This document shows, one piece after another, positions 1-64,000 of a DNA stretch of 64,000 bases. The notes under the pieces are model-generated. The model worked only from the letters and a program-made list of their open reading frames with translations, ran no database searches and had not been told where the DNA came from. Where the stretch lies: the IMG/VR virus record IMGVR_UViG_3300024255_000001; one strand, 5' to 3'. This stretch comes from a virus. How positions within the stretch are numbered: position 1 is the first letter of the stretch; each line of letters opens with the position of its first letter. A program made the position numbers and the translations under genes.

Positions 1-112
1 AGGAACGATAAATGATCGGAGTTGGTCCGATATATCTGTCAGGTTTTTCTGGGTTAAAATAGCCTTGTACAAATCCTGAGTTACTGCTTGGTTTTAAGTT
101 CTTTATTGACAT
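1..112 (-). CDS. T4 gp4-like head completion nuclease, N-terminal part (runs off the left edge)
   Basis: Not in the ORF track. ATG at 112 reads MSIKNLKPSSNSGFVQGYFNPEKPDRYIGPTPIIYRS, matching the gp4 GxFxPxxPxxYxG...IIYRS motif; directly downstream of the gp55-like gene. Confidence 0.75.
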   Translation of the reverse strand, partial: MSIKNLKPSSNSGFVQGYFNPEKPDRYIGPTPIIYRS

Positions 113-490
113 TTATATGTTAAACATTCCGCCTTCCGAGCTACCGCTATTGGTGTTAATCTTATCCATAGAAAGTGTATTTTTATATTTCTGTGGATGT
201 AGTTTATTCCAACCCTTAGCGTAACCACGCTTTGCTATTTCTGTAAAATATGCAAATGCATTAGTATATTTAGGATTGAAGTTTCTCCAATACTTTAATA
301 GGTCTAAAATAGCAAATTGTAGACAATCATTTTTATCATCTGAATTTAGATATACTAATCTATTTATTGCTCTTTCAGCCAGAAGTATTAACATTTTCTC
401 TGCGTCGGGCGTTAACTTATCCGCCTCTTTTGAGAGAACAATTTGATCATATAGATCTCTATTGTTTAAGTAATTCTTTTTTCTTGGCAC
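113..490 (-). CDS. T4 gp55-like late sigma factor
   Basis: NYLNNRDLY N-terminus and NFNPKYTNAFAYFTEIA motif typical of gp55; 125 aa, GTG start. Confidence 0.8.
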   Translation of the reverse strand: MPRKKNYLNNRDLYDQIVLSKEADKLTPDAEKMLILLAERAINRLVYLNSDDKNDCLQFAILDLLKYWRNFNPKYTNAFAYFTEIAKRGYAKGWNKLHPQKYKNTLSMDKINTNSGSSEGGMFNI

Positions 491-512
491 GTTTCGTTCT
501 AATTATTTACTA

Positions 513-540
513 ATTATATGAAAAAAAGCCCATTTGTTTC
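513..540 (-). promoter_or_regulatory. GAAACAA-N15-TATAAT promoter for the gp55-like gene
   Basis: Same bipartite motif precedes about ten other genes in the window. Confidence 0.65.
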
Positions 541-553
541 GAAATGGGCTTTT
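521..553. terminator. Intrinsic terminator, probably bidirectional
   Basis: AAAAGCCCATTT-GTTTCG-AAATGGGCTTTT inverted repeat with T-tracts on both strands. Confidence 0.75.
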
Positions 554-581
554 CTAAATTTAAAATTAAAATTTAAAACAA

Positions 582-1769
582 TTATACGTTGTCTTCTTGT
601 GAAATATTAATCTTGTACTTTTCTACTCTGAATGGTTTGTTCTCTACGAATACAGTTAAAATATCATTCTTACCTGCTTGATTAAATTCAACAGCATCAA
701 CTTTAACCTGCGCGTCTTCTGGTAAACCGCCAACCTCACCTTTTAAAGATGCATTTACATAACCATCCTCAATACCTAATTGTTCTTCTTCTAAAACCTT
801 TAAATCTGATTGGATTTTTTTAATTTCAGTTTCGATTAAATTATCTGCAGCTTTAATATCTGGTAATGTTCTATCAACTTCTGCTAATCTACCTCTTTGG
901 TCGAATAGGAAGGATAACATTTCTTTATATAGGTTAATCTTATCATCTTTTACTCTACTAACACTAGCAGCAGCCTCTAATAAATCAGAAAACTGTTCAG
1001 TTATATCTGCACCTGTTTCGGTTGCAACATACTCAACAGCAGCATCTGCTAATAGTTGTTGGAATTTATCTAATTTAGTATCTTCGTTTACTCTATAAGT
1101 ATACACTCTATTTTCTGCTCTCATTGCTAAAACTGTAACTTGACCAGACTTAGATTCTGTTAAGAAATCTAAAACCTTAAAAGTATCAAAGTTTTCTGAA
1201 GCTAATTGAAACATCTCTAAGACTGCTTTATCCTGGTATTTAATATAACCAACATTAAAGAATCTTTCTGATAATCTCTCTTCACTACCCATTGTCACTT
1301 CAATATTACCTGCAAAGAATTTACCTGATTCTTTGTTATATCTAAAGTTAATTGCAATTGAAGAAGATTTAGTCTCTTCTATTTTAGCTTGAGTAGCATC
1401 TAGTTCTTTGGTAACTTCTGTTAGAGCGTCACCCTTTTTACCAGCTAGTTTTAATTCTTTTGCTTTACCTTCTAAAAAGGAAGCAGTTTCATTTAATTCA
1501 GATAAAGTATCGAATGCTTCTACAGCACCCTCTTCTACTTTATTTAGAATTTGTTTTCTATTATAGTCATATAAAAAAGAGATGCCTTCGTTAGTAATTT
1601 CGAAAGACTTATTAGCAGCAACTAGGCTATTAAATAAATCATTATTCTCATCAACCTTCTCAATATGATTGCCTGTAATTTTAAAGTTAGCACCTGCAGC
1701 ATGAAATAGGAAACCTTGTCCTTGTTCTAAAATAGGCGATGTTAATTCTTTGTTTATTGAATTTGTCAT
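582..1769 (-). CDS. Hypothetical protein with coiled-coil segments, probably a late/virion protein
   Basis: 395 aa ORF, GATATATA box at 1796-1803 upstream, terminator downstream. Confidence 0.6.
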   Translation of the reverse strand: MTNSINKELTSPILEQGQGFLFHAAGANFKITGNHIEKVDENNDLFNSLVAANKSFEITNEGISFLYDYNRKQILNKVEEGAVEAFDTLSELNETASFLEGKAKELKLAGKKGDALTEVTKELDATQAKIEETKSSSIAINFRYNKESGKFFAGNIEVTMGSEERLSERFFNVGYIKYQDKAVLEMFQLASENFDTFKVLDFLTESKSGQVTVLAMRAENRVYTYRVNEDTKLDKFQQLLADAAVEYVATETGADITEQFSDLLEAAASVSRVKDDKINLYKEMLSFLFDQRGRLAEVDRTLPDIKAADNLIETEIKKIQSDLKVLEEEQLGIEDGYVNASLKGEVGGLPEDAQVKVDAVEFNQAGKNDILTVFVENKPFRVEKYKINISQEDNV

Positions 1770-1794
1770 TTCAAATTATTTATGTTTTCTTATA

Positions 1795-2853
1795 CTATAT
1801 ATCATCCAAATTTCCTTTCACAGAGAAGTTATCACCGAAGAGCGCTGAATTAGGCTCATCCTTAGGTGGGACGACTATATTACTATTTCCAATTGTAAAC
1901 ATTCTATTCGATTGTTTCTTACGTCTAGATACTCTCTTAATCTGAGTTTCTGTATTCTGTAGATTACCTAAAGTGGCTGCTACTGCTGGATCTGAGCAAC
2001 TTAAACCATCTTCAACTTTTATCCATTCAATACCGTTTGATTCCCATTTAGCAGGATAATAACTATCATAATAAACATTAGGTGTAAAACCTGGATCGAT
2101 AAACCCATTTGGATTTTCATAATCACCACATACAGCATTTGCATAATTAGTTCTTGTATACTTTCTATAAGTATCTTCTTCAAAATCAAATGAAGGTATA
2201 AACGAATTAATTTCTAAACTAAATGTTATTTTATGGTTTGCTTTATCATCAAATGAATATTCAATTGGACGTTCTTGTGTATAATCTTCTGGCATCATAT
2301 ACTCAGATGAGATTCTATAAGTACCCTCTTCTAAATGTCCAGCATCTACATGATAAAAATTAGCCTTATACATTTTTTTAACAATAGCCTCTGTAACTTT
2401 AAATAGATCTAACTGACTTGATACTAAAATCTCAATATCGACTCCTAATACTACTGGAATCATCTCAAACTCAGCGACAAAGCCTTCCATTAGACCCTGC
2501 TCATTCATCATCGAGTATTGACCCATATTTCTTTTATTAACTAGCTTAGCAGGGTCTACATTAAATGATGTTAGATTTACAATACCTCTTGGGATTTTAT
2601 CATAATTACCATCTGCGAATTCACCATCAGGGTCACAGCCTAGCCCATTGACATTAGAGAATAAGAAATTATCTTTCATAAAATTCTCATCACCAGAAAC
2701 TGCGTAAAAGAAGGGTACATCTACCTCGGCTCTCTCATCATTACTAATCTGTCTCCAAAAGCTTAATTTGCTATTGAGGTCTGCTAATAGTCCGACAACA
2801 ACATGTCTAATAACTGAGTCGTCTTTATTAAATTTTAAATTATATGTAGCCAT
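1795..2853 (-). CDS. T4 gp15-like tail terminator/completion protein
   Basis: IRHVVVGLL...VPFFYA...PRGIVNLTSF..D..KL...PV pattern resembles gp15; late box upstream. Confidence 0.6.
   Translation of the reverse strand: MATYNLKFNKDDSVIRHVVVGLLADLNSKLSFWRQISNDERAEVDVPFFYAVSGDENFMKDNFLFSNVNGLGCDPDGEFADGNYDKIPRGIVNLTSFNVDPAKLVNKRNMGQYSMMNEQGLMEGFVAEFEMIPVVLGVDIEILVSSQLDLFKVTEAIVKKMYKANFYHVDAGHLEEGTYRISSEYMMPEDYTQERPIEYSFDDKANHKITFSLEINSFIPSFDFEEDTYRKYTRTNYANAVCGDYENPNGFIDPGFTPNVYYDSYYPAKWESNGIEWIKVEDGLSCSDPAVAATLGNLQNTETQIKRVSRRKKQSNRMFTIGNSNIVVPPKDEPNSALFGDNFSVKGNLDDI
1796..1803 (-). promoter_or_regulatory. Late-type promoter box GATATATA
   Basis: Recurrent octamer upstream of structural genes. 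Confidence 0.6.
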
Positions 2854-2857
2854 AGAT

Positions 2858-2865
2858 TATATATC
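2858..2865 (-). promoter_or_regulatory. Late-type promoter box GATATATA
   Basis: 4 nt upstream of the ATG at 2853. Confidence 0.6.
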
Positions 2866-2881
2866 AACATTTACTGGTAAC

Positions 2882-2913
2882 AAAAATGGCCAATATTTCT
2901 ATTGGCCATTTTT
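2882..2913. terminator. Intrinsic terminator
   Basis: AAAAATGGCCAAT-ATTTCT-ATTGGCCATTTTT perfect inverted repeat. Confidence 0.8.
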
Positions 2914-2934
2914 AATTATTTTGGTTAAGTTCTA

Positions 2935-3741
2935 TTAATAACTAGTGTCGTTACCATTACATTCATTACCGGTTGGATCTGCATTCCATTCCGGAACTGC
3001 ATCACCGATTGGAGAAGGTGTTACGTCAGCTAATCCAGCGGCAGATTGAGATAAAGAACATATTTGTCTTGCTTGTCCAACACCAAGTGGTGAAGAAGCT
3101 GTCGCTGCTGTTGGATTTTCAATATCAGCTTGCTGTAGTGGATAATATTTATACATTACAGGATTTCCACTTTCGTTAAGTAGTGACCAAATTTCACCAG
3201 CGTAACTTGTAAGTGTAGTTGTAGTTGTAGTTGCCTCAGCTACAAAGTTAGTATAATAATCTAGGTTACTATCTGCCCAAGTTTTCCATGTTGCTGCAGG
3301 AGCCTTATCTTGGGGCATTGACCCGTTATTAAGTACATTTCCGGCGTCTTCATTTAACTGCTTAATATGTTTAATTGCTGCAACAAAAGCATCATTACCA
3401 GTTCCAGCTTTAAATCTAATATACGCATTGCTTTCTTCTAACTGAGGATTGTCCGCATTATCAGGCGGAGGTGTAGGTTGTGTACCTGTTGTTGTAGATA
3501 GTTGAGGTTGTCCCTCATTGTTACAAATTAAATATGCTATGTGCCATGTAAATCCTGCTCTAGCTTCATTTATCCCGTTAATCCAATAAGAATCAGTTAA
3601 TCCTGAATAGACATTAGATTCTGCTTGTTGATTAGCACGAATTAATCTAGTATTAGGCCCAAAGGCTGTATAATTTGAAGGTGCTGAATGAACGGTACCT
3701 GTGAAAACAGACCATATTCTTGAATTGGTGTTGGTAGCCAT
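2935..3741 (-). CDS. Hypothetical late protein with Thr/Pro-rich linkers (possible virion decoration protein)
   Basis: 268 aa, TTTTTT and PTPPP linkers; has its own late box (3770-3777) and terminator. Confidence 0.5.
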   Translation of the reverse strand: MATNTNSRIWSVFTGTVHSAPSNYTAFGPNTRLIRANQQAESNVYSGLTDSYWINGINEARAGFTWHIAYLICNNEGQPQLSTTTGTQPTPPPDNADNPQLEESNAYIRFKAGTGNDAFVAAIKHIKQLNEDAGNVLNNGSMPQDKAPAATWKTWADSNLDYYTNFVAEATTTTTTLTSYAGEIWSLLNESGNPVMYKYYPLQQADIENPTAATASSPLGVGQARQICSLSQSAAGLADVTPSPIGDAVPEWNADPTGNECNGNDTSY

Positions 3742-3769
3742 AATTAGTTTTTAATCTTTTTTGTTTTAT

Positions 3770-3777
3770 TATATATC
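3770..3777 (-). promoter_or_regulatory. Late-type promoter box GATATATA
   Basis: In the short gap between gp46 and the 2935-3741 gene. Confidence 0.6.
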
Positions 3778-3781
3778 CCCG

Positions 3782-5452
3782 TTAATCTATACTTTCGATA
3801 GTAAACTTAGAGAAGCCATTCTCTCTATATATTTGAATCTTCTTATCAAATATCTCATGGGGTAACACAGAGTGGTTGATTACAAAAGTATTTATCTTAT
3901 GTTCTTTGATAACTTGATTAAGTATCTTAAGAATATTATAGACTCCATCATGGTCTACAGAAGATAATAACTCATCTAAGAAAAGAAGGTTTAGTTGCGG
4001 GAACCTTAGTTTTAGTATTTTAATAATAGCAACAATAACAATAAAGTCTGCCTTCTTACGCTCACCTGTTGAAAGTGTCATTGGATTAATATCTTCACCA
4101 AGGTGATTAATAATACAATTAAACTTTTCATCAAATCTAATATGGAATTGTAGGTGCATGGTTTGAGCCATGGCTGCAATATTAGTATTAAGTCCTGGTA
4201 GAATAGTTTTAACTGCTAAGTTCTTGACACCATCTTCTCCTAAGACTTGTTCAACGATTTCCATAAAGTTGTAGTCTACATTTAACTGATCTTTACTTAC
4301 AGATTTCTCAGCCTCTTTCTCTTCAAACTCTGTAATAAGTCCTCTTAAGTGATCGAAGTCAGCTCCTTCTGGAGTATCTTTTAACTTCATTAATTCCGCC
4401 TTAAGACCACGCATCGTTACTTTATTATCTGAGATCTGACCTTCTAAATCTAGTTTAGCAGTTCTAGCCTTTAAAACTTTATCTTGTAGAGCATCCATCT
4501 CTGTTTTAATAGACTTAATATCATTTGTACTGGCATCAATCTTTTCAGTAAAAGAATCTTTTTGTTTTACGTGCCAATCAGAAGTTAACTTAGTTTCACA
4601 TGTTGGGCAATGTCCACTTTCATATAACTTTAATTTCTTATTTAGATAATCAATTTCTCTTTTAATATCTCCAGCCTCAGTTCTCTTTTCATTGTAGTCT
4701 TTATTGAACTTATTCATCGCATCTTCTTCCTTCGTACGATTAGCTTCAATATCTAATACAGTCTCATGTAGAGTAACTAATTGGTCTTTTAATTCTTGGA
4801 TCTTAGATTTATTTGCAGTTTTAGATTCTGCAAGTAGAGTATTTAATTTACCTTTAACTGATCCAATTGAATTCATTATCTCATTTAACTCAGCATCATA
4901 AGCATCAATATCAAATTTAATATCTCTACGTTCGTCTTTGATTTGCCTTTGCATATCATTAAGAATAGAGAAACCAAACATTCTATCAATAATCTGCTTC
5001 TTGTCTTGATTTGACATAGTTAAAAATGATTTGAAATCATTTACTGATAGAATAATTATATTCTTAAATACGTGATATGGAATACCGAATACTTCGTCTT
5101 CTAAATACTCTTGTACAGATTTCTTACCTGCTTTATCAAACTCAACTCCATTAATTAAGACGCTAAATCTATTTGGTGCAATACCACGCTCTATTTCTAT
5201 AGCCATAGTACCACATTGTAAACCAATCTTTACATGAAGTTCTTTGTTAATACGATTAGGTAGGTCTGCTAATTTAACACCTTCTACTTTTCCATATAGA
5301 GCATAGATAATAGCATTAGCAATAGTAGTTTTACCATCACCATTTTTACCTAGAGTTAAAAATAACTCAGATGTATCTTGTTTAAAATCTATTCTTTGTC
5401 TTTGGTTTCCGTATGAAGCAAAGTTCTTAAACTCAATATAGTCTATTCTCAT
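3782..5452 (-). CDS. Rad50/SbcC-like recombination ATPase (T4 gp46)
   Basis: Walker A GKNGDGKT, zinc hook CPTC inside coiled coil, signature LSTGE, Walker B LLFLDE. Confidence 0.95.
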   Translation of the reverse strand: MRIDYIEFKNFASYGNQRQRIDFKQDTSELFLTLGKNGDGKTTIANAIIYALYGKVEGVKLADLPNRINKELHVKIGLQCGTMAIEIERGIAPNRFSVLINGVEFDKAGKKSVQEYLEDEVFGIPYHVFKNIIILSVNDFKSFLTMSNQDKKQIIDRMFGFSILNDMQRQIKDERRDIKFDIDAYDAELNEIMNSIGSVKGKLNTLLAESKTANKSKIQELKDQLVTLHETVLDIEANRTKEEDAMNKFNKDYNEKRTEAGDIKREIDYLNKKLKLYESGHCPTCETKLTSDWHVKQKDSFTEKIDASTNDIKSIKTEMDALQDKVLKARTAKLDLEGQISDNKVTMRGLKAELMKLKDTPEGADFDHLRGLITEFEEKEAEKSVSKDQLNVDYNFMEIVEQVLGEDGVKNLAVKTILPGLNTNIAAMAQTMHLQFHIRFDEKFNCIINHLGEDINPMTLSTGERKKADFIVIVAIIKILKLRFPQLNLLFLDELLSSVDHDGVYNILKILNQVIKEHKINTFVINHSVLPHEIFDKKIQIYRENGFSKFTIESID

Positions 5453-6567
5453 TATTTGTCGGTGTCATAATTGTAAGCACATTGCGTATACAATTGTTTT
5501 AACTTGCTCTTTAGTTTTAGAGCTAAATCCTCGTCTTGTTTCATACCATCAATATACATATTGCAAAGATTAAGAATATTGTAATTCTTGTACATCTCTT
5601 CAATTTCATTAATGTCATAAAAGTCTTTATCGATATATGAATCTTCTTCATAAATATTCGGTTCTAACTTTCTAGAAATATTTTGAATTTCATTAACCAA
5701 CTGGCTCAATGCATTGGTTGTAGCGATTTGCGATGGTACGAATAGATCTACAAAGTTATTTCTTATTTGCTCCTTAAACTTGCCGAGAGGCATATCATAT
5801 AGCGCTTTAATATTGTATCTTAAAAACTTAGGGGAAATATGATTCTCAAAGAAAGTCTCTTCCATTGTTTCTAGATTAACTAGGTCAAATCCTTTCGTAT
5901 TATCTCTATCAGATCTTGTTAATTGATATGGTACACCGACCATTAGTAGTTTACCTCTTTCCTGTCTAAAGTGAATATGACCAGAGTAAACTCTTGTATA
6001 TTTGTCATAGATGTTAGAATCTGTACCATGCTCATTTTTAACTTTAGCATTAAGGTAAATACCTCTAACTTCTGAGTGACAATATACAATATCTGCTTGT
6101 GGATAATCTGCTAGAGTTTCTGCTTCATGTTCTGCATCTCTTCTCCACGGCATTAATAATATATTCTTACCAGACCAATTTAAAAGTTCTGGCTCTTTGT
6201 AAACCTGTACATTAGGAATCCATTTTAAACTATCGATTGATGAAATATCATTTGAATTCTTAGCCCAAATATCATGGTTACCACAGATTACATAACATGG
6301 TAGAATTTGACCTAGTCTTTCAAATAGATCCACGGCATAGCTTAATACCTTAATATTAATAGACTGTCTATTATCAAAGGTATCTCCTACTTGTACTAAT
6401 ACATCACCTGGTTGTACATGCTTCTTCAATGTTGGGATAAACATATTCTCGAAGAAGTCTTTTTGGATATTTAGCCACTCGACCGAGTTTGCTCTTACAC
6501 CAAAGTGTAAGTCTCCAAGGACCCATACTCTTTTAGCTCCCTGTTTAATTACCTTGGGTTCAATCAT
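5452..6567 (-). CDS. Mre11/SbcD-like nuclease (T4 gp47)
   Basis: GDLHFG, GDTFD, GNHD, SGHIH phosphoesterase motifs; adjacent to gp46. Confidence 0.93.
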   Translation of the reverse strand: MIEPKVIKQGAKRVWVLGDLHFGVRANSVEWLNIQKDFFENMFIPTLKKHVQPGDVLVQVGDTFDNRQSINIKVLSYAVDLFERLGQILPCYVICGNHDIWAKNSNDISSIDSLKWIPNVQVYKEPELLNWSGKNILLMPWRRDAEHEAETLADYPQADIVYCHSEVRGIYLNAKVKNEHGTDSNIYDKYTRVYSGHIHFRQERGKLLMVGVPYQLTRSDRDNTKGFDLVNLETMEETFFENHISPKFLRYNIKALYDMPLGKFKEQIRNNFVDLFVPSQIATTNALSQLVNEIQNISRKLEPNIYEEDSYIDKDFYDINEIEEMYKNYNILNLCNMYIDGMKQDEDLALKLKSKLKQLYTQCAYNYDTDK

Positions 6568-7002
6568 TTAAAATAACTTTTTAATGTTCTTCTTTTCTAA
6601 AATACCTGTTTTTCTATCTAGCTCTTGAATAAGATCTTCCTTATATACATTTGAAAGTGAACTATAGAATTTTACAGGTCTAATATCAAAGTAAATACAC
6701 ATTTCACTAAAAATATCGATGCGACTCCATTTAGCCTGCATATCACCTATAATATAGCCGTAAACTTCATTAATATCCGTCTTTCTTAGTTTATTACATT
6801 TACCTAGTTCGTCTACCTCATTAAAAATTTTAAACCTAGAAACTGTAATTAGATCATGTATCGTACGAGCTATCATCTCGTAATGAATCTTTTCCTCTTC
6901 GTCTAGTTCTTCTCTTAATGATGGATCCAACTCAAAACTAATATTACTTAGTTCAAATTCTGGTGTGTCAAAACTGTTATTAAAAATTTTATCATTTGCC
7001 AT
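6568..7002 (-). CDS. Hypothetical protein, possibly a gp33-like late-transcription coactivator
   Basis: C-terminal IDIFSEMCIYFDI.P...LS..YKEDL..EL spacing recalls gp33; ends in KKLF. Confidence 0.4.
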   Translation of the reverse strand: MANDKIFNNSFDTPEFELSNISFELDPSLREELDEEEKIHYEMIARTIHDLITVSRFKIFNEVDELGKCNKLRKTDINEVYGYIIGDMQAKWSRIDIFSEMCIYFDIRPVKFYSSLSNVYKEDLIQELDRKTGILEKKNIKKLF

Positions 7003-7019
7003 ATTTAATTTTGTTTATT

Positions 7020-8336
7020 TTAAATGCTATGAATGCTAGAAGTACTAATATCTTCTGTTTCTATTAATCGCATAAAGTTATAGTCAACATTCAACTTACA
7101 TTTATTTCCTTTACCCTCACCATCTCTAATCTTAAGTACCTTTAACCAATACTCTTGGTTAGCACGCATTAAGTCGTCTTGAATAATACCAAGCATTACG
7201 TCAGCTGTATGTGAAAGACCTGCAGATTCTGCAACGTCTGACATGGAAATATCTGAAGAATTATAGCCGTTTCTGTTTATTTGAGTTGCAGTGACGATCA
7301 ACCAATTGTTACGCATACCCATAGCACGAAGGTCCTCTGCAATTTGCTTGATCTTCATATATGTATTCTCCGTATTTTGGTTACGATAATTGGCTAAGAT
7401 GTTAATATAGTCAATTACAACTGCGCCTACTTTAATCTGTAACTCCTCTTCTATTTGTGCAACGTAAGCTTCAATATCTAAGACTGTAGCTTGTGATGTT
7501 GGAAATTGTTTTACATAAAGATTTCCAGGTGGAGTAAATCCATCTCCAACCGTTTCTAATCTTCTTTTAATGTGATCTCTATTTTTTGCCTTCTCAGCAT
7601 AATCATTAATACTAATATTAAGAAGGTTCGAACCAATTCTTTTTACAAATTTATGGGCTGCCATTTCCGCAGTAATTACTACAGTATTAGTTCCCATCTT
7701 AACAAAGTTAGCTGCGTCGTTTGCTAAGTAAATAGATTTACCAATATTCTGTTCACCAGCATAAACTACAAGGTTACCGCCTTTGTCATAACCACCGCCT
7801 AACATTCTATCTAAGAAATTGTAACCTGTACTAACTTTCTCAGATTCTTTCTGGTCGTGGGCATCAAAATCAAAGAAGTTAAGACCAAGATCAGAATTAA
7901 ATGTTAGGTTATTTCTATCGTTAATTAAACCCTTTACTTTGGTTACGATAGCTTCTACGTTTTCTGGATTAACATCAGTGGTTTTAATATACTCAATTGT
8001 ATCTGTCAATGAGTTATTAAACGTTCTCCACTTAATCCAAGCTTCTGCAGTATTAGTTAGCCACTCTTCATCGTATTTGTCTAGGTCTACATCAAAGATC
8101 ATATCTAAGATACCTTCTGAAACTCTCTCCTTAGACTTAGGATGATTTTGAACTAATAGCTTTAAATTCTCTCTAGTTGGAGTCTCATTAAATTTAGCAT
8201 AGAACTTATTAGCTAAAAAACTTAAGGCATCAATTTCTTCTGAAGCATAGAAGTTAAATTTAATTGCCTGTAGGTATTTTGGCTTCTCTAATGAGATTCT
8301 AAAGAATATTTTTTCAAAGTCTTGTCCGAACTGCAT
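7020..8336 (-). CDS. DnaB-like replicative helicase (T4 gp41)
   Basis: Walker A GEQNIGKS, VVIDY, TATQINR, AESAGL, KIRDG motifs. Confidence 0.93.
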   Translation of the reverse strand: MQFGQDFEKIFFRISLEKPKYLQAIKFNFYASEEIDALSFLANKFYAKFNETPTRENLKLLVQNHPKSKERVSEGILDMIFDVDLDKYDEEWLTNTAEAWIKWRTFNNSLTDTIEYIKTTDVNPENVEAIVTKVKGLINDRNNLTFNSDLGLNFFDFDAHDQKESEKVSTGYNFLDRMLGGGYDKGGNLVVYAGEQNIGKSIYLANDAANFVKMGTNTVVITAEMAAHKFVKRIGSNLLNISINDYAEKAKNRDHIKRRLETVGDGFTPPGNLYVKQFPTSQATVLDIEAYVAQIEEELQIKVGAVVIDYINILANYRNQNTENTYMKIKQIAEDLRAMGMRNNWLIVTATQINRNGYNSSDISMSDVAESAGLSHTADVMLGIIQDDLMRANQEYWLKVLKIRDGEGKGNKCKLNVDYNFMRLIETEDISTSSIHSI

Positions 8337-8350
8337 ATTATTGTTTTTAC

Positions 8351-8929
8351 TTATTCTATGATTAATTCACCGATTTGTTTAGAATATGGTTCCTTTTCCC
8401 ATAGATTAATTGCTATTGCCTTTCTAGTACCGCGTGTAACTTGCTGTACTGTATGTGGATCTTGTCCAGCTTGAAATATGATAAATCTATTAGGTCTTGC
8501 TTTGATGATCTCTGGGGTTGATTCTCGGCCATCTGCATATATAGCTAATTCACCGCCATCAAAATCTTGTCCTGGTGGATAATATACACTACCTATTAAT
8601 GGACTTACAACTTCTTTTGTTTTTTGCCACCACGCTTCATCTTTATCAAAATGGATTGGTAGATTATTAATATAACCGTCATTTAGATTATCTGCAGACT
8701 GATGTCCAGTCCAATATTCAAAACCATCTATATTAAATTGCTCGCTAATAGGACAGTGGTCTCCCCAGACATATTGAATTATACGTTGAGTTGTATTTTT
8801 AGCCGGAGTATTCCACCAGCCGCTATACCATTTGTATGCGCCAGGCTCTTTAAAGATCTGACTATAATTCTGTTCTATTTCTTTTAATAGATTTTCATCT
8901 TTAATAAAATTATCAAATACTGCTATCAT
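8351..8929 (-). CDS. 2OG-Fe(II) oxygenase (prolyl-hydroxylase-like)
   Basis: HFD...GGEL...HTVQQVTRGTR gives the HxD...H triad and the 2OG-binding Arg. Confidence 0.8.
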   Translation of the reverse strand: MIAVFDNFIKDENLLKEIEQNYSQIFKEPGAYKWYSGWWNTPAKNTTQRIIQYVWGDHCPISEQFNIDGFEYWTGHQSADNLNDGYINNLPIHFDKDEAWWQKTKEVVSPLIGSVYYPPGQDFDGGELAIYADGRESTPEIIKARPNRFIIFQAGQDPHTVQQVTRGTRKAIAINLWEKEPYSKQIGELIIE

Positions 8930-9225
8930 TCAAATGGGTTAATTAAGATTTTAAAAGACTCTTTACCAGGCTCTTCATTTGTTTGTTCACATAAACCTAA
9001 TATTACCAATTCTTTTGCAGATTCTAAAATTTTATCTGGATCTGATTCTGGGAATCTATAAGTTTTTAATGCATGGTAGGTAAAGCTACCTTTATATCTG
9101 TCAGGATTTCTATTGCAGAGTTTTACTTCAGCTTGTAAAACGTCTAGCGCCGTAGGATAATCTGGTAGATCTTTTTCTATCCCTAGGATATACTTGATCG
9201 GCAGTTTATCTTTATTCAACTTCAT
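8926..9225 (-). CDS. Hypothetical protein (possible winged helix)
   Basis: 99 aa, overlaps both neighbours in operon fashion. Confidence 0.55.
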   Translation of the reverse strand: MKLNKDKLPIKYILGIEKDLPDYPTALDVLQAEVKLCNRNPDRYKGSFTYHALKTYRFPESDPDKILESAKELVILGLCEQTNEEPGKESFKILINPFE

Positions 9226-10327
9226 TTTCTGCTGCTAGTAACTCGTCTACGTTTAGCTCTCTATGTTCAGTGCTATAATTGAATATTGGCTGAATTCTCT
9301 TTTCAATCTTTTGTAGAATCTCTTCTGTAAATACTTTGCTAGTAAAGAATTCTGCATTAGGAACTGCTTCGTCTAGGTGTTTACAAATCCAGCCTCTTGC
9401 ACTGGCCTTAGGTGTTTTAACTCCCTTTTCAATACTACCTTTTGCAATACCTATTTCTTCCCAATCAATATATTGTTCTAGGCCAACATATCTGTTCATA
9501 CCTTCTGTAAAATGTAAGTGGAACTTAATTGGATGTGGTTTTGCAAATCTGTTTTTATTTGGTTTTGCAGTTACAATAATACCAGTCTTTTCACCACCCT
9601 CTTTAAGTTGTGCTTTACCTAAGAATAAAACTATTGAAGCTGCATATTCTGGTCCAGTACCACCACCTGCTACCGTTTGCGAAATAAACGATTGTGTTTG
9701 GTATGTGTGATTAGTAAAGATAAATGGTATTTTAAGATCTGCTAAAGGCGTCATAATAATTCTAAAGATAGACTTTAAGATTTTAGATCTAGTCATATCT
9801 GATTTTTCAGAACCTGATTTAGCATCTTCAATTTCTTTTGCAGTTGCTAAGTTACCAGCTGAATCTAAGATAATCATTACTTTAGGAGTTTCACCACCAG
9901 CTCTTTTTACCTCTTGCATTTTAGAAGTAATCGTAGTTACTGATTGGCGAAAATCTTGTACTGTATTACATGGTTGGTAATTGACTTTATTAGTATCAAT
10001 ACCAAATTTCTTCATTAGCTCTCTATCAACTGCTGCTTCTGAATCATAAAAGATAACACTATAACCCATATCAATTGCTCTTGCAATCGAGTTTAAGATT
10101 AAGTATGTTTTACCAGTTCCTGAAGGACCTGCAATCGAACATGATCTATTGTTAGGCCATCCACCAAATAGTGAACCACTAACACATGCGTTTAAATGAT
10201 AATTACCAGTATCAATCCATTCTGTAACTTCACTAAAGCTAGAATGTTCCATAACTGAACCTAGCGGATTAATATCTGCTAATTCTTTATTAATGTCATC
10301 AAAACTAAATGATTTCTTTTTTGCCAT
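9212..10327 (-). CDS. uvsX: RecA-like recombinase UvsX
   Basis: Walker A GPSGTGKT, YDSEAA, ILDSAG, TNHTY, GGG..YAAS, KNRF. Confidence 0.92.
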   Translation of the reverse strand: MAKKKSFSFDDINKELADINPLGSVMEHSSFSEVTEWIDTGNYHLNACVSGSLFGGWPNNRSCSIAGPSGTGKTYLILNSIARAIDMGYSVIFYDSEAAVDRELMKKFGIDTNKVNYQPCNTVQDFRQSVTTITSKMQEVKRAGGETPKVMIILDSAGNLATAKEIEDAKSGSEKSDMTRSKILKSIFRIIMTPLADLKIPFIFTNHTYQTQSFISQTVAGGGTGPEYAASIVLFLGKAQLKEGGEKTGIIVTAKPNKNRFAKPHPIKFHLHFTEGMNRYVGLEQYIDWEEIGIAKGSIEKGVKTPKASARGWICKHLDEAVPNAEFFTSKVFTEEILQKIEKRIQPIFNYSTEHRELNVDELLAAENEVE

Positions 10328-10346
10328 TATATTCTTTTTGTTTATT

Positions 10347-10374
10347 GTTATATGTGGAAATACTAAATTGTTTA
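10347..10374 (-). promoter_or_regulatory. TAAACAA-N15-TATAAC promoter for uvsX
   Basis: Matches the recurrent bipartite motif. Confidence 0.65.
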
Positions 10375-10572
10375 GAGTACGTTATCTTCTCCAAACTCAG
10401 CTTTTTCTTTTGCTCTAAGTTTTTCCAATTCTTCTAAGTAGTATTTAGCCTTTCCGCTTAATACTCTAATTTGATCTTGGACATCAGCAAGTCCGTGTAA
10501 GATTCTTTGGTATTCTCTTACATATTCTTGTTGATCTTCTGGTAAGTCTTCTATGTTAATCTTGCTGTCCAT
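10372..10572 (-). CDS. Small coiled-coil hypothetical protein
   Basis: 66 aa, start overlaps the upstream stop. Confidence 0.6.
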   Translation of the reverse strand: MDSKINIEDLPEDQQEYVREYQRILHGLADVQDQIRVLSGKAKYYLEELEKLRAKEKAEFGEDNVL

Positions 10573-10775
10573 TAATCCTCTGCTCTCCTAGCTACCTTAT
10601 CAATATCTTCTATTATTTCCTCATCTGGAAATTGTATCTTTAATTGATTAGGATCTGCTTGAGTTTTTTTCTGTGCCCAGTAGAACTCTCTTACTTTTTC
10701 ACCTAATTCCATATCATTAGGGTGTTGTTCTGCTAAAGCCATGATTTGTCTAAATTTGTAATATGTTCCGTCCAT
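10572..10775 (-). CDS. Small hypothetical phage protein
   Basis: 67 aa, PNDMELGEKVR motif of a type common in phage small ORFs. Confidence 0.6.
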   Translation of the reverse strand: MDGTYYKFRQIMALAEQHPNDMELGEKVREFYWAQKKTQADPNQLKIQFPDEEIIEDIDKVARRAED

Positions 10776-10779
10776 AATT

Positions 10780-11988
10780 TTAAAATAATGCTGATGCGTA
10801 GATCAGGTTAGTGTCTAATGTTTGTAGTCCAATTGCTTTCAATACTCTATTAAGTGGATCTATCATACATTTTTCAAATTGTGTATCAAAATCAACTTGT
10901 GGTGCAATCTCATAAGGATGCTCACCTGGTAGATACGCATAAACTTCTGAGATTGGTGTTTTACAGTTGTAAATTTTTAACTTCTCACCATTACCAATTA
11001 CTTTATACTTATTCTTATATTTTTGATTTTGATTTAAAATATAATTATAGTAGCCAGCTGCTTTTACGTTAGCTGGACATTTTAGTCCTACTTGAAATTC
11101 AATTTGATCGTCGACAATATACTTCTCAATATTATTAGTTCTACGATTAAATGAAATGTCATCGACATCTGCTAGTTGAAATTCTTTTTTAGATGCTTTC
11201 ATAAATGCAACTAATTCTTGTAATTCTTCAGCACCGGGGGTTTTTTGTGATTTAAACAAAATCCTAAGCGCTTCTACTAATTTCTCTCTAGCAAATTTAG
11301 GAGTTGAGGATTGAATAGTATCAAATCCAATGGTCTTTACTTTCTTTAGAGACTTATGTCTATCAGTAACTTCTAGTTTATCGTCCCAAGCAATGTTTTG
11401 AATATACTTTTTCTTTGACATCCAAATACCATTATATGCTAAAGATTCTAATTCAAAGAATAAGAAGTTATCTGTATTTCTAGAAGAGGCATACTTCTTC
11501 ATACATACTGTAATATAATCCTTAAGTCTAAATGCATAGAATGCTAAGATAAACTCATCAAGTGGTAGAGCTTTAGTGTCATCATTCCAAACAATAGTTT
11601 CATATAGATCTTGAAACTGTACGTAACAAGAATCTGTATCAATATAGATTACTGCAGGCTTTTCAACTTTACCTTTTACTGTTAAGCCGAATTGCTCATG
11701 TACTTTAATATCTTTATGCCAAAACTCTTGACAATACTTATTTAAGATAGACTCAGAGTAGAGGATAGCGTTTTTACCCTGTTTTGTAATAGACTCTGCA
11801 ATATCTATATTAAAGAAGTGAAACCATTTGTTACCGAATGCACCATAGATAGAGTTAAGAGTTAATTTTACTGCTTGTTCATAGGCAGTATATTTAGCAG
11901 ACATCTGCTTGTAGTGATCTACAAGCAGCCCTGCCTCTTCTCTACTAAGTTGATCGATAGGTTTCTCAGTGAGTTTTGTTATATCCAT
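10780..11988 (-). CDS. Family B DNA polymerase, C-terminal subunit (gp43B-like)
   Basis: Motif B KLTLNSIYGAFG, motif C YIDTDS, KKKY; lacks the exonuclease domain and motif A. Confidence 0.92.
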   Translation of the reverse strand: MDITKLTEKPIDQLSREEAGLLVDHYKQMSAKYTAYEQAVKLTLNSIYGAFGNKWFHFFNIDIAESITKQGKNAILYSESILNKYCQEFWHKDIKVHEQFGLTVKGKVEKPAVIYIDTDSCYVQFQDLYETIVWNDDTKALPLDEFILAFYAFRLKDYITVCMKKYASSRNTDNFLFFELESLAYNGIWMSKKKYIQNIAWDDKLEVTDRHKSLKKVKTIGFDTIQSSTPKFAREKLVEALRILFKSQKTPGAEELQELVAFMKASKKEFQLADVDDISFNRRTNNIEKYIVDDQIEFQVGLKCPANVKAAGYYNYILNQNQKYKNKYKVIGNGEKLKIYNCKTPISEVYAYLPGEHPYEIAPQVDFDTQFEKCMIDPLNRVLKAIGLQTLDTNLIYASALF

Positions 11989-11989
11989 A

Positions 11990-12733
11990 TTAAGCCGTTT
12001 GGCAAGTAGATACTGTTAATAGTGTATTTGATTCTGTAGATTGGAATACTAACTTAGAGTCAGTAACATGTACTTTTTGTTCTTCTCTATCTAATAGGTT
12101 TAAGTACTTTTTGTAAACTGTTACTGCACCTTCTCCATTAGATTCTGGATTAATTACTGCATTAAATGATTTACCAGTTACAGCAACACCTTTACCATTT
12201 GCTTTTACGCTAAATGTTTCTTCACTATCAAGTCCAAATAAATTCTTTACTTTACCGATGGTATGTGTGTCCATGTTAAAGCTAAACTTAGTATTATCTA
12301 CTGCGAAGATAGCGTCTTGTTGTGCTGGAGTTAAGTCTTTAAAACCTAATGAAGGTTCTGAACATGCAAGTGTAATTTCTAATTCATCATTAAACATTCT
12401 TAGAGATGATGCGATTAACTCGCCCTCTTGTTCAATAAATTCTAACTCACCTTTAATAGCATCGCTTTCAAAGTGTTTAATAGCATCGATTACTTTTGAA
12501 CCTTCAAAGAAGGCAACTTTCATTTCTGCATCTGTGTCTGGCCATTCGCTTACTTGGAAAATCTTATCACAGGCTACAGAATGTGATTTTACTGCATCTC
12601 GTTGTGGAAGATAAACCGCTGAGTGGATCTGGCCGTTTTGGATTTTCATATAGACAAAAGAGTCTATAAGCTTTACTCGGTTAATAAACCCAGTTAAAGC
12701 GTGTTGGTCAATTCGATCAATTTGTAGTTTCAT
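11990..12733 (-). CDS. Probable sliding clamp (T4 gp45-like)
   Basis: 247 aa alpha/beta protein, co-transcribed with the polymerase C-subunit; size and position fit gp45. Confidence 0.55.
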   Translation of the reverse strand: MKLQIDRIDQHALTGFINRVKLIDSFVYMKIQNGQIHSAVYLPQRDAVKSHSVACDKIFQVSEWPDTDAEMKVAFFEGSKVIDAIKHFESDAIKGELEFIEQEGELIASSLRMFNDELEITLACSEPSLGFKDLTPAQQDAIFAVDNTKFSFNMDTHTIGKVKNLFGLDSEETFSVKANGKGVAVTGKSFNAVINPESNGEGAVTVYKKYLNLLDREEQKVHVTDSKLVFQSTESNTLLTVSTCQTA

Positions 12734-12755
12734 CTAAATATATTTTTGTTTGATT

Positions 12756-12783
12756 GTTATATTGGTAAGTTACTAGTTGTTTC
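12756..12783 (-). promoter_or_regulatory. GAAACAA-N15-TATAAC promoter for clamp/polB-C
   Basis: Recurrent bipartite motif. Confidence 0.65.
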
Positions 12784-12785
12784 AT

Positions 12786-12864
12786 AAAAAGTGAGGCCAG
12801 GAAGTAGCGAACCCCTGGCCTCGATCCGAGAACTATCTCGGTCCTAAGAAGTGGACTTAACCAC
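12786..12864 (-). terminator. Three-hairpin nrdA trailer ending in an intrinsic terminator
   Basis: On - strand: GTGG/CCAC, CCGAGA/TCTCGG and GAGGCCAGG/CCTGGCCTC stems, then TTTTT. Confidence 0.7.
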
Positions 12865-12874
12865 AACTGGAATA

Positions 12875-14695
12875 TTAACCGTCACATGCGACGCAATCTG
12901 GGTCTGTAGCGGCTGCGGCAATGTCGCCTCTTAGTACAGATTCAGTTCGCATGTAATAAAGTGTCTTCACTCCCTCTTTGTAAGCCTCTAAGTGTACTTT
13001 ATTAATAAACTTAGTGTCGGCCTCTTTTGGGAATGCTAGATTTAAACTTACAGCCTGGTCAACATATTGTTGTCTAACACCAGCCTGTTTTACTAGATCT
13101 AGTTGATTAATTTCTTTAAATGTCTTAAAGATATTCTTTACTGGAATAAAAAGATCTTGATCTTTCTCTTCTAAATTATCAAATTTAGTCTGAGTAATAA
13201 TATTATCTTTATCTAAAATAGAAGTGGCTAGTTTTACATAGTAGTCTTCAATAAAGTCTAGTCCTTGTACAGAACCTCCGTCTTCTAAAATTTTATCCCA
13301 AGTTTTCTTAGAGTTTTTATTGATTAATTTCAAGAATTGCTCTAATACTGGATTCCTTCTAATAAAAGTACCCTTTGCTGTTTGTTCTGTGAACACGTTA
13401 GCAGCCCAAGGCTCAATCCCTGCAGATACATTACCTGCTAGTTTTGAGTTGCTTACAGTCGGTGCTATGGCTCTCAGGTGAGTGTTTCTCATACCCGTAC
13501 CTCTACACCATAGAGGTTCGCCATATTCATGTGCCATATCTCTAGATGCCTTTTCACTTTCCGTCTTTAACTGTGAAAAAATCTTGCGAGTCTCAAATTG
13601 AGCTGATAAGCCTTCAAATGGAATACCTCTTTCTTGTAAATAAGTATGCCATCCTAAAACTCCAAGTCCTAGAGCTCTACCTTTTTCTGCAGATCTTACT
13701 GAGTTTTCAAAACCTCTCATGAATTTTGCTTTCTGAATAAATTCATCCATAACTCCATCAAGGAACCAGGTAGCAGTGTAAACTAGATCTGTATCTTTCC
13801 ACTCATCATATTTTGCTAAGTTAACTGAGGATAAACAACAAACAAAAGAGTGAGACTCATCTGTATGTAGAGTAATTTCAGAACAGATATTAGTCATATA
13901 AACTTTTAATCCGTTTTGCTTATACGCTTCTGGGTTTGCTCTGTTAATATTACCTTTGAACATTACATAAGGCTCGCCAGTTGCTTTTCTCTTTCTAAGT
14001 ACTGCAACCCATCTTCTTCTAGCCTCTTTATCTCCAGCGTCAATCTTTTCCATAAAACCATCAGGTACTACAATACATTGATGTAGGTTTAAAGATTGTC
14101 TATTGACATCTCCCTTTGGTTCTCTAATTTCTAACCATTCCCAGAAGTCACCATGTTCAATATCGATATTGACAGATGCTGCCCCTCTTCTCACTGAACC
14201 CTGGTTCGTAGCCAAGATTGTTGAGTCATAGATTTTAGTAAATGGAACTACACCATCTGATGTACCATTACCGGTAATCTTACTACCTGCTGGTCTGATT
14301 TGATTAATACCGATACCTACGCCGCCTCCATGTTTTGCTAACAACATCATCTCTAAGTTTTTAGCACCAATGTCGTGGATAGAGTCTGCTACGTCGATAC
14401 CAAAACAAGAAATAGGTAGTCCTCTTTCTAGTCCTGTGTTTGATAGAACTGGACTTGCTAAGTTTAACCAACCCTTCCATATATAATCGAAGAATTTGCT
14501 TGCTAGTTCTGGTTTATTAAGTCGTCTTGCTACTGTAGTAGAAACTCTCCAGTATGCGTCTTTTGGTTTTTCATCACCAAATAGGTAACCTGCTGATATT
14601 GTTTTAACATAAACTTCGGTGTTTGCCCAAAGTGGAAAGTCCACTCCCAGTTCCCAACCGAGATGTTCTCCGTGGTTTTTTATTTTGTCTGCCAT
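12875..14695 (-). CDS. nrdA: Class I ribonucleotide reductase large subunit, no ATP cone
   Basis: SPVLSN, ISCF, TNICSEI (NxCxE), CCLSS, TLYY and C-terminal CVAC. Confidence 0.95.
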   Translation of the reverse strand: MADKIKNHGEHLGWELGVDFPLWANTEVYVKTISAGYLFGDEKPKDAYWRVSTTVARRLNKPELASKFFDYIWKGWLNLASPVLSNTGLERGLPISCFGIDVADSIHDIGAKNLEMMLLAKHGGGVGIGINQIRPAGSKITGNGTSDGVVPFTKIYDSTILATNQGSVRRGAASVNIDIEHGDFWEWLEIREPKGDVNRQSLNLHQCIVVPDGFMEKIDAGDKEARRRWVAVLRKRKATGEPYVMFKGNINRANPEAYKQNGLKVYMTNICSEITLHTDESHSFVCCLSSVNLAKYDEWKDTDLVYTATWFLDGVMDEFIQKAKFMRGFENSVRSAEKGRALGLGVLGWHTYLQERGIPFEGLSAQFETRKIFSQLKTESEKASRDMAHEYGEPLWCRGTGMRNTHLRAIAPTVSNSKLAGNVSAGIEPWAANVFTEQTAKGTFIRRNPVLEQFLKLINKNSKKTWDKILEDGGSVQGLDFIEDYYVKLATSILDKDNIITQTKFDNLEEKDQDLFIPVKNIFKTFKEINQLDLVKQAGVRQQYVDQAVSLNLAFPKEADTKFINKVHLEAYKEGVKTLYYMRTESVLRGDIAAAATDPDCVACDG

Positions 14696-14704
14696 AATTT
14701 AATT

Positions 14705-15706
14705 TTAGTCGAATAAGTCGTCTTCGTCCCAGTTTTCACCTTCGCCAGCTTTAGAATAATCTGTAGATCTAATAGCGAAGAAATCTGTATGAGTATGACC
14801 ACCAGTTAAGTGATAGAACCAATCCAGTTCTCCAGCAGAATCTTCATCGTAATCGAATGCTGGTTCGTAACCAAGCTCTTGTAACTTTTCGTTAACTCTC
14901 TTAGTAATAAAGTTCTTAAGGTCTTTAGCTTTTAAGTTATCTAGATCTCCTTGTTCGAACATCTTATCGATAAACTTATGCTCTAATTCCTTAATAAGCT
15001 CTCCTGCTTTTAATACGTCGGCTTGTACTGATTGTTTCAATTCTGGGAACTCTTCACACATGTGTCTAAATAATCTACATCCCATTCTAGAGTGTAGAGA
15101 TTCATCTCTAACTGACCATTTCATTTGTTGTCCAACGCCTTTTAATAAGTTTCTCATTTGGAATGAGTATAAAACTGCAAAAGAACTATAAAGTGAACAA
15201 CCCTCTGCAAACGCCGAAAAAATCGCAAGAGATCTAGCAACCTCTTTCCTAGCGGTTGCATTAAACTTCAAATCTTCGTGAGTATACGGAGCTGTAGTAG
15301 CTGTTAATAGTTCAAATTTATCTGCAGTTGCAGGTTCATGTAAAAATGCTTCAAAGTCTTCAAGACCTAATGTCTCGTTTAAGTACGAGTATGCTGTTGC
15401 GTGGATAGTTTCCTGCGAGCCAAACATCATTGCCATCTGTTTGATTTCATGTTTTGGAAACCAAGTTGTAACATATTGAGTCCAGTAATCTGATACAGCA
15501 CATTCGGTTTGAGCAAAACCTAATAGGATATTACCTACTAAGTGTTTTTCGTGAGGTAAAAGATTTTCATTCCAATCTTTAACATCACCTTGCATTGATA
15601 TTTCAGTGTGCAGCCAAAAGGCTTGGGCTTGTTTTAGCCAACCTTCTGTATAATATTCTGGATATTCAAATGGTTTAAAGGCAATTCTTTCTGTGAATAA
15701 TGACAT
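14705..15706 (-). CDS. nrdB: Class I ribonucleotide reductase small subunit
   Basis: FW..TE, ETIH..AY (radical Tyr), EG..L...F, RDESLH, DFF motifs. Confidence 0.95.
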   Translation of the reverse strand: MSLFTERIAFKPFEYPEYYTEGWLKQAQAFWLHTEISMQGDVKDWNENLLPHEKHLVGNILLGFAQTECAVSDYWTQYVTTWFPKHEIKQMAMMFGSQETIHATAYSYLNETLGLEDFEAFLHEPATADKFELLTATTAPYTHEDLKFNATARKEVARSLAIFSAFAEGCSLYSSFAVLYSFQMRNLLKGVGQQMKWSVRDESLHSRMGCRLFRHMCEEFPELKQSVQADVLKAGELIKELEHKFIDKMFEQGDLDNLKAKDLKNFITKRVNEKLQELGYEPAFDYDEDSAGELDWFYHLTGGHTHTDFFAIRSTDYSKAGEGENWDEDDLFD

Positions 15707-15748
15707 TTGCTAATTCTTTATTTTTTATTGTTTTCTAATTAATTTAAT

Positions 15749-15856
15749 AAAAAGGTCTTTTAGACCAAAAAAGGTCTTTCCGACCTCATTTAACCTCTAC
15801 TTAAACCTAATAAATTATTAGCAGCGCTGCTATTGATTTATATATCTTTGCGCTGC
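15749..15856 (-). promoter_or_regulatory. nrdBA leader: GATATATA box (15839-15846), 14-bp palindrome (15819-15832), two short hairpins each followed by a U-run
   Basis: TAGCAGCGCTGCTA palindrome; AGGTC-GGAAA-GACCT-TTTTT and GGTCT-AAA-AGACC-TTTTT. Confidence 0.55.
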
Positions 15857-15871
15857 AGAAATTTATTGACT

Positions 15872-17278
15872 TTAGAGCTTAAATTTTTTTTCGATTTCAT
15901 GCGCTTTTTCATAATATGTATAAGAAGTTTTCTTGTAGTCTTTTCTTTGATCATATAGATCTGCTAAAATCTTTTTAAGAATACTATCTTTCTTCTGATA
16001 TACTACGCCATTCTCACAAACAATTACTGCTTCATCTTTACGACGCTCAGCTATTTGCGATTCCTCTACCATTTCAACGAATGAATCGGGCGAGATATTA
16101 AACTGCCTCATGATGGATGGATATAGCGATGCAAAGTCAAATGCACTTACACCACCATAATATCCAACAATTGGTTGTTTAACAAAAGCACCCTCGTACT
16201 TACTATCCTTCTTACCATCTTCTCTATCGTATTCTACACCGATACGTTTACCCTGTTCGGTTAGTTTACGAGCCATTAGAGATTCGGTAACAGCCACTGG
16301 TGAAGCGGCTTTATATAGTGGCATTCTAGTTATTGTTGCTAAAGTAAGCAGTACTTCCATCGATCTAAGCTTTTGATCGATATAGTAAACTAGACATGAG
16401 TCAACCACATTATAGAAAACATACTTTTGAAAGTCGTTTTCATATAGGTCTTGTAAGCTACCACTATATTGTATTTTACTTATACCCTCAAGGACTGCAC
16501 CAGAAACAAATGCTAATGCATTAGATTCTTTTACTGCAACCGATCTATCATATTTATCGTATAATTGCATGTAGTCCAAAATACCCATGTGAAGCGGGCG
16601 AGAGTCTTTTTTATCAAGAGCGCCAGTACAAGCAACTTCTGTTAAATCAATTTGTAAGATTTTACATCTGTTGACAATATACTGCCAGTCATAATTGATA
16701 AAGTTCCAACCTGTCATCATAGGAAATTTAGGTAAAAACTTATGTAAGAAAGCGTAGACCATGTCATACTCGTTCTTAAATTTGTAATAACTAAATTCCC
16801 AATCAGTATCATACCCATTAAAGTGAGCATTCGTATCGGATTCGATCTTATTAATTTGATCGGCCGAAAGATCTTCTAGTCCAAGCACGATTGCTTTTCT
16901 TTCTGGAGTAATAATAGAAAAGGTTAAGATTCTAGACTTAGCCTCTTCAGGTTTGGGGAAGCCATCAACAATCTCTGTCTCAATATCGACAAAGTATGTT
17001 CGTGGCATATTGAACTCAAAGATTTCATCTTGGTCTTTTTGTGGTAGACCGTCCATGAAATAAAGAAGTGAAAACTTATTAAAAGATCTAGAGATAGACT
17101 TCTTAACATGGCGACCATCCCAGTTTCTAACTGTTGCGTCTTTCCATCTGTCATTATCTTTAGCTACAACCCAGTTTTGAAACTTATCAATGTTGTATCT
17201 TTTAAAGGCAACTTCACCCTGTTTATCGTAATATGATACGATTACTTCTTTCTCTCTTTGTTCAATATCTAATAACAT
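15872..17278 (-). CDS. Family B DNA polymerase, N-terminal subunit (3'-5' exonuclease plus motif A; gp43A-like)
   Basis: ExoI DIET, ExoII GWNFINYD, ExoIII YNVVD, YEGAFV, motif A DFASLYPSIM; ends in the first fingers helix. Confidence 0.93.
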   Translation of the reverse strand: MLLDIEQREKEVIVSYYDKQGEVAFKRYNIDKFQNWVVAKDNDRWKDATVRNWDGRHVKKSISRSFNKFSLLYFMDGLPQKDQDEIFEFNMPRTYFVDIETEIVDGFPKPEEAKSRILTFSIITPERKAIVLGLEDLSADQINKIESDTNAHFNGYDTDWEFSYYKFKNEYDMVYAFLHKFLPKFPMMTGWNFINYDWQYIVNRCKILQIDLTEVACTGALDKKDSRPLHMGILDYMQLYDKYDRSVAVKESNALAFVSGAVLEGISKIQYSGSLQDLYENDFQKYVFYNVVDSCLVYYIDQKLRSMEVLLTLATITRMPLYKAASPVAVTESLMARKLTEQGKRIGVEYDREDGKKDSKYEGAFVKQPIVGYYGGVSAFDFASLYPSIMRQFNISPDSFVEMVEESQIAERRKDEAVIVCENGVVYQKKDSILKKILADLYDQRKDYKKTSYTYYEKAHEIEKKFKL

Positions 17279-17742
17279 TAATATCCTCGGTTTTGACGGT
17301 CATGGTTTTCTGCGTTCTTCGCCATGTACAAGTTAACAATATCTTTAGAAGTCATACCAATAGAAATTGCAAAGTTCATATAAAAGTGCAATCCATCGAT
17401 CCATTCATAAAAGAGTTCTAACTTATCTGCCTCTGTCAAATCCTCAATCTTCATGTTCTCTGCTTCTTTGTGTGTGCTTTTCCAATACTTCCAAGCACCA
17501 GAAGCAATACCATCGTTGATACCTCCTAAGGCATCAAACATTTCATTTAGTTCATCACTCATTGCGTGTTTGTTAACACACCAGAAATCTGCAATTTGTT
17601 TTAAGTTCCAACCTGTAAAGTCAAAACCTAAACGCTTTTGTAGTTCTACCTGCTTATTGTAAATCAGGCCTAGTGTGTCATCTGCTTCCGAGTGGAAATC
17701 TTGTACCTCGAGATCGGCACATTTGTTATCTGCGTTCGCCAT
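17278..17742 (-). CDS. All-alpha dUTPase/dCTPase (T4 gp56-like dNTP pyrophosphatase)
   Basis: ELNE...WKYWK...EWID...KNAENHDRQ..GY motifs. Confidence 0.8.
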   Translation of the reverse strand: MANADNKCADLEVQDFHSEADDTLGLIYNKQVELQKRLGFDFTGWNLKQIADFWCVNKHAMSDELNEMFDALGGINDGIASGAWKYWKSTHKEAENMKIEDLTEADKLELFYEWIDGLHFYMNFAISIGMTSKDIVNLYMAKNAENHDRQNRGY

Positions 17743-17758
17743 ATATTTTTATTTGTAT

Positions 17759-17786
17759 TTTATAGTTAAAATTATTTATCTGTTTC
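17759..17786 (-). promoter_or_regulatory. GAAACAG-N15-TATAAA promoter for dUTPase/polB-N
   Basis: Recurrent bipartite motif. Confidence 0.6.
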
Positions 17787-18668
17787 AATTTCTTGTCCCC
17801 AATCTCTATAAGAATCTGTTAACAATTTTGTGTTAATATCTTTTGGTTTGGGATCTCCACCCACATTCCAAAACCAGGCACCAGGACTTCCATGCTTTGT
17901 CATAAACTCCCAAGCCTTCGCATCGTAATTCATAGCCGATGGAAATGGTGGATTATATTGTGGGTCTACATCTTGTGTAAATGCTTTTGGATGTGACCAA
18001 ATAGTTGCAATACCTCTTTCGCCCTTCTTAATATTTCTTGCTACTGCAACTCCATTAAACTTAGCATCAGGCCAAGCTATTTGTAAAGAGCGTTGTAGAA
18101 CGCCAGTGGATATTGCTGACCATACTTCTTCTGGATAACCATGTTTCTCTGCAAGATCATGTGCGACCTTCACAGCGGCTGCTGTAACCAATTCATGGCG
18201 AAGTCCTAAAGGAATAAAAAATGCATTGTTTGACTCTGCCCATTTCTTAGCGTGAGCATTTAAGACTGGCATTGCTGCAATTCTCTTAAATTTCATTTCA
18301 GCTCCCATCTCAACACAAATGGCTTGATGGTCTGAAATCTCTTTTTGACTTGGACTAAATAGTACAAGTTTCTTATTATACTTCTTTGCTAAATAAGCAA
18401 GTGAGATACCTGCAAATCCATATCTAGGTTGGACATAGACTAGAGTATCTTGTTTACAAGTACTAACTAGAATATCTCCAAATCTACACTTAGAACCAAA
18501 ACCCATTAGGTCTTCTCTGACTACTTTAAATCCATCATGGTCTACTAATTGTGGAGCCTCAAATGGATCTTGCCAATCACCTGCTAAATCCAACCATGCC
18601 TGTTTGTTCGGCATCATCAGATTTAGATCCTGGTTCATAAGTAATTCTGTGTGGTTATTATGCGCCAT
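17772..18668 (-). CDS. PLP-dependent enzyme (fold type II) of the kind found in phage base-hypermodification clusters
   Basis: VVREDL..GSKCR (Schiff-base Lys), SAISTG phosphate loop, YDAKAW, FWNVG. Confidence 0.7.
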   Translation of the reverse strand: MAHNNHTELLMNQDLNLMMPNKQAWLDLAGDWQDPFEAPQLVDHDGFKVVREDLMGFGSKCRFGDILVSTCKQDTLVYVQPRYGFAGISLAYLAKKYNKKLVLFSPSQKEISDHQAICVEMGAEMKFKRIAAMPVLNAHAKKWAESNNAFFIPLGLRHELVTAAAVKVAHDLAEKHGYPEEVWSAISTGVLQRSLQIAWPDAKFNGVAVARNIKKGERGIATIWSHPKAFTQDVDPQYNPPFPSAMNYDAKAWEFMTKHGSPGAWFWNVGGDPKPKDINTKLLTDSYRDWGQEIETDK

Positions 18669-19887
18669 AAAATTCTGCTACTTTTTTCTTATATGCTTCT
18701 ACTGTTATACCAGCTTCTGCAATTATTTTATCATCGGAAGGATGGTGTTTCATTCCATTAAATGTTTCTACTAGCCCTAAGTCTAACATTGCTTTTTGTC
18801 TACCGAATGGATGGTCTTTAATTACTGAAGAATTCCAAACTCCGTCCATATCAATATGTGCGTAGTCAGCTCCTGGTCTCATATAGTTTTCAATCCATCT
18901 AATAAAGTCACATGCTACATCTTCTGCGTTATACGGCAGAGAGCCTGTTTGTTCATATATTTTAGTCATCACTGCATCTAGAAAAGGTTCTGATTTCTTA
19001 CCCTTGCCTTCTACAGGATCTGCTAGATAACCAATACATTCTATTGCATTCGTACCATAGTAGAACATTGAGTCCTTATTAACATACTGTGGAAACCAAT
19101 CTGCTACATCTGCTAAGACTGCTGCATATTGGAATTTATATTGTCTTAATCCGTTTGCAACATTCCAATCAAACATCCATTGGCCCAATTCTCTTAGGTC
19201 TTTCTTACCACCCTCTTCTAAGAACTTAGCCATATCTCTAGCTAAGCGTGGTGCAAATTCACATAGGAAATAATCACCGCCTCTCTTGTAAGTAAACTGA
19301 GGGCCTTCGAACCCCGTCATCCCAACAAAGACTTCCTCGTTTTGCTGTGGAATTGGGGGTTTTGGGAATGCTGGGAATTGATACCCAACTGAAGTGTAGA
19401 ATGGCTTGGTTGCTGCCTTAACCTGCTCACACATTTGTTCTATAGAATCAGATTGCCACAAGTCGAATAGTAGCGTGTTGTGATAGCCGCTAGGCTTGGT
19501 AGCATAGTTAATTGCAGATCCACATACTCTATGCAGTATGAATAAGTAGAGCCATTCTGGTAGGCCGAAGACATCTTGTTTACCAGTCCAGTTGGTAGCG
19601 ACTTCCTTGCGCTGTTCCGTAACTAAACCAGCCTGCATTCTTGGCCAATACGGATGTGCTTCAGTCCAACCGTAAAAAGCATCATTCACGATTTGACTAA
19701 ACCCAGCATACTTCCTTTCAACCACATCATACAGCTCGATATGTTCCATCAGCGGATCGTCCATCCTGGACTCGGCATGTGGAATATGGCCTAGGTTACT
19801 CTTTTTCTGCTGGTCTAAGGCTAACTCATAATACCTGATAAACTCATCATAGTATTTAGTAGTCTTAATTTTACACGTCGTACTCAT
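18658..19887 (-). CDS. aGPT-Pplase-like (amine/amino acid:DNA transferase, glycosylase-like helical fold)
   Basis: DDPL...DVVER, LHR, FQYAAVLAD, GTNA..C, AEDVACDF.RW occur in the order of the aGPT-Pplase1 pattern (DPIL..NVxR, FR, F....D, GPGA, E..LCEF.KY); coupled to the PLP enzyme. Confidence 0.5.
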   Translation of the reverse strand: MSTTCKIKTTKYYDEFIRYYELALDQQKKSNLGHIPHAESRMDDPLMEHIELYDVVERKYAGFSQIVNDAFYGWTEAHPYWPRMQAGLVTEQRKEVATNWTGKQDVFGLPEWLYLFILHRVCGSAINYATKPSGYHNTLLFDLWQSDSIEQMCEQVKAATKPFYTSVGYQFPAFPKPPIPQQNEEVFVGMTGFEGPQFTYKRGGDYFLCEFAPRLARDMAKFLEEGGKKDLRELGQWMFDWNVANGLRQYKFQYAAVLADVADWFPQYVNKDSMFYYGTNAIECIGYLADPVEGKGKKSEPFLDAVMTKIYEQTGSLPYNAEDVACDFIRWIENYMRPGADYAHIDMDGVWNSSVIKDHPFGRQKAMLDLGLVETFNGMKHHPSDDKIIAEAGITVEAYKKKVAEFYGA

Positions 19888-20053
19888 TCACTTCTAGTAT
19901 TTCCCAATTTAAGGCTCTCCGGTTTCTTTGATATTGTTCCATCGACCATTCAATATTGTCTGTTGTCAACTCAATATTATATGGAGCATCTCCGCGACCG
20001 AAAGTTTTTTCTATTGCAAGATTAGGTGTTATTTTAATTTTATATGTTTTCAT
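19871..20053 (-). CDS. Small hypothetical protein
   Basis: 60 aa, overlaps neighbours on both sides. Confidence 0.6.
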   Translation of the reverse strand: MKTYKIKITPNLAIEKTFGRGDAPYNIELTTDNIEWSMEQYQRNRRALNWEILEVNEYDV

Positions 20054-20226
20054 ATTTGGTTGCCAAGTATCTGTCTCGTATTTAATTCAGAAGCTATTGT
20101 AGCCGCTGCCGATAACAGATGATTAAGGTTATGCTTTAATAAACTATCAGAGATATTCTCATCTCCATAAGTCTGTAAACTATTATGTGCAATTTCTACA
20201 CTTTGTTTAATACCGTTTATATCCAT
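20050..20226 (-). CDS. Small hypothetical protein (58 aa, not in ORF track)
   Basis: MDINGIKQSVEIAHNSL...LGNQI; ATGA overlap with the next gene. Confidence 0.6.
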   Translation of the reverse strand: MDINGIKQSVEIAHNSLQTYGDENISDSLLKHNLNHLLSAAATIASELNTRQILGNQI

Positions 20227-20236
20227 GTTATTATTT

Positions 20237-20401
20237 TTAATTATTCCATCTTCTTAAGATATTCCAAACAATTAATATATTACAAATTATAGCTTGTAAT
20301 ACAATAAGTGTCCTAAACACCGCAACAGCATCTGCCTTTTTATCGTCCTCTCCGGCTTTTTCACCAAGCGCTCTTGCCCAGTACTTCCAAAGCTTTTTCA
20401 T
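20237..20401 (-). CDS. Small membrane protein of the WxxWAxALGEK type (54 aa, not in ORF track)
   Basis: MKKLWKYWARALGEKAGEDDKKADAVAVFRTLIVLQAIICNILIVWNILRRWNN; one hydrophobic helix. Confidence 0.7.
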   Translation of the reverse strand: MKKLWKYWARALGEKAGEDDKKADAVAVFRTLIVLQAIICNILIVWNILRRWNN

Positions 20402-20403
20402 TT

Positions 20404-21480
20404 TTAGAAAAGTGCTTGAGTTACTGGCTTTAATTTCTGATTGGGTTCATCTTTTGCTAAATCCCAACGATAATACTCACGAGCGATATGAACTGACTTA
20501 GGCTTTTCCATTACGTCAAATGTTAACTCTCCAAAAGAGTTTAAAAAGACTGTTGGGTGTTGCCATGTTGACCATCCATTTCTCTCGCACATTGCTTCTA
20601 CTAACTTGTTAAATTCTTTTACAAGTTCAGTTCTCTCTGCCCAAGTACCAGCAAAAGGAGTACCTTTATAGTAGCCGGTTTTTGGTAGAGGTCTAGACTC
20701 ATTCTCAATTGGAAGAGCCTGAATAACTTCAATATTTTCGATTTCTAAATCGATTAATTGTTTTTCATAATTAGATACCATATCCTTTAAAGATTTCGAT
20801 GGATTATCTTGTCTCATTAGGTGGTGTCTTATATCTATATTCCCTAGATATATGCGTAGTGTTGTAATATTTTCTGGTACATAAGATCTAATACCTCTTC
20901 TTAAAGTTCCAAAAAGAGTTAGGCCATCATGTCTATCAGTCATATAACCAGGTGTATATTGGCTAAAACTATGCGAGTCTCCAAAACAGAGTTTATCTGT
21001 ATTTTGTATTCTATCTACTTTAGGAATACTAGCACATATTGCCTTAGCGTCTTCTATTTGTGTCTCAAGTGTTTTAAAAAGATCTGAACCTGTCTTTAAA
21101 CGTTTCTCAATTAGAGTACCTACACAAGGCATATCATGGTGGAGCGAATACATTCGTATACCGGGAGCGAACATTCTAATGATTTGATGGTATAAGTCAT
21201 CGTTCGCCCCACCGAAGATATTAAAATTGCCTTTAAATTCCATTCCGTGTTCAATAAGAATCACGTCGAAATCGTCTGCCTTCCAAGCTGAGCTATCTGT
21301 AATTACAGAAACACTGAAGTAACCAGCATGTTTTAATTGATTTGCTAGATGGAATGCCCATCCAGATTTATGTGAAGTTAGTTTGCTACTAAGTTTTCCA
21401 ACTAGTGCAGAAATACCGACACGTATATTAGTGTCTTTCTCTAGATCTGAAAAATAGACTAGGTTATTATTTGTCTCCAT
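20404..21480 (-). CDS. Two-domain protein: BGT-like N-terminal domain plus SGNH-hydrolase/acyltransferase-like domain
   Basis: N-half DDFDVILI...FNIFGG...MYSLHHDMP; C-half FGDSH, G, GNID, SVH blocks. Confidence 0.5.
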   Translation of the reverse strand: METNNNLVYFSDLEKDTNIRVGISALVGKLSSKLTSHKSGWAFHLANQLKHAGYFSVSVITDSSAWKADDFDVILIEHGMEFKGNFNIFGGANDDLYHQIIRMFAPGIRMYSLHHDMPCVGTLIEKRLKTGSDLFKTLETQIEDAKAICASIPKVDRIQNTDKLCFGDSHSFSQYTPGYMTDRHDGLTLFGTLRRGIRSYVPENITTLRIYLGNIDIRHHLMRQDNPSKSLKDMVSNYEKQLIDLEIENIEVIQALPIENESRPLPKTGYYKGTPFAGTWAERTELVKEFNKLVEAMCERNGWSTWQHPTVFLNSFGELTFDVMEKPKSVHIAREYYRWDLAKDEPNQKLKPVTQALF

Positions 21481-21799
21481 ATCCAGCGTTTGCGTCAGTT
21501 AAATTAATTGGCTTTTCAGTTTCACCATAGCCATACTTCTTAATATAATTGTCAAGACCGCCGATGTATGCGACAGCATCTAGAAGATTATCTTCTTTAT
21601 AGTTGTAAGAATGTCTGCTTAATTTAAGTGCGACAAGCGCTGCATACATATCGGAACCTGACCATTCTTTACCGGTCATTCCTGAACAGATCATCGCGGC
21701 ACGTCTCATGCCTTCTTCGAAAGGACCGTACATACGTTCTTTCTCTTCGGATCTGTTGTTAATAATTTCGTCTGCTGTTTTTAGAATGTTCTTGCTCAT
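21467..21799 (-). CDS. DUF6378-like all-alpha protein (possible nucleotide pyrophosphohydrolase)
   Basis: IL..A..II..R...YG...LKLSR....DNLLDAVAY pattern. Confidence 0.6.
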   Translation of the reverse strand: MSKNILKTADEIINNRSEEKERMYGPFEEGMRRAAMICSGMTGKEWSGSDMYAALVALKLSRHSYNYKEDNLLDAVAYIGGLDNYIKKYGYGETEKPINLTDANAGYGDK

Positions 21800-21823
21800 A
21801 AAATAACTAATTAAATCTTAATT

Positions 21824-21851
21824 ATTATAGAGAAGAATGCTAGTTTGTTTC
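21824..21851 (-). promoter_or_regulatory. GAAACAA-N15-TATAAT promoter for the modification operon
   Basis: Recurrent motif; 19 bp identical to the promoter at 22559-22586. Confidence 0.7.
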
Positions 21852-21852
21852 A

Positions 21853-22536
21853 CTAATTAATATTAATATGGACAATAACTTCGTTGTAGTATTCTAGGAA
21901 ACGTTCGTTCCATAGGTTCCATTTAATATCAGTACCATCTATTGCATAAATTTCATGGTTAGGGAAAAGTTTAAGATATAAATCTCTGAACTGTCTGAAT
22001 TTTTCTTTAGTCTCTGGTGTGTTTAAATGCCACTCTCCGACTACAAAATCTACATTATCTTTTATCCAAAATAAATTATCGACGTTAAAAATATCATATT
22101 CTCCTCCTTCGCAATCTGTTTTTAAGAAGTTAATTCTATCAATATTATTTTCTTTTATTAGGGTATCGAACCTAATAGATGGTATTTCTATATTTTGTCC
22201 ATTAGCACCAAATACTTCACTAATAGTAATAGTACCATCTACTGGTCCGATACCCTTTTCAATAATGGTTACATTATCTTGGTACACATTTTCCTTTAGA
22301 GTCTCATGTTCTAAATGAGATGGCTCTACGCAAATAACTTGTTTTGGATCTTTATTAAGAATACTATATGTAAATGGACCGATGCTTGCTCCTATATCTA
22401 AAACCACATCATCGGCTTTTACCTCTCTAACCTGTTCATAACATTTATCAATAAAGATCTCTTGAACTAAAGAGTTTTTATGCATTTTAGCTAGATTGGT
22501 AAATTCGTCCATCCAGCCCCATTTAAAAATAGCCAT
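21853..22536 (-). CDS. FkbM-family SAM-dependent methyltransferase
   Basis: VLDIGASIG, VEP, LKTDCEGGE, EWH motifs. Confidence 0.88.
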   Translation of the reverse strand: MAIFKWGWMDEFTNLAKMHKNSLVQEIFIDKCYEQVREVKADDVVLDIGASIGPFTYSILNKDPKQVICVEPSHLEHETLKENVYQDNVTIIEKGIGPVDGTITISEVFGANGQNIEIPSIRFDTLIKENNIDRINFLKTDCEGGEYDIFNVDNLFWIKDNVDFVVGEWHLNTPETKEKFRQFRDLYLKLFPNHEIYAIDGTDIKWNLWNERFLEYYNEVIVHININ

Positions 22537-22558
22537 ATAATTTTATTGGTATTATCTA

Positions 22559-22586
22559 GTTATACTCAAGAATGCTAGTTTGTTTC
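22559..22586 (-). promoter_or_regulatory. GAAACAA-N15-TATAAC promoter for the FkbM gene
   Basis: Recurrent motif; duplicate of 21824-21851. Confidence 0.7.
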
Positions 22587-23272
22587 TAGAGTTCGTAGAT
22601 AACCGGGACTCCATTTTCAATACAAAGATACTCGTAAGGAAGTGTATCAATAAAATAGTGGTTATCGTCATAGTCAATTAGATGCATGTGTGTATGTCCT
22701 ACGATTTGAATCCAAGACTCATGAAGAGGAGAACTTTTTAGAGATCTAGGGCGAATCCACATTGGACCTTCTCCTGGATCGTCACCGTAAATATTCTTAC
22801 CCCCATGATTAAAAGACCTCTTATCGTAGGACCAAAGCTCATTAACTTGATCTGCAATATCACCCAATCTACTATTATCTGGAAATACAGACTCGTACCA
22901 TTCTTTAGAAATACCAGCATGTGAAAATAGGTATCTACCAGAAGAATATGCAACTTGTAAATGGTGTTTATTTTCTTTTAATAGTTCACTAATTTCTGGA
23001 GCGAACATATAGTTATAGCCGCCATATCGGCCACCACACTCTGACATATAATGGAAATCGTGATTACCAATTAACATAGTAACTTTAATCTTTGATGCTT
23101 CTTTCCACTCAATAATCTCTTTAAAATTAAAGATCTGCTCAGCATGTGAAACAGAGAACGAGTCAAAGTAATCACCAATGAATACAAACTCAGTAGCATC
23201 ACCATGTGTTTGCATAATTCGCTTCCATGAATCATGTCCATGAATATCTCCAATAACTACTATTTTACTCAT
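22586..23272 (-). CDS. Calcineurin-like metallophosphoesterase
   Basis: GDIHG, GDYFD, GNHD, HAG, GHT motifs. Confidence 0.9.
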   Translation of the reverse strand: MSKIVVIGDIHGHDSWKRIMQTHGDATEFVFIGDYFDSFSVSHAEQIFNFKEIIEWKEASKIKVTMLIGNHDFHYMSECGGRYGGYNYMFAPEISELLKENKHHLQVAYSSGRYLFSHAGISKEWYESVFPDNSRLGDIADQVNELWSYDKRSFNHGGKNIYGDDPGEGPMWIRPRSLKSSPLHESWIQIVGHTHMHLIDYDDNHYFIDTLPYEYLCIENGVPVIYEL

Positions 23273-23426
23273 CGTCTTTATTTTTATGTTTATTCTTTCT
23301 TGAGTACTTAGTTTTATCTGATACTGTTTGTTGTGTCATCTTCTTAGAAATATGATGCGCAGCCTCACCCGGAGACCATCCTCCGTTGAAGTCTAATTTG
23401 TCATCATGTTTCTTTTTCTTGTTCAT
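23265..23426 (-). CDS. 53-aa basic protein with an ArfA-like KYxRKxKH motif (not in ORF track)
   Basis: MNKKKKHDDKLDFNGGWSPGEAAHHISKKMTQQTVSDKTKYSRKNKHKNKDDE; stop overlaps the phosphoesterase start. Confidence 0.6.
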   Translation of the reverse strand: MNKKKKHDDKLDFNGGWSPGEAAHHISKKMTQQTVSDKTKYSRKNKHKNKDDE

Positions 23427-23433
23427 CACAGTA

Positions 23434-23474
23434 CTAATATAATAAAAAAGCCTGACATAAAAAAATATCAGGCT
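23434..23474 (-). promoter_or_regulatory. Terminator hairpin (23449-23474) overlapping a possible Bacteroidota-type early promoter
   Basis: AGCCTGA/TCAGGCT stem plus U-tract; TATATTAG at 23434-23441 resembles the TAnnTTTG -7 box; the -33 box is only TTTT. Confidence 0.45.
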
Positions 23475-23498
23475 AATTATTTTGTAAAAAGTTTGTCC

Positions 23499-25217
23499 TT
23501 ATAGTGGCCAAATCATGGATGTGCCTGCATCATACCATTCACTATACCACCCTTTTTTATTAAGTTCCTTTTCCCACTTGTTATCTACACCAAACGTTCT
23601 GTTCTTGTAGTCTTCAGAGTAGTAGTCATAAATTACTCTACCCTTATACTCGTCCATATTTTCACCTGAAACCCAGATACCACCTTGAGAACCGTTAAAC
23701 TCTTCAGTAGTTCTTACAAAGTCCATATACTTTTCGATCCACTTAATCATAGCATCTCTATCCAGTTTCTTTTCGGTAACCAATGATTCTGCAAATGCTT
23801 CAATATCCCATTGAATTCTTTGCATTACATCTTCACCTCTAAATTCTTTCTTAGCCCATTGTAATAGACCTGGTTCATGTTTAGCATTTTGTGCCATATC
23901 GAATGCATTCTTCCAACCATCATTAGAAGCTACATCTTCAATCCATTGATCGTATTTCTTTCTATTCCATCTTACTGTCTTAACAGCTTTCTTGTGTGGT
24001 CCGTCTCCTAATGTAGAAGTGGCAGCGTCATAAGAACCTGGAATAAAAACTCCTAAGTCTTTACCGTCACCATATTTAATCTCTTTTCTAAATCTTCTTA
24101 AAGAATATTCACCACCTTCAATTTGCTTTCTTCTTGAAACTTCTCCCTGAGATGTACCGATTGCAATCTTCATATCTTCAGCTTTCTTTGGATCAGTTTC
24201 AAAATGTAAATCTCTTACTGCGTTTTCAAGTAAGGCCTCTTCATAAATTTTGGAGTCTGTCGCCTCTGACATCATTTCCTCTTGAGCGAACTTGTTATAC
24301 TCTTTTGACCACTTCTTCCATTCAGCATCAGTAGCATAGTCTTCTAATACATCGACTACATCTTTATTACCTTTTTGTTCGATAACTTGATCTGCAATCC
24401 ATCTACCTGCTTTTGCGTTTAAGTAGTAAAGTGCTCCGGCATCAGAGAATTTGTAAGCTTCAGTTAACCATGCCATTGCAGAATGCCAACAGTCTTCAAT
24501 ATCTTTACGTCTAAAACCAGCAGTATCTAATGTACCCCAAAAACCATAGGATTCATTAACATCATCAATTGAATATTGATTTTTCTTACCAAACTTAAAT
24601 GCCTCGCTAACCAATGATTCACTTACAAATAAATTAAACTGTGTATATAGATTAAAGTTTTCCATCTCTAATTTCTTTTTTGTTTTATCTTTCTTAGTCT
24701 CTTCCTCGTCATCATCAATATCTGCGACAGCAGGAACATCACCAGAACCTACACCACCATCAGAAGGTAGAACCACAGGGCCCATACCGCCTATATTAGC
24801 ACTAGGTGTAATATTTTGTGCTGCAAGTGCAACATTTTCATCTACTGCAACACCTCGCTTTTTTAAGATCTTTTCAATTTCTTGGTAAGCTTTCTTGTAT
24901 TCCGATTTAGAGTAGTGCATTCCTTTAGCATAGTTAGCATAACCATCTAATGCTCCATTATACATTCCTAGTAATTCTTCATCTGACATACTATTATTAA
25001 ATACAAACGGGCCAATAAATGCTTCATCTACCGTCTCTGGTAAATTATCATGTTTTGTTGAAGCGTATTTCTTTAGATCTTTCTTTGTCATTTCGTCTGA
25101 TAATGATTTTACTTTGTCTCTGTAAGCTGGGTCGATGTCTGAGATTTCCATGTCGCCGGATTTAACAGCGTATGCCATTCCCATTAATCTTTGTTGTGAC
25201 TTACTTACAGAAGGCAT
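23499..25217 (-). CDS. Multi-module probable internal head protein with DUF3008-like N-terminus
   Basis: PSVSKSQQRLMGMA..KYASTKH..LPE start; modules separated by VDE, ESLVSE, LLE, ESLVTE. Confidence 0.55.
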   Translation of the reverse strand: MPSVSKSQQRLMGMAYAVKSGDMEISDIDPAYRDKVKSLSDEMTKKDLKKYASTKHDNLPETVDEAFIGPFVFNNSMSDEELLGMYNGALDGYANYAKGMHYSKSEYKKAYQEIEKILKKRGVAVDENVALAAQNITPSANIGGMGPVVLPSDGGVGSGDVPAVADIDDDEEETKKDKTKKKLEMENFNLYTQFNLFVSESLVSEAFKFGKKNQYSIDDVNESYGFWGTLDTAGFRRKDIEDCWHSAMAWLTEAYKFSDAGALYYLNAKAGRWIADQVIEQKGNKDVVDVLEDYATDAEWKKWSKEYNKFAQEEMMSEATDSKIYEEALLENAVRDLHFETDPKKAEDMKIAIGTSQGEVSRRKQIEGGEYSLRRFRKEIKYGDGKDLGVFIPGSYDAATSTLGDGPHKKAVKTVRWNRKKYDQWIEDVASNDGWKNAFDMAQNAKHEPGLLQWAKKEFRGEDVMQRIQWDIEAFAESLVTEKKLDRDAMIKWIEKYMDFVRTTEEFNGSQGGIWVSGENMDEYKGRVIYDYYSEDYKNRTFGVDNKWEKELNKKGWYSEWYDAGTSMIWPL

Positions 25218-25218
25218 A

Positions 25219-25773
25219 TTATTTTGCGTCTATTTGGATATATTCTGAATCTCTGATTTCAAGATTATTATTACCAACTTGGCTATCATATTCACCATAG
25301 ATAACATCCTTGCTATTTGCTAATGGAGAATTCATCATTCCAGTTTTATCAATCTTCTTGTATAACTTGTTACCGTTAACATCATCCGGGAAACCAACAT
25401 TAATTACCATCTCGTTGTACTTTGCGTAAGATATGTATAAAGCGCCAGAACCGTCTGAACTGTTTAATCCATTGATTTCATCAACTTTCCATTCTTCAGT
25501 TAAGTTAGCTGTTACAAATAATACTGACTCCATGTCTTTTGCTCCTTTTTCAACAGCATCTAAAATAATCTTTTCAGCATCTTTCTTAAAACCGCTCCAT
25601 TCTTTATTAACTTCTTTTAAAGTTGCAGCTGAATCTCCTTCATATTTAACTTTTGCAATTTCTTGTTTAAAGGCTTGCATTACTTTACCTATAATGCCTT
25701 TAGCCGCATAGATTCCTGTCATTCTATATGACTTTTCGTTTAAAAATTGTTCGAATGTTGGGATTGTTTTCAT
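25219..25773 (-). CDS. Probable internal head protein
   Basis: Begins MKTIPTFEQFLNE, resembling the T4 internal-protein capsid-targeting sequence. Confidence 0.55.
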   Translation of the reverse strand: MKTIPTFEQFLNEKSYRMTGIYAAKGIIGKVMQAFKQEIAKVKYEGDSAATLKEVNKEWSGFKKDAEKIILDAVEKGAKDMESVLFVTANLTEEWKVDEINGLNSSDGSGALYISYAKYNEMVINVGFPDDVNGNKLYKKIDKTGMMNSPLANSKDVIYGEYDSQVGNNNLEIRDSEYIQIDAK

Positions 25774-25785
25774 ATCTCTATTATA

Positions 25786-28344
25786 TTACCAAGCGTAATC
25801 GAATCCTTCGATTTTAGCTATTTTTTCTTTAAGTGATAAAGCGTAATTCTTAATCTCTCTTTTATACCAAGATTCAGATGAACCAAATCTTTTTTCAGAT
25901 TCTTCTTCTTGTCTAACATAATCACAATATCTAGAATAATCATCTAATATATTTGACATGTGATTAGAAGCATCTCTTAATTTAACCTCTTTTCCTTTTG
26001 CACTTTGACCAATTTTGATTTCATCGTATCTAGTCTTTTCACCACTAGCTAAACCTGTTTTAATTTGATCGGTTAACATATCGATTGCATCTGCTACCAT
26101 TTTATCTAATGGCATTGTTGCAGCCTTAGTAGATAAAATTTGGTGGTATCTGTCGTTGTTAGCTTTCTTAAAATCTTTATCATTAGTAAATGCAATTGCA
26201 CCTGATTTAGCTTCAGCTCTAGCTGCTCTTAATTGGTCAGTAGAATACTTTTGTCTAATTAGGTCTAGGTTAATAACAAGAACTCTATCAGAAACTTCTG
26301 CGATTCTTTTACCATTATTAAGTCCAGTTCCTGACCAGCCTCTGTATTTATGTGATACACCAACTTGGTCATCTTTACCTTTTTTACCGTCTTTCTTAAA
26401 TGCTCTATTTTGTGAGTATCTAGACCAGTCATTAGTATAAAATTCTCTATCGCCAGACATTGCTGCTATTAGAGTACCTCCACCTGGTATAGTTTTTAAA
26501 GCACCATAACCAGCATCATAAGGAGTATATGGATTTTCTTTTTCGTTATCAGATATAAAGAATAGTATATGTTTTGATCCACCATGTTCTTTAAACACCT
26601 TAGTTGGATCATTACTTATTACCATATCCTCATCACCTACTTTATCTAATGCAACTTTAGCTAATTGGTAAAAACCGCCAGCTAATTGCTTTAAATTTTG
26701 CTTACCGTATTTACCTTCTTTGTTACTCATTAGAACGCTAGCTAGTAAGCTGCTGCCTAATGCTTCGTTAAGAAAGTTAGCTCCAACGAAGTCGCTAAAT
26801 GACTCAAACAAGTTTATTTCGTTTTTCATATTTGTATTTGTATTTTCTTCTAGTTTTTTTGCGGCTAAATCTTTATCTCTTTTAGAAACATTATCTAAGT
26901 AGGAACCATCTCCCCAGAATTTAACAACTAATTCAGTTTGAGTAGTTGAATGCATGCCTGGTTTGTAGACTGCAATATCTCTTAGTTTTTTATTAGAAGC
27001 GATAGTTTTCTTCATAAAGTCTAGTGCTTGTTTCTCGTTTCTAAACTTTTTCATAGCACTTACGCCGTCACTATAAATAACTTCATAGTTTTCAGTAATT
27101 GCTGATTCTTCAACATGTAGATTTACATATCTGCTACCTTTTTCTGAGTAAACTGAAGTAATTTTAAAATCACCTTTAATTGATTTACCAGTATCTTGTT
27201 TGTAGTATTTAGCATAATAAGCTTTAAAGAATAAGTTTGGTTCTAGTTCTCCAAAGAAGTGTGACAGTTTACCTACATAAAATTCAGCTTTAGGATATAC
27301 TTTTAAAACATCTTTTTCTGTTTCAGCATCTAGAACTGCTTTATCAAATTCTTTTACAAATTTAGCTTCAGTAACTTCAGATTCTTTAACAACTAATTCT
27401 GCATCTATAGCTACTTCATGTGAAATAGTCTCTAAACCATTAATTAAAATTGTACCATCCTTTTGCATGCCGGTAACTTCACCAGAATCAAAAGGTTTTT
27501 TAGAACTTCTGCTTAGAATAGAAACTCTATCGCCTATTTTAAATTTAGCTTCAGTAACTGATTCATCAATACCTTTGTAAATTAAAGTGTCCCAATGAAC
27601 ATCCTGTACCTCGTCTCTATAATCAGCATATACGTCAACTTCCCAATTACCGCCTTCTTGATCTACTCCCATGAAATAAAGATCTTTACCCTCATTACCG
27701 TGGTCATCAATCGTATCATATTCGTCAAATTCTATTTCGTATTTCTTACCTTTATATTTAACAACAGCACTAGGCCAATCAGATTTTGTAACCTTAATCT
27801 TCTCGTTTACTACTGACTCTTCGATATACTCTCCAAGTTCTGGATCGTCCCATCCATCAGGAGATGCTAAAACTGATTGTAGATCTTCTCTTGAACCTGT
27901 TAGCTCAACTTCTGGCCAACCACTCGGTCCACTAGGATCTAAAACTTTCATTGTAACTTTATGTTTCTTTAAAAGTTTTTTAAGTATCTTTGATTTAGGA
28001 TCCATTGCATCCATAACTACTGTAGCTTCGAATACTTCAGCAGCTTTAGGAGTTTCATCTAGTTCAGCTAGAATTCTACGACCCCATTTTGAAAGCTTTA
28101 CACCCTCTTCAGAAACATTAAAGTACTTTCTATTTCTAGAAGTCCATTGGCTTGAACTAGTAGATAATTCAGAAAGAATCTTGTTAAACTCTTCTCTTGT
28201 CACTACACCGTCTTTAATAGCTTGTAGGACTGCATTTCTTACATTAGCAGTTTTACCTACAGTTTGAGCTGGGTGGTTCTCTGTATATTTTCTTTTGATT
28301 TGCAATTTCTTGCCTTCCGATAAAAAGTCTTCGAATTTCGTCAT
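25786..28344 (-). CDS. Multi-module probable internal head polyprotein
   Basis: MTKFEDFLSE start; seven modules separated by EVFE, ESVVNE, ESVTE, ESEVTE, ESAITE, FLNE. Confidence 0.6.
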   Translation of the reverse strand: MTKFEDFLSEGKKLQIKRKYTENHPAQTVGKTANVRNAVLQAIKDGVVTREEFNKILSELSTSSSQWTSRNRKYFNVSEEGVKLSKWGRRILAELDETPKAAEVFEATVVMDAMDPKSKILKKLLKKHKVTMKVLDPSGPSGWPEVELTGSREDLQSVLASPDGWDDPELGEYIEESVVNEKIKVTKSDWPSAVVKYKGKKYEIEFDEYDTIDDHGNEGKDLYFMGVDQEGGNWEVDVYADYRDEVQDVHWDTLIYKGIDESVTEAKFKIGDRVSILSRSSKKPFDSGEVTGMQKDGTILINGLETISHEVAIDAELVVKESEVTEAKFVKEFDKAVLDAETEKDVLKVYPKAEFYVGKLSHFFGELEPNLFFKAYYAKYYKQDTGKSIKGDFKITSVYSEKGSRYVNLHVEESAITENYEVIYSDGVSAMKKFRNEKQALDFMKKTIASNKKLRDIAVYKPGMHSTTQTELVVKFWGDGSYLDNVSKRDKDLAAKKLEENTNTNMKNEINLFESFSDFVGANFLNEALGSSLLASVLMSNKEGKYGKQNLKQLAGGFYQLAKVALDKVGDEDMVISNDPTKVFKEHGGSKHILFFISDNEKENPYTPYDAGYGALKTIPGGGTLIAAMSGDREFYTNDWSRYSQNRAFKKDGKKGKDDQVGVSHKYRGWSGTGLNNGKRIAEVSDRVLVINLDLIRQKYSTDQLRAARAEAKSGAIAFTNDKDFKKANNDRYHQILSTKAATMPLDKMVADAIDMLTDQIKTGLASGEKTRYDEIKIGQSAKGKEVKLRDASNHMSNILDDYSRYCDYVRQEEESEKRFGSSESWYKREIKNYALSLKEKIAKIEGFDYAW
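27358..27559. repeat. 19-bp direct repeat AAATTTAGCTTCAGTAACT at 27358-27376 and 27541-27559
   Basis: Identical copies 183 bp (61 codons) apart, both encoding VTE-AKF. Confidence 0.85.
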
Positions 28345-28346
28345 GA

Positions 28347-28760
28347 TTATTTTACTTTAATTTTTGCTTGGTGTCCATTAGTTTCAGTGTATTGAAATGA
28401 AAATTTAGACTTTGCAAATAAAGTACCCATTGTAAAAGAAACAAAAGTTCCTTCTGGGTTTTTCATTGCTACGTTATATGCGTCTCCAGCTGCAGCCTCG
28501 TCATCAAAAATACCGATAATATTCTTTGAAGTTGAAGATCCTATTCTAATTTCACCCTGTAGTCTAACAGATTGCCCATTAAAATCTACATTGTTATGTG
28601 CCATTAATAAATACTTAGTTGCACCCTTTTCTGGAAGGTTATCACTATGTTCTCCAAACTCGGTTCTTGTATTAAAGTAATATGAACCAAACGGTATGCT
28701 TTCATTTACTGCTTGATTTGAGCTTTCTCTAAAGCTTTCGAATGATTTTATATTTTTCAT
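28347..28760 (-). CDS. Probable internal head protein
   Basis: Begins MKNIKSFESFRES...AVNE. Confidence 0.55.
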   Translation of the reverse strand: MKNIKSFESFRESSNQAVNESIPFGSYYFNTRTEFGEHSDNLPEKGATKYLLMAHNNVDFNGQSVRLQGEIRIGSSTSKNIIGIFDDEAAAGDAYNVAMKNPEGTFVSFTMGTLFAKSKFSFQYTETNGHQAKIKVK

Positions 28761-28779
28761 ATTAATATGTTATATTTGT

Positions 28780-30639
28780 TTATATATTCTTTAAAAAATC
28801 ATCGAAGGTTAGGAATTCTGGTTGTGCAGATTCTGCAGCAACTCCCATCGAGTCTTCTAATTTCATTTTTAGTTCTCCGTACATACCATGTATATCCTTA
28901 GGAGTTAATTTCTTAAATAGTCTTTCATCACCATCAAGCATTGCGTTTCTAACCTGAGTTGCTGAGATATTCTTACCTGATCTTGGAATTTCAAATAAAC
29001 CAAAATCGTCTCTTACGCCTAGATCGTCTCTATATTCTTGTTTATCTGCTTGATAACTATAGACTTTCATTCTATCGGTTCCAGTTCCCCATAATACTGG
29101 CTCGTATTGCGGTCTTAATTCATTAAACATTTTATCAATTGCTGCAGTAGGTAAAATCTTTACATCTTCAATTGGATATGAAGATTTTAATTTTTGTAAC
29201 ATTGATAGTTGAGTATCTTCATCATAAGGTCTCTTAAATGCATCTTCTGCTTTCTTAGTTCTAGACTTAATTAAAAAGATAACTACTGGATAACCGTTTT
29301 GTTTATAGATAGTTTCAATAACTTTAGCATGGCCTAATGTAAATGGCTGGAATCTACCAACAAACATATTTACAGGCTTCTTACCTTGATCTTTATACTT
29401 AACAGTTAAGCCTTCCATGATTGGACTGACTTGAGCTGAAATTTTTTGGTTTAATAAATATTGTTTAAAATCCATTACGTCTGATTCATTTGCTTTTGCC
29501 ATTATTAAACCCTCAATGGTTTCAACGATCTCGTTGATCTGCTCCATTAAATCTTTATTAATAAGGTCAGTTTCTTTAGTTCTCTTTTTTCTAAAAGAGC
29601 CTAATACAATTTTAAATAACTCAGATAGTATCTTATCTTGTACTAAAGTAAGTGTCTTTTCGTTTTGAATAAACTTATTGTTTAATTCAAACATAGGAGA
29701 TTCAGAGAAGTCTGCGGAGTCAAATTTAGCACCAATATATTTTGTAGCATTTTTTTCTACATAATTATTAAAAATAGATGACATTAATTCTAAATATCTT
29801 CTATCTGTCTTTTCTTCTTTTAATTCTATTGATGAGAAATCAAATTGTGCTAAATGTTCTACAACATCTAAAATTGTAATTTGATACATGTCTGATGGTT
29901 TTCTTGGATCCATCTGTTTTTTATTAAACTTCTCTAATTTAAAAGATTGTAATTCTGTTCCGTCATGAAAATTAACAATAAACCCTGCAACATCTTTTGA
30001 AAGATCGTTCATTAAAGCAGATTGCTTCATATTCCCATTGAAAATACCGAATACTGTTCTTGTAAAGCTAGGCTTCTCAAAGTCTTCAAACGTCTGTTCA
30101 AATTCATTAACCGACATTGCAAGAATTTGTTTTAATCTATCCTTTTGACCTGAGTCAAGTTGACCTTCAAATAATATAGGTGGTTTTGAAACATTTAGTT
30201 TATTCGCCCACTTATTAAGTATCTTGGTATCTCTAATTACCTTTCTAACTTTATTAGGATTGGATGGTTGTAAAACTTGTATATGCGTTAAAATTAAATT
30301 TGATTCTGGTAAAACATCATACTCCACATCAATTGTTTTATTATCGCCAAGATATTCAAATCCAAACTTCCAGTCAAATGGCATATCTTCTATAACTTCT
30401 TTAGAAACAGACTTAAAGTGGCGAATTGCGTTCTCGTAGTATCTGACGATTGTACGATCTACTATATCCATTGGTTGCTTAGAACCAGATTTATAGTATG
30501 CAAAATCAGTACCTTGTCTTCTTGCATGAAAAGATGAACCGTTGATTTTCTCAGTCACAATACATTTGTGGCTAAGTAGTTTATCAACGTCTGCTGTGTT
30601 AGCTCCTTCGAAATATGTTTTTAAATTGTCTAATGCCAT
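28780..30639 (-). CDS. Fusion of an RNA-ligase-like domain and a cytidylyltransferase/NMNAT-like nucleotidyltransferase
   Basis: N-terminal TEKING (ligase motif I); C-terminal GRFQPFTLGH, GTDR, ISATQVR (HIGH superfamily). Confidence 0.7.
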   Translation of the reverse strand: MALDNLKTYFEGANTADVDKLLSHKCIVTEKINGSSFHARRQGTDFAYYKSGSKQPMDIVDRTIVRYYENAIRHFKSVSKEVIEDMPFDWKFGFEYLGDNKTIDVEYDVLPESNLILTHIQVLQPSNPNKVRKVIRDTKILNKWANKLNVSKPPILFEGQLDSGQKDRLKQILAMSVNEFEQTFEDFEKPSFTRTVFGIFNGNMKQSALMNDLSKDVAGFIVNFHDGTELQSFKLEKFNKKQMDPRKPSDMYQITILDVVEHLAQFDFSSIELKEEKTDRRYLELMSSIFNNYVEKNATKYIGAKFDSADFSESPMFELNNKFIQNEKTLTLVQDKILSELFKIVLGSFRKKRTKETDLINKDLMEQINEIVETIEGLIMAKANESDVMDFKQYLLNQKISAQVSPIMEGLTVKYKDQGKKPVNMFVGRFQPFTLGHAKVIETIYKQNGYPVVIFLIKSRTKKAEDAFKRPYDEDTQLSMLQKLKSSYPIEDVKILPTAAIDKMFNELRPQYEPVLWGTGTDRMKVYSYQADKQEYRDDLGVRDDFGLFEIPRSGKNISATQVRNAMLDGDERLFKKLTPKDIHGMYGELKMKLEDSMGVAAESAQPEFLTFDDFLKNI

Positions 30640-30647
30640 AATAGTTT

Positions 30648-31919
30648 TTATCTACCGTATTTAATAATGCCCATTAACTGGTTAATAGCGGCAAAAGTAC
30701 CCGTTAACTTGAATGTTTTACCATTGTATTTAAAGACTAGGCCTTCTGTTGGAATGATTGACTCAATACCGCCGATACCTTCTAGCCTCTTTAATTCTTT
30801 TTCTACCTTCTCAATCTGTTTTAGATCACCGTTCTTTTTAACTTTATCTGCCTCAGTTCTGATTTGCTTATGTAATCTTGCTTTCTCAGCTTCTGGATTA
30901 GCAGCAACAAAATTGGAAACGTTCTTTAAAACATCTGCACCTAATTCTAAAAATAGGTTCTCGAAAGGTAGAATGTTTTCTTTATACTTCTTGTTTCTTT
31001 GACCATCAAAATCTTTGACGGCTTTTGCTTGTTCTGGAGTAACTGCATTCTTTAATTCTCTCATATTTAGAGTCTTCTTGTCTAAATATGCCCATCTTAA
31101 TAAGAGTCCCTCTTTTAATACTGAGTCTAAATCTCCAAAGTTCTCTTCGATTTGGTTTCTCCACCACATCTCGTGATACATTTTAACCTCATCTTGATCT
31201 GATAGACTATAAGTATCTCTCAGTTTATTTATCGCCTTTTCGTAATAGCCGACTCTATCATCAAAGTTAATGTCTTTTCCTAACTTTAAAATTTGAGGGG
31301 GAATTATTGTAAACGTATTTTGCACATCCGCTTTTAGCTCTTTAAGTGCTTTAACTATTTCTGATGCGATATTCTCTTCACCTATGATATTACCCTCACC
31401 ATCAGTAACTTTCATACCGTGGAATTGAATAACATCTCTGTCATAATAAATTACATTAGGGTTTTTAGAGTAAATTAACTCCATATTGATAAAAGACTTA
31501 CCATCTTGGAATACAGATTGGTCCTTAAGCTTTGGGAGTGCGTCTGCTAGGTCTTTAGCAGCAAAGATGAATGTTTCTTCAACCAGCTTCGAAGCGTGGC
31601 CAGTGAACATCTTAATGATACCATTTAAGTCGAGTGGATTGGCTAATTGTCCCTTATTTCTAGCGAACATAGCATTACCATCCTTTACAGTTGCAAATAC
31701 ATTCTGACCATCTGTCTTTTCAGTTGGTGCCTCTTCAAAATCAAGACCTCCTTGTAGTGCAGATCTTACAATAGTTTTAAAATCAGCAAATGTTAATGAG
31801 TGGTCATCGAATGGATGCATCATGTGGCCAGCGGCCCCACCTTCAAATACGAAATTGTCCAAGTTATTGACCTGGACTTTCTCGCTTAAGAATTCTTTAA
31901 ATGTATATAGTTTCTTCAT
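30648..31919 (-). CDS. ATP-dependent ligase-fold protein (DUF6267-like)
   Basis: EGGAAGHMMHPFD, TEKTDGQN (KxDG), EGLVF, KLTG motifs; MKKLYTFKEFLSE leader. Confidence 0.65.
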   Translation of the reverse strand: MKKLYTFKEFLSEKVQVNNLDNFVFEGGAAGHMMHPFDDHSLTFADFKTIVRSALQGGLDFEEAPTEKTDGQNVFATVKDGNAMFARNKGQLANPLDLNGIIKMFTGHASKLVEETFIFAAKDLADALPKLKDQSVFQDGKSFINMELIYSKNPNVIYYDRDVIQFHGMKVTDGEGNIIGEENIASEIVKALKELKADVQNTFTIIPPQILKLGKDINFDDRVGYYEKAINKLRDTYSLSDQDEVKMYHEMWWRNQIEENFGDLDSVLKEGLLLRWAYLDKKTLNMRELKNAVTPEQAKAVKDFDGQRNKKYKENILPFENLFLELGADVLKNVSNFVAANPEAEKARLHKQIRTEADKVKKNGDLKQIEKVEKELKRLEGIGGIESIIPTEGLVFKYNGKTFKLTGTFAAINQLMGIIKYGR

Positions 31920-31938
31920 AAGAAGTTTTAGATTGTTT

Positions 31939-33588
31939 TTATCCTAACGATGATTGTAATGCACCAACTGCTGCACCATAGTCACCGTCGTGTTTAGTTA
32001 ATAAACCGTCTACAACTTCTTGAGCTTTTTCTTCATCGAATTCGTCACCGAATGCTTGTTGTAAAACTGAGAATGCATACTCTTTAAAATCTTCATCAGA
32101 CTTTACTTCTGCTTCGTTAGTTGTTTCTTCTTCAACAAATTCTTCTGCGTTTTCTTTATCATCAGCATCAACTGCTTCTACGTCAAATTCTTCATCGCCA
32201 ACTTTAAAGGTCTTTTCACCTTTTGCAATCGCTTCAGCTCTTGCAGCTCCGAATGCATTTCCTTCTTCAACATCTTCAGTTTCTTCAACAAATTCTTCTG
32301 CGTTTTCTTTATCATCAGCATCAACTGCTTCTACATCATATTCTTCATCACCAACTTTAAAAGTCTTTTCGCCTTTTGCAATTGCCTCTGCTCTTGCAGC
32401 ACCAAATGCATTTCCTTCTTCAACTTCTTCGTTTGATTCTTTAATTACTGGAAATTTCTTACCGTTAAACTCAAAGTCTTCAGCATCTTCTTCAATAGCT
32501 TTAGCTCTTGCAGCTAAGAATGCATTACCTTCATTCATCACAGACTCGTTAGCCCAGATTAATTCAAATGCATCTACTATTTTTTGTGCTGGTTGAGAGT
32601 AACCAAATCCATCTAAGAATACTGCCATACCTTCAACGATACCGATACCTGACCATCCAGCTGCATTAGCTAGACCGGAGGAATGTTCGTCTAATAGGTT
32701 AATAATTGTTTTCTTACCAACAGGAATTGCCATGCCACCTAAATTATCAATGTCTACCATGATAGTACTAATCGTACCCCCTAGTGCTTTACTTACTGGG
32801 TCTCTGTATGAGTGGAAGTTAGCGTCTGTTAGGGCTTCAGCTAATAAGTATCTACATGCTCCTAAAAAACTTTCAGAGTTTGCAATTGCAGAATGCTTCA
32901 TAAAGAATGTATTTAAAAACTTAGAAACCTTCTTTGCGTCTCTTGCGTTACCTTTACTTGGTTTAAATGCTTCATTAATAATCAGTGACTCAAATGCTGG
33001 AATTAATTCTTTATCTCCATATACATCTGCCATATACCATTTACCATCTCTTTCATCAAACAAGTAAACGAATTCTGCTCCTGCTCTTTCGCTAGCATCA
33101 GAAATATAATCTTCGATTTTCTTAGCGTCACCTTTTAGAGTTGTTTTATCTCCGTAGAAATTAATCTTACTAGGATCTGCTTCCAAACCTGAGCCACCCC
33201 CTTTCTTAAGTAAAAACTTAACTGTTCCGGAATTCATGTAACCCTTCTTAATTGTAGGTAACATGTGGTCTGGATAACCATCGTAGTGCATATACACTGA
33301 CTCTATTTTTCCTCTTTTAGAAATAATACCAACTTGTGATCTGGTACCTTCTTCAATGATAGCTAAAGACTCAGATACTTCAGAAGCACCTAGCTTAGCA
33401 AAAAATTTGTTTCTGTCTTCTTCGTTTAAATCTTTTACAGATGTAACGCCAAACTCAGATAATAATGTTTCGAATTGGTAAGCTGACTCTGTACGAGCTG
33501 CTTTTTGTTCTTCTTCTAATTTCATTTTTGTTGCTTCAGCGGAAGCGTTAGCGAAATCTTCAAAAGACTGTAGTTTTAATGAACCCAT
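31939..33588 (-). CDS. Acidic multi-module probable prohead-core/internal protein
   Basis: SFEDF leader, linkers IIEE, ESLIINE, ESVMNE, VEE; three GNAF repeats; first gene after a late box. Confidence 0.6.
   Translation of the reverse strand: MGSLKLQSFEDFANASAEATKMKLEEEQKAARTESAYQFETLLSEFGVTSVKDLNEEDRNKFFAKLGASEVSESLAIIEEGTRSQVGIISKRGKIESVYMHYDGYPDHMLPTIKKGYMNSGTVKFLLKKGGGSGLEADPSKINFYGDKTTLKGDAKKIEDYISDASERAGAEFVYLFDERDGKWYMADVYGDKELIPAFESLIINEAFKPSKGNARDAKKVSKFLNTFFMKHSAIANSESFLGACRYLLAEALTDANFHSYRDPVSKALGGTISTIMVDIDNLGGMAIPVGKKTIINLLDEHSSGLANAAGWSGIGIVEGMAVFLDGFGYSQPAQKIVDAFELIWANESVMNEGNAFLAARAKAIEEDAEDFEFNGKKFPVIKESNEEVEEGNAFGAARAEAIAKGEKTFKVGDEEYDVEAVDADDKENAEEFVEETEDVEEGNAFGAARAEAIAKGEKTFKVGDEEFDVEAVDADDKENAEEFVEEETTNEAEVKSDEDFKEYAFSVLQQAFGDEFDEEKAQEVVDGLLTKHDGDYGAAVGALQSSLG
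32128..32424. repeat. 153-bp-period tandem duplication (GNAFGAARAEAIAKGEKTF... unit)
   Basis: Copies at 32128-32271 and 32281-32424, with a degenerate third copy at about 32440-32530. Confidence 0.9.
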
Positions 33589-33625
33589 TTTTATTAAATT
33601 TATTTTTTAATACTTTACTATTGTA

Positions 33626-35134
33626 TTATATATCACCGTCAAAAGTAACATTTTTTACCTCAAACGGGAACTTCTGTTCCTTATAGATCTTTTGACGTGC
33701 TTTGGAATGTCTAATAAGATAGTTATCCCAATCTGGTGATGATAAGTCATCTACGAAATCAATGATATTTACCTCTGATTTTGTATGGTGTTTTCTTAGT
33801 CCCCTACCGATTGATTGTCTAATTATGACTTCCGATTTAAACGATTCGGTAAAGAAGATGTTATGTATTTTCTTAATCGAGATCCCTGTTGAGAACGTAC
33901 CATAAGAGGCAACAATGACAACCTGTGCGCCTGCTTCCATCTTCTTCTTGTATTCTTCACGGATGTCTTTGTCGGTATTACCATCCACATAATAGATGGG
34001 TTTGTCACTATCTTGGCGCAGTTTCTCATAAATTCTTTTGCCGTGTTCGATTCGGTGGAAAAGAACAAGGCTATTCCCACGTACTCTGGAAATAATGTTA
34101 CAAATGAAAGCCAAGCGCCCTGTTGAATTGATGACATAATTACTTTCAAATCTGAAAACGTCTTTACTTTCATATCTGTTTTGGGACATCTCATAAAAAG
34201 CATTCTTTGTGCTCTGAGGTGCATAATCCATTTTTATTACTTTCACATTACAACCTGCAATGTGACCTTCATCTTGAAGGAATGCCGCATTGACCTCTGT
34301 AATCACAGGGCCTGTATGTGCCATTAGGGTTAATCTATCTAACGTCTTTGCTTTTGGAATTGTCCCCGAGAGTCCAAATCGATAGTTTGCAGCAGTACAT
34401 TTGTGTAGAATTGTTTTAATAGAAGTAGACTTAGCCTTGTGAGTCTCATCGATGATTACAGCGTCAAACTGTTCAAAGTATTCTTTATCTTTCTTAACAA
34501 GAGATTGATACGTACCAATTACCATGTTTCTACCTGGTCTAATCTTTTGACCAGAATAGATCTGTTGTACCTTAATATTCGTTGCATTACGCCAGTTATA
34601 GTCCATAAAGTCCTCAGAGGCCTGTACAACTAACGAAACGTTTGGGACAATAAGTAATATCCTTCCAGCCTTGCCCTTCTCTAACATATACGCAATAGCC
34701 ATATACGTTATCAAGGTTTTACCAGCTGATGTTGCTAATTCACTTAGACATCTTCTAAATTTTAGGATATTATATGCTGCCTCGATTTGATAATCTCTTG
34801 GGTCTAATTCATGGCCATCAAAATAGTCTTCTGCCCACTTTGTAAACTCTTCTTGTTTTACCGAAGGATCGAATAGTGAAGTAACACCATTCATCTTTAA
34901 CTCGAACTTGTATTGTTTACACAAATCCATCACCTCTTTCCAAAGCCCAGATGGAATCCACTTATCATCCTTAATATAGGAGATATAGCCATCCCATAGC
35001 CCCTTCTTCACAAGAGGGTGAAAGCGCCAGTTTTCAATTCTACGATTAAATGTAATATTGAGTTGTTCTATTTCTAGTTCACTCGCATCATCAATACGCA
35101 GAAACTGCTTATTATCTGTTAAACTCAGTTCCAT
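33626..35134 (-). CDS. uvsW: UvsW-like SF2 helicase
   Basis: RDYQ, LATSAGKT, DETH, GLSGT, QSIGRGLR. Confidence 0.92.
   Translation of the reverse strand: MELSLTDNKQFLRIDDASELEIEQLNITFNRRIENWRFHPLVKKGLWDGYISYIKDDKWIPSGLWKEVMDLCKQYKFELKMNGVTSLFDPSVKQEEFTKWAEDYFDGHELDPRDYQIEAAYNILKFRRCLSELATSAGKTLITYMAIAYMLEKGKAGRILLIVPNVSLVVQASEDFMDYNWRNATNIKVQQIYSGQKIRPGRNMVIGTYQSLVKKDKEYFEQFDAVIIDETHKAKSTSIKTILHKCTAANYRFGLSGTIPKAKTLDRLTLMAHTGPVITEVNAAFLQDEGHIAGCNVKVIKMDYAPQSTKNAFYEMSQNRYESKDVFRFESNYVINSTGRLAFICNIISRVRGNSLVLFHRIEHGKRIYEKLRQDSDKPIYYVDGNTDKDIREEYKKKMEAGAQVVIVASYGTFSTGISIKKIHNIFFTESFKSEVIIRQSIGRGLRKHHTKSEVNIIDFVDDLSSPDWDNYLIRHSKARQKIYKEQKFPFEVKNVTFDGDI
33627..33634 (-). promoter_or_regulatory. 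Late-type promoter box GATATATA for the internal-protein block
   Basis: Overlaps the uvsW stop codon. Confidence 0.65.
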
Positions 35135-35135
35135 T

Positions 35136-35558
35136 TTATAGTCCGTTTAGAGACAATCTATTTCTTATTGCAAAACCCATATTATCCAGAGTCTTCACTG
35201 AGTCTCTAAAGAATTCTAGTTGATTTTCAAGATGAGATAATACCATGTTCTCATCTGCTAGGTCATTCTCTAGAAACTTTTCTTTTTGTTTCTCGCCTAG
35301 TTTATAGTCGTAATTATAGTAGCGGATATACGCATCTCTATATCTAGCAGAGATCGCGGTCTTCTGTTCTCTTATCTTTACGTTTAGATATGCAATCTGA
35401 TCTACGCAGGTCTGTCTTGATGATAACACATTGGCTATCACTTCTTCCATTCCATCTACTTTCTTTAGTCCCCTTGCAAGACCTCTAATAGTATCAGACC
35501 ACTGTTGTCTTTGAGCACTCAACTTTTGGTCCAGTGCCTGAATCTTTTCTTTGCTCAT
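35136..35558 (-). CDS. uvsY: UvsY-like recombination mediator
   Basis: 140 aa helical protein ending LEFF...KTLDNMGFAIRN; adjacent to uvsW. Confidence 0.7.
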   Translation of the reverse strand: MSKEKIQALDQKLSAQRQQWSDTIRGLARGLKKVDGMEEVIANVLSSRQTCVDQIAYLNVKIREQKTAISARYRDAYIRYYNYDYKLGEKQKEKFLENDLADENMVLSHLENQLEFFRDSVKTLDNMGFAIRNRLSLNGL

Positions 35559-35562
35559 ATTA

Positions 35563-35591
35563 GTTATATTAGAACAATGACTTTTTGTTTG
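35563..35591 (-). promoter_or_regulatory. CAAACAA-N16-TATAAC promoter for uvsY
   Basis: Recurrent motif. Confidence 0.5.
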
Positions 35592-35778
35592 GATTTGACC
35601 TTACAAACTTAGCGGCTTTTTGGCCCTTTTTAAGTTTAGGTTTTTCCACAACAAAGTCTTTGCTCTCCACGTTAAACTCTTCAACATCAAAACCCACAAT
35701 GAGTTTATTGCCCTTAAATCTTTGGGAGTCCTTAAAAAAATCTTCTAATTTATCTTCCATTTCTTCTATACGTACCAT
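35569..35778 (-). CDS. Small hypothetical protein
   Basis: 69 aa, overlaps the primase stop, ends KKSLF. Confidence 0.55.
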   Translation of the reverse strand: MVRIEEMEDKLEDFFKDSQRFKGNKLIVGFDVEEFNVESKDFVVEKPKLKKGQKAAKFVRSNPNKKSLF

Positions 35779-36842
35779 AGATCTAATTCGCTTGATGTGA
35801 AATACTTTTCAATTTGTTTCCATGCATCTGATTTTTGCTGGTAACATACTTTCACCAAGTCGTTTAGGTCCTTGATATTATATGTATCTAGCTTAAAATC
35901 AGTAAGAAATTTAGACCACATAAATACTGGTCTACCCTTCTTTAGCTTCTCTGCCATTTTCTTTTTACCTGTAGTATCGTTATCAAACATATAACGTACT
36001 GTTGCCATCTCATCAAATTCTTCTGTCGATCGACCGGCAGTGGCCAATGCTAATGAGTTGTGCATAAACTTTGCGTCAAGTGGTCCTTCAAATAGAGTTA
36101 CTGGCTGTTGGAAATTAACCTGCATAATACCAAATAGCGTTGATGCCTTTGCAAGTTTATTTAATTCCTCTTGTGGTAACTCAAGTGGTTTATTCCACTC
36201 TTCATAGAGTTTAGGTAGATCATAAGTCAAATACCTTGACCCATAGCCTTTCATTCGTCTGGATTGTGCGCCGATAATTTTACCTTCCATTCCCTTATTT
36301 AAAATCCAAAGGCGATTACCTTTAGGGGAAAATAAGAACTCATCAGCTTTATTGTGTAACAGCCTATCTTTAAGCTGAAACCATATCCAGTCTCCTGGTT
36401 CAATTTTTTTAGCGCCAAATATCTGTTTAAACTCTGCTACAGTTAGTGCCTTCTCTTGGACGCTAGCAAGTGAGGCGTTTTGTAATACTTGTTCTTGACT
36501 AACCTGAGTCTTATTGGCTTTAATATAGTCAATAATAGTAAATGAGTCGCCTGAATTAGGCATTCTCACTTGATGGTCTTTTAATAGTCCATAAAGATTA
36601 GTATGGTGTGAACAATTGTAGCAATGATACTGAAGCGTATCCCAATACATGTTACCTCTCTTCTTGGTATCATCTTCATGGGAATCACCACAATAAGGAC
36701 ACGCCAGGGTTATACGCCCTGGCATGTCTTTAAGTAGTTGCTTGTTAGGAGTAGTATGATGTTCTACACAAACTTGTTTTAGTGCTACTTTAATTCTACT
36801 CTTAAGCTCCTCTGTTATTTGTATATTAGAGGTTGAGGTCAT
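35766..36842 (-). CDS. DNA primase (T4 gp61-like)
   Basis: Zn finger CPYCGDS...HCYNC; TOPRIM FEGPLD and FDND. Confidence 0.92.
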   Translation of the reverse strand: MTSTSNIQITEELKSRIKVALKQVCVEHHTTPNKQLLKDMPGRITLACPYCGDSHEDDTKKRGNMYWDTLQYHCYNCSHHTNLYGLLKDHQVRMPNSGDSFTIIDYIKANKTQVSQEQVLQNASLASVQEKALTVAEFKQIFGAKKIEPGDWIWFQLKDRLLHNKADEFLFSPKGNRLWILNKGMEGKIIGAQSRRMKGYGSRYLTYDLPKLYEEWNKPLELPQEELNKLAKASTLFGIMQVNFQQPVTLFEGPLDAKFMHNSLALATAGRSTEEFDEMATVRYMFDNDTTGKKKMAEKLKKGRPVFMWSKFLTDFKLDTYNIKDLNDLVKVCYQQKSDAWKQIEKYFTSSELDLWYV

Positions 36843-37758
36843 TCAAGAAAGAATCTAAATCATCATCCGTGTTTGCCTTCGCTGGTTCTTCAGTCTTAGT
36901 TGCTGTTGCTGTTGCTGTTGCAGCTGCTACTGGAGTTGCTTCTCTCTGTGGCTCTGCCTTTGGAGCAGTTTTTGTAGCCGGAGTTGAAGTTACCTCTGCG
37001 ATAGAATCACCTGGATTTAGATACATTCTTAGAACGTTATTTACGAATGCTCTTGTGTCTTCATCCCAAGCTTTGTAGTCATAGCCTGCAAGTGAAGGAG
37101 CGCCTTCTAGTTCTGCTTTAATAGATGTCATAGTATCTTGAGATCTTTCCGCTGGAGAGTCTCCCATTACGATAGCTGATTTGTTAGCCGAGAATTTCGA
37201 CTTATCATAGTTATTATATTCACCTTGTCTTGTGATAACTAACTCAAAGTTCTTACCTTCGAAAAGGTCGAATACTTGTGTTGGCTCACCGAAATCAGGC
37301 TTCAATTCTGAGTCGATTTTCTCTTTGATCTTGTAACCAAACTTGAATACTTTGTAAGTACCCTCTAGTTCTGGGTTTTGTGGATCTTTAATAATTTTGA
37401 TAAGAGAATAATACTGTTGACGTCTCTTTAATTTCTCTGATGACTTACGGTCTACTGCAGAATCTGATTTTCTTAATTTCCAGAATACATCTGCAATTGG
37501 ACAGTGTTCACCAATTGTTTGAGGAGAGTCTACTAATTTACCATCTCCATTAGAGTTAGTTAACCAGTGTACGTACTTTTGAATCAGAGATTTTCTTGGG
37601 TTCTCTGGGTTTGGAACAAAACGCACTAGTGCTTTGTAAGTTCCGTCTTTGCCGTCATCGGCAGTTGGTTTGTAAACTTCGTTTACGGTTGTTCTTTCAG
37701 GCTGGTGTGTTTCCACATCTTCCACGCCTAAGTTAAAAATGTCAAATGAATCGCTCAT
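36826..37758 (-). CDS. Single-stranded DNA-binding protein (T4 gp32-like)
   Basis: VRFVP, CPI, VFKFGYKI, FDLFEGKNF, NYDKSKF and acidic tail DDDLDSFL. Confidence 0.9.
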   Translation of the reverse strand: MSDSFDIFNLGVEDVETHQPERTTVNEVYKPTADDGKDGTYKALVRFVPNPENPRKSLIQKYVHWLTNSNGDGKLVDSPQTIGEHCPIADVFWKLRKSDSAVDRKSSEKLKRRQQYYSLIKIIKDPQNPELEGTYKVFKFGYKIKEKIDSELKPDFGEPTQVFDLFEGKNFELVITRQGEYNNYDKSKFSANKSAIVMGDSPAERSQDTMTSIKAELEGAPSLAGYDYKAWDEDTRAFVNNVLRMYLNPGDSIAEVTSTPATKTAPKAEPQREATPVAAATATATATKTEEPAKANTDDDLDSFLNDLNL

Positions 37759-37818
37759 AATTTTCTTTTAGTTGTTTAAAATTGTTTAATAATGAAATAC
37801 TTTAATGTCTTTCAGTTC

Positions 37819-37847
37819 CTTATAGTTGTACAATATACAATAGTTTC
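37819..37847 (-). promoter_or_regulatory. GAAACTA-N16-TATAAG promoter for gp32
   Basis: Variant of the recurrent motif. Confidence 0.55.
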
Positions 37848-38040
37848 AATCTAGTGTTAAAATAGCTGGACAGCGCCCAGACCTTGAGTCTGCAGGCAAT
37901 TCCTTCCAAGTCCCGTCCTCTTGCTTAATCAGCCCTGATTTGTGTAGCAACTCCTCACGTTCTTGCGAAGTGATTGCGTTGGCTTCCACCATTTGTTTGA
38001 GAATCTCATTGAGACGGAAGTAGTCCGCTGTTATCAACAT
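37846..38040 (-). CDS. Small hypothetical protein
   Basis: 64 aa, preceded by overlapping promoters of both classes. Confidence 0.55.
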   Translation of the reverse strand: MLITADYFRLNEILKQMVEANAITSQEREELLHKSGLIKQEDGTWKELPADSRSGRCPAILTLD

Positions 38041-38068
38041 GTCAATTGTACTTTTGTTTATTATACAT

Positions 38069-38096
38069 ATTATATATCTAAATTTAGATTTGTTTC
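38069..38096 (-). promoter_or_regulatory. Composite promoter: GAAACAA-N15-TATAAT overlapping GATATATA (38071-38078)
   Basis: Both motifs present. Confidence 0.6.
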
Positions 38097-38158
38097 TTCA
38101 TAATATGTTAATAACTTTTTTGCAAAATAAGTGCATTAACATGCTAAAAAAATAGCTA

Positions 38159-38166
38159 GATATATA
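38159..38166 (+). promoter_or_regulatory. Late-type promoter box GATATATA for GH17
   Basis: On the + strand, 28 nt upstream of the GH17 ATG. Confidence 0.6.
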
Positions 38167-38194
38167 ATACATAGATTAAACAAATTATATAGAA

Positions 38195-39175
38195 ATGACA
38201 GCTAATCAAATATTAGGAAACTCAGATTACCCGATGATCGCGTATAGTGGATTTAGAGGCAAGTCTAGAGACGTGGAACCAACCATGGAACAGATCAAAG
38301 AAGATCTACAATTACTTGCTTGGAGTGGATATAAAGTCGTAAAGACTTACGATCTTCAACATGAGTTTGCTTCAAATGTACTTAAAGCTATTAAAGAGCT
38401 AAAGGCTGAGAATGAAAACTTTGAGATGTATGTAATGTTAGGTACATGGATAGAATGTCATAATGCATGGACTCCTGAAAAAGATCACTCTAGGGGAAAT
38501 GCTCAACAAAATAATGATGAAATAAACAAAGCGATTGAGTTAGCTCATGAGTACTCGGACATAGTAAAAATCATATCTATAGGAAACGAGGCTAGAGTAC
38601 ATTGGTCTCATTGGGATTTTGTTCAACCAAAAGAAATTCTAAAGTGGATTAAAGTTTTCAGAGTCTATATAGATAGTGGTTATTTAGATTCTGATCTATG
38701 GATTACAAGCTCTGATAATTATGCTGCATGGGGCGGAGAAGAACAATATCAATCAGACGATCTTATAGAGTTAATTAATGCTGTAGATTATATTTCAGTA
38801 CATGTATATCCTTATATTACTATTGGAGATCTACCAGAAGGTATAGATTTAATAGAGAATACATTTAATACTGCTATAACTCACTTTATGAAAGTAAAAG
38901 AATATCTAAATGAAATTGGTGTTGATAAAGCTGTACATATAGGTGAAACCGGCTGGGCAACCAAAGCATCAAACTTCTTATCTGATATTTCTAACGAAGA
39001 AAACCAGGCTGCGTATCACGATGCTCTTAAAAACTTTGCAAAACATTCTAGAACTTCTATTTGTTTATTTTCAGCATTCGACGAACAATGGAAATGTGAA
39101 TGGGATGCAGACGATCATGAAAACAACTTCGGAATCTTTAACCTAGATAGAACTCTTAAAGGAGCAGGAAGATAA
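38195..39175 (+). CDS. Glycoside hydrolase family 17 (beta-1,3-glucanase/laminarinase-like)
   Basis: IAYSGFR, ISIGNE (acid/base), DYISVHVYP, IGETGW (nucleophile), FSAFDEQWK, ENNFG; no signal peptide. Confidence 0.88.
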   Translation: MTANQILGNSDYPMIAYSGFRGKSRDVEPTMEQIKEDLQLLAWSGYKVVKTYDLQHEFASNVLKAIKELKAENENFEMYVMLGTWIECHNAWTPEKDHSRGNAQQNNDEINKAIELAHEYSDIVKIISIGNEARVHWSHWDFVQPKEILKWIKVFRVYIDSGYLDSDLWITSSDNYAAWGGEEQYQSDDLIELINAVDYISVHVYPYITIGDLPEGIDLIENTFNTAITHFMKVKEYLNEIGVDKAVHIGETGWATKASNFLSDISNEENQAAYHDALKNFAKHSRTSICLFSAFDEQWKCEWDADDHENNFGIFNLDRTLKGAGR

Positions 39176-39213
39176 TCTTACCAAACATCAACTAAAATTA
39201 CAGGAGGTGTCCT

Positions 39214-39399
39214 ATGTCATGGGACCACAGGCCTTGGGAAATGCAATCACGCCAACGCTATGAAATAGAGTGGGAAAGACGTGAGTTTAAACGGCTTGAA
39301 ATAGCTGAAGAACTAAGACTTGAAAAAAAGTTGAATAAAATTGAAACCTTTTCTGGGAAGTCGCATATAAGGCATGTCTTTAAGGCCAAAGAAAGATAA
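39214..39399 (+). CDS. Small charged hypothetical protein
   Basis: 61 aa, AGGAGGT at 39202-39208. Confidence 0.4.
   Translation: MSWDHRPWEMQSRQRYEIEWERREFKRLEIAEELRLEKKLNKIETFSGKSHIRHVFKAKER
39343..39371 (+). promoter_or_regulatory. GAAACCT-N16-TATAAG promoter-like element with no downstream gene
   Basis: Variant of the recurrent motif, pointing into the repeat region. Confidence 0.4.
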
Positions 39400-39411
39400 G
39401 TACCATTCCAG

Positions 39412-39486
39412 GGCTGGAGGCAGAGACTAGGCTGAAGGCAGAGATTAGGACAGTTTTGGAGTCCCGCGGTTGAAGCAGAGACTTGG
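39412..39486 (+). repeat. Three imperfect 18-bp purine-rich repeats (core GCAGAGAYT)
   Basis: GGCTGGAGGCAGAGACTA 39412-39429, GGCTGAAGGCAGAGATTA 39430-39447, CGGTTGAAGCAGAGACTT 39467-39484. Confidence 0.8.
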
Positions 39487-40161
39487 TTAGTCTGGCAAAT
39501 TTTCCCCAAGTTGCTGAAGCAAATAATGATTAAGGAACCAAGCATCGACTAGATCATCAAATGGTTTTGGAACCTTCTTAACCTCATCACCTATTTCATT
39601 TACACAATAATTAAATAAAGAAGTCTTAGCTAACTCTGGACTTTCTACTATATTATTTAAAAAGGCTACCCAAAGTGCTAACTTGTTCATGTTACCTTTA
39701 CCTGCATGTTTCTTAATAGTTGTGGGTGCAACGGTCAGTAAATTTTTGACCTCGAGTTGGCATATCATTTGTTCTTTTAGGATTGCAGCTCCTGCTGCCA
39801 TGTCAATCATATTATTAGTTCCCATCTTAGAACCATACGACGTACCCTCAAATGCTATGTGATAATCTTGTTTGCTGTTTGTTATGCTTATGATTAGATT
39901 AATAATATCATCCGCTGTTTTGATGTACCTCTTAATCTTTGCAAATTCGTTTTTGGAGTAATCCCCAACTGTTAAATGCCAATCGGGTTGGTGTACAAGA
40001 GTAACGTCTTTAAATAGACTTATTTCTTCTTGTCTCTTTTGTTCGGCTTTTGTTCCTGAACCAGCTTTAATATAGGAGATAAAGTGATATTCATTCGTAT
40101 CAGACTGCCAGACACAAATGCCAGGGGAATTAAGCGAGAAGTCAACAGTAACTAAATTCAA
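39487..40161 (-). CDS. ruvC: RuvC-like Holliday junction resolvase (start moved to TTG at 40161)
   Basis: VDFSLNSPG, FEG.SY, PTTIKKHAG.GN..K, DDLVDA catalytic pattern. Confidence 0.8.
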   Translation of the reverse strand: MNLVTVDFSLNSPGICVWQSDTNEYHFISYIKAGSGTKAEQKRQEEISLFKDVTLVHQPDWHLTVGDYSKNEFAKIKRYIKTADDIINLIISITNSKQDYHIAFEGTSYGSKMGTNNMIDMAAGAAILKEQMICQLEVKNLLTVAPTTIKKHAGKGNMNKLALWVAFLNNIVESPELAKTSLFNYCVNEIGDEVKKVPKPFDDLVDAWFLNHYLLQQLGENLPD

Positions 40162-40162
40162 A

Positions 40163-40534
40163 TTAGAATCTTTTACCCATCGCAGCACCAAGAGCGGCAC
40201 CGACTAATCTGGAGGTTAATAGATCGTAGAATATACCTTTTTGAATACCCAGTACTTTAGCTAACATCTTACCGATAGATTTTCCTAAGGCAAAACCAGT
40301 TAAACCACCGATAATAGAACCTAAAAGACCTTCTTCAACTAGGTCTTCTTCTAATCTGTCTAAATCAAACTCACCAGTCTCTTCATTTAAGTATTGTTTT
40401 ACAAACTCTTCTAGAGCTTGATCAACCTTTTCCTCTAATTCAGGAGTCCACTCAGACTGTAGGCCTTCTGTTAATAGAGCCATATCAGTTTCTGTGAGTT
40501 GTTGTTCAACTAAGTAATCATTAAATGTTTTCAT
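40163..40534 (-). CDS. Probable internal virion protein: acidic pro-region plus glycine-zipper C-terminus
   Basis: MKTFNDYLVE leader, LVEE then GLLGSIIGGLTGFALG...VGAALGAAMG; late box 40539-40546. Confidence 0.6.
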   Translation of the reverse strand: MKTFNDYLVEQQLTETDMALLTEGLQSEWTPELEEKVDQALEEFVKQYLNEETGEFDLDRLEEDLVEEGLLGSIIGGLTGFALGKSIGKMLAKVLGIQKGIFYDLLTSRLVGAALGAAMGKRF

Positions 40535-40538
40535 AATG

Positions 40539-40546
40539 TATATATC
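40539..40546 (-). promoter_or_regulatory. Late-type promoter box GATATATA
   Basis: 4 nt upstream of the ATG at 40534. Confidence 0.6.
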
Positions 40547-40548
40547 GT

Positions 40549-41100
40549 TTAATCTATTTCTAAATCTAGGCTCATCTTATTGTAAACAAAAGCACATTCA
40601 AACGTATTGAAGTCAGCTACATTTTCTGCCATATTTAGATTTAACTCGTTAATAGAGTTTAGTATTATTTTTTCAAATTTCATAAAAGCAACAGAACTAC
40701 CTTCTGCATCTAGAATCCTTAAAGTAAATGGTTCGATATAAGGCTCTTTAGTAGTTCTTGCATAATAGTATAATAGAGTGTCCATCATAATCCAATAGTT
40801 AATAAAACCATCTAATAACTGGAAAGTAACTGTAAATTCTCTTGTTATTGTATTTTGGATTGGGACTGCACCTCTATGGTATCTAGTTGTACCATCATTA
40901 TCTGCTTGTGTAATTGGGTCAAACGTAATACCAGGAATATTAACACCTTGTATAGAATAGTTAACAAAATCCACTGGCTCTGCTAACAGTCCACCTGGAA
41001 TTCTGTTTAAATACTTTTTGTACTTATCTACAACTTCCTCTGGAATAAACTTTCTAGGAAATCTAAAATCGTATGCGTTATTTCTACTATTTAAAATCAT
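40549..41100 (-). CDS. Tail tube-fold protein (T4 gp19/gp3-like)
   Basis: IQGVNIPGI...FTVTF......NYW...LRILD...F.Y pattern; 183 aa. Confidence 0.6.
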   Translation of the reverse strand: MILNSRNNAYDFRFPRKFIPEEVVDKYKKYLNRIPGGLLAEPVDFVNYSIQGVNIPGITFDPITQADNDGTTRYHRGAVPIQNTITREFTVTFQLLDGFINYWIMMDTLLYYYARTTKEPYIEPFTLRILDAEGSSVAFMKFEKIILNSINELNLNMAENVADFNTFECAFVYNKMSLDLEID

Positions 41101-43169
41101 TATCCAAGAGTAAATTTACCTTTAGTAACCATAGATTCATCAACACCGTTATCTAAACTAATATAGAAATCTCGGTTTTGCATACCTCTAATTGAATTTG
41201 CATTTTGTTCGTTAATCTTAAATAAGACTTCACCTTTACCCATATCAATATCTTTATTATAGACATGGTTAAACTTTAATTTAGATTTACCGTCATTAAA
41301 AGTTAAAATAACTAACTCAGCGTTTTCAAAAGATACTAATTCGAAATCATCACCTCTTTTCTTTGCAATCACAAATTTAATATACGTAGAAAAAGGAGGG
41401 ATTGTGATTGATAGATCTCCCTCGTTAACGAAATCAGAAGTATCAAACTCTTCAACCTCTTTTAACATCTCATTATTACCTGTACCTGTAAGTTCTACTT
41501 TAGCAGAAGAAGCAATTACATTATGTCTTTCAATAAATGTAGGCACGTACTTTGTTGATCTTGGTAAATTATCTGTAATAAAACCAGAGATCGTTTTGTT
41601 AGAAGTTAAACTAGGTAAAACGTTGTAAACTTCCGTCAATATATTTGGGTTGTCAATTTTAAGAGCAGATAATTTCTTACCATATTTAGCCGGGTAGTTT
41701 ACTGTTAAAGCTGCTTTCTTTACAATTTGAGTATTATCTGTTTGATTGTAAATTCTCATCGTCACATCGATCGAGAAGTTAACCGCAACATTAGCATTTT
41801 TAATCACAGGTCTAAAGACGATAGGTGTACTAAAGTCTTCATATTGTGTAAATGTAGTATCTGATGTTTTAATAAAAGAAGTACCCACTTGTTCAAATAC
41901 TTCAGTGTCGTATATTACAACAATATCATCTGAGCTGGTTTGAATTCTATTTAATATATTACTTTCAAAGCCGGAAATTGAATTATCTTTTTCTCCGTAA
42001 ATATTAAAGTAATCTCCATCTTCAGCATCTTCAACCACTACGGTAAAATCAGAATACTCATCTTCTCTAGAAACTGTAAATTTATTCTCTTCTCCAGTAT
42101 AGACATAATCAAAACCTGCTATAGTTTCTAATTTTTCTAGTAATTTAAAATTAATACCGTAATTAGCAAGTGGATTTACATCACTAGTATTAAGAGTACC
42201 ATCACCATAAAATCTATCTAAGAACTCCTGGTTCTGTCCGATTAATGATGGGATTTTAATATTAATATATTTAGACCAAAGTACTTCACCTAAAATAAAT
42301 GGTTTAGGATTTGAAAATTCATAGTTACTTTGATTTAAGTAGACTAGTTGAGTTAAAAAGTTTTTAATACCAGTATTTCTTTCAGTAGTTACCTCGAATA
42401 GAAAACCTTCATAACCTCTTGCTGCAAAACTAAATCCAGATCTTAAGTGTAGTCTAACTGTATCATATTGGATATAGTTAATATTCGCAGTTGCTTCAGT
42501 CTGATAATTTAATAAATCATTTTCTCTAGAACCAGTCCATTCAACTGCATTATTAATAAAATTATGCATTTCATAATCTCCAGTAGAGTCATAACCCAGT
42601 AATGCATATTTAGTTTTATCACCACCGGGTGCGTTAATAGCATGGTATCTACCAATAGTCTGATTAAGATCATTACCTGTAGCTTCGTCTGGTGAAGCAA
42701 ATAGAGGGTTAGCTCTAGTATCAACAATAGCTTTACCACCAATTAAACCAGGGTATGAATATTCTACTGTACCATTTTGGTTCGGGGTATATTCTGCGAT
42801 ATTAGTTATTGCTGAGAATGAATAAATACCCAATTCACCGCTAATTGCAAAATCAGCTGGATTAGGTAAAGCGCTTAAATCAAACTTATATGTCTTTCCA
42901 TTTTGTAGAAGTAAAGTTCTAGCTGCAAAATTCTCAACAGCTAAATAACCAGATATAGATGTCACATCAAAATTCACTACCGCAGAACCTAACTCATTAA
43001 TTAAGTGCCTAGTACTGAAAGGATCTCCCTGGACTGTGTCTAAGAACATCACCTCACTACCATTATCGTCTACTTCTATACGATATGGCTCAGGATTACC
43101 TTGGTCGTGGTAGATAAACTCAAGTAAAATGTCTTGGTCTATCTTAAAATATCTGGATGATTGCGCCAT
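41100..43169 (-). CDS. Hypothetical structural protein
   Basis: 689 aa, beta-rich, within the structural operon. Confidence 0.5.
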   Translation of the reverse strand: MAQSSRYFKIDQDILLEFIYHDQGNPEPYRIEVDDNGSEVMFLDTVQGDPFSTRHLINELGSAVVNFDVTSISGYLAVENFAARTLLLQNGKTYKFDLSALPNPADFAISGELGIYSFSAITNIAEYTPNQNGTVEYSYPGLIGGKAIVDTRANPLFASPDEATGNDLNQTIGRYHAINAPGGDKTKYALLGYDSTGDYEMHNFINNAVEWTGSRENDLLNYQTEATANINYIQYDTVRLHLRSGFSFAARGYEGFLFEVTTERNTGIKNFLTQLVYLNQSNYEFSNPKPFILGEVLWSKYINIKIPSLIGQNQEFLDRFYGDGTLNTSDVNPLANYGINFKLLEKLETIAGFDYVYTGEENKFTVSREDEYSDFTVVVEDAEDGDYFNIYGEKDNSISGFESNILNRIQTSSDDIVVIYDTEVFEQVGTSFIKTSDTTFTQYEDFSTPIVFRPVIKNANVAVNFSIDVTMRIYNQTDNTQIVKKAALTVNYPAKYGKKLSALKIDNPNILTEVYNVLPSLTSNKTISGFITDNLPRSTKYVPTFIERHNVIASSAKVELTGTGNNEMLKEVEEFDTSDFVNEGDLSITIPPFSTYIKFVIAKKRGDDFELVSFENAELVILTFNDGKSKLKFNHVYNKDIDMGKGEVLFKINEQNANSIRGMQNRDFYISLDNGVDESMVTKGKFTLG

Positions 43170-43172
43170 GTT

Positions 43173-43979
43173 TTAAAATTGTAAAAATTTAGGTGACCAG
43201 TAAAGTCCCACACCTATTGAAGGTCCTGTGCTAATTACTTGATCGTTATTTAAGTTAATACCATATCCAACTCCAAAACCAACTAACCATCTAGATTTCT
43301 TTTGGTCTTGTCTATTTAATCTGCTATTTACTAAATTAATATTTTCAATATCTTTAATTTCTAATCCAGGGTAGCTTGTAGATAATTTTAATCTATCAGC
43401 ACCATCTACGTTCTCAATTGCTGCCATTAAGCTTAGAGTTTGTGTTAACTCAAATTTAGTTTCTAATACTTTAAACTGTTCAAATTCATATTTAAAGGTA
43501 GAAAACCCTGTTAATTCTCTAGAGTTACCATTGCCAAAATCTTCAGCAGATGAAAATGTAACTTTAGTAGTTGTCGTGTCTATAGTCTCAGTTGTAGTAG
43601 TTACATTTAGACTATCTTTAATTTCTAAGTTAGCTGAGATTAACGAGTTAACGTCTTTTAAATCTTTATTTAATGCTAACGCTTTCTGATACTTCTTCGT
43701 TAACTTAGCTTGACTAGATTGCATATTTGATAAATCAAACTCATAAGATCTAATCTGAGCAAGCTGATCGCCATTATCATTTCTTAATATAGTAACAGAG
43801 TCTTGAGCTGCTTTAAAATTATTAAGTTGTCTACCAGCATCTTCTTGTGCTAACTTGACATCTTGTTTTAAATTCTCAATACTATTACACTGTCTAAGAA
43901 ATAACATAACGACAAGAGCTCCAGCGATAAATGTCACTAGAGTCTTGTTCGAGAGTATATTTTTTATTTTGTCTTTCAT
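43173..43979 (-). CDS. Membrane-anchored coiled-coil protein (spanin-like candidate)
   Basis: N-terminal TM ending LRQC, coiled coil, C-terminal Gly/aromatic beta-hairpin GFGVGYG...GVGLYW. Confidence 0.45.
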   Translation of the reverse strand: MKDKIKNILSNKTLVTFIAGALVVMLFLRQCNSIENLKQDVKLAQEDAGRQLNNFKAAQDSVTILRNDNGDQLAQIRSYEFDLSNMQSSQAKLTKKYQKALALNKDLKDVNSLISANLEIKDSLNVTTTTETIDTTTTKVTFSSAEDFGNGNSRELTGFSTFKYEFEQFKVLETKFELTQTLSLMAAIENVDGADRLKLSTSYPGLEIKDIENINLVNSRLNRQDQKKSRWLVGFGVGYGINLNNDQVISTGPSIGVGLYWSPKFLQF

Positions 43980-44000
43980 AATTTAATTTTTATAGGCTTA

Positions 44001-46088
44001 CTATGAACAAGTCCCGTTATAGTTCAAACCACCGGCACCTGAAACCCATACCGGACCATTCGGGAATGAATCGTAATCAACCTGATGACATATTGTTAAT
44101 GAAGGAGTTCCGTATGGACAATTGTTGTTTTGTGTACCAATTGGAGATGACATTTGTACAGTTCCGTCACAGTCACGCCATTGGATTACATTACACTCGT
44201 TTTGGTAAAAACTAGTTACAACATACGATTGGCAAAGCGGCGGTGCTTGTGTTGTGGCAGGAGTCTGTGTTGTGGTTGCAACCACATTCCATTTTGCCCA
44301 AAGAGTTAATTTATCATAAATTCCTTCACTTCCCGTATATACTGATGTCGGTGGTACAGCTCCAGCACTATAATTTGTACCGGTAGTGTACTGACTAGTA
44401 TTCCAAGAATCAAATGTGTAACCGTCACGTACGTATGCTGTATTAGCTGCTACTGATAATGGGTGTGTACCAGTTTGATCTGGGATTCCCGTTGACCCAC
44501 TACCAAGAGTACCTCCATTAGGATTGTAAGTAATTTTATAGAGCTCTTCCCCGACAGCAGTGTCAGTATCACTTACTTGTTGCCCAGCATTACTATATCC
44601 ACTAGGTACTGTAACGACTAAAGTGTATGTATTACTACCTTCTCCTAATACAGTTGGTGTAAACGAAACTATAGTACCGTTATTCGACCAAGTCATGACA
44701 GCATTCGCCCCTTCTACGCCGTTAGCTACATTTACGTTAATATTACTAGCTGTATATAATGGTAAAGGAGTTTGTGTTGTTGGCGTCGGAGCCTGTGTTG
44801 TTGGCGTCGGAGCTTGTGTTGTTGGCGTCGGCGCTTGTGTTGTTGCATCAGCAGCATTCTGTGAAACAGCGATAGTTGCTGTAGTATTCGGATCTTGTGG
44901 GTGTGCAATAACTAAGTTACCACTTCTAGCAGAATATGATGTATTCGCTGCTACTGTAATATCAATATAACCTGGATCAGATGCATCAAAAGTAATCCAG
45001 CTAGGTTTACTAGTAATATCAATTCCACTAAATATTAAGTCATCAGTAGGACCTGTTTGGATAAACACTTCTAGACCTCCTCCTGTATTACTTAATCCTG
45101 TAAGTACGTTTGGATTTTCAAAGCTAATTGAATAATTAATTGGTGCTTCTGTAGTCGAAGAAGTCGTAGTCACTTGAACACCAGTCCAATCATTACCGGA
45201 ATTATCATACTCGTAACTTTCAGTAGATGGCACTAATTCAATACTTGGATCAGTACTCGTATAAGGAGTACCATATTGATTAACTAAAAGATCTCCATCT
45301 GGTTCAATGTTAATAGTATAACCTCCACCGCCTTGACCACAAGGAGCCATACAGAAGTCTACCCAAGTAATATTAGTTCCGTCAGAAATACCACCTTGGA
45401 ATACATTAGTACTAGAGTTATATCTAATAAGACCAGTATCTGGAGATAATGTATTATTTGCCGGTACTTTAAATGATGAGTTATCTGCAATAGAAAATCT
45501 ATCAAAAGCAGCATTAAACTCTACATTAACTGCAGCATCTAAATCAAATGATTTTCCAAAAGTATATTTAACAGAGTTATCTGCCTCATCACTAGAAGAT
45601 ATATCAATAGATACATTTTTACCATTATTATCAGCACCGTGCCATAGTCTTAAATATTCATCAGAGTCTAAACCACCTTGTACACCCTGTGCATGTTTAC
45701 CAATAGTTAATGTAGCTCTTAAAGCGGTCAACCCATCGTAGGGTGTATTTTCATTAAACATCTGATCCCCTAAAAATATAGTAGGGTGTAAATTATCAGT
45801 TGTAATTTTAGGCTTTAATATAGAATAAGTCTCATTAGCTGAGTCAGGATTGACATTAATAACATGCCATGGCGAAGTTGTAGCGCCTGTTAAACCTTGT
45901 GGCCCAACATCACCTTTTTGCCCCTTGCTACCAGTGTTACCCTTGGTACCTTGTATACCTTGGGAACCCTTCTGACCAGAAGGACCTCCTCCATTCGCTA
46001 CAATTTGATCAAAGTTATAGTTTATCTTCTCAAACTTAATAGCGTCCGAATCACTAGGGTGTAGTATTTCTTGTATATTAATGGCCAT
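44001..46088 (-). CDS. Tail fibre/adhesin: collagen triplets, BACON-like and InlB-B-repeat-like domains
   Basis: GPSGQKGSQGIQG... GXY run; PSWIT..VAANT...RSG...VSQ; YNPNGG...GYTFDSWNT...AKW. Confidence 0.7.
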   Translation of the reverse strand: MAINIQEILHPSDSDAIKFEKINYNFDQIVANGGGPSGQKGSQGIQGTKGNTGSKGQKGDVGPQGLTGATTSPWHVINVNPDSANETYSILKPKITTDNLHPTIFLGDQMFNENTPYDGLTALRATLTIGKHAQGVQGGLDSDEYLRLWHGADNNGKNVSIDISSSDEADNSVKYTFGKSFDLDAAVNVEFNAAFDRFSIADNSSFKVPANNTLSPDTGLIRYNSSTNVFQGGISDGTNITWVDFCMAPCGQGGGGYTINIEPDGDLLVNQYGTPYTSTDPSIELVPSTESYEYDNSGNDWTGVQVTTTSSTTEAPINYSISFENPNVLTGLSNTGGGLEVFIQTGPTDDLIFSGIDITSKPSWITFDASDPGYIDITVAANTSYSARSGNLVIAHPQDPNTTATIAVSQNAADATTQAPTPTTQAPTPTTQAPTPTTQTPLPLYTASNINVNVANGVEGANAVMTWSNNGTIVSFTPTVLGEGSNTYTLVVTVPSGYSNAGQQVSDTDTAVGEELYKITYNPNGGTLGSGSTGIPDQTGTHPLSVAANTAYVRDGYTFDSWNTSQYTTGTNYSAGAVPPTSVYTGSEGIYDKLTLWAKWNVVATTTQTPATTQAPPLCQSYVVTSFYQNECNVIQWRDCDGTVQMSSPIGTQNNNCPYGTPSLTICHQVDYDSFPNGPVWVSGAGGLNYNGTCS
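44773..44844. repeat. 21-bp tandem repeat encoding TTQAPTP
   Basis: About 3.5 copies of TGTGTTGTTGGCGTCGGMGCY. Confidence 0.85.
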
Positions 46089-46092
46089 CTTC

Positions 46093-49000
46093 TTATGACG
46101 TTATTTTTATCATAGGTCTTATTCTATAAGAGTAACCTAATCTTTTATTATATATCAATCTAAAATTAAGGGGCTTTTGTTCGTGAGCCCTAAAAGTAAA
46201 GTTTTGATCTTGTGTATATCCACCATCGTCTAATGCGTCGATAGTAGTTGCATTTTCAAAAGCTGAAAACTGTCCTTTGATTCTACGCGTAAATAGCTTA
46301 ATTTGATTTAGGCTAAATAGGTTGACCAAATTTTCTTCAATATAAAGTTGAGCATCATCAACCAAAGTGGTTTTATCTTCAGCAGAATCAGCCACTGCAA
46401 CATATTGTTGAATTGCATTGAATACTCCATCCGACGATAATTTATCTTTAATAGTATCTGTGATATAAAAATCTACAATAATGTTATCTTTATTTTCAAA
46501 TATAACTAAATCAGTAGTATTAGTATTATCTAATAAAATTACGTCTTGTTCTTCTTCTGACCCAACATACTCTGAAGTAAAATTAAGTAAATTATAGCTA
46601 TCTTTTACTTTCATAATAGTTGAAGCCAAATATGATTTCTCTTCTTTAGTTTCAAATGTACCAGGTACCTGCTCAATATTTCCACCGGATAAAGATCGAG
46701 TATAATAGTTTTTATCCCATGAAGATTTAAACACATGTACGTCTTTTTTATCAATAGCAACTTCACCAATTAATGGGTAAAGAGGCAGTTTATCTGTAGA
46801 CGTAGATAGTTTAGTTACCGACGCGGCGTTAAATTCATTTACCTTTCTATAGAAATGGTTTTTAATATAACCCCATTGATTGTCATGAGTACCACCGTCG
46901 TATATAAATCCTAAGTTAAATGCAACACCACATCTATTATATCTCTTATAGTAATCTTTTGCAAGATTAATTTCATCTATATCTGTTAGAGAGTGTTTAT
47001 ACATTTGTTCTTCTAAGATTATCTCTGTAGAATCCGATGTACTCTGTAAAGTATTGGTTTTCATGTGGCTATATACATCTGTAAAAGTAACCACAGGTTT
47101 AGTATCAACTGTATATCCACCATTTTGTCTAACTAGGAATGGATAGTATGTAAAACCATCTGTTAAATCATAACCAATATTACCTGAAAACAGTTTAAAA
47201 GATTCTGGCTTATCCGTATCAGGAATAGTTTGTACTTTAGAGTCTTTTACAATTTCAGTACCATCTTCTAAATTAATAACAAACTGGTTATTTAAAACTT
47301 GACCATCGTTATTTACGGTTGTAAATACTATATTGTTAGGTTCTCTTAATAACATTGTCGCTACATCTCTAGCGGATAGTGCGTCTAAAATAGATTTATA
47401 TGCATTTATACCTCCTTTTTCATAAGTATATTCTGCAGTTGACTGTAAATACGCAGGTATATTTTGTAAATTTGCATTTGGTGTTAGTGGAACTCCATTT
47501 GAATCTAACCCGTCACCATTATCACCATCTGAAATATCTTTAGGTGGTTGTGCTAATACTAAAGTATCTTGTCCATCTAACCTTGCGATATTTAATCTTA
47601 AAAACATCTCACCGAATGGAGATTCTATCTTAACTATTAAGTTACCAAACTTAGAATCATCATCCTTATTAATTTGCTCTAAAAATTGAGGAATTGAACC
47701 ATCAACATGCTGTAATCCATTTACCTCTAAATAATTAGAAGCACTTGGGTCTGTAAAATTAGCATCTCGTAAGTTAAGAGCTCCATCGATTTTAATATCT
47801 GAATATTCAAATGTTAGGTTTTCTGATTTCCAAACTAACGAATGATTTAATTCATATAATAATTTTCTATTTAAAGTACCATCTGACCATAAATCATCTA
47901 GACTTAATGAAATCATAAAGACAACAAATTTAAACTTTTTATTTTGTATTACTTCATAGTCGATACCATTTGATTCTTGTGCTGTTTTTACATTTAGTAA
48001 AATACTAAATCTATATCCATTAAATTCAGAAGACTTAATAAAATCTACTGGATTAGAGGCAGTAAACTCTTTTCTACCTTTAAATATAAATTTTAAACCT
48101 TTAAATATAGTACTTGCAAATGCAGTATTATTACCACCTTCAACTCTAGTATACTTTTTCTGTCTATCTGTTTTTACAAAAGTCTTATAGTTATTATTGC
48201 CCTTTGTCTCGAATCCTTCTGTTACAAAGAATCTATCAAAATAATCATAATTAGTATCTTTAAATATAGCAGGAGTAATCTCAAAGTTATCCATAAAGTT
48301 AATATAACTAAAAGAATCATTTAGCCTATATACAGGATTAGCATCACTACCTACGTTATTCTTAAAATAAGCTGGTAAATTATTAATGTAAAACCATTCA
48401 TGTGTCATACCTAATCTATTTCTACCATCGGCAGATAAATCAGGTGCAAAATTAGATCTACCGAAAGCCTCATTAGCGTTTAGGTAGTATGGTTGTTCTC
48501 TAACAGTTAAGCTATCTTTTAAAACCCATTTATTAATAGAAGGAACTACTCTTGACTTGATAGCATATTCTTTTAAATAGTTTTCTTGTAATCTATCAAA
48601 CTCACTAGTAATTTGATTTTCATTAAACTCATCTGCTTGTTCTTCTAATAAAATATCACTTAATCCGTTAAAATAATCAACTGGATTTAGCGTGTATTCT
48701 GTATTCTCTTTACTACCAAATGGGTATATGTCATTTGAATCATCTTGTTCAGGCTCGTATGCTATATTAGCAGGAGTCTCATAAACTAACTCTTTTAGGT
48801 CTGAGTTTGAAGTATCATAAAAATCAAAATTCATATCATGAATATCAAACGCAGAAAATAAACCTACTTTAACTAGATTATCTGCATAGGTTTTAATTTC
48901 ACCAGCCTCAATCGTATTAGGTTTTTCCAATACAATTTTCTTATATTGTAAAGGTAATCTTTCAATATCATCTACAATATCAATAACTTTATTATAGATC

Positions 49001-52000
49001 CCTCTAGATTTTGTATTAATATAATCATTTACATTAATATCACTAGCAGAATCTAATGTTACTAATATTGACTTGCCAGTTGAATTACCGCCATTGAAAT
49101 AATAAATTGAACTATTATTAATTGTATTACAATTCTCTGGGCTATCACAATCATTAATATCTAATCTAAGTAAATTATTTACATCTAAATTATTTGAATC
49201 AACACTAATCCACTGATTAGCATTTGCATTAGGGATTGCAATACCAGCAGATAATAGTCTATAACCTTGTACATCTGTTTTAATATAGAAGTGGTCAGCT
49301 CCATCGTATGATAGTGCTGTAAACCCATTATCTATAGAATTAATAGATTTTACTATTGCACTTGTAACTTGAGGTATGGTTCCTTGGTTAGAGAAATTAA
49401 CTCCACCAAATTGACCTGCTGGTATATCTAATGCAAAGAATGTATTATTATCAATATCATAAGGTACTTGCAGCTCTTCAATTCTAACAATAGAATTATT
49501 AACACCATTTGATTGCCATGGAATAAAATCAGGCTGTAATGGTTTTAATGTAGCTCTTTTTTCTGACAATATAATAGATCTATCTGACTCTACCTCAATG
49601 TTTAAATTATTGTAAAGTTCTGGATATACCTTTGCTCCAGTAAATTGGTCTTCCTCTCCAATTCTATTTTGAATATAAGTAGCAACACCTTGTATGCCCT
49701 GTCCATCAATATAAATAGGTCCAAACTCTAACAATTGCCCATCAGTAGGATTAACTATTGTAAATTTCCAATCCTCTTGTCCTAATGATTGCTGTGGAAT
49801 TAGCCTAGTAAACTTAAGTCTATATGTCTGTTCTTTTGAAGGGAATATTGCAAACCCATCGTTTACAGCAGGGTTCTCTAAGATGTTTACCTTTACAAAG
49901 TCACTACCTGGTTTTCCATCAACCTTTATATCGATTGAATTTCCAGTTTCAGCTAATTTAATTTCTGAAGCAATTGAATTTCTAGAATCTTCAACATTTA
50001 ACTCTAGGTTACTAGGGTTATATACTGTCTTTGGAGATATTTTATAGAATTTATCAGATGTTGCCGCGTACCCTAATGTAGGAGTTTCAGATATTAATTT
50101 ATATGGTGGAATAGCAGATGAATTTTCGCTATTAATATATGAATTAACATTTTTAAACTTAAGTCTTCCTGTATTTGCAGAATCTAATGTACCGTAACCT
50201 GAATCAATATCATTTACATATAAACCAAAATATCTACTAACAGAATAATCAGTAGCAGCGTCATCATTAAATAGGAACTCTAGGTTAATTAAATTTGCAC
50301 ATGCTAATTTATTTCTTTGGAACCCACTTGTAATTAACTCATTAGCATCGATTAACGTAGAATCTTGACTAATAAAATCGCTATCTAAATACTCTCCTTT
50401 AGAAGTAAACCCTCCATTTTCTAAATCAATACCATTAAATGAAGACCTTTGTAATTTATCAAAGTTCATTGTAATTGGAGTTTTAGGGAATGACTCAGAT
50501 TGTATATGGTTTCTAATATATGTACCTAATTCAGAATCTCTAGATAAATCAAATGTTTTTACAATTTCACTATTCTTTAAAATCTCTTTTATATTATCTA
50601 AATTAGATCGTGTATCAAAGTCTAAAGTACCAATAGGATCTTTTACTCTAAAGATTACAAATTTGTTAGGTATTGTTTTATCTAACCAAATAGGAGCCAT
50701 CATTCTAAAGTCTTCATCATGTATCTTAGAATAGTTATAGACTGTACCGTAATGGTAATCCTCTTCTATTTGATGTTCAAAAGTATCTTGTACTGCAAAG
50801 TTTGAGTAAGACTCTTTTATTTTGTATATTTGGTCTGCAGGTGTTTTAGTATTTTTAAAGAATCTTTGTAGATCGTATGACCACTTTCCATCTTTATTAA
50901 CTGCCCATTTTTTATATTCAACTGATGCTAATTCTTTTGTAGCCTCTATTGATTCAATATACATTTTACCATTACTATTAACTACTAACTTCGCGTTAGT
51001 TGATAATTTAGGGTTTGTTCTTAATAGTGGTTTAGAAATATTATCTAAACTATAATTCTTTTCTAGGTTAAAATTAGGAATCGATTTGTTAATAATATCA
51101 GCATCATCAACAGTCGCCAATGTGTATGTTTGGGGCAACTCTGTTTGCATCAAACAACCTTCACAATCAGTATATCCATAATTAATTACAGCCGCAGAGG
51201 ATAGCCCTAAATCAACTGGGTTAACCTGAACAGTTCTAATAGAATCATTATTATATTCTGTTATATTATCTAATATATCTTGAGCATCATCAATATTAAC
51301 AGCAACAATTTTATGTTGCATTGACATACACTCTAATACAGTAGGACCATTTATTATTCCTCTATCACCAATAACCTCGTGTAATTCTTTTATATAAGAA
51401 CTGCCATTATCAGTATCTTTATGTAAACCATCTATGACATATAAATTCCAATAAGGAGATCCATCTTGGAATCTCGCAACACATGATAAAAATGCATAAA
51501 ATACATTTTCTCTAGAAGCAATCGACTGACCTACTTCAAATGTAGAAGAACCTGCAGGTCTTTCAAACTGAGTACTACATGTACCTAAAATTATATTAGC
51601 ATCTTCTGTACTAGCATTACCAGTACTACCTTGTAATAAATCTGTATCGTTTCCAACTACGCCCTTCCATACATAGTTACCGGTATAACCACTTGAGTTA
51701 TAGTTTTCCCAAACAGCAAATCGCCTATCTGTGTCTAATGAATAAGTTGCATTATTGAAACTATCAACGTTAACCTTACTAGCTAAGAACGTAGTACTTG
51801 ACCATGATAATCCATAATCAACTTGGTTCGCAGCCTCTAATGAAGTAAAAGGTACTATATTATGTTGTAATATGTATTGTAATTTAGCCAATTCAGATAA
51901 AGACCCTACTCCATCTTCTTGATTAGCTCTAAAATAAAGTTTTGTAAGAACTAAATCACTGTCATCAGCTAAACAAACATTATCAATTCTAATAGGATCT

Positions 52001-54663
52001 ACTGTATTATAGTAAACACCAACATCGTATGTTTGGTATTTTATCCTTGGCGGGCAATCTTGTGCATATCCATCACTTCCTTCTACCCAAGCACCTTGTT
52101 GAAATTCAAAGTATTTGTCAGTATCGGCTGAAACACTATCATTATAGTAACCTGTTAATGCTGTAAACTCAGCAGGCGCAGAATTACTAAGATATGTATT
52201 AGCTATAACTTCATCAGTAAATATCTGTCCTCCTGCTGTAATAACTTGGCTTAATAAGACTGGCTGATTACTTGGATTTGTAGCATCTATTACGTTTTGC
52301 CAAACGGTTTGGCCTCCGTACTCATAAGTGCCTGCACATAAATCATTTACATCTTCATCAAAGTTAACAGTTATTTCCCATGCATTCCCTAAACTAACTT
52401 GACATTCTACAATAGTTTCTATTACATCTATGCCAAGCTGTATAGCTTTAGCATCACCACCACTAGTAGCCGAAACCGATAACCATCTAGTAGCTGGGTT
52501 AGAAGTACTAATCGCCGTTCCAAAAGCTGCATCTAAATAAATTTGATCTCCTGACGTTAAATCAGCTATACTAGTATTCCCGCTAGTTGCATCTAAATAA
52601 CCAGTATTACTTCTAGTTGCTGAACAAGCTTCGTCTGAGTTTGTTACAAATGCAGAATACTTTATTGCAATGGCCGCGGTTGGATTAACAGTTATCACTA
52701 CAGTATATGGGGTGGGCGCATCTTCATACCCATCATTAACCTGTATTACAAATGTAATTTGATCAGGCTGTGTTATACTATAGTTAGCTTCATACGTCCA
52801 AGCACCAGTTGTATTGTCTAAATCTAAAGAACCTGGGTTAGTAATGCCATTCGAAGAAGTTGGCCCTGATACGATACTCCATACTAATTGATCTCCAGTA
52901 TTAGAGTCAGAAGCAGATGCTGTACCACCAGTACTACTCCATTGATCTAAAGTAGTATTAAATGAAGTATTTGAAAATGTTGGAGGATTATTACCGGGAG
53001 CTAAAGTTCTTAATGTAATTATACCCACACCAGTTGATTCTTCACCATCTGTATCTGTTACCTTGTAATAAAAATACTCTTCTAGATTACTATTATTAGG
53101 TGTTAAATTAAGACCACTCTTTTTTGTATAAGTAAACGTAAAAGCACCTACATTTGAGTTAACTACAAAATCACCGTTCGTTAAACTTGCTGCAACTTGT
53201 GCTTCAGTTTGTGGAGTACCTGTATTATCACATAAAGTATATGTTAAAAGAGCCGACGCATCATTATCATCTGTTGAACCAGCTGAGGCAAGATCTTGTT
53301 GTGTTGATATATTAGTAGTACCAAATCCATTAATAGAATATGTTGCATTTCCAGGAACTGGGGCTTGATTTTGTGGCGGGTTAATTGTAACTGTAATAGT
53401 TCCAACTGTAGTTCCACCGTCACTATCTATTGCAGTATATGAAAAAGCATCATTACCCGTATAATCAGTATTTGGCGTATATATTATAGATGGCTGATTT
53501 CCAGTTAAAACAGCACTTGTCGATAAATTTGACCCCTGTGCATTTGCATCCTGAATATTACCATTTTGCGGCACACTAGTTATTTCAATAGTTAATCCGT
53601 TACCAAATTGATCTTCAGCATCAGATACATTACTCTGTTGCCCTGAGCCAACTGACCAACCACTACCACTAGCAAAATTTAAAGTTATTGGAGTACCATT
53701 CATAGTCATAGTCCTACTAAAATCAGGAGCTACTGGAAGGTTATTACCACCGGTTTGTGAAATTAATAAACTTGTAGAATTTACACCATTAACCCCTGGA
53801 TGTCGTAATGTAAAAGCCTGGCTTCTACCACTAGCAGTTGGGTTAGCATTAATATTAAATTCAATACTACCACCAGTTACAGTTGAAGATACATTAGTTG
53901 AAATCCAAGCAACTGTACTAGGATTAGGGTCAATGTGACTCGAGTTAAATGCAGTTGAGTTATTTGTAATTGTAAAAATCCTAGTTGTACTAGATGCCGC
54001 GGCCGGAGCATTATATGTGGCATCATTATTCCAAGCAATCGCTGGAGCTAAAGTTGTCGTTGTACCCGTCCCACTAACTTGGCATGTTATAGCAACACCG
54101 GAATTTGAATATCCAGCAGGTGCAATAACATCAACATCATAATTTTGAGTACCCAATGCATATTGAGGAGGGTCAACACTATCTATTGTACCTTCATCTA
54201 CCGAAGCTATAACATTAATTCCGACTGCACCGGCTTGTATTGACACATTAGCTTCAGAACATGTAAACTCTGGCAATGTTGTCGTTGTTGTAGGCTCCTC
54301 AGTTGTCGTTGTTGGGGCCTCAGTTGTCGTTGTTGGGGCCTCAGTTGTCGTACTAGTCGTTATTATTGACGCGGATATTAAACCAGAATTAGATATTTGT
54401 GTGGCAACAATACTACCATCATTTGGTTGTTGGAATGCGTAGAAATCTTGTCCCCCTGCAAATCCACTACTTAAAGTACCTGAAGCTGCATCGGGATTAT
54501 TATCATTCACCTGATAAACAATGTCACCGGTCGTAACATAACCCACATTATTACTGTCATTAACCCAAGCAATAATTGTACTTCCTGTCCCCCAGTTTGC
54601 TATCGCACTGGCAGCAGTAGAAAATCCAGATGTAGTATTAAGTGTAAAACTTATATTTGCCAT
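46093..54663 (-). CDS. Giant virion protein (2856 aa): N-terminal BACON and Ig/cadherin-like repeats, C-terminal structural region
   Basis: AWIST..ANPT..RS; NxxPV...YTPNTDYTGNDAFSYT..D.DG repeats; own late box at 54701-54708. Confidence 0.7.
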   Translation of the reverse strand: MANISFTLNTTSGFSTAASAIANWGTGSTIIAWVNDSNNVGYVTTGDIVYQVNDNNPDAASGTLSSGFAGGQDFYAFQQPNDGSIVATQISNSGLISASIITTSTTTEAPTTTTEAPTTTTEEPTTTTTLPEFTCSEANVSIQAGAVGINVIASVDEGTIDSVDPPQYALGTQNYDVDVIAPAGYSNSGVAITCQVSGTGTTTTLAPAIAWNNDATYNAPAAASSTTRIFTITNNSTAFNSSHIDPNPSTVAWISTNVSSTVTGGSIEFNINANPTASGRSQAFTLRHPGVNGVNSTSLLISQTGGNNLPVAPDFSRTMTMNGTPITLNFASGSGWSVGSGQQSNVSDAEDQFGNGLTIEITSVPQNGNIQDANAQGSNLSTSAVLTGNQPSIIYTPNTDYTGNDAFSYTAIDSDGGTTVGTITVTINPPQNQAPVPGNATYSINGFGTTNISTQQDLASAGSTDDNDASALLTYTLCDNTGTPQTEAQVAASLTNGDFVVNSNVGAFTFTYTKKSGLNLTPNNSNLEEYFYYKVTDTDGEESTGVGIITLRTLAPGNNPPTFSNTSFNTTLDQWSSTGGTASASDSNTGDQLVWSIVSGPTSSNGITNPGSLDLDNTTGAWTYEANYSITQPDQITFVIQVNDGYEDAPTPYTVVITVNPTAAIAIKYSAFVTNSDEACSATRSNTGYLDATSGNTSIADLTSGDQIYLDAAFGTAISTSNPATRWLSVSATSGGDAKAIQLGIDVIETIVECQVSLGNAWEITVNFDEDVNDLCAGTYEYGGQTVWQNVIDATNPSNQPVLLSQVITAGGQIFTDEVIANTYLSNSAPAEFTALTGYYNDSVSADTDKYFEFQQGAWVEGSDGYAQDCPPRIKYQTYDVGVYYNTVDPIRIDNVCLADDSDLVLTKLYFRANQEDGVGSLSELAKLQYILQHNIVPFTSLEAANQVDYGLSWSSTTFLASKVNVDSFNNATYSLDTDRRFAVWENYNSSGYTGNYVWKGVVGNDTDLLQGSTGNASTEDANIILGTCSTQFERPAGSSTFEVGQSIASRENVFYAFLSCVARFQDGSPYWNLYVIDGLHKDTDNGSSYIKELHEVIGDRGIINGPTVLECMSMQHKIVAVNIDDAQDILDNITEYNNDSIRTVQVNPVDLGLSSAAVINYGYTDCEGCLMQTELPQTYTLATVDDADIINKSIPNFNLEKNYSLDNISKPLLRTNPKLSTNAKLVVNSNGKMYIESIEATKELASVEYKKWAVNKDGKWSYDLQRFFKNTKTPADQIYKIKESYSNFAVQDTFEHQIEEDYHYGTVYNYSKIHDEDFRMMAPIWLDKTIPNKFVIFRVKDPIGTLDFDTRSNLDNIKEILKNSEIVKTFDLSRDSELGTYIRNHIQSESFPKTPITMNFDKLQRSSFNGIDLENGGFTSKGEYLDSDFISQDSTLIDANELITSGFQRNKLACANLINLEFLFNDDAATDYSVSRYFGLYVNDIDSGYGTLDSANTGRLKFKNVNSYINSENSSAIPPYKLISETPTLGYAATSDKFYKISPKTVYNPSNLELNVEDSRNSIASEIKLAETGNSIDIKVDGKPGSDFVKVNILENPAVNDGFAIFPSKEQTYRLKFTRLIPQQSLGQEDWKFTIVNPTDGQLLEFGPIYIDGQGIQGVATYIQNRIGEEDQFTGAKVYPELYNNLNIEVESDRSIILSEKRATLKPLQPDFIPWQSNGVNNSIVRIEELQVPYDIDNNTFFALDIPAGQFGGVNFSNQGTIPQVTSAIVKSINSIDNGFTALSYDGADHFYIKTDVQGYRLLSAGIAIPNANANQWISVDSNNLDVNNLLRLDINDCDSPENCNTINNSSIYYFNGGNSTGKSILVTLDSASDINVNDYINTKSRGIYNKVIDIVDDIERLPLQYKKIVLEKPNTIEAGEIKTYADNLVKVGLFSAFDIHDMNFDFYDTSNSDLKELVYETPANIAYEPEQDDSNDIYPFGSKENTEYTLNPVDYFNGLSDILLEEQADEFNENQITSEFDRLQENYLKEYAIKSRVVPSINKWVLKDSLTVREQPYYLNANEAFGRSNFAPDLSADGRNRLGMTHEWFYINNLPAYFKNNVGSDANPVYRLNDSFSYINFMDNFEITPAIFKDTNYDYFDRFFVTEGFETKGNNNYKTFVKTDRQKKYTRVEGGNNTAFASTIFKGLKFIFKGRKEFTASNPVDFIKSSEFNGYRFSILLNVKTAQESNGIDYEVIQNKKFKFVVFMISLSLDDLWSDGTLNRKLLYELNHSLVWKSENLTFEYSDIKIDGALNLRDANFTDPSASNYLEVNGLQHVDGSIPQFLEQINKDDDSKFGNLIVKIESPFGEMFLRLNIARLDGQDTLVLAQPPKDISDGDNGDGLDSNGVPLTPNANLQNIPAYLQSTAEYTYEKGGINAYKSILDALSARDVATMLLREPNNIVFTTVNNDGQVLNNQFVINLEDGTEIVKDSKVQTIPDTDKPESFKLFSGNIGYDLTDGFTYYPFLVRQNGGYTVDTKPVVTFTDVYSHMKTNTLQSTSDSTEIILEEQMYKHSLTDIDEINLAKDYYKRYNRCGVAFNLGFIYDGGTHDNQWGYIKNHFYRKVNEFNAASVTKLSTSTDKLPLYPLIGEVAIDKKDVHVFKSSWDKNYYTRSLSGGNIEQVPGTFETKEEKSYLASTIMKVKDSYNLLNFTSEYVGSEEEQDVILLDNTNTTDLVIFENKDNIIVDFYITDTIKDKLSSDGVFNAIQQYVAVADSAEDKTTLVDDAQLYIEENLVNLFSLNQIKLFTRRIKGQFSAFENATTIDALDDGGYTQDQNFTFRAHEQKPLNFRLIYNKRLGYSYRIRPMIKITS
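46149..46156 (-). promoter_or_regulatory. Late-type promoter box GATATATA for the 44001-46088 gene
   Basis: Inside the 3' end of the giant gene, 60 nt upstream of the next ATG. Confidence 0.45.
54297..54351. repeat. 21-bp tandem repeat encoding TTTTEAP
   Basis: CCTCAGTTGTCGTTGTTGGGG x2 plus partial copies. Confidence 0.85.
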
Positions 54664-54700
54664 TTAACTTTAATTCTATTTTAGAGAATTCCTTCTCTAG

Positions 54701-54708
54701 TATATATC
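54701..54708 (-). promoter_or_regulatory. Late-type promoter box GATATATA with a small leader hairpin (54682-54699)
   Basis: Intergenic; TAGAGAA/TTCTCTA stem follows. Confidence 0.6.
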
Positions 54709-54729
54709 CCCACTTTGAGATACCACTTA

Positions 54730-57700
54730 TTACTGAGATATTGGTCTAAGTAATCTTGCAGCTTTAATAGAATTTAAGTTCTTTCCTTTAGCACCGTATT
54801 TAGCAAATACTTCTAAGTCAAATGAGAATTGTTCACCATACTTATCAAAAATATCTAAACCGATTTTCTTAGTATATGTTAAATTATTAAAAGCAAGTCT
54901 AGCTAAACCACCAACTCTACCAGTATCTATTTGTTCATCATTACCAAAGTAATCAGTCATTCTATATTGAAATACAATATCTACAGAAACTGCATTTGAC
55001 TCATTATCTTTTTTAGCATTAATTGATTTTCCAGATCTTTTGGTTTCACCGCTTACTTTTAGTGTGTCAATATTAACAGGTGATGCAAATAAGAATGCAC
55101 CACATGATTGTCCACCTAATAGGTATTGGTCACTAGCATCAAACGACATTTTAAGAGGTCTTTCATTAGCTATATCAGATTCTGACGTTCCCCATAGACC
55201 ATTACCATCGTGGTATGCCATTTGTTGTTTTGAACTAATTTGATTAGTAGTTAAATCATAACCAAAAATACTTAACAACTGAGAACCAGTACCTTGTGTA
55301 GCCGACTTAGTCATTGAAAAAATCATAGATTTTTTAATACTTTCTAAGTCATAATTAGCGGCGTTGTTTTCAACACTATCCCATATATTTGCTAATAACG
55401 GGTGGTCTTTATGTAAGAATAAACCATTATTATATGCAGTTAATCCAATTGTTGATGTAGAAGTAACTTTAATTTTATTAGTATTCCAATCCCCAGTATA
55501 GTCCTCAAAATCACCAGCCCAAATAAAATCAGAATCACCATACAATCCGGTTGAATTCCAAGGTAATACTGGATTGGTTCCGTCAGTATACGTACTTAAA
55601 TCATATTCGTAATCTGAAATTGTAGGATCTCCGGAAATATTACTTAAAGGAGCTGTTAAATAATGTGGGTTTTGATTAGCCACATCCATATATCTACTAT
55701 AAACAAATTGACCTCTTCTTTGAGCAGATTGATATGGAGCTTGATACGTTTTTTCGTATAAACCCGCTCCAGAACCTGAACCTACATTCTGATACTGAAT
55801 AGGTACTAAATCATAGTTACCTTCTTCTTGATAGTAATTATCTCTATTTACTTTATTATCAATTCCTGCACCATTTTGATCGTTTAATCCAATACCAAAA
55901 TTATTAGAACTTGCAGCTAAATCATTACTAGACGTAAAAGATCTATATACTGGTTTTGTTCTATCACCGATTAGTCTAGATACTAATTCTAATTTAGTAG
56001 CCTTACTATTTTCTAATTGTAGTTTAAACGTCTTAGTAACAATATGTCCCTTTCTAACTGTTAAGTCTGCAACCTCATCCACATAGTAACCAGCAAATAG
56101 CTGTGTCGTAGTGTCTTTTGCAATATTAGTAACAGTACCTTCTTCGTCAACGATCTTAACAACCAATTCACCAACCTCTGCTTCAACCTCAGATTTAAGA
56201 CCTGCTATTTGAGCTTCTAGTTGTGCAATTTTATCATAGACTGAAATTGGCTTTTGCTCTGGTGATAAAAATCCAGATGCTATATTAGTTGCAACGTGTG
56301 CGTAATAGTTTTCGTTAGCAGTAAATGCATCACTAACGTGAGTAAATACACCTTGTGCAGTTAATTCTTCTGTAATTTGAACTTTAGCAAGTTCTGCAGT
56401 ATTAACCTCAACTACAGCAGCAACATCAGTTGTATCAATTTCTTCTTCCGGGAATGAAACTTGAATTGGCTCTGACCAATCAGATAACATTGGATTAGCA
56501 GGGAAACCAGCTTCAGAAACTGACTTAACTCTAATCTCTACTAATTCACCTTGATTAATAGCAATATCTAATTGATTAAAGTTAATCTCTTGACCATCTT
56601 CAATCCTAGTATCTTGCCATGTAAACTTACTAGCAATATTTCCATCATTATCAATAGATTTAGCTCTATCTCTAACTTTAGTTTTAGCCTCATTCCAATT
56701 TGAGAATACCGCTGCTTTTTCTCTATCTTCTTCTGTAAATTTAAGTTGTGCAACCTCAGCGGCTTTACCAGACGTTGATAAGTATCTATATTGTACAACA
56801 AACTGTACAACGTTTTGATCTAAAGTATCTGCAACCTGTTTTGGTGCAGGTACAGACCAGAATCCTCTAATTCTATATTTAGGAGAAATCTTAGCTACAT
56901 TAGATGAAGAAGATAATGCCTGAATTTGTGTTACAATCGAGTTGTATAATTTAGCCTCAGAAGTTCTCTCTTCGATCAGCGAGTTTAACTCAGATTTATC
57001 TTTATCTTTTTGTACTTGAGATGCGTATTTTTTAGTTGCAATTTCAGTTCTCTTCTTAGAAATAGTATCATCTAATTTCTTAACAGCCTCTTCAACTGTA
57101 GCTTTATCAGCAGATAATTTTTTAATCTTATCAGCAGAATCATTTTCAGTTAAGTGTTTATTAATCTGAACTACTTTAAAATTATCAGCTACTAGAGTTG
57201 GAGCATTAGGAGTTACACCTACCGTCGCTGGAGGAATATTATCTTCTTTAATAGACGTAATAAGTCTACCAAAGTCAGCCACATTCTCTTTGTAATAATC
57301 AGCTAATAAAATAATTGAACCATCTTCTTGAAGAATTTCTAAATCATTTGAATAGAATCCAGCACCAGGTGACCAGCTTTCAGCTAATATCTTAGATTCC
57401 GGATCTACTGCTTTTACAAACATTAAGATTCTCTCATCAAATCCAACAGGCACTTCAATTGATAAATTATTATCTTCTACCTTGTAAATAGATAAACCAC
57501 CTGCACCAATCTTAATAGCTTCATAGCCCTCTAGCAATTCTAATTCAACCTGACGTGTTGAAGCATCAAGCTTATTAATCTTATATCTTGTGTTTTTAGA
57601 ACCACCAGTGACCATCAATTGATCTCCTACGCGTAGTAATTCAGTCTCATCCAGGTCTTTAGTATTATCTGAATACGTTAGGCTATCTAAAGTATAAAGT

Positions 57701-58407
57701 TTAATAGACCGTTTAACTGTTACTCCATTCTCAACAACTTCTCTTTTAGAGTTAGAAATTGATAAGACATCAAATCTACCAGTATATTGTGTAGTTCTAT
57801 ATGGCATATCTCTTAACTCTTCGTCAAGTGTATATGCAATGTTGTTATTGACAATATCTCTAATCGCAGTTAGATAGTCAATACTATCCTGGTTTCTATA
57901 ATTTTCATTAAAGAAATCTACTGCAACTTGATTTGTACCATCAAATAAAATTCTTTTTACTAAGACTCTTTCTGTATCGTTTGGAATCTGCCCACTTACA
58001 TCAATTGATGTGGTTAACATTGGGTTTAAGAAATCCTCTGCAAAATAGTTAGGCTTAGACTCAAACACAGTTGGTCTTGATAAAGTAGTAATATCGTTTG
58101 CAGGAGTCTTTAGCGAAGTAGTAACTATATTTTGAAAAGTACCATCGGCTAATTTAACCTTAGTTGTACCTTTACTTAGACCTGCTAATGCTTTTAGATT
58201 ATTATCTAATCTCTCAAGCTCTTTTTTCATATAACCAAAGCCAGGAACTGATACTATTTTAGTACCCTCGTCAGTTAGTATCTCTAACGGGATGTCCTTA
58301 GCATTTGTAGTTACTGCTTCATTAATACGCTCAAAAGTCTTTAGAGAATTAGCATTAATCTCTAGCAGCTTCTTCAAAGAATTGGATATAGAGTTGTTAG
58401 TGTTCAT
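54730..58407 (-). CDS. Large hypothetical structural protein (coiled coils, possible FN3-like segment)
   Basis: 1225 aa; VEIRVKSVSEAG...SDWSEP motif; structural operon. Confidence 0.55.
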   Translation of the reverse strand: MNTNNSISNSLKKLLEINANSLKTFERINEAVTTNAKDIPLEILTDEGTKIVSVPGFGYMKKELERLDNNLKALAGLSKGTTKVKLADGTFQNIVTTSLKTPANDITTLSRPTVFESKPNYFAEDFLNPMLTTSIDVSGQIPNDTERVLVKRILFDGTNQVAVDFFNENYRNQDSIDYLTAIRDIVNNNIAYTLDEELRDMPYRTTQYTGRFDVLSISNSKREVVENGVTVKRSIKLYTLDSLTYSDNTKDLDETELLRVGDQLMVTGGSKNTRYKINKLDASTRQVELELLEGYEAIKIGAGGLSIYKVEDNNLSIEVPVGFDERILMFVKAVDPESKILAESWSPGAGFYSNDLEILQEDGSIILLADYYKENVADFGRLITSIKEDNIPPATVGVTPNAPTLVADNFKVVQINKHLTENDSADKIKKLSADKATVEEAVKKLDDTISKKRTEIATKKYASQVQKDKDKSELNSLIEERTSEAKLYNSIVTQIQALSSSSNVAKISPKYRIRGFWSVPAPKQVADTLDQNVVQFVVQYRYLSTSGKAAEVAQLKFTEEDREKAAVFSNWNEAKTKVRDRAKSIDNDGNIASKFTWQDTRIEDGQEINFNQLDIAINQGELVEIRVKSVSEAGFPANPMLSDWSEPIQVSFPEEEIDTTDVAAVVEVNTAELAKVQITEELTAQGVFTHVSDAFTANENYYAHVATNIASGFLSPEQKPISVYDKIAQLEAQIAGLKSEVEAEVGELVVKIVDEEGTVTNIAKDTTTQLFAGYYVDEVADLTVRKGHIVTKTFKLQLENSKATKLELVSRLIGDRTKPVYRSFTSSNDLAASSNNFGIGLNDQNGAGIDNKVNRDNYYQEEGNYDLVPIQYQNVGSGSGAGLYEKTYQAPYQSAQRRGQFVYSRYMDVANQNPHYLTAPLSNISGDPTISDYEYDLSTYTDGTNPVLPWNSTGLYGDSDFIWAGDFEDYTGDWNTNKIKVTSTSTIGLTAYNNGLFLHKDHPLLANIWDSVENNAANYDLESIKKSMIFSMTKSATQGTGSQLLSIFGYDLTTNQISSKQQMAYHDGNGLWGTSESDIANERPLKMSFDASDQYLLGGQSCGAFLFASPVNIDTLKVSGETKRSGKSINAKKDNESNAVSVDIVFQYRMTDYFGNDEQIDTGRVGGLARLAFNNLTYTKKIGLDIFDKYGEQFSFDLEVFAKYGAKGKNLNSIKAARLLRPISQ

Positions 58408-58408
58408 A

Positions 58409-60349
58409 TTATCTTAAAATATCTACTTCAAATACAAAGTTAACTGGATCTGTACATACCAGTTCAATGTATGGTTTATTCGTTAGTAATTGCGATGGGT
58501 CAATATCTACAATATTTTGCCAACCGCCTGATTTGTTTGTCCAAACTTTAATATTGTTACCATCTACATCAATAGTATCAAATGCAATTTTAAAAGATTG
58601 TCCTTTCGTCCAACCTGTTACTGAATCATCAACATATATATTTAGGTTCCCATTTAGTGGATCGGCACTTAATTTATTCTTTAAGCTTAATCTATTACTA
58701 TAAGAATTTAATTTAGTCCAAACACCATTAATATTAGAGTTTGAGTTATCAAATAGATTAGTACCTCCTAATACGCTACCACTTACCACACTAGATGCAA
58801 TATCCCATTGGAATACATCGTTGACTACATAGCCCTCGACAGAGTTATTAACCTTGATTTTACCAGCAATTGATTTATCAACATTAGTACCTTTACCTGC
58901 AAAGATTACATCTGTATTATACTGTAACTCTACTGGAATTGTACCATCAATTAGCTGATTAATTTTTGTATGTGCATTATTAATTAGGCTTAATAGTGCA
59001 TTTGAATCTTGTAGTTGTAGAGACGATGCTGTAAAGTCATCCTCTAACTCTTTAATTCTACCCTCAAGTGCAGCAGCTTGTGCTGTGCCTAGGATAATAT
59101 TCTCTAAAGAGTCTAATCTTTCTACAATTTTACTATATCTATTATTAGCTTGTAATAGTAGATCGGTTGCATTCTCTAACGCAGTAGTTGTGTCCATAAA
59201 TAGATCCATTGAGAAAGTAGTAAAGTCATTTACACTTGTCTCAACGCCTACATTATCTAGCGATGAATTAAATTTAAGATTTAATTTTAAAGAGTATGCA
59301 TTACCATTTAAACCAGTAACTTCATTTGGCTTAAACTTAATTTGTTCATGGATTTTAGATCCAGGGCCATAAGCATCTGTAATATCATCTAAGATTAAGA
59401 TACCGTATAGGTTTGTTGCTCTATTCGCAGGAATAGAAGAACTATATAAATCGTAATAAACTAAAACAGCATTAAATCTAAACTGTTGTCCAGTTTTTGC
59501 GTAATCCAATAGTGATTCAACATCTGGATTATTTTGAATTGGCTCATAAGAAACCGTGTCCCAGTCAATTTGAACTGAGTTTGTAGCATTAGTTTGAATA
59601 TCATAATATGCTGCAGTATTTGCCGTTGAACCTGCATCTACTATAGGTAATAAGTTGATATTTGGGTCAGGGTGTGTTTGCCCTTCTCTACCCTCAACAT
59701 TAGTATTATTTACATCTAAATAAAGTTTAGTTGCAGACGTATTATAGTCTGTTGGTTTAAATAAAACTAGAGGTGTATAACCTACCGCTGTTGGCACGTT
59801 AATATAAACTTCATGGTAAGTATTACCTTGATATGCTACGTCGTTCTCTGCGTCAATACTACCTAAGTACTTAACTACTTTATCGTAGTTCGAGCCACCT
59901 AAGATCGCATTATCGTTTTCTGAGTAGGCTCCTGTAGAAGACTCATTAGAGTCCGTTGGTCTAAAATCAATTGCACCTAATGAAGATAACCACTTAAAGA
60001 AAATCTTTTCTGAATCTGATTGCAGTAAGATTGGGTCATAGTCATCGTCCTTTAGAAGTAACTCTTCTAAATTCAATGCATAATTTTGGAATGTTTGTGC
60101 GAAATCCACATTAGGCATATTGGCGTTATACACTGCACCTGATTGCTCCTTTAAATTCAGTTCAAAGTCGATAGTATTAGAACCATTAACAGAGTCTGTA
60201 AAATCAGGTAAGTCTAGTAAAGCGAATTTACTAAACTCAAAATTGATGTCAGCGCTATTAAATGCTCTAGTAATATCTCTTGCTGCTGAAGCAAAAGCAT
60301 ACATCGTGCCGCCCTGCGGTTGTGGTATTCTTACTAATGGTGTTGCCAT
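58409..60349 (-). CDS. Hypothetical structural (baseplate/tail) protein
   Basis: 646 aa, FNAVLVYYD..NLYGIL segment, central coiled coil. Confidence 0.5.
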   Translation of the reverse strand: MATPLVRIPQPQGGTMYAFASAARDITRAFNSADINFEFSKFALLDLPDFTDSVNGSNTIDFELNLKEQSGAVYNANMPNVDFAQTFQNYALNLEELLLKDDDYDPILLQSDSEKIFFKWLSSLGAIDFRPTDSNESSTGAYSENDNAILGGSNYDKVVKYLGSIDAENDVAYQGNTYHEVYINVPTAVGYTPLVLFKPTDYNTSATKLYLDVNNTNVEGREGQTHPDPNINLLPIVDAGSTANTAAYYDIQTNATNSVQIDWDTVSYEPIQNNPDVESLLDYAKTGQQFRFNAVLVYYDLYSSSIPANRATNLYGILILDDITDAYGPGSKIHEQIKFKPNEVTGLNGNAYSLKLNLKFNSSLDNVGVETSVNDFTTFSMDLFMDTTTALENATDLLLQANNRYSKIVERLDSLENIILGTAQAAALEGRIKELEDDFTASSLQLQDSNALLSLINNAHTKINQLIDGTIPVELQYNTDVIFAGKGTNVDKSIAGKIKVNNSVEGYVVNDVFQWDIASSVVSGSVLGGTNLFDNSNSNINGVWTKLNSYSNRLSLKNKLSADPLNGNLNIYVDDSVTGWTKGQSFKIAFDTIDVDGNNIKVWTNKSGGWQNIVDIDPSQLLTNKPYIELVCTDPVNFVFEVDILR

Positions 60350-60374
60350 CTACAGTTTCGGTTTAATTTAATTA

Positions 60375-60932
60375 TTATGATATTGTACAAGCGTGTGCGC
60401 TAATTACATACCATACGTTTTCAAAACATCTTAGTGTTATCGTTGAGTTATTGCCATCTAAAGAGATTGAAGCAGCTCCTAAATTAACTGTACCAGATGT
60501 TGTTACAGTAGCAGCGCCACCGCTCTTGTTGATTAAGGTAACCTCTTGTCCGTCTACACCTGCTGGAATGTCATAGTTGCCATTCATAAAGTAAGTGCCC
60601 TTGTCGATAGTCGTTGGGGCAGCTACTGGTGCACTTGCAGAACCACTTACACCTGATTTAACAATTGAACCACCAAAGCTCACAGATGAAGAGAATGTAG
60701 CTGCTGTGCCAATTAATGCACCCGCAGTACTTACTCTAAATAATGTAGATCCATTGACCACATTAAGTTCTTGAGATATAGCATTTGTTAAACCGGCTAA
60801 TACTGCAGTTGTTGGGTCTAATAGACCTGTAACTGAAGCTAGTTCGTCGTTTAGAAGTTCGAAGTTACTATTAATAACTGGTCTTGAAGATGAAACCGAG
60901 TCTGTACCTAAAATTTCAGTAATGTTTGCCAT
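60375..60932 (-). CDS. Short fibre-like structural protein
   Basis: ITEILGTDSVSSSR..INSNF N-terminus resembles that of the 44001 fibre (IQEIL.SDS...INYNF). Confidence 0.5.
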   Translation of the reverse strand: MANITEILGTDSVSSSRPVINSNFELLNDELASVTGLLDPTTAVLAGLTNAISQELNVVNGSTLFRVSTAGALIGTAATFSSSVSFGGSIVKSGVSGSASAPVAAPTTIDKGTYFMNGNYDIPAGVDGQEVTLINKSGGAATVTTSGTVNLGAASISLDGNNSTITLRCFENVWYVISAHACTIS

Positions 60933-60939
60933 TTTTCGT

Positions 60940-63735
60940 TTATTTTACTTTTAACATGTTGCGTTGTACAACGTTCTTATTTCCATACGTGTCCTCCGCT
61001 TCCAGTTGTATAGAGTAATCACCCTGCTCCTGGAAAATGTACGTGAGCCACATATTATTATAGTATATATCATTCACATTTGGGTTACTTATATTAGTAA
61101 TCGTCCATTTCGGGTTTCTTGCGCCCGGGAACTTAGAAATGTCGGTTGATATAGTGACATGGGTAGATCTTTCAACTTCTGCCCAATTTTTAAATACTTT
61201 TAAATTATCCCATGATGGGTTATATGTTACAGCGTGAACTTCACCACTTACCTCTGAATTTACATTACCTCTAATGCTTACGCTTTCAAAATCGTATGTT
61301 TTAGAATATTCTTGCCCAGAGCATAAAATAAATTGAAATTGATCTTGTGTATCAATATCATCATCGCTGTCCATATCCTTAAAAATAGGATTGTAATTAA
61401 ATTTAGAAATAATAGGGTTTTGGCTAGCCTCTAATTCATTTGCTATTGCCTTCCATGAGTCTACATCATTTACACTAGTTGGTGTTGATGACATAACCAC
61501 ATGAGTCCCAGTTACAACCTCATTAGTTATAGGGTTTTTATGTATAATAGATAGTTGATCTCCCTGTTGAATCCAATCTATTTTAAAAGAAGAACTTAAA
61601 TCCGGTCCTACTCTCATATTGTTCCACCAGTTATGTACTGTATCTTTCCATCTAAAAGAACACTCGTCCCATTGGTATGGTCCAGTAGTCTCCGAGTAAC
61701 CAGTATCTGAGTAGATGTCAATGAATCTTCTCACCGTTGAGAATCTTACACCCTGATCTGTAGCGTCTTTTAGATAATTAGCTCTATCTAATGTTAGGTA
61801 GAAAGTAGCAATTGAATCCTCTACTTTATTTGTATTATCTTGTGGGAAATCCCAATAACCACCAGAATGATTCCAATCTAATACTTTATTATTCCATGGC
61901 GCTATATTATCTTTCTTATCAGTTTCTAACCAAGAGTAGATGCCATATAATTCAATCTCTTTTAGTTTAACATCGAATAAATCAGATTTCTTATAGTAAG
62001 ACATGTGTCCAAATAAATCATATAATCTTAACTCTACAGTATATGAACCTGTATATGGCAGATTAAGCGCTAATCTTTTATAGTCATCCTGAACTATATC
62101 GTTAGTATCTACATAATCAACTGGACCTCTATATTCTTGATGGAATCCATTAGGACCATCAATAATCCATTCAATCTCGTAAACCCATCTCTTATACCAG
62201 TTGTTCCAATTTACTTTTAGATTTGCATTCGCATCAACAGCATCATCCCATACAAATTGAGCTTCATCCCAAATATCATCCCAAGATTCAGAAGAGTCTA
62301 GAATTACAGGACATCCAATTGGTACTTTAGTCTGACCAAAATTTTGATTCCATGAGTTCATATCTCTATCATGGTAGCTATCATAAAATTTCTCGTAAAT
62401 AGCTTTTAACTCAGTTCTCTGCTCTTTAGAGACAGTATCTTCGTCTCCAATTGGCAGATTTAAGAAAGTACTATAGTTATTAGTTAAATCATTTTGATCT
62501 AGCTGTGACTTTAATACCATTGATGTATCTTCAATAAATAAGTCTCTATCTTTAGGGAATACATCAAACTTTACTCTATGTCCTTCAGAAAAGAATCCAA
62601 TTGGATTTTGAATCTTCCAGATATTTAAGTTCTTGTTAGTGAAATAGTCGCCTTCCCCTGTAATGTCTATGATTTTAGCTTCGAGGGGTAAAAAATCTCG
62701 TTGTAATCTATTCTTTAAACCGTATAATTTAATTAGGACTTCTTCTGGAGTATAATCAAATACTTCATCTACATTAGCAAAATCCCACTGATCGAATGTA
62801 CCATTAGGCTCATTTAATCTGTAGACTAGAGAGAATCTACTAGTTTTCTTCTGAGTAGCAGAAGGCAGTTTAAACTTAAGTAGTTTTCTAGTCATCTCAC
62901 CTCTTACAGATGAGTTAGGTACTGGGATTGCATGTAACTTACCGAAAGTCTTCGAGTCTTTATCTACATTAATCCAATACTCTTTTAGTGTAATCTTATC
63001 GTAACCAAAGAAGTCGATAGCATTTAGGATAGCCTTATATGTACCAACGAATGGTTTAATATTATTTAGTTCTAATAGTAACTCCTTTCTCTTTTGGTTT
63101 AGGAGTTGATAGTCTGGATGCATTTCAGAAATGTCATGCGACTTAAATATCATAAAGTCTTCGTCTTCTAAAGAAGCACCTAAGTTACCTAATAAAACTT
63201 TTAGTCTTTCATCTTCTGCTTCTACTTCACCGTAGAATTCAATCTCAGCTATTAGTGTTGTTCCGGCTTTAACTTGCAATACTCTCTTATGAATACCTTC
63301 GTTCTGTGAACAGACCGCGATATTAATCTGTAGTGCAATATTCTCATGGTCACTAACAATCTTTAGATAATCACCATCCTGTGATGTTATCGTTGAATAG
63401 TCTGCTAAGTCTAATGATTGGGATTTAAGCTCCTTTACATAGGCCTTACCACCATCCATTCTCATACCATACATAATAACGTCTTTCGACTGATCTTTTT
63501 CTAAAGCCTTCCAGCTAAAGTCAAATTGTGTTATTATACCATTTGGTGAGATTGGCTTATTGATTAAAGTTTGCCCTTCTTTTAAAACCTCTTCTAATAC
63601 AAATAGATTAACAGTTTCATACAGATTTGCAGATACTTCAGGTAGATAGACCTTACCAGTCCAAACACCTGCTGTGTTCTGTACCAACTGTAATTCAGAA
63701 GTAGTACCATTAAAGAATCTTAAATTATTCCACAT
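60940..63735 (-). CDS. Baseplate wedge-like structural protein with C-terminal PKD-like domain
   Basis: GTYKAILNAIDFFGY motif; GDYSIQLEAEDTYGN terminus. Confidence 0.5.
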   Translation of the reverse strand: MWNNLRFFNGTTSELQLVQNTAGVWTGKVYLPEVSANLYETVNLFVLEEVLKEGQTLINKPISPNGIITQFDFSWKALEKDQSKDVIMYGMRMDGGKAYVKELKSQSLDLADYSTITSQDGDYLKIVSDHENIALQINIAVCSQNEGIHKRVLQVKAGTTLIAEIEFYGEVEAEDERLKVLLGNLGASLEDEDFMIFKSHDISEMHPDYQLLNQKRKELLLELNNIKPFVGTYKAILNAIDFFGYDKITLKEYWINVDKDSKTFGKLHAIPVPNSSVRGEMTRKLLKFKLPSATQKKTSRFSLVYRLNEPNGTFDQWDFANVDEVFDYTPEEVLIKLYGLKNRLQRDFLPLEAKIIDITGEGDYFTNKNLNIWKIQNPIGFFSEGHRVKFDVFPKDRDLFIEDTSMVLKSQLDQNDLTNNYSTFLNLPIGDEDTVSKEQRTELKAIYEKFYDSYHDRDMNSWNQNFGQTKVPIGCPVILDSSESWDDIWDEAQFVWDDAVDANANLKVNWNNWYKRWVYEIEWIIDGPNGFHQEYRGPVDYVDTNDIVQDDYKRLALNLPYTGSYTVELRLYDLFGHMSYYKKSDLFDVKLKEIELYGIYSWLETDKKDNIAPWNNKVLDWNHSGGYWDFPQDNTNKVEDSIATFYLTLDRANYLKDATDQGVRFSTVRRFIDIYSDTGYSETTGPYQWDECSFRWKDTVHNWWNNMRVGPDLSSSFKIDWIQQGDQLSIIHKNPITNEVVTGTHVVMSSTPTSVNDVDSWKAIANELEASQNPIISKFNYNPIFKDMDSDDDIDTQDQFQFILCSGQEYSKTYDFESVSIRGNVNSEVSGEVHAVTYNPSWDNLKVFKNWAEVERSTHVTISTDISKFPGARNPKWTITNISNPNVNDIYYNNMWLTYIFQEQGDYSIQLEAEDTYGNKNVVQRNMLKVK
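61064..61071 (-). promoter_or_regulatory. Possible late-type box GATATATA for the 60375-60932 gene
   Basis: Intragenic, about 130 nt upstream of the next ATG. Confidence 0.35.
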
Positions 63736-63737
63736 AG

Positions 63738-64000
63738 TTATCTAGTTGTCTCGTCGTCTTTTTGTACTGTAAAGTTTTTATAGTTCTTTAAATATCTTAC
63801 TTGATCTAAAAGAGCTACCATATAATCGTTGATAAAGAGTAAAAACTCTCTCATCGTTTGGTTTCTTTGAATATGAGGGGAAACTTGTCTACCGATTAGA
63901 CCTCTTTGACCAGACTTATAGTCGTACTTGGTATTCTTAAGATCGTCTCTTCTGTGCTTGGCCACTTTATACAGCCTTTTACGTTTGTAAACTAATAGGT
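63738..64000 (-). CDS. Hypothetical protein, C-terminal part (starts beyond the right edge)
   Basis: Frame stays open upstream of the track's GTG (LLVYKRKRLYK) to the window end. Confidence 0.6.
   Translation of the reverse strand, partial: LLVYKRKRLYKVAKHRRDDLKNTKYDYKSGQRGLIGRQVSPHIQRNQTMREFLLFINDYMVALLDQVRYLKNYKNFTVQKDDETTR

What the first reader, a model, noticed from the sequence alone, without database searches (positions are those of the whole stretch)
17278..23272. Candidate new DNA hypermodification pathway next to the polymerase
Seen: contiguous genes for a phosphoesterase, FkbM methyltransferase, DUF6378-like protein, BGT-N/SGNH protein, aGPT-Pplase-like transferase, fold-II PLP enzyme and dUTPase/dCTPase, leading into polB-N. 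Known: in ViI, M6, PaMx11, phiW-14 and SP10, 5hmdU in DNA is phosphorylated by a kinase, substituted by an aGPT-Pplase, and in ViI/M6 decarboxylated by a PLP enzyme. Different here: the transferase looks closer to clade 1 yet is paired with a PLP enzyme, an SGNH-type enzyme is present, and no 5hmU DNA kinase or hydroxymethylase occurs in the window. Inference: an undescribed amino-acid-derived, possibly acylated or methylated, pyrimidine.
Basis: partly seen in the sequence, partly recalled or inferred. Interest (0 to 1): 0.85.

Follow-up and report, generated by a model that had tools for sequence, protein, structure and literature searches.

The report
Candidate hydroxymethylcytosine hypermodification gene cluster
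A marine T4-like jumbo phage carries, next to its DNA polymerase, a conserved gene set related to the enzymes that decorate thymine in phages M6 and ViI. The set has a different activating partner and most likely acts on 5-hydroxymethylcytosine, which would be a DNA modification route not yet described.

Summary
The 409-aa protein matches no Pfam model. It folds with high confidence (pLDDT 93), and its best solved match is PaMx11 gp46, the 5-PmdU glycinyltransferase (Z 10.4). It keeps an invariant Cys. Its motif resembles aGPT-Pplase clade 1 (now Pfam HMUDK_hel) more than clade 2. The 298-aa PLP enzyme belongs to the same PHROG as the M6 gp52 DNA decarboxylase. The 154-aa protein is a homolog of the T4 gp56 dCTPase. 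The 358-aa protein has a true SGNH C-terminal domain; the resemblance to the BGT N-domain was not supported.

Three results are new.
- The 358-aa and 409-aa proteins occur fused in seven metagenomic clusters and probably in Aeromonas phage 44RR ORF233c.
- In 49 related loci the 358 / 409 / PLP trio stays together. The FkbM gene is a repeat-flanked cassette found only in this lineage.
- Relatives encode a canonical ThyA plus a thymidylate-synthase homolog with the T4 gp42 signature, and no 5-hmdU DNA kinase.

The likely substrate is therefore 5hmC, not 5hmU. The chemistry is inferred, not shown. This is a new variant of a known kind. Other first-stage notes of this scan cover the same genome; none was a tested result.

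The parts
22586..23272 (-). Calcineurin-like metallophosphoesterase, 228 aa. An accessory gene, not part of the core.
   Evidence: PF00149 at 2e-13. A homolog lies next to the cluster in only 14 of 49 related loci. It is present in the near-identical ENA contigs L069 and L070.
21853..22536 (-). FkbM-family SAM methyltransferase, 227 aa. A lineage-specific cassette.
   Evidence: PF05050 at 4.5e-12. It is absent from 0 of 49 IMG/VR loci searched, that is, found in none. It is present only in the near-identical ENA contigs.
21825..21851 (.). Right-hand copy of a 27-nt direct repeat flanking the FkbM gene. The partner copy is at 22560-22586.
   Evidence: the repeat finder family D1: two copies, 89% identical, 735 nt apart, exactly bracketing the FkbM ORF.
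22560..22586 (.). Second copy of the 27-nt direct repeat flanking FkbM.
21467..21799 (-). DUF6378 protein, 110 aa, function unknown. Conserved neighbour whose end overlaps the start of the 358-aa gene.
   Evidence: PF19905 at 1.4e-9. Adjacent in 41 of 49 related loci. The family is widespread in unrelated phages.
20404..21480 (-). P358, a two-domain protein. The N-terminal domain is Rossmann-like alpha/beta (about residues 1-155). The C-terminal domain is SGNH/GDSL (about 160-347), with invariant G167-D168-S169-H170, G213-N214-x-D216 and H331. Proposed enzyme acting on the hydroxymethyl group together with P409.
   Evidence: AF2 pLDDT 82. SGNH esterases and O-acetyltransferases match at Z 9-11.7 over residues 160-347. 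Invariant columns. phrog_13881 at 6e-58. Fused to a P409-like domain in seven clusters. Adjacent in 45 of 49 loci.
19871..20401 (-). Three small ORFs of 54, 58 and 60 aa between P358 and P409. They vary among relatives and have no family.
   Evidence: Relatives carry 0 to 3 small ORFs here.
18658..19887 (-). P409, an all-alpha protein of the aGPT-Pplase / HhH-glycosylase-like superfamily from a new clade nearest clade 1 (HMUDK_hel). E322 and C326 are invariant within an E-D-V-x-C-D-x-I-R-Y motif. Proposed base-flipping, Cys-dependent C5-substituting enzyme.
   Evidence: No Pfam hit. AF2 pLDDT 93. The top BFVD match is an 'Amino acid:DNA transferase domain' protein, followed by Pplase1 and HMUDK_hel proteins. 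VIA gives Z 10.4 to 8z2n (PaMx11 gp46), then AGOG/OGG at Z about 8. Invariant residues. Motif comparison.
17772..18668 (-). P298, a fold-type II PLP enzyme of the M6 gp52 / ViI gp226 family of on-DNA amino-acid decarboxylases. Lys60 is invariant. Its start overlaps the end of P409.
   Evidence: phrog_7093 at 6.4e-42. M6 gp52 matches the same phrog at 2e-159. Full-length alignment with M6 gp52 shows the conserved Lys and the C-terminal PFP..YD.KAW..FWN.G signature. Adjacent in 42 of 49 loci.
17278..17742 (-). P154, a homolog of T4 gp56 dCTPase/dUTPase (all-alpha NTP pyrophosphatase). It ends 1 nt into the PolB-N start.
   Evidence: BLASTP to T4 gp56: 36% identity, 2e-23. 1439 phage records match, mostly annotated gp56 or dCTPase. 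PF08761 and phrog_173.
15872..17278 (-). N-terminal half of a split family-B DNA polymerase (exonuclease domain plus motif A region). Marks the downstream end of the cluster.
   Evidence: PF03104 and PF00136. The C-terminal half is at 10780-11988.

Best explanation
The core genes are DUF6378, P358, P409, P298 and P154, lying directly upstream of the DNA polymerase. They most likely form a module that hypermodifies cytosine in the phage's own DNA.

Step 1, before replication (supported by homology). The gp56-type dCTPase P154 depletes dCTP. A gp42-type dCMP hydroxymethylase encoded elsewhere in the genome supplies 5hmdC nucleotides. It was seen in relatives but lies outside this window. The DNA is therefore made with 5hmC, while T stays canonical because a normal ThyA is present.

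Step 2, after replication (inferred). P409 is a glycosylase-like helical protein of the aGPT-Pplase superfamily with an invariant Cys. It flips out the base and works with P358, to which it is fused in other viruses. P358's SGNH domain takes the place of the P-loop kinase of the thymidine systems. It probably makes an ester, such as an acetyl ester, on the 5-hydroxymethyl group as a leaving group. P409 then replaces that group with an amino acid, by Cys attack at C6 and an exocyclic-methylene intermediate as shown for M6 gp51 and PaMx11 gp46.

Step 3 (by homology with M6 gp52 and ViI gp226). The PLP enzyme P298 decarboxylates the appended amino acid and leaves an amine-bearing side chain on cytosine.

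The FkbM methyltransferase, the phosphoesterase, a second distant P409 paralog and a LOG-like protein are lineage-specific extras. They may tailor the product.
For: Fold and motif.
- P409 has its best solved match in the 5-PmdU glycinyltransferase PaMx11 gp46 (Z 10.4, 211 residues aligned), ahead of HhH glycosylases.
- Its best viral matches are AADT, Pplase1 and HMUDK_hel proteins.
- E322 and C326 are invariant in 44 homologs down to 22% identity. A conserved Cys in a similar motif context lies near the C-terminus in clade 2 (E-T-x-x-C) and clade 1 (C-E-x-D-K-Y); hhalign placed it on the Cys of M6 gp55 (clade 1) but not on that of clade 2.

PLP enzyme.
- P298 and the experimentally characterised M6 gp52 belong to the same PHROG.
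- The two align end to end with the Lys conserved.
- A homologous PLP domain is fused to a DNA N6/N4 methylase in Erythrobacter phage R6L.

Functional linkage.
- All seven long-form (639-790 aa) 50%-identity clusters that matched P409 carry P358-like and P409-like halves in one protein, and all keep GDSH.
- Aeromonas phage 44RR ORF233c is P358-like at its N-terminus and weakly HMUDK_hel-like at its C-terminus.
- P358, P409 and PLP stay together in 45 and 42 of 49 loci, even where the gene order differs (L048, L049).
- Gene ends overlap within the window.

Cytosine as the target.
- P154 is a T4 gp56 homolog.
- Contig G002 has the same cluster layout (P409 85% identical). It carries a ThyA (3e-94) and a thymidylate-synthase homolog whose closest solved relative is T4 dCMP hydroxymethylase.
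- P0459 shares its fingerprint (25 contigs, longest 177,339 bp) with the contig that has the window's exact gene order. It carries L143D, a retained D169 and N177D, like T4 gp42. This differs from the ThyA next to it and from M6 gp58, which has Asn at 177. The diagnostic residues are those given in bioRxiv 10.1101/2025.06.16.659550.

No P-loop kinase.
- PF18748 is absent from five large relatives and from an 88%-complete 260-kb relative.
Against: - No chemistry was measured, and there is no cultured isolate.
- The window's own genome outside these 64 kb could not be searched. The hydroxymethylase is therefore inferred from relatives.
- P409 gives no significant profile match to clade-2 AADTs (hhalign probability 0.5%). 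Its match to clade 1 is weak (probability 6%). One family member matches PF18723 at E 0.01.
- Clade 1 proteins such as M6 gp55 were dispensable for transfer in vitro (PMC8989533). P409 may therefore be only a DNA-binding helper and not a transferase.
- The conserved Cys is a feature of the whole superfamily and does not separate these two roles.
- SGNH enzymes are more often hydrolases than acyltransferases, and no acyl donor is evident.
- gp56 homologs also occur in T4-like phages without hmC.
- A kinase of another family could lie elsewhere. One example is a 146-aa APS-kinase-like gene near ThyA in L071.
Confidence: 0.55

Rival explanations
1. This is a classical thymidine hypermodification. 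The cluster acts on 5hmU in DNA, as in ViI, M6 and PaMx11, with an unrecognised kinase encoded elsewhere.
For: Every characterised aGPT-Pplase/AADT and gp52-type PLP enzyme acts on 5hmdU-derived bases (PMC8989533; PMC11472151). The best structural match is a 5-PmdU transferase. The genomes are incomplete, so a kinase could have been missed. An APS-kinase-like gene exists in relatives.
Against: Relatives encode a canonical ThyA and a dCMP-type (Asp177-equivalent) hydroxymethylase, not a dUMP-type one like M6 gp58. The cluster includes a gp56 dCTPase homolog. No PF18748 kinase, PF18723 or PF18724 match was found in relatives, including a genome that is 88% complete.
Confidence: 0.12
2. There is no amino-acid transfer. 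P358 and P409 together form a single 5hmC-DNA O-acyltransferase or esterase, with P409 serving only as the base-flipping module, like the helical domain of 5-HMUDK. The final product is an O-acylated 5hmC or another small ester. The PLP enzyme acts on something else, or on a different adduct.
For: P409 is nearer clade 1, the kinase helper domain, than clade 2. The recurrent P358-P409 fusions mirror the kinase-helical-domain fusions. Aeromonas phages carry the fusion, and tblastn with P298 at E<=1e-3 found no PLP homolog in them, although this search also missed M6 gp52. SGNH relatives include the O-acetyltransferases OatA and PatB.
Against: The PLP enzyme of the gp52 family is kept next to P409 in 42 of 49 loci and its start overlaps the end of P409. 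This family is known only as a decarboxylase of amino-acid adducts on DNA. P409 keeps an invariant Cys and Glu, which a pure binding module would not need.
Confidence: 0.18
3. This is not a DNA-modification pathway. The genes are unrelated auxiliary or repair functions that happen to sit together: a DNA glycosylase, a metabolic PLP enzyme, a polysaccharide or lipid esterase and a house-cleaning NTPase.
For: P409 also resembles 8-oxoguanine glycosylases (Z about 8). The PALP Pfam hit is below its cut-off. SGNH enzymes are mostly esterases. DUF6378 is common in unrelated phages.
Against: The P358-P409 gene fusions, the conserved adjacency across 49 loci with rearranged order, and the specific PHROG shared with M6 gp52 all argue against it. 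So does the PLP-DNA methylase fusion in another phage. The position among replication and nucleotide genes is equivalent to b-gt/42 next to gene 43 in T4.
Confidence: 0.1

Closest known systems
Thymidine hypermodification systems of Pseudomonas phage M6, Salmonella phage ViI and Pseudomonas phage PaMx11 (5-HMUDK kinase, aGPT-Pplase2/AADT, PLP decarboxylase). Lee et al. 2018 and 2021; PDB 8z2m and 8z2n.
   Same: Both have a glycosylase-like helical enzyme with a conserved Cys (Z 10.4 to PaMx11 gp46). Both have a PLP enzyme of the same PHROG as M6 gp52. Both cluster next to replication and nucleotide-metabolism genes. In both, a thymidylate-synthase homolog supplies a hydroxymethyl pyrimidine.
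   Different: There is no Pfam AADT (PF18724) match and no profile similarity to clade 2. No P-loop 5-hmdU DNA kinase is present. The partner is instead an SGNH two-domain protein. The hydroxymethylase is of the dCMP type and a ThyA is present, so the base is probably C and not T.
aGPT-Pplase clade 1, now Pfam PF18723 'HMUDK_hel', the helical domain of 5-hmdU DNA kinase. Examples are M6 gp55 and SP10 gp186.
   Same: The fold class is the same (Foldseek probability 0.84-1.0 to phiRSL1, SP10 and phiW-14 proteins). The motif is similar, with a Cys followed by an acidic residue and a basic-aromatic pair. It occurs as a C-terminal domain fused to the enzyme that acts on the hydroxymethyl group.
   Different: P409 itself does not reach the Pfam model. 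The fusion partner is SGNH/Rossmann and not a P-loop kinase. P409 is longer (about 400 aa against about 300) and has an invariant Glu four residues before the Cys.
The T4 cytosine modification module: gp56 dCTPase, gp42 dCMP hydroxymethylase and alpha/beta-glucosyltransferases.
   Same: A gp56 homolog lies in the cluster. A gp42-like enzyme with the same diagnostic residues occurs in relatives. The position directly upstream of the DNA polymerase gene matches b-gt and 42 in T4.
   Different: No glucosyltransferase homolog was detected. The enzymes predicted to act after replication are of the aGPT-Pplase, SGNH and PLP types. Similarity of the P358 N-domain to BGT was not supported.
Aeromonas phage 44RR2.8t ORF233c (795 aa, hypothetical; phrog_17781) and homologs in Aeromonas, Stenotrophomonas and Tenacibaculum T4-like phages.
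   Same: The N-terminal half is 30-35% identical to P358. The C-terminus weakly matches HMUDK_hel (E 0.0036). The phage also has td and a gp42-like gene.
   Different: Here the two halves are fused into one protein. tblastn with P298 found no gp52-type PLP enzyme in these phages. hhalign of the P409 family against its C-terminal half was not significant. The protein has not been characterised experimentally.

Membership tests
Amino acid:DNA transferase (aGPT-Pplase clade 2, Pfam PF18724 ADDT) | Match to the family HMM or profile | tested here: not met
   P409 has no Pfam hit even at E<=10, and none of 44 homologs hits PF18724. hhalign of the P409-family alignment against an alignment of 8 known AADTs gives probability 0.5%. 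PF18724 is absent from five relatives' contigs. M6 gp51 as a control scores 1.4e-46.
Amino acid:DNA transferase (aGPT-Pplase clade 2, Pfam PF18724 ADDT) | Two-helix-bundle, HhH-glycosylase-like fold as in PaMx11 gp46 (PDB 8z2m/8z2n) | tested here: met
   VIA-align Z 10.4, rmsd 3.8 A, 211 residues aligned to 8z2n_B. This is the top solved match, ahead of AGOG/OGG at Z about 8. The model has pLDDT 93.
Amino acid:DNA transferase (aGPT-Pplase clade 2, Pfam PF18724 ADDT) | Essential catalytic Cys with a nearby essential Glu (M6 gp51, ViI gp247, PaMx11 Cys247) | tested here: inconclusive
   E322 and C326 are invariant in 44 homologs, and the E-x3-C spacing resembles E-T-x-x-C of AADTs. However, hhalign did not align the two motifs, and no residue-level structural superposition was available.
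Amino acid:DNA transferase (aGPT-Pplase clade 2, Pfam PF18724 ADDT) | Co-occurrence with a P-loop 5-hmdU DNA kinase (PF18748) | tested here: not met
   There is no hit in the window, in five large relatives or in an 88%-complete 260-kb relative. In the one PF18748 search that printed its control tally nothing rang anywhere, so absence is not strictly proven.
HMUDK_hel (aGPT-Pplase clade 1, Pfam PF18723) | Match to the family HMM | tested here: inconclusive
   P409 gives no hit. One of 44 family members hits at E 0.01. The C-terminus of 44RR ORF233c hits at E 0.0036, below the cut-off. hhalign against M6 gp55 gives E 0.006 and probability 6%, with the Cys motifs aligned. PF18723 was not found in relatives' contigs.
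HMUDK_hel (aGPT-Pplase clade 1, Pfam PF18723) | Conserved C-terminal Cys-acidic-x-x-basic-Tyr motif | tested here: met
   Five clade-1 proteins show C-E-x-[DS]-K-Y. The P409 family consensus is C-D-x-I-R-Y.
HMUDK_hel (aGPT-Pplase clade 1, Pfam PF18723) | Fused or adjacent to the P-loop kinase domain | tested here: not met
   The partner, whether adjacent or fused, is the SGNH two-domain protein P358. No P-loop kinase is present.
gp52/gp226-type PLP-dependent decarboxylase acting on DNA (phrog_7093; fold-type II PLP) | Family profile match over the full length and a conserved Schiff-base Lys | tested here: met
   phrog_7093 at 6.4e-42 covers 7-278 of 279 profile positions. M6 gp52 matches the same phrog at 2e-159. 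The alignment shows invariant Lys60 and a shared C-terminal signature. The Pfam PALP score of 25.5 bits is below the cut-off of 35.
gp52/gp226-type PLP-dependent decarboxylase acting on DNA (phrog_7093; fold-type II PLP) | Decarboxylates an amino-acid adduct on a DNA base | not testable with these tools
   This needs biochemical reconstitution.
T4 gp56 dCTPase/dUTPase | Sequence homology to T4 gp56 | tested here: met
   36% identity and E 2e-23 to T4 gp56. 1439 phage records match, many of them annotated gp56 or dCTPase. Substrate preference was not tested.
SGNH/GDSL hydrolase superfamily (C-terminal domain of P358) | SGNH fold with block I GDS(H) and block III G-x-N-D | tested here: met
   Z 9-11.7 to more than 40 SGNH structures over residues 160-347. 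G167-D168-S169-H170 and G213-N214-I215-D216 are invariant. The Pfam Lipase_GDSL match is only E 0.23. The classical D-x-x-H block V was not seen; H331 is invariant.
T4 beta-glucosyltransferase N-terminal (acceptor) domain | Profile or structural similarity of P358 residues 1-155 to the BGT N-domain | tested here: inconclusive
   hhalign of the P358 family against T4 BGT gives probability 2% and aligns only the C-halves. The fold searches were dominated by the SGNH domain, so the N-domain was barely tested.
T4 gp42-type dCMP hydroxymethylase (in relatives, not in the window) | Catalytic Cys, L143D/E, retained D169 and N177D (E. coli ThyA numbering) | tested here: met
   P0459, G002 and G006 homologs show D-F-V-C, M-R-S-N-D and Asp at the 177 position. 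The neighbouring ThyA and M6 gp58 have Asn there. The criteria come from bioRxiv 10.1101/2025.06.16.659550. No such gene occurs in the window itself.

The most novel reading that the evidence does not exclude
An abundant lineage of marine T4-like jumbo phages replaces C with 5hmC. It then converts the 5hmC, on the DNA, into an amino-acid-derived (amine-bearing) cytosine. The hydroxymethyl group is activated by acyl transfer through an SGNH enzyme and not by phosphorylation. That enzyme is paired or fused with a new clade of the aGPT-Pplase superfamily. A gp52-type PLP decarboxylation follows. This would be the first aGPT-Pplase/PLP hypermodification of cytosine and the first DNA-base activation by an SGNH acyltransferase.
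Probability: 0.25. Interest if true: 0.88.

Novelty: new variant of a known kind. Interest (0 to 1): 0.72.

Why it matters
Every characterised aGPT-Pplase/PLP hypermodification acts on thymidine and starts with a P-loop DNA kinase. A cytosine-directed version with a different activating enzyme would widen the known chemistry of natural DNA.

It would supply new enzymes for site-selective derivatisation of 5hmC, which is useful for epigenetic mapping. It would help explain how very common marine phages evade restriction and CRISPR; about 930 close homologs exist in metagenomes. It would also warn that virome sequencing and long-read base-calling of this lineage may be biased.

The work assigns a testable role to three families without annotation: the P409 clade, phrog_13881/17781 including Aeromonas phage 44RR ORF233c, and clade-1 Pplase-like domains.

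Tried and rejected
- Nucleotide and protein searches of cultured phage genomes with the cluster and with P409 found nothing. The window's own assembly is not held. The nearest record, G001, is a 31-kb fragment without the gene.
- Sequence search of P409, P298 and DUF6378 against PDB gave nothing useful.
- Foldseek against PDB alone gave no significant match for P409. The relation appeared only with BFVD and VIA-align.
- hhalign of the P409 family against M6 gp51 and against an 8-member AADT alignment gave no match. hhalign against 44RR ORF233c also gave none.
- BLASTP of P409 against the 362-375-aa extra gene of relatives was not significant. hhalign gave probability 65% and E 6e-5 with the Cys motif aligned, so that gene is treated as a probable distant paralog.
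- The BGT N-domain idea for P358 was not supported by hhalign. The protein-atlas look-up of the N-domain gave nothing.
- Complex prediction on P358 plus P409 returned 'no answer'. It is not used as evidence either way.
- A thymidylate-synthase search in five short contigs of the closest relatives found nothing. These contigs cover only 11-21% of a genome, so this is uninformative. The ENA 177-kb contig could not be searched whole.
- The thymidylate-synthase homolog of the 260-kb relative G012 aligned poorly around the diagnostic residues and was not interpreted.
- Literature searches for a described cytosine pathway with these enzymes, for 44RR hmC chemistry, for SGNH with hmC and for DUF6378 function found nothing relevant.

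Full report
**Setting.** The window has a low GC content (about 34%), and almost all genes lie on the minus strand. It encodes T4-type replication and recombination proteins: gp32, UvsW, a DnaB-like helicase, a UvsX/RecA-like protein, gp46/47-like proteins and class I ribonucleotide reductase. It also encodes a family-B polymerase split into two genes. Relatives are metagenomic marine contigs of up to 260 kb. CheckV rates a 149-kb relative as 43% complete and a 260-kb one as 88% complete, so this is a jumbo T4-like phage lineage. The window's own assembly is not held. No cultured phage matches at the DNA level.

**Checking the observation.**
- Metallophos, FkbM, DUF6378, dUTPase_2 and PolB-N all pass Pfam thresholds.
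- The PLP enzyme is below the Pfam PALP cut-off but matches phrog_7093 at 6e-42.
- The 358-aa and 409-aa proteins have no Pfam family.
- The window has no thymidylate-synthase homolog, no HMUDK kinase, no clade-2 AADT and no T4 BGT homolog.

**The 409-aa protein (P409).** About 930 close homologs exist in metagenomes, at 72-96% identity. An exhaustive search found 143 cluster representatives down to about 25% identity. An alignment of 44 full-length members has nine invariant residues, including E322 and C326 in a motif E-D-V-x-C-D-x-I-R-Y.

AlphaFold2 gave an all-alpha model with pLDDT 93. In BFVD the best match is a 57%-identical protein that UniProt names 'Amino acid:DNA transferase domain-containing'. 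Next come Pplase1 and 5-hmdU DNA kinase helical-domain proteins of phiRSL1, SP10 and phiW-14, at probability 0.84-1.0. Among solved structures VIA-align ranks PaMx11 gp46, the 5-PmdU glycinyltransferase, first (Z 10.4). HhH 8-oxoguanine glycosylases follow at Z about 8.

At sequence level P409 is not a clade-2 AADT. Pfam PF18724 does not match it, and a profile-profile comparison with eight known AADTs is null. It leans towards clade 1, now Pfam HMUDK_hel, on four points:
- One family member hits PF18723 at E 0.01.
- hhalign to M6 gp55 aligns the Cys motifs.
- Clade-1 proteins share C-E-x-D-K-Y, against C-D-x-I-R-Y in P409.

The caveat is that M6 gp55 was dispensable for amino-acid transfer in lysates (PMC8989533). 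The catalytic role of P409 is therefore inferred.

**The PLP enzyme.** M6 gp52, the experimentally defined PLP-dependent decarboxylase of glycinyl-thymine in DNA, is the archetype of phrog_7093 (2e-159). P298 matches that profile almost end to end. It aligns with gp52 with an invariant Lys60 and a shared C-terminal signature. The nearest cultured-phage homologs are PLP domains fused to an N6/N4 DNA methylase in Erythrobacter phages. This also points to DNA as the substrate.

**The 358-aa protein (P358).** The model (pLDDT 82) has a Rossmann-like N-domain and a C-domain that matches more than 40 SGNH esterases and O-acetyltransferases at Z 9-11.7. GDSH and GNID blocks and H331 are invariant. 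The proposed likeness of the N-half to T4 BGT was not recovered by hhalign, and the fold searches could not test it.

The key new result is a set of natural fusions. All seven long-form (639-790 aa) 50%-identity cluster representatives among the P409 hits are P358-like at the N-terminus (29-42% identity, E down to 1e-90, GDSH kept) and P409-like at the C-terminus. The 795-aa ORF233c of Aeromonas phage 44RR2.8t and its many T4-like relatives is P358-like at the N-terminus and weakly HMUDK_hel-like at the C-terminus. That phage also carries td and a gp42-like gene. The pair 'SGNH two-domain enzyme plus helical domain' therefore parallels 'P-loop kinase plus helical domain' in 5-HMUDK.

**Conservation of the cluster.** The table gives how many of the 49 IMG/VR loci carrying a P409 homolog also carry each neighbour. 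Most absences are at contig ends.

| Neighbour | Loci (of 49) |
|---|---|
| P358 | 45 |
| PLP enzyme | 42 |
| DUF6378 | 41 |
| gp56-like | 30 |
| PolB-N | 30 |
| Second, distant P409 paralog | 19 |
| Metallophosphoesterase | 14 |
| LOG-like protein | 8 |
| FkbM methyltransferase | 0 |

In the divergent loci L048 and L049 the genes stay together in a different order. The second paralog gave hhalign probability 65% with its Cys motif aligned. FkbM occurs only in the window and in near-identical ENA contigs, and a 27-nt direct repeat brackets it. It is thus a recently inserted cassette and not a core step.

**Which base.** P154 is a clear homolog of T4 gp56 dCTPase. Contig G002 has exactly the window's core layout, with P409 85% identical. 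It encodes a canonical ThyA (3e-94) and a second thymidylate-synthase homolog whose best solved relative is T4 dCMP hydroxymethylase.

A 287-aa homolog, P0459, shares its contig fingerprint (25 contigs, longest 177,339 bp) with the ENA contig that reproduces the window's gene order, including FkbM. It shows Asp at the L143 position, a retained D169 and Asp at the N177 position, as in T4 gp42. The adjacent ThyA has Leu at 143 and Asn at 177, and the dUMP hydroxymethylase M6 gp58 has Asn at 177. By the criteria in bioRxiv 10.1101/2025.06.16.659550 this is a 5hmdCMP synthase and not a 5-hydroxy-dCMP synthase. No PF18748 kinase was found in any relative. In T4 the genes b-gt and 42 sit directly upstream of gene 43. 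Here the cluster occupies the equivalent place upstream of PolB.

**Mechanism and confidence.** The homology-supported steps are dCTP removal, 5hmdC supply (in relatives) and a gp52-type PLP step. The inferred steps are activation of the hydroxymethyl group by the SGNH enzyme and Cys-dependent substitution by P409. I give about 0.55 to a 5hmC-directed, amino-acid-derived hypermodification. The rivals are:
- an acylated 5hmC without amino-acid transfer, 0.18;
- a classical 5hmU pathway with a hidden kinase, 0.12;
- unrelated functions, 0.10.

The complex prediction for P358 and P409 gave no verdict and is not used.

**Comparison and novelty.** The system works like the M6/ViI/PaMx11 thymidine pathways. 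It fails the membership tests for AADT (HMM, kinase partner) and is only marginal for HMUDK_hel. It differs in its likely base, its activating enzyme and its host virus group. No paper in the searchable library describes it. I rate it a new variant of a known kind, with high interest that depends on chemical confirmation.

**Earlier notes of this scan.** First-stage notes on the same genome proposed the SGNH chimera, the FkbM repeat, the split polymerase and a dCMP deaminase beyond the window. I confirmed the first three in part or in full. I did not test the last.

Noticed in passing
window 10780-17278: The family-B DNA polymerase is split into two genes (N-half 15872-17278, C-half 10780-11988). 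They are separated by nrdB, nrdA and a 247-aa ORF. The same split and order recur in all relatives examined.
   Followed up: partly
window 21825-21851 and 22560-22586: A 27-nt direct repeat (89% identical, with a 19-nt exact core) brackets the FkbM methyltransferase gene exactly. The gene is absent from all 49 related IMG/VR loci, so it looks like an inserted cassette.
   Followed up: yes
L001:11206-13016 and L004:11212-12300 (relatives): Many relatives carry, between the P409 ortholog and the PLP gene, an extra 362-375-aa distant paralog with its own E-D-x-x-C motif. Some also carry a LOG/SLOG-like (Lysine_decarbox) protein. The window lineage lacks both.
   Followed up: partly
L059 (Erythrobacter phage vB_EliS_R6L gp1, KY006853): A roughly 805-aa protein annotated 'DNA modification methylase' combines an N6_N4 DNA methylase domain with a PLP domain 36% identical to P298. 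This is a methylase-PLP fusion of unknown chemistry.
   Followed up: partly
L058:6061-8448 (Aeromonas phage 44RR2.8t ORF233c): This 795-aa hypothetical protein of cultured T4-like Aeromonas phages is a fusion of a P358-like half with a weakly HMUDK_hel-like half. It lies next to a sodium:solute symporter-like gene. The phage has td and a gp42-like gene, so it offers a culturable model for this enzyme pair.
   Followed up: partly
L071 and L057 (relatives): The gp42-like gene of relatives sits between a ClpB-like AAA+ protein (670 aa) and a ClpP-like protease (225 aa). A ThyA, an APS-kinase-like 146-aa P-loop protein and a small glycosyltransferase-like gene lie nearby.
   Followed up: no
window 8351-8929: A 192-aa 2OG-Fe(II) oxygenase (PF13640, prolyl-hydroxylase type) lies among the replication genes. 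It is not of the TET/JBP type, and no link to the cluster was found.
   Followed up: no
window 44001-46088: A 695-aa protein carries collagen-like repeats, a BACON domain and a Listeria-Bacteroides repeat. This hints at a Bacteroidota host.
   Followed up: no
window 28780-30639: A 619-aa protein has a C-terminal cytidylyltransferase-like (HIGH nucleotidyltransferase) domain. It is conserved upstream of the cluster in relatives (L004, L069).
   Followed up: no
L079 (G012, 260-kb relative, 88% complete): The only thymidylate-synthase family member in this near-complete relative is highly divergent (6.8e-18) and aligns poorly at the diagnostic residues. No canonical ThyA was found there.
   Followed up: partly

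What the first reader, a model, noticed from the sequence alone, without database searches (positions are those of the whole stretch)
23499..33588. Capsid-cargo locus: targeting signals plus protease-cleavable polyproteins of small domains
Seen: a late-promoter block of seven genes, five starting with a F-x-x-F signal (MKTIPTFEQFLNE, MTKFEDFLSE, MKNIKSFESF, MKKLYTFKEFLSE, LQSFEDF), with further internal or C-terminal copies (FESFSDF, TFDDFL). Three proteins are strings of unrelated modules, mostly 60-130 aa, joined by a stereotyped linker: ESVVNE 27802, ESVTE 27550, ESEVTE 27367, ESAITE 27091, ESLVSE 24603, ESLVTE 23772, ESLIINE 32971, ESVMNE. Known: T4 internal proteins use an MKTYQEFIAE-type signal, are cut by gp21 after (I/L)xE, are injected with the DNA, and IPI* blocks a restriction enzyme. 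Inference: one signal loads a polyprotein that matures into many small injected effectors, a compact, extensible anti-defence payload.
Basis: partly seen in the sequence, partly recalled or inferred. Interest (0 to 1): 0.85.

Follow-up and report, generated by a model that had tools for sequence, protein, structure and literature searches.

The report
Capsid-addressed, cuttable phage cargo polyproteins
A marine giant relative of phage T4 has seven adjacent genes, most carrying T4's "load me into the head" tag and three built as strings of small reshuffled modules joined by a stereotyped linker that fits the head protease's cutting rule, so they are probably packed into the capsid and cut apart there, although no cut, packaging or injection has been measured for this phage.

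Summary
Seven back-to-back minus-strand genes (23499-33588) are present. Five start with an MK..F-x-x-F..E peptide very like the T4 IPII/IPIII tag. The strict linker occurs 6 times in the three long proteins (0.05 expected) and never in the other 48 ORFs.

In 57 related viral contigs the linker (E-S-V-V-N/T-E, then A/K) bounds about 90-aa modules that are gained, lost, permuted and moved between three protein frames. Free-standing versions of a module start with the tag, and fused versions keep it as an internal fossil.

Five related contigs carry a T4-type head protease, and the small protein beside it starts with the same tag. In cyanophage S-SCSM1, relatives of two parts (the NMNAT-like domain of g3 and the DUF3008 module of g7) were found in purified virions by mass spectrometry.

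Cleavage at the linkers, packaging in this phage, injection and any anti-defence role remain inferred. No module matches a known defence or counter-defence family.

I found no paper describing such polyproteins. This scan has noted the same kind of system before, on other DNA and elsewhere in this genome. Verdict: a new variant of the T4 internal-protein system.

The parts
33627..33634 (-). GATATATA promoter-like motif upstream of g1
   Evidence: 14 of the 15 RATATATA sites in the window lie on the coding strand; most of the related ATATATA sites are intergenic. The same motif lies upstream of the portal-adjacent, protease and capsid genes in relatives.
31939..33588 (-). g1, a 549-aa polyprotein. 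It has an N-terminal L-Q-S-F-E-D-F peptide and linkers at aa 73-79, 200-206 and 348-353. Module 80-199 matches phrog_1987. The tail is very acidic, with a 51-aa mini-module in tandem.
32971..32991 (-). Linker ESLIINE in g1. The other g1 linkers are at 33352-33372 and 32530-32547.
30648..31919 (-). g2, 423 aa. Tag at aa 1-13 (31881-31919), a disordered spacer at aa 16-34, then a ligase-like nucleotidyltransferase fold with an invariant K-x-D-G motif (31701-31721).
   Evidence: M1 and E13 are invariant and F10 is at least 90% conserved in 24 orthologues. AF2 model. RNA/tRNA ligase matches at Z 5-7. The tag and spacer are absent from the fused Microcystis-phage homologue.
28780..30639 (-). g3, 619 aa. 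An N-domain of unknown function, then a cytidylyl/adenylyltransferase (NMNAT-like) domain at about aa 420-610, then a conserved C-terminal T-F-D-D-F-L-K-N-I (28783-28809).
   Evidence: PF01467 at 34.5 bits against a cut-off of 21. NCBIfam. The C-terminal motif is conserved in 30 orthologues. It is 27% identical (E 2.6e-9) to S-SCSM1 ORF91, a virion protein.
28781..28788 (-). AATATATA promoter-like motif upstream of g4.
28347..28760 (-). g4, 137 aa. A two-part tag (F-E-S-F, a spacer, then V-N-E; aa 1-20, 28701-28760) followed by one module.
   Evidence: In L038 the same module is fused behind another module with an internal tag copy.
25786..28344 (-). g5, an 852-aa polyprotein: tag (aa 1-10), module A (11-96), module B (107-175), M2 (182-260), M3 (266-320), M4 (327-412), M5 (419-505), a fossil tag (506-527), and a conserved C-terminal domain (528-852).
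27802..27819 (-). Linker ESVVNE in g5. The other g5 junctions are 28027-28056, 27550-27564, 27367-27384 and 27091-27108.
   Evidence: pLDDT dips at aa 97-104, 178-180 and from 266 onward.
26764..26829 (-). Internal fossil tag in g5 (M-K-N-E-I-N-L-F-E-S-F ... F-L-N-E), directly before the C-terminal domain.
   Evidence: It is almost identical to the N-terminus of the free-standing 347-aa homologue P0015.
25219..25773 (-). g6, 184 aa. Tag at aa 1-13 (25735-25773) followed by one module.
   Evidence: In one orthologue a spacer is inserted between F-x-x-F and L-N-E.
23499..25217 (-). g7, a 572-aa polyprotein: a DUF3008 module (aa 1-65), an internal tag-like F-N-L-F-V-S-E-S-L-V-S-E (24603-24638), the linker ESLVTE (23772-23789), and a conserved C-terminal module.
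   Evidence: The DUF3008 part is 49% identical to S-SCSM1 ORF93, a virion protein.
23449..23474 (-). Terminator-like hairpin (10 pairs) with a T run, 25 nt after the g7 stop.

Best explanation
The block is a cluster of head-internal (cargo) proteins of an uncultured marine T4-like giant phage. The proposed mechanism has six steps.

1. Expression (inferred). The genes are transcribed with the head genes. The promoter-like motif GATATATA precedes g1, a one-base variant precedes g4, and a terminator follows g7.

2. Targeting (inferred from form and context). A short helical N-terminal peptide, M-K-x(1-4)-[FY]-x-[EQD]-F-[LIV]-x-E, on a flexible spacer docks each protein onto the scaffolding core of the prohead. 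This is what the T4 capsid-targeting sequence does.

3. Processing (inferred; the key unshown step). The T4-type Glu-specific head protease removes the tag after its last Glu. It also cuts g1, g5 and g7 at each E-S-hydrophobic-V/I-N/T/S-E linker. Seven genes would yield about 20 mature pieces. These include an RNA-ligase-like enzyme (g2), an NMNAT-like nucleotidyltransferase (g3) and about 15 small domains of unknown function.

4. Evolution (shown). Tag and linker are interchangeable module borders. Modules are inserted, deleted, permuted and moved between three frames exactly at these borders, and genes fuse and split there.

5. Nucleotide-level conservation (observed; the role is inferred). 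The linker is also conserved as DNA, with consensus GAA TCA GTA GTT AAT/ACT GAA. It probably serves as the short homology at which modules recombine.

6. Delivery (untested). Whether the pieces stay in the head and enter the cell with the DNA, and what they do there, is unknown.
For: - Motif statistics.
- Direct comparison with the T4 IPI, IPII, IPIII and gp23 sites read from the T4 record, and with the published CTS and gp21 rules (PMC9026906; PMC5694885).
- Five related contigs that carry the block have a PF03420 protease (45-51 bits, cut-off 27) and a PF07068 capsid protein (152-158 bits).
- In those contigs the portal-adjacent small protein starts with the same tag, and the capsid protein with L-I-N-E then A-E.
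- The g2 tag residues M1 and E13 are invariant and F10 is at least 90% conserved across orthologues of 59-94% identity, while residues 14-25 vary. The tag is a helix on a disordered spacer.
- There are 124 distinct linker contexts in 99 proteins, with the logo E-S-V-V-N/T-E then A/K.
- Clean linker-to-linker insertions, deletions and permutations occur between close relatives.
- Module families have up to 9 different left and 11 different right neighbours.
- Fusion and fission at tags.
- The AF2 model of g5 has pTM 0.39 but confident separate domains, with pLDDT minima at the linkers.
- Position-specific codon bias in linkers across 84 junction types: P4 Val is GTA in 40 of 45, and P3 Val is GTT in 66 of 73. 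Background is 41% GTA and 52% GTT.
- Relatives of g3's transferase domain and g7's DUF3008 module are virion proteins by mass spectrometry in S-SCSM1. There the transferase also starts M-K-S-F-L-Q-F-L-K-E then A (S-CAM7 likewise).
Against: - No proteomic or biochemical data exist for this phage or its close relatives.
- The window holds no head genes and its genome is not held, so the protease is shown only in related contigs.
- P3 of the linker is mostly Val, whereas T4 prefers Leu/Ile. P3 does differ between lineages, being Ala in SPN3US.
- Most predicted mature modules are acidic or neutral, unlike the basic T4 internal proteins.
- g3 and g7 lack an N-terminal tag.
- In g1 orthologues the linker is not more conserved than the modules.
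- Homology breakpoints are only 2-3 times enriched near strict linkers in the blunt all-against-all test.
- The nucleotide-level conservation of linkers could by itself explain their stereotypy, without any cleavage.
Confidence: 0.6

Rival explanations
1. The proteins are packaged but not cut at the linkers. They enter the head through their tags, but the E-S-V-V-N-E linkers are only inter-domain connectors. These are kept stereotyped because their 18-nt DNA sequence is the recombination joint for module exchange. The proteins then work as intact multi-domain chains.
For: Linker codons are conserved position by position far beyond codon usage. Indels fall exactly at linkers. There is no cleavage evidence. 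In g1 the linker is no better conserved than its flanks.
Against: The linker ends in hydrophobic-x-Glu followed by Ala, Lys, Gly or Ser, just like the tag's own cut site, the capsid protein's N-terminal site and T4's F-L-T-E then A-E. Within this window the linkers differ in codons and residues but keep the E-S..hydrophobic-x-E pattern. Free-standing and fused forms of the same module would give the same mature product only if the junction is cut.
Confidence: 0.2
2. The products are head-core or scaffold material, not delivered effectors. They are targeted and cut as proposed, but serve as assembly or size-determining filler of a very large prohead, like T4 gp67 and gp68. The fragments leave the head before or during DNA packaging and never reach the host.
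For: The modules are mostly acidic, and g1's tail has a net charge of -42, like the acidic T4 gp67. The same tag sits on the portal-adjacent core protein. No effector-like domain was found. T4 core fragments are expelled (PMC9026906).
Against: Rapid module turnover and shuffling is typical of arms-race genes rather than assembly parts. The modules are folded domains, not low-complexity filler. Enzymes (g2, g3) share the tag. NMNAT-like and DUF3008 relatives persist in mature CsCl-purified virions.
Confidence: 0.15
3. The F-x-x-F peptide is a replisome or sliding-clamp docking motif. The block is part of the replication module, and the terminal aromatic peptides tether nucleic-acid enzymes to the clamp or SSB.
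For: The block lies between helicase/primase/SSB and the polymerase genes. g3's motif is at the extreme C-terminus, where T4 clamp-binding tails sit (my own knowledge, not tested here). g2 is ligase-like.
Against: The identical N-terminal peptide heads the small protein inside the head-gene operon in five relatives, and 12.5% of ORFs of very different kinds carry it. It matches the experimentally defined T4 CTS nearly residue for residue. The cyanophage transferase with this N-terminus is a virion protein. T4's own internal-protein genes are also scattered among non-structural genes.
Confidence: 0.05

Closest known systems
Phage T4 internal proteins IPI, IPII, IPIII and Alt: capsid-targeting sequence plus processing by prohead protease gp21
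   Same: A 10-19-residue N-terminal peptide of almost the same sequence. It ends in hydrophobic-x-Glu followed by Ala. The phage has a T4-type protease, scaffold and capsid protein. Otherwise unrelated proteins share only the tag. The genes are scattered outside the head operon.
   Different: Each T4 tag carries a single mature protein. Here, three proteins carry 4-8 unrelated modules in series behind stereotyped internal sites, and modules are exchanged between proteins and phages. The cargo is mostly acidic and includes ligase-like and NMNAT-like enzymes. P3 of the internal sites is Val rather than Leu/Ile. There is no sequence homology to the mature T4 proteins.
Ejection and inner-body proteins of giant phages phiKZ, 201phi2-1 and SPN3US, processed by gp175/gp245 at (S/A/G)-x-E or A-x-E
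   Same: Many head-internal proteins are cut after Glu by a gp21-related protease. Several sites can occur in one protein. Paralogues share conserved N-termini (PMC5694885).
   Different: There the extra sites lie within long (over 100-aa) propeptides that are discarded. No stereotyped linker, bead-on-string architecture or module shuffling has been reported. The motif is different.
NMNAT-like / cytidylyltransferase-like and DUF3008 virion proteins of T4-like cyanophages (S-SCSM1 ORF91 and ORF93; also reported for S-CBWM1)
   Same: They are homologous to g3's C-terminal domain and g7's first module. They sit in a comparable cluster near the primase gene. They have the same kind of N-terminal tag and a C-terminal F-x-x-F-L copy. 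They were detected in purified virions.
   Different: They are single-domain or simple proteins, not polyproteins with linkers. The authors did not connect them with a targeting sequence or with processing.
Polyproteins of RNA viruses and retroviruses cut by a viral protease
   Same: One translation product is matured into several proteins at short consensus sites by the virus's own protease during particle maturation.
   Different: This is an analogy only. The protease family is unrelated, those polyproteins have a fixed order of essential domains, and they are not a shuffled accessory repertoire.

Membership tests
T4-type CTS-bearing head-internal proteins (IP/Alt class) | N-terminal 10-19-residue peptide of the MKT-[YF]-x-EF...hydrophobic-x-E type | tested here: met
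   g2, g5 and g6 match fully. g4 has the two-part form, like T4 IPI. g1 matches partly. Enrichment is 32-fold at N-termini, in a fixed register. g3 and g7 have no N-terminal copy.
T4-type CTS-bearing head-internal proteins (IP/Alt class) | The phage has a gp21-family (Peptidase_S77) prohead protease and a T4-type core and capsid | tested here: met
   PF03420 and PF07068 score over their cut-offs in all 5 related contigs that carry the block or its modules. This is not testable in the window's own genome, which is not held.
T4-type CTS-bearing head-internal proteins (IP/Alt class) | The propeptide is removed by cleavage C-terminal to Glu | not testable with these tools
   The sequence fits (P1 Glu is invariant in g2 orthologues), but no proteomic data exist.
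T4-type CTS-bearing head-internal proteins (IP/Alt class) | Present inside mature heads and ejected with the DNA | not testable with these tools
   The only evidence is indirect: homologues of the g3 C-domain and the g7 N-module are virion proteins by MS in S-SCSM1.
Protease-processed polyprotein (functional class) | Independently folding units separated by recurring sites that match the protease's specificity | tested here: met
   Linker logo. Confident separate domains with pLDDT minima at the linkers and a low pTM. Modules shuffle as units.
Protease-processed polyprotein (functional class) | Demonstrated cleavage into the units | not testable with these tools
   This needs virion N-terminomics or a co-expression assay.
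ATP-dependent RNA/DNA ligase superfamily (covalent nucleotidyltransferases), for g2 | Motif I, K-x-D-G, with the catalytic lysine | tested here: met
   K68, D70 and G71 are invariant in 24 orthologues.
ATP-dependent RNA/DNA ligase superfamily (covalent nucleotidyltransferases), for g2 | Nucleotidyltransferase fold | tested here: inconclusive
   The top structural matches are nearly all RNA or tRNA ligases. Scores are middling: Foldseek E 0.05-0.5, and VIA Z 7.1 with rmsd 5.5 over 174 residues to 6n67. Pfam and PDB sequence searches gave no hit. Atlas look-alike clusters carry DUF6267 in about a quarter of their members.
Cytidylyltransferase-like / NMNAT (PF01467), for the g3 C-terminal domain | Family HMM over its cut-off, and the (H/T)-x-G-H nucleotide-binding motif | tested here: met
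   PF01467 scores 34.5 bits against a cut-off of 21. The motif T-L-G-H is at aa 434-437. The NMNAT equivalog models score far below their cut-offs, so the substrate is unknown.

The most novel reading that the evidence does not exclude
The linker is a dual-purpose element. As protein it is the head protease's cut site. As an 18-nt conserved DNA word it is the recombination joint. Together these make an open-ended cassette system: any small gene dropped between two linkers is automatically loaded into the capsid, released as a free protein and delivered with the genome. Ready-made RNA-ligase-like and NMNAT-like enzymes ride along to pre-empt RNA-cutting or NAD-depleting host defences at time zero.
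Probability: 0.25. Interest if true: 0.85.

Novelty: new variant of a known kind. Interest (0 to 1): 0.62.

Why it matters
T4's capsid-targeting tag and Glu-specific head protease are textbook. They are known as a one-tag, one-protein system, and the injected proteins of most phages are unknown.

If the linkers are cut, this lineage and the many similar ones this scan has flagged have turned that system into a modular delivery platform. Dozens of small, fast-evolving proteins would be loaded per virion from a few genes. That points directly to where first-minute host-takeover or counter-defence proteins of uncultured marine giant phages should be sought. It also gives exact predicted mature termini for each one, so they can be synthesised and tested.

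The tag-plus-linker grammar could also be used to annotate virion cargo from sequence alone, and to engineer multi-protein delivery in T4-type vectors.

It offers an explanation for a published puzzle as well: why NMNAT-like enzymes keep turning up in cyanophage virion proteomes. They carry the tag.

Tried and rejected
- Nucleotide and protein searches of the cultured-phage collection with the whole block and with g5 found nothing.
- The window's own genome is not held, and the nearest record, G001, is a 31-kb fragment without head genes.
- The T4 late promoter TATAAATA is depleted, so it was rejected as the regulatory signal. The sigma-70 scan was below chance.
- Pfam, PHROGs, NCBIfam, PADLOC and PDB sequence searches gave no function for g1, g4, g5, g6 or most of g7.
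- Foldseek of the g5 model against PDB found no match at E <= 0.001. Module A only weakly resembles winged-helix domains (T4 MotA activation domain, prob 0.93; CggR DNA-binding domain, prob 0.98; E about 0.2-0.3).
- The Atlas search gave nothing usable for the g5 C-terminal domain.
- The idea that g2 and the g3 N-domain are paralogues was rejected by BLASTP and by profile-profile comparison (probability 0.2%).
- The first stacked alignment for g5 misplaced 11 fragments and was rebuilt without them.
- The all-against-all breakpoint test gave only a 2-3-fold enrichment near strict linkers. Local alignments run through the conserved linker and many junctions use variant linkers, so direct inspection and segment clustering were used instead.
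- Column conservation in g1 orthologues did not single out the linkers.
- No promoter motif lies before the internal Met of the fossil tag in g5, so a separate internal start is not supported.
- Literature searches for phage polyproteins cut by a prohead protease found nothing.

Full report
WHAT IS THERE

The stretch 23499-33588 holds seven tightly packed minus-strand ORFs, with gaps of 1-19 nt:
- g1: 549 aa
- g2: 423 aa
- g3: 619 aa
- g4: 137 aa
- g5: 852 aa
- g6: 184 aa
- g7: 572 aa

A GATATATA motif lies about 40 nt upstream of g1, and AATATATA lies before g4. A 10-bp hairpin with a T run follows g7.

The block sits between helicase, primase and SSB genes on one side and phosphatase, methyltransferase, DNA-modification and split-polymerase genes on the other. 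The window is about 34% G+C with nearly all genes on one strand. Earlier notes of this scan call the genome a marine T4-like giant phage. I confirmed that for the relatives (below).

CHECKING THE OBSERVATION

All quoted N-termini, the internal and C-terminal copies and all linker coordinates are correct.

The strict linker ES-x-[VILM]-[TNS]-E occurs 6 times in g1, g5 and g7. Residue shuffles give 0.05 (maximum 2 in 1000). It is absent from the other 48 ORFs, 17,254 aa in all.

In 57 related IMG/VR loci found with g5, the tag pattern [FY]xx[FY]-hydrophobic-x-E lies in the first 18 residues of 86 of 690 unique ORFs. It lies in 0.39% of internal 18-residue windows. The register is fixed, with F at residue 7 in 64 cases and at residue 4 in 18. 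The logo is M-K-x-x-x-x-F-E-[EQD]-F-[LIV]-N-E.

IS THE PEPTIDE A CAPSID-TARGETING SEQUENCE?

Read from the T4 record itself:
- IPII and IPIII start MKTYQEFIAE, then Ala.
- IPI has a 19-residue two-part version ending I-T-E, then Ala.
- gp23 is cut at F-L-T-E, then A-E.

Published work shows three things. The first 10 residues of IPIII suffice for packaging. Processing depends on positions 8 and 10. T4 relatives put CTS-like peptides on otherwise unrelated proteins (PMC9026906; PMC3012670).

The window's tags have the same length, the same aromatic spacing and the same hydrophobic-x-Glu ending. g4 and one g6 orthologue show the IPI-like two-part form.

Five related contigs that carry the block or its modules encode a Peptidase_S77 protease and a Gp23 capsid protein. 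The protease there is fused to a long acidic scaffold-like region.

In those contigs:
- The small protein between portal and protease, the position of T4 gp67/gp68, starts with the same tag in every case.
- The capsid protein begins M-A-N-L-I-N-E then A-E.
- The protease begins ...L-L-I-V-E, paralleling T4's L-L-I-E.

The same GATATATA motif precedes these head genes, which supports co-expression with the block. It also precedes some non-structural genes in the window, so 'late' is likely but not proven.

In g2 orthologues (59-94% identity), M1 and E13 are invariant and F10 is at least 90% conserved, while residues 14-25 vary. The AF2 model puts the tag in a short helix (7-15) followed by a disordered spacer (16-34). 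A Microcystis-phage homologue, fused behind a transferase domain, lacks exactly these first 20 or so residues. The tag is therefore a separable add-on.

THE POLYPROTEINS

Ninety-nine non-redundant relatives of g1, g5 and g7 contain 124 distinct canonical linker contexts. The logo is E-S-V-V-N/T-E followed by A/K/G/S. P3 is Val in 94 and Ile in 18.

Cutting at linkers gives internal segments with a median of 92 aa (interquartile range 79-147). These segments behave as units. Family 4 (82 aa) has 9 different left and 11 different right neighbours. The family of g5's module 327-418 has 8 left and 5 right neighbours and occurs in both g5-type and g1-type proteins.

Close relatives differ by clean linker-to-linker events:
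- L001 lacks only g5's 61-aa module M3, and one linker joins M2 to M4.
- L003 has module order A-M2-B'-X-M4 instead of A-B-M2-M3-M4.
- L004, L005, L008 and L010 each carry a different set of modules between the constant first module and the constant C-terminal domain.

Each frame keeps a constant N-terminal part and a constant C-terminal domain.

The AF2 model of g5 has a low pTM (0.39) but confident separate domains at 30-96, 107-176, 182-265 and 529-852. pLDDT minima fall at 97-104, 178-180 and from 266, which are the junctions. M3 and M4 were poorly modelled because the alignment there was shallow.

TAGS AND LINKERS ARE INTERCHANGEABLE BORDERS

The g5 C-terminal domain exists as a free-standing 330-350-aa protein that starts with a tag. 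The N-terminus of P0015 is almost identical to g5 residues 506-527, initiator Met included, so g5 arose by fusion and kept a fossil tag.

In L037 the same protein is split into two genes at that point. In L038 the g4 module is fused behind another module with an internal tag copy.

The same module therefore appears tag-headed when alone and linker- or tag-preceded when fused. That makes functional sense only if the junctions are removed. This is an inference.

NUCLEOTIDE-LEVEL CONSERVATION

Across 84 junction types with different flanking module families:
- P4 Val is GTA in 40 of 45 cases.
- P3 Val is GTT in 66 of 73 cases.
- The background usage in the same proteins is 41% GTA and 52% GTT.

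The consensus word is GAA TCA GTA GTT AAT/ACT GAA. The junction types are not fully independent.

I read this as ongoing copy-and-paste or gene conversion at the linkers, that is, the linker as recombination joint. It also feeds the rival view that the stereotypy needs no protease. The window's own linkers vary in codons and residues yet keep the peptide pattern, which argues for selection on the peptide as well.

EXPERIMENTAL ANCHOR

tblastn with g7 led to the T4-like cyanophage S-SCSM1. There, a cluster next to the primase gene (ORFs 89-93) is annotated as virion proteins.
- ORF93 (DUF3008) is 49% identical to g7's first module.
- ORF91 (NMNAT-like) is 27% identical (E 2.6e-9) to g3's transferase domain. 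It starts M-K-S-F-L-Q-F-L-K-E then Ala.

The paper reports 45 proteins in CsCl-purified virions by mass spectrometry. It notes that NMNAT-like proteins were seen in the virion proteomes of three cyanophages, and it offers no explanation (PMC9602691).

The S-CAM7 homologue has the same N-terminus and, like g3 and ORF93, a C-terminal F-x-x-F-L copy. Their role is unknown.

WHAT THE CARGO IS

- g2: a probable ligase-type nucleotidyltransferase. It has an invariant K-x-D-G motif. Its structural neighbours are almost exclusively RNA or tRNA ligases, but at middling scores.
- g3: joins an unknown N-domain to a PF01467 transferase. Campylobacter T4-like phages have the same two-part build, with a K-x-D-G N-domain.
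- The g2-g3 pair is conserved and syntenic in a 462-kb huge phage.
- g5 module A is basic and weakly winged-helix-like.
- g1 module 80-199 matches a stand-alone phage family, phrog_1987, found next to portal genes in Streptococcus phages.
- Nothing matches defence or counter-defence families.
- Most modules are acidic or neutral.

VERDICT

Shown:
- The motifs and their significance.
- The T4-type context in relatives.
- Modular shuffling at tags and linkers.
- Fusion and fission at those borders.
- DNA-level linker conservation.
- Virion presence of two homologous parts in a cultured relative.

Inferred:
- Targeting.
- Cleavage at linkers (about 0.6).
- Retention and injection.
- Any anti-defence role (about 0.25-0.3).

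I found no paper describing head-protease polyproteins of this kind. The scan itself has flagged the same architecture repeatedly, including once more in this genome.

It is best filed as a new variant of the T4 internal-protein system.

Noticed in passing
window 40163-40534 (-), motif at 40539-40546: A 123-aa ORF starts M-K-T-F-N-D-Y-L-V-E, a near-perfect T4-type tag, directly behind a GATATATA motif.
   Followed up: partly
window, RATATATA sites at 1796, 2858, 3770, 15839, 33627, 38071, 38159(+), 40539, 46149, 54701, 61064: GATATATA is not over-represented, but 14 of its 15 sites lie on the coding strand and most lie just upstream of gene starts. The same motif precedes the portal-adjacent, protease and capsid genes in relatives. 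It is a candidate lineage-specific late promoter replacing T4's TATAAATA, which is depleted here.
   Followed up: partly
L058, L059-L062 (relatives G002-G006): The T4-type prohead protease domain is fused in one ORF of 632-747 aa to a long, very acidic, coiled scaffold-like region. In T4 gp21 and gp22 are separate genes.
   Followed up: no
linkers in L001-L057 (e.g. L012:10001-12916): The linker is conserved as DNA (GAA TCA GTA GTT AAT/ACT GAA), with position-specific Val codons. This suggests an 18-nt recombination joint for module exchange.
   Followed up: partly
L070 (LR756500.1, 462-kb huge phage), L071 (Microcystis phage Mel-JY01), L075 (Campylobacter phage CP20): The g2-g3 enzyme pair is widely conserved. 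It is syntenic in a huge phage, fused as transferase plus g2-like in Mel-JY01, and built as K-x-D-G domain plus transferase in Campylobacter phages. This points to a shared but unknown nucleotide or RNA pathway.
   Followed up: partly
window 32128-32434 (-), g1 C-terminal region: A 153-nt unit is repeated in tandem (2 copies, 92% identical). It encodes a 51-aa mini-module (G-N-A-F-G-A-A-R...) with a third, more diverged copy upstream. The same mini-module occurs inside g5-type proteins of relatives.
   Followed up: partly
window 15872-17278 and 10780-11988 (-): The DNA polymerase is split into two ORFs about 4 kb apart, with ribonucleotide reductase genes between them.
   Followed up: no
window 46093-54663 (-): A 2856-aa ORF lies behind a GATATATA motif, next to tail-fibre-like genes. 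It was not examined.
   Followed up: no
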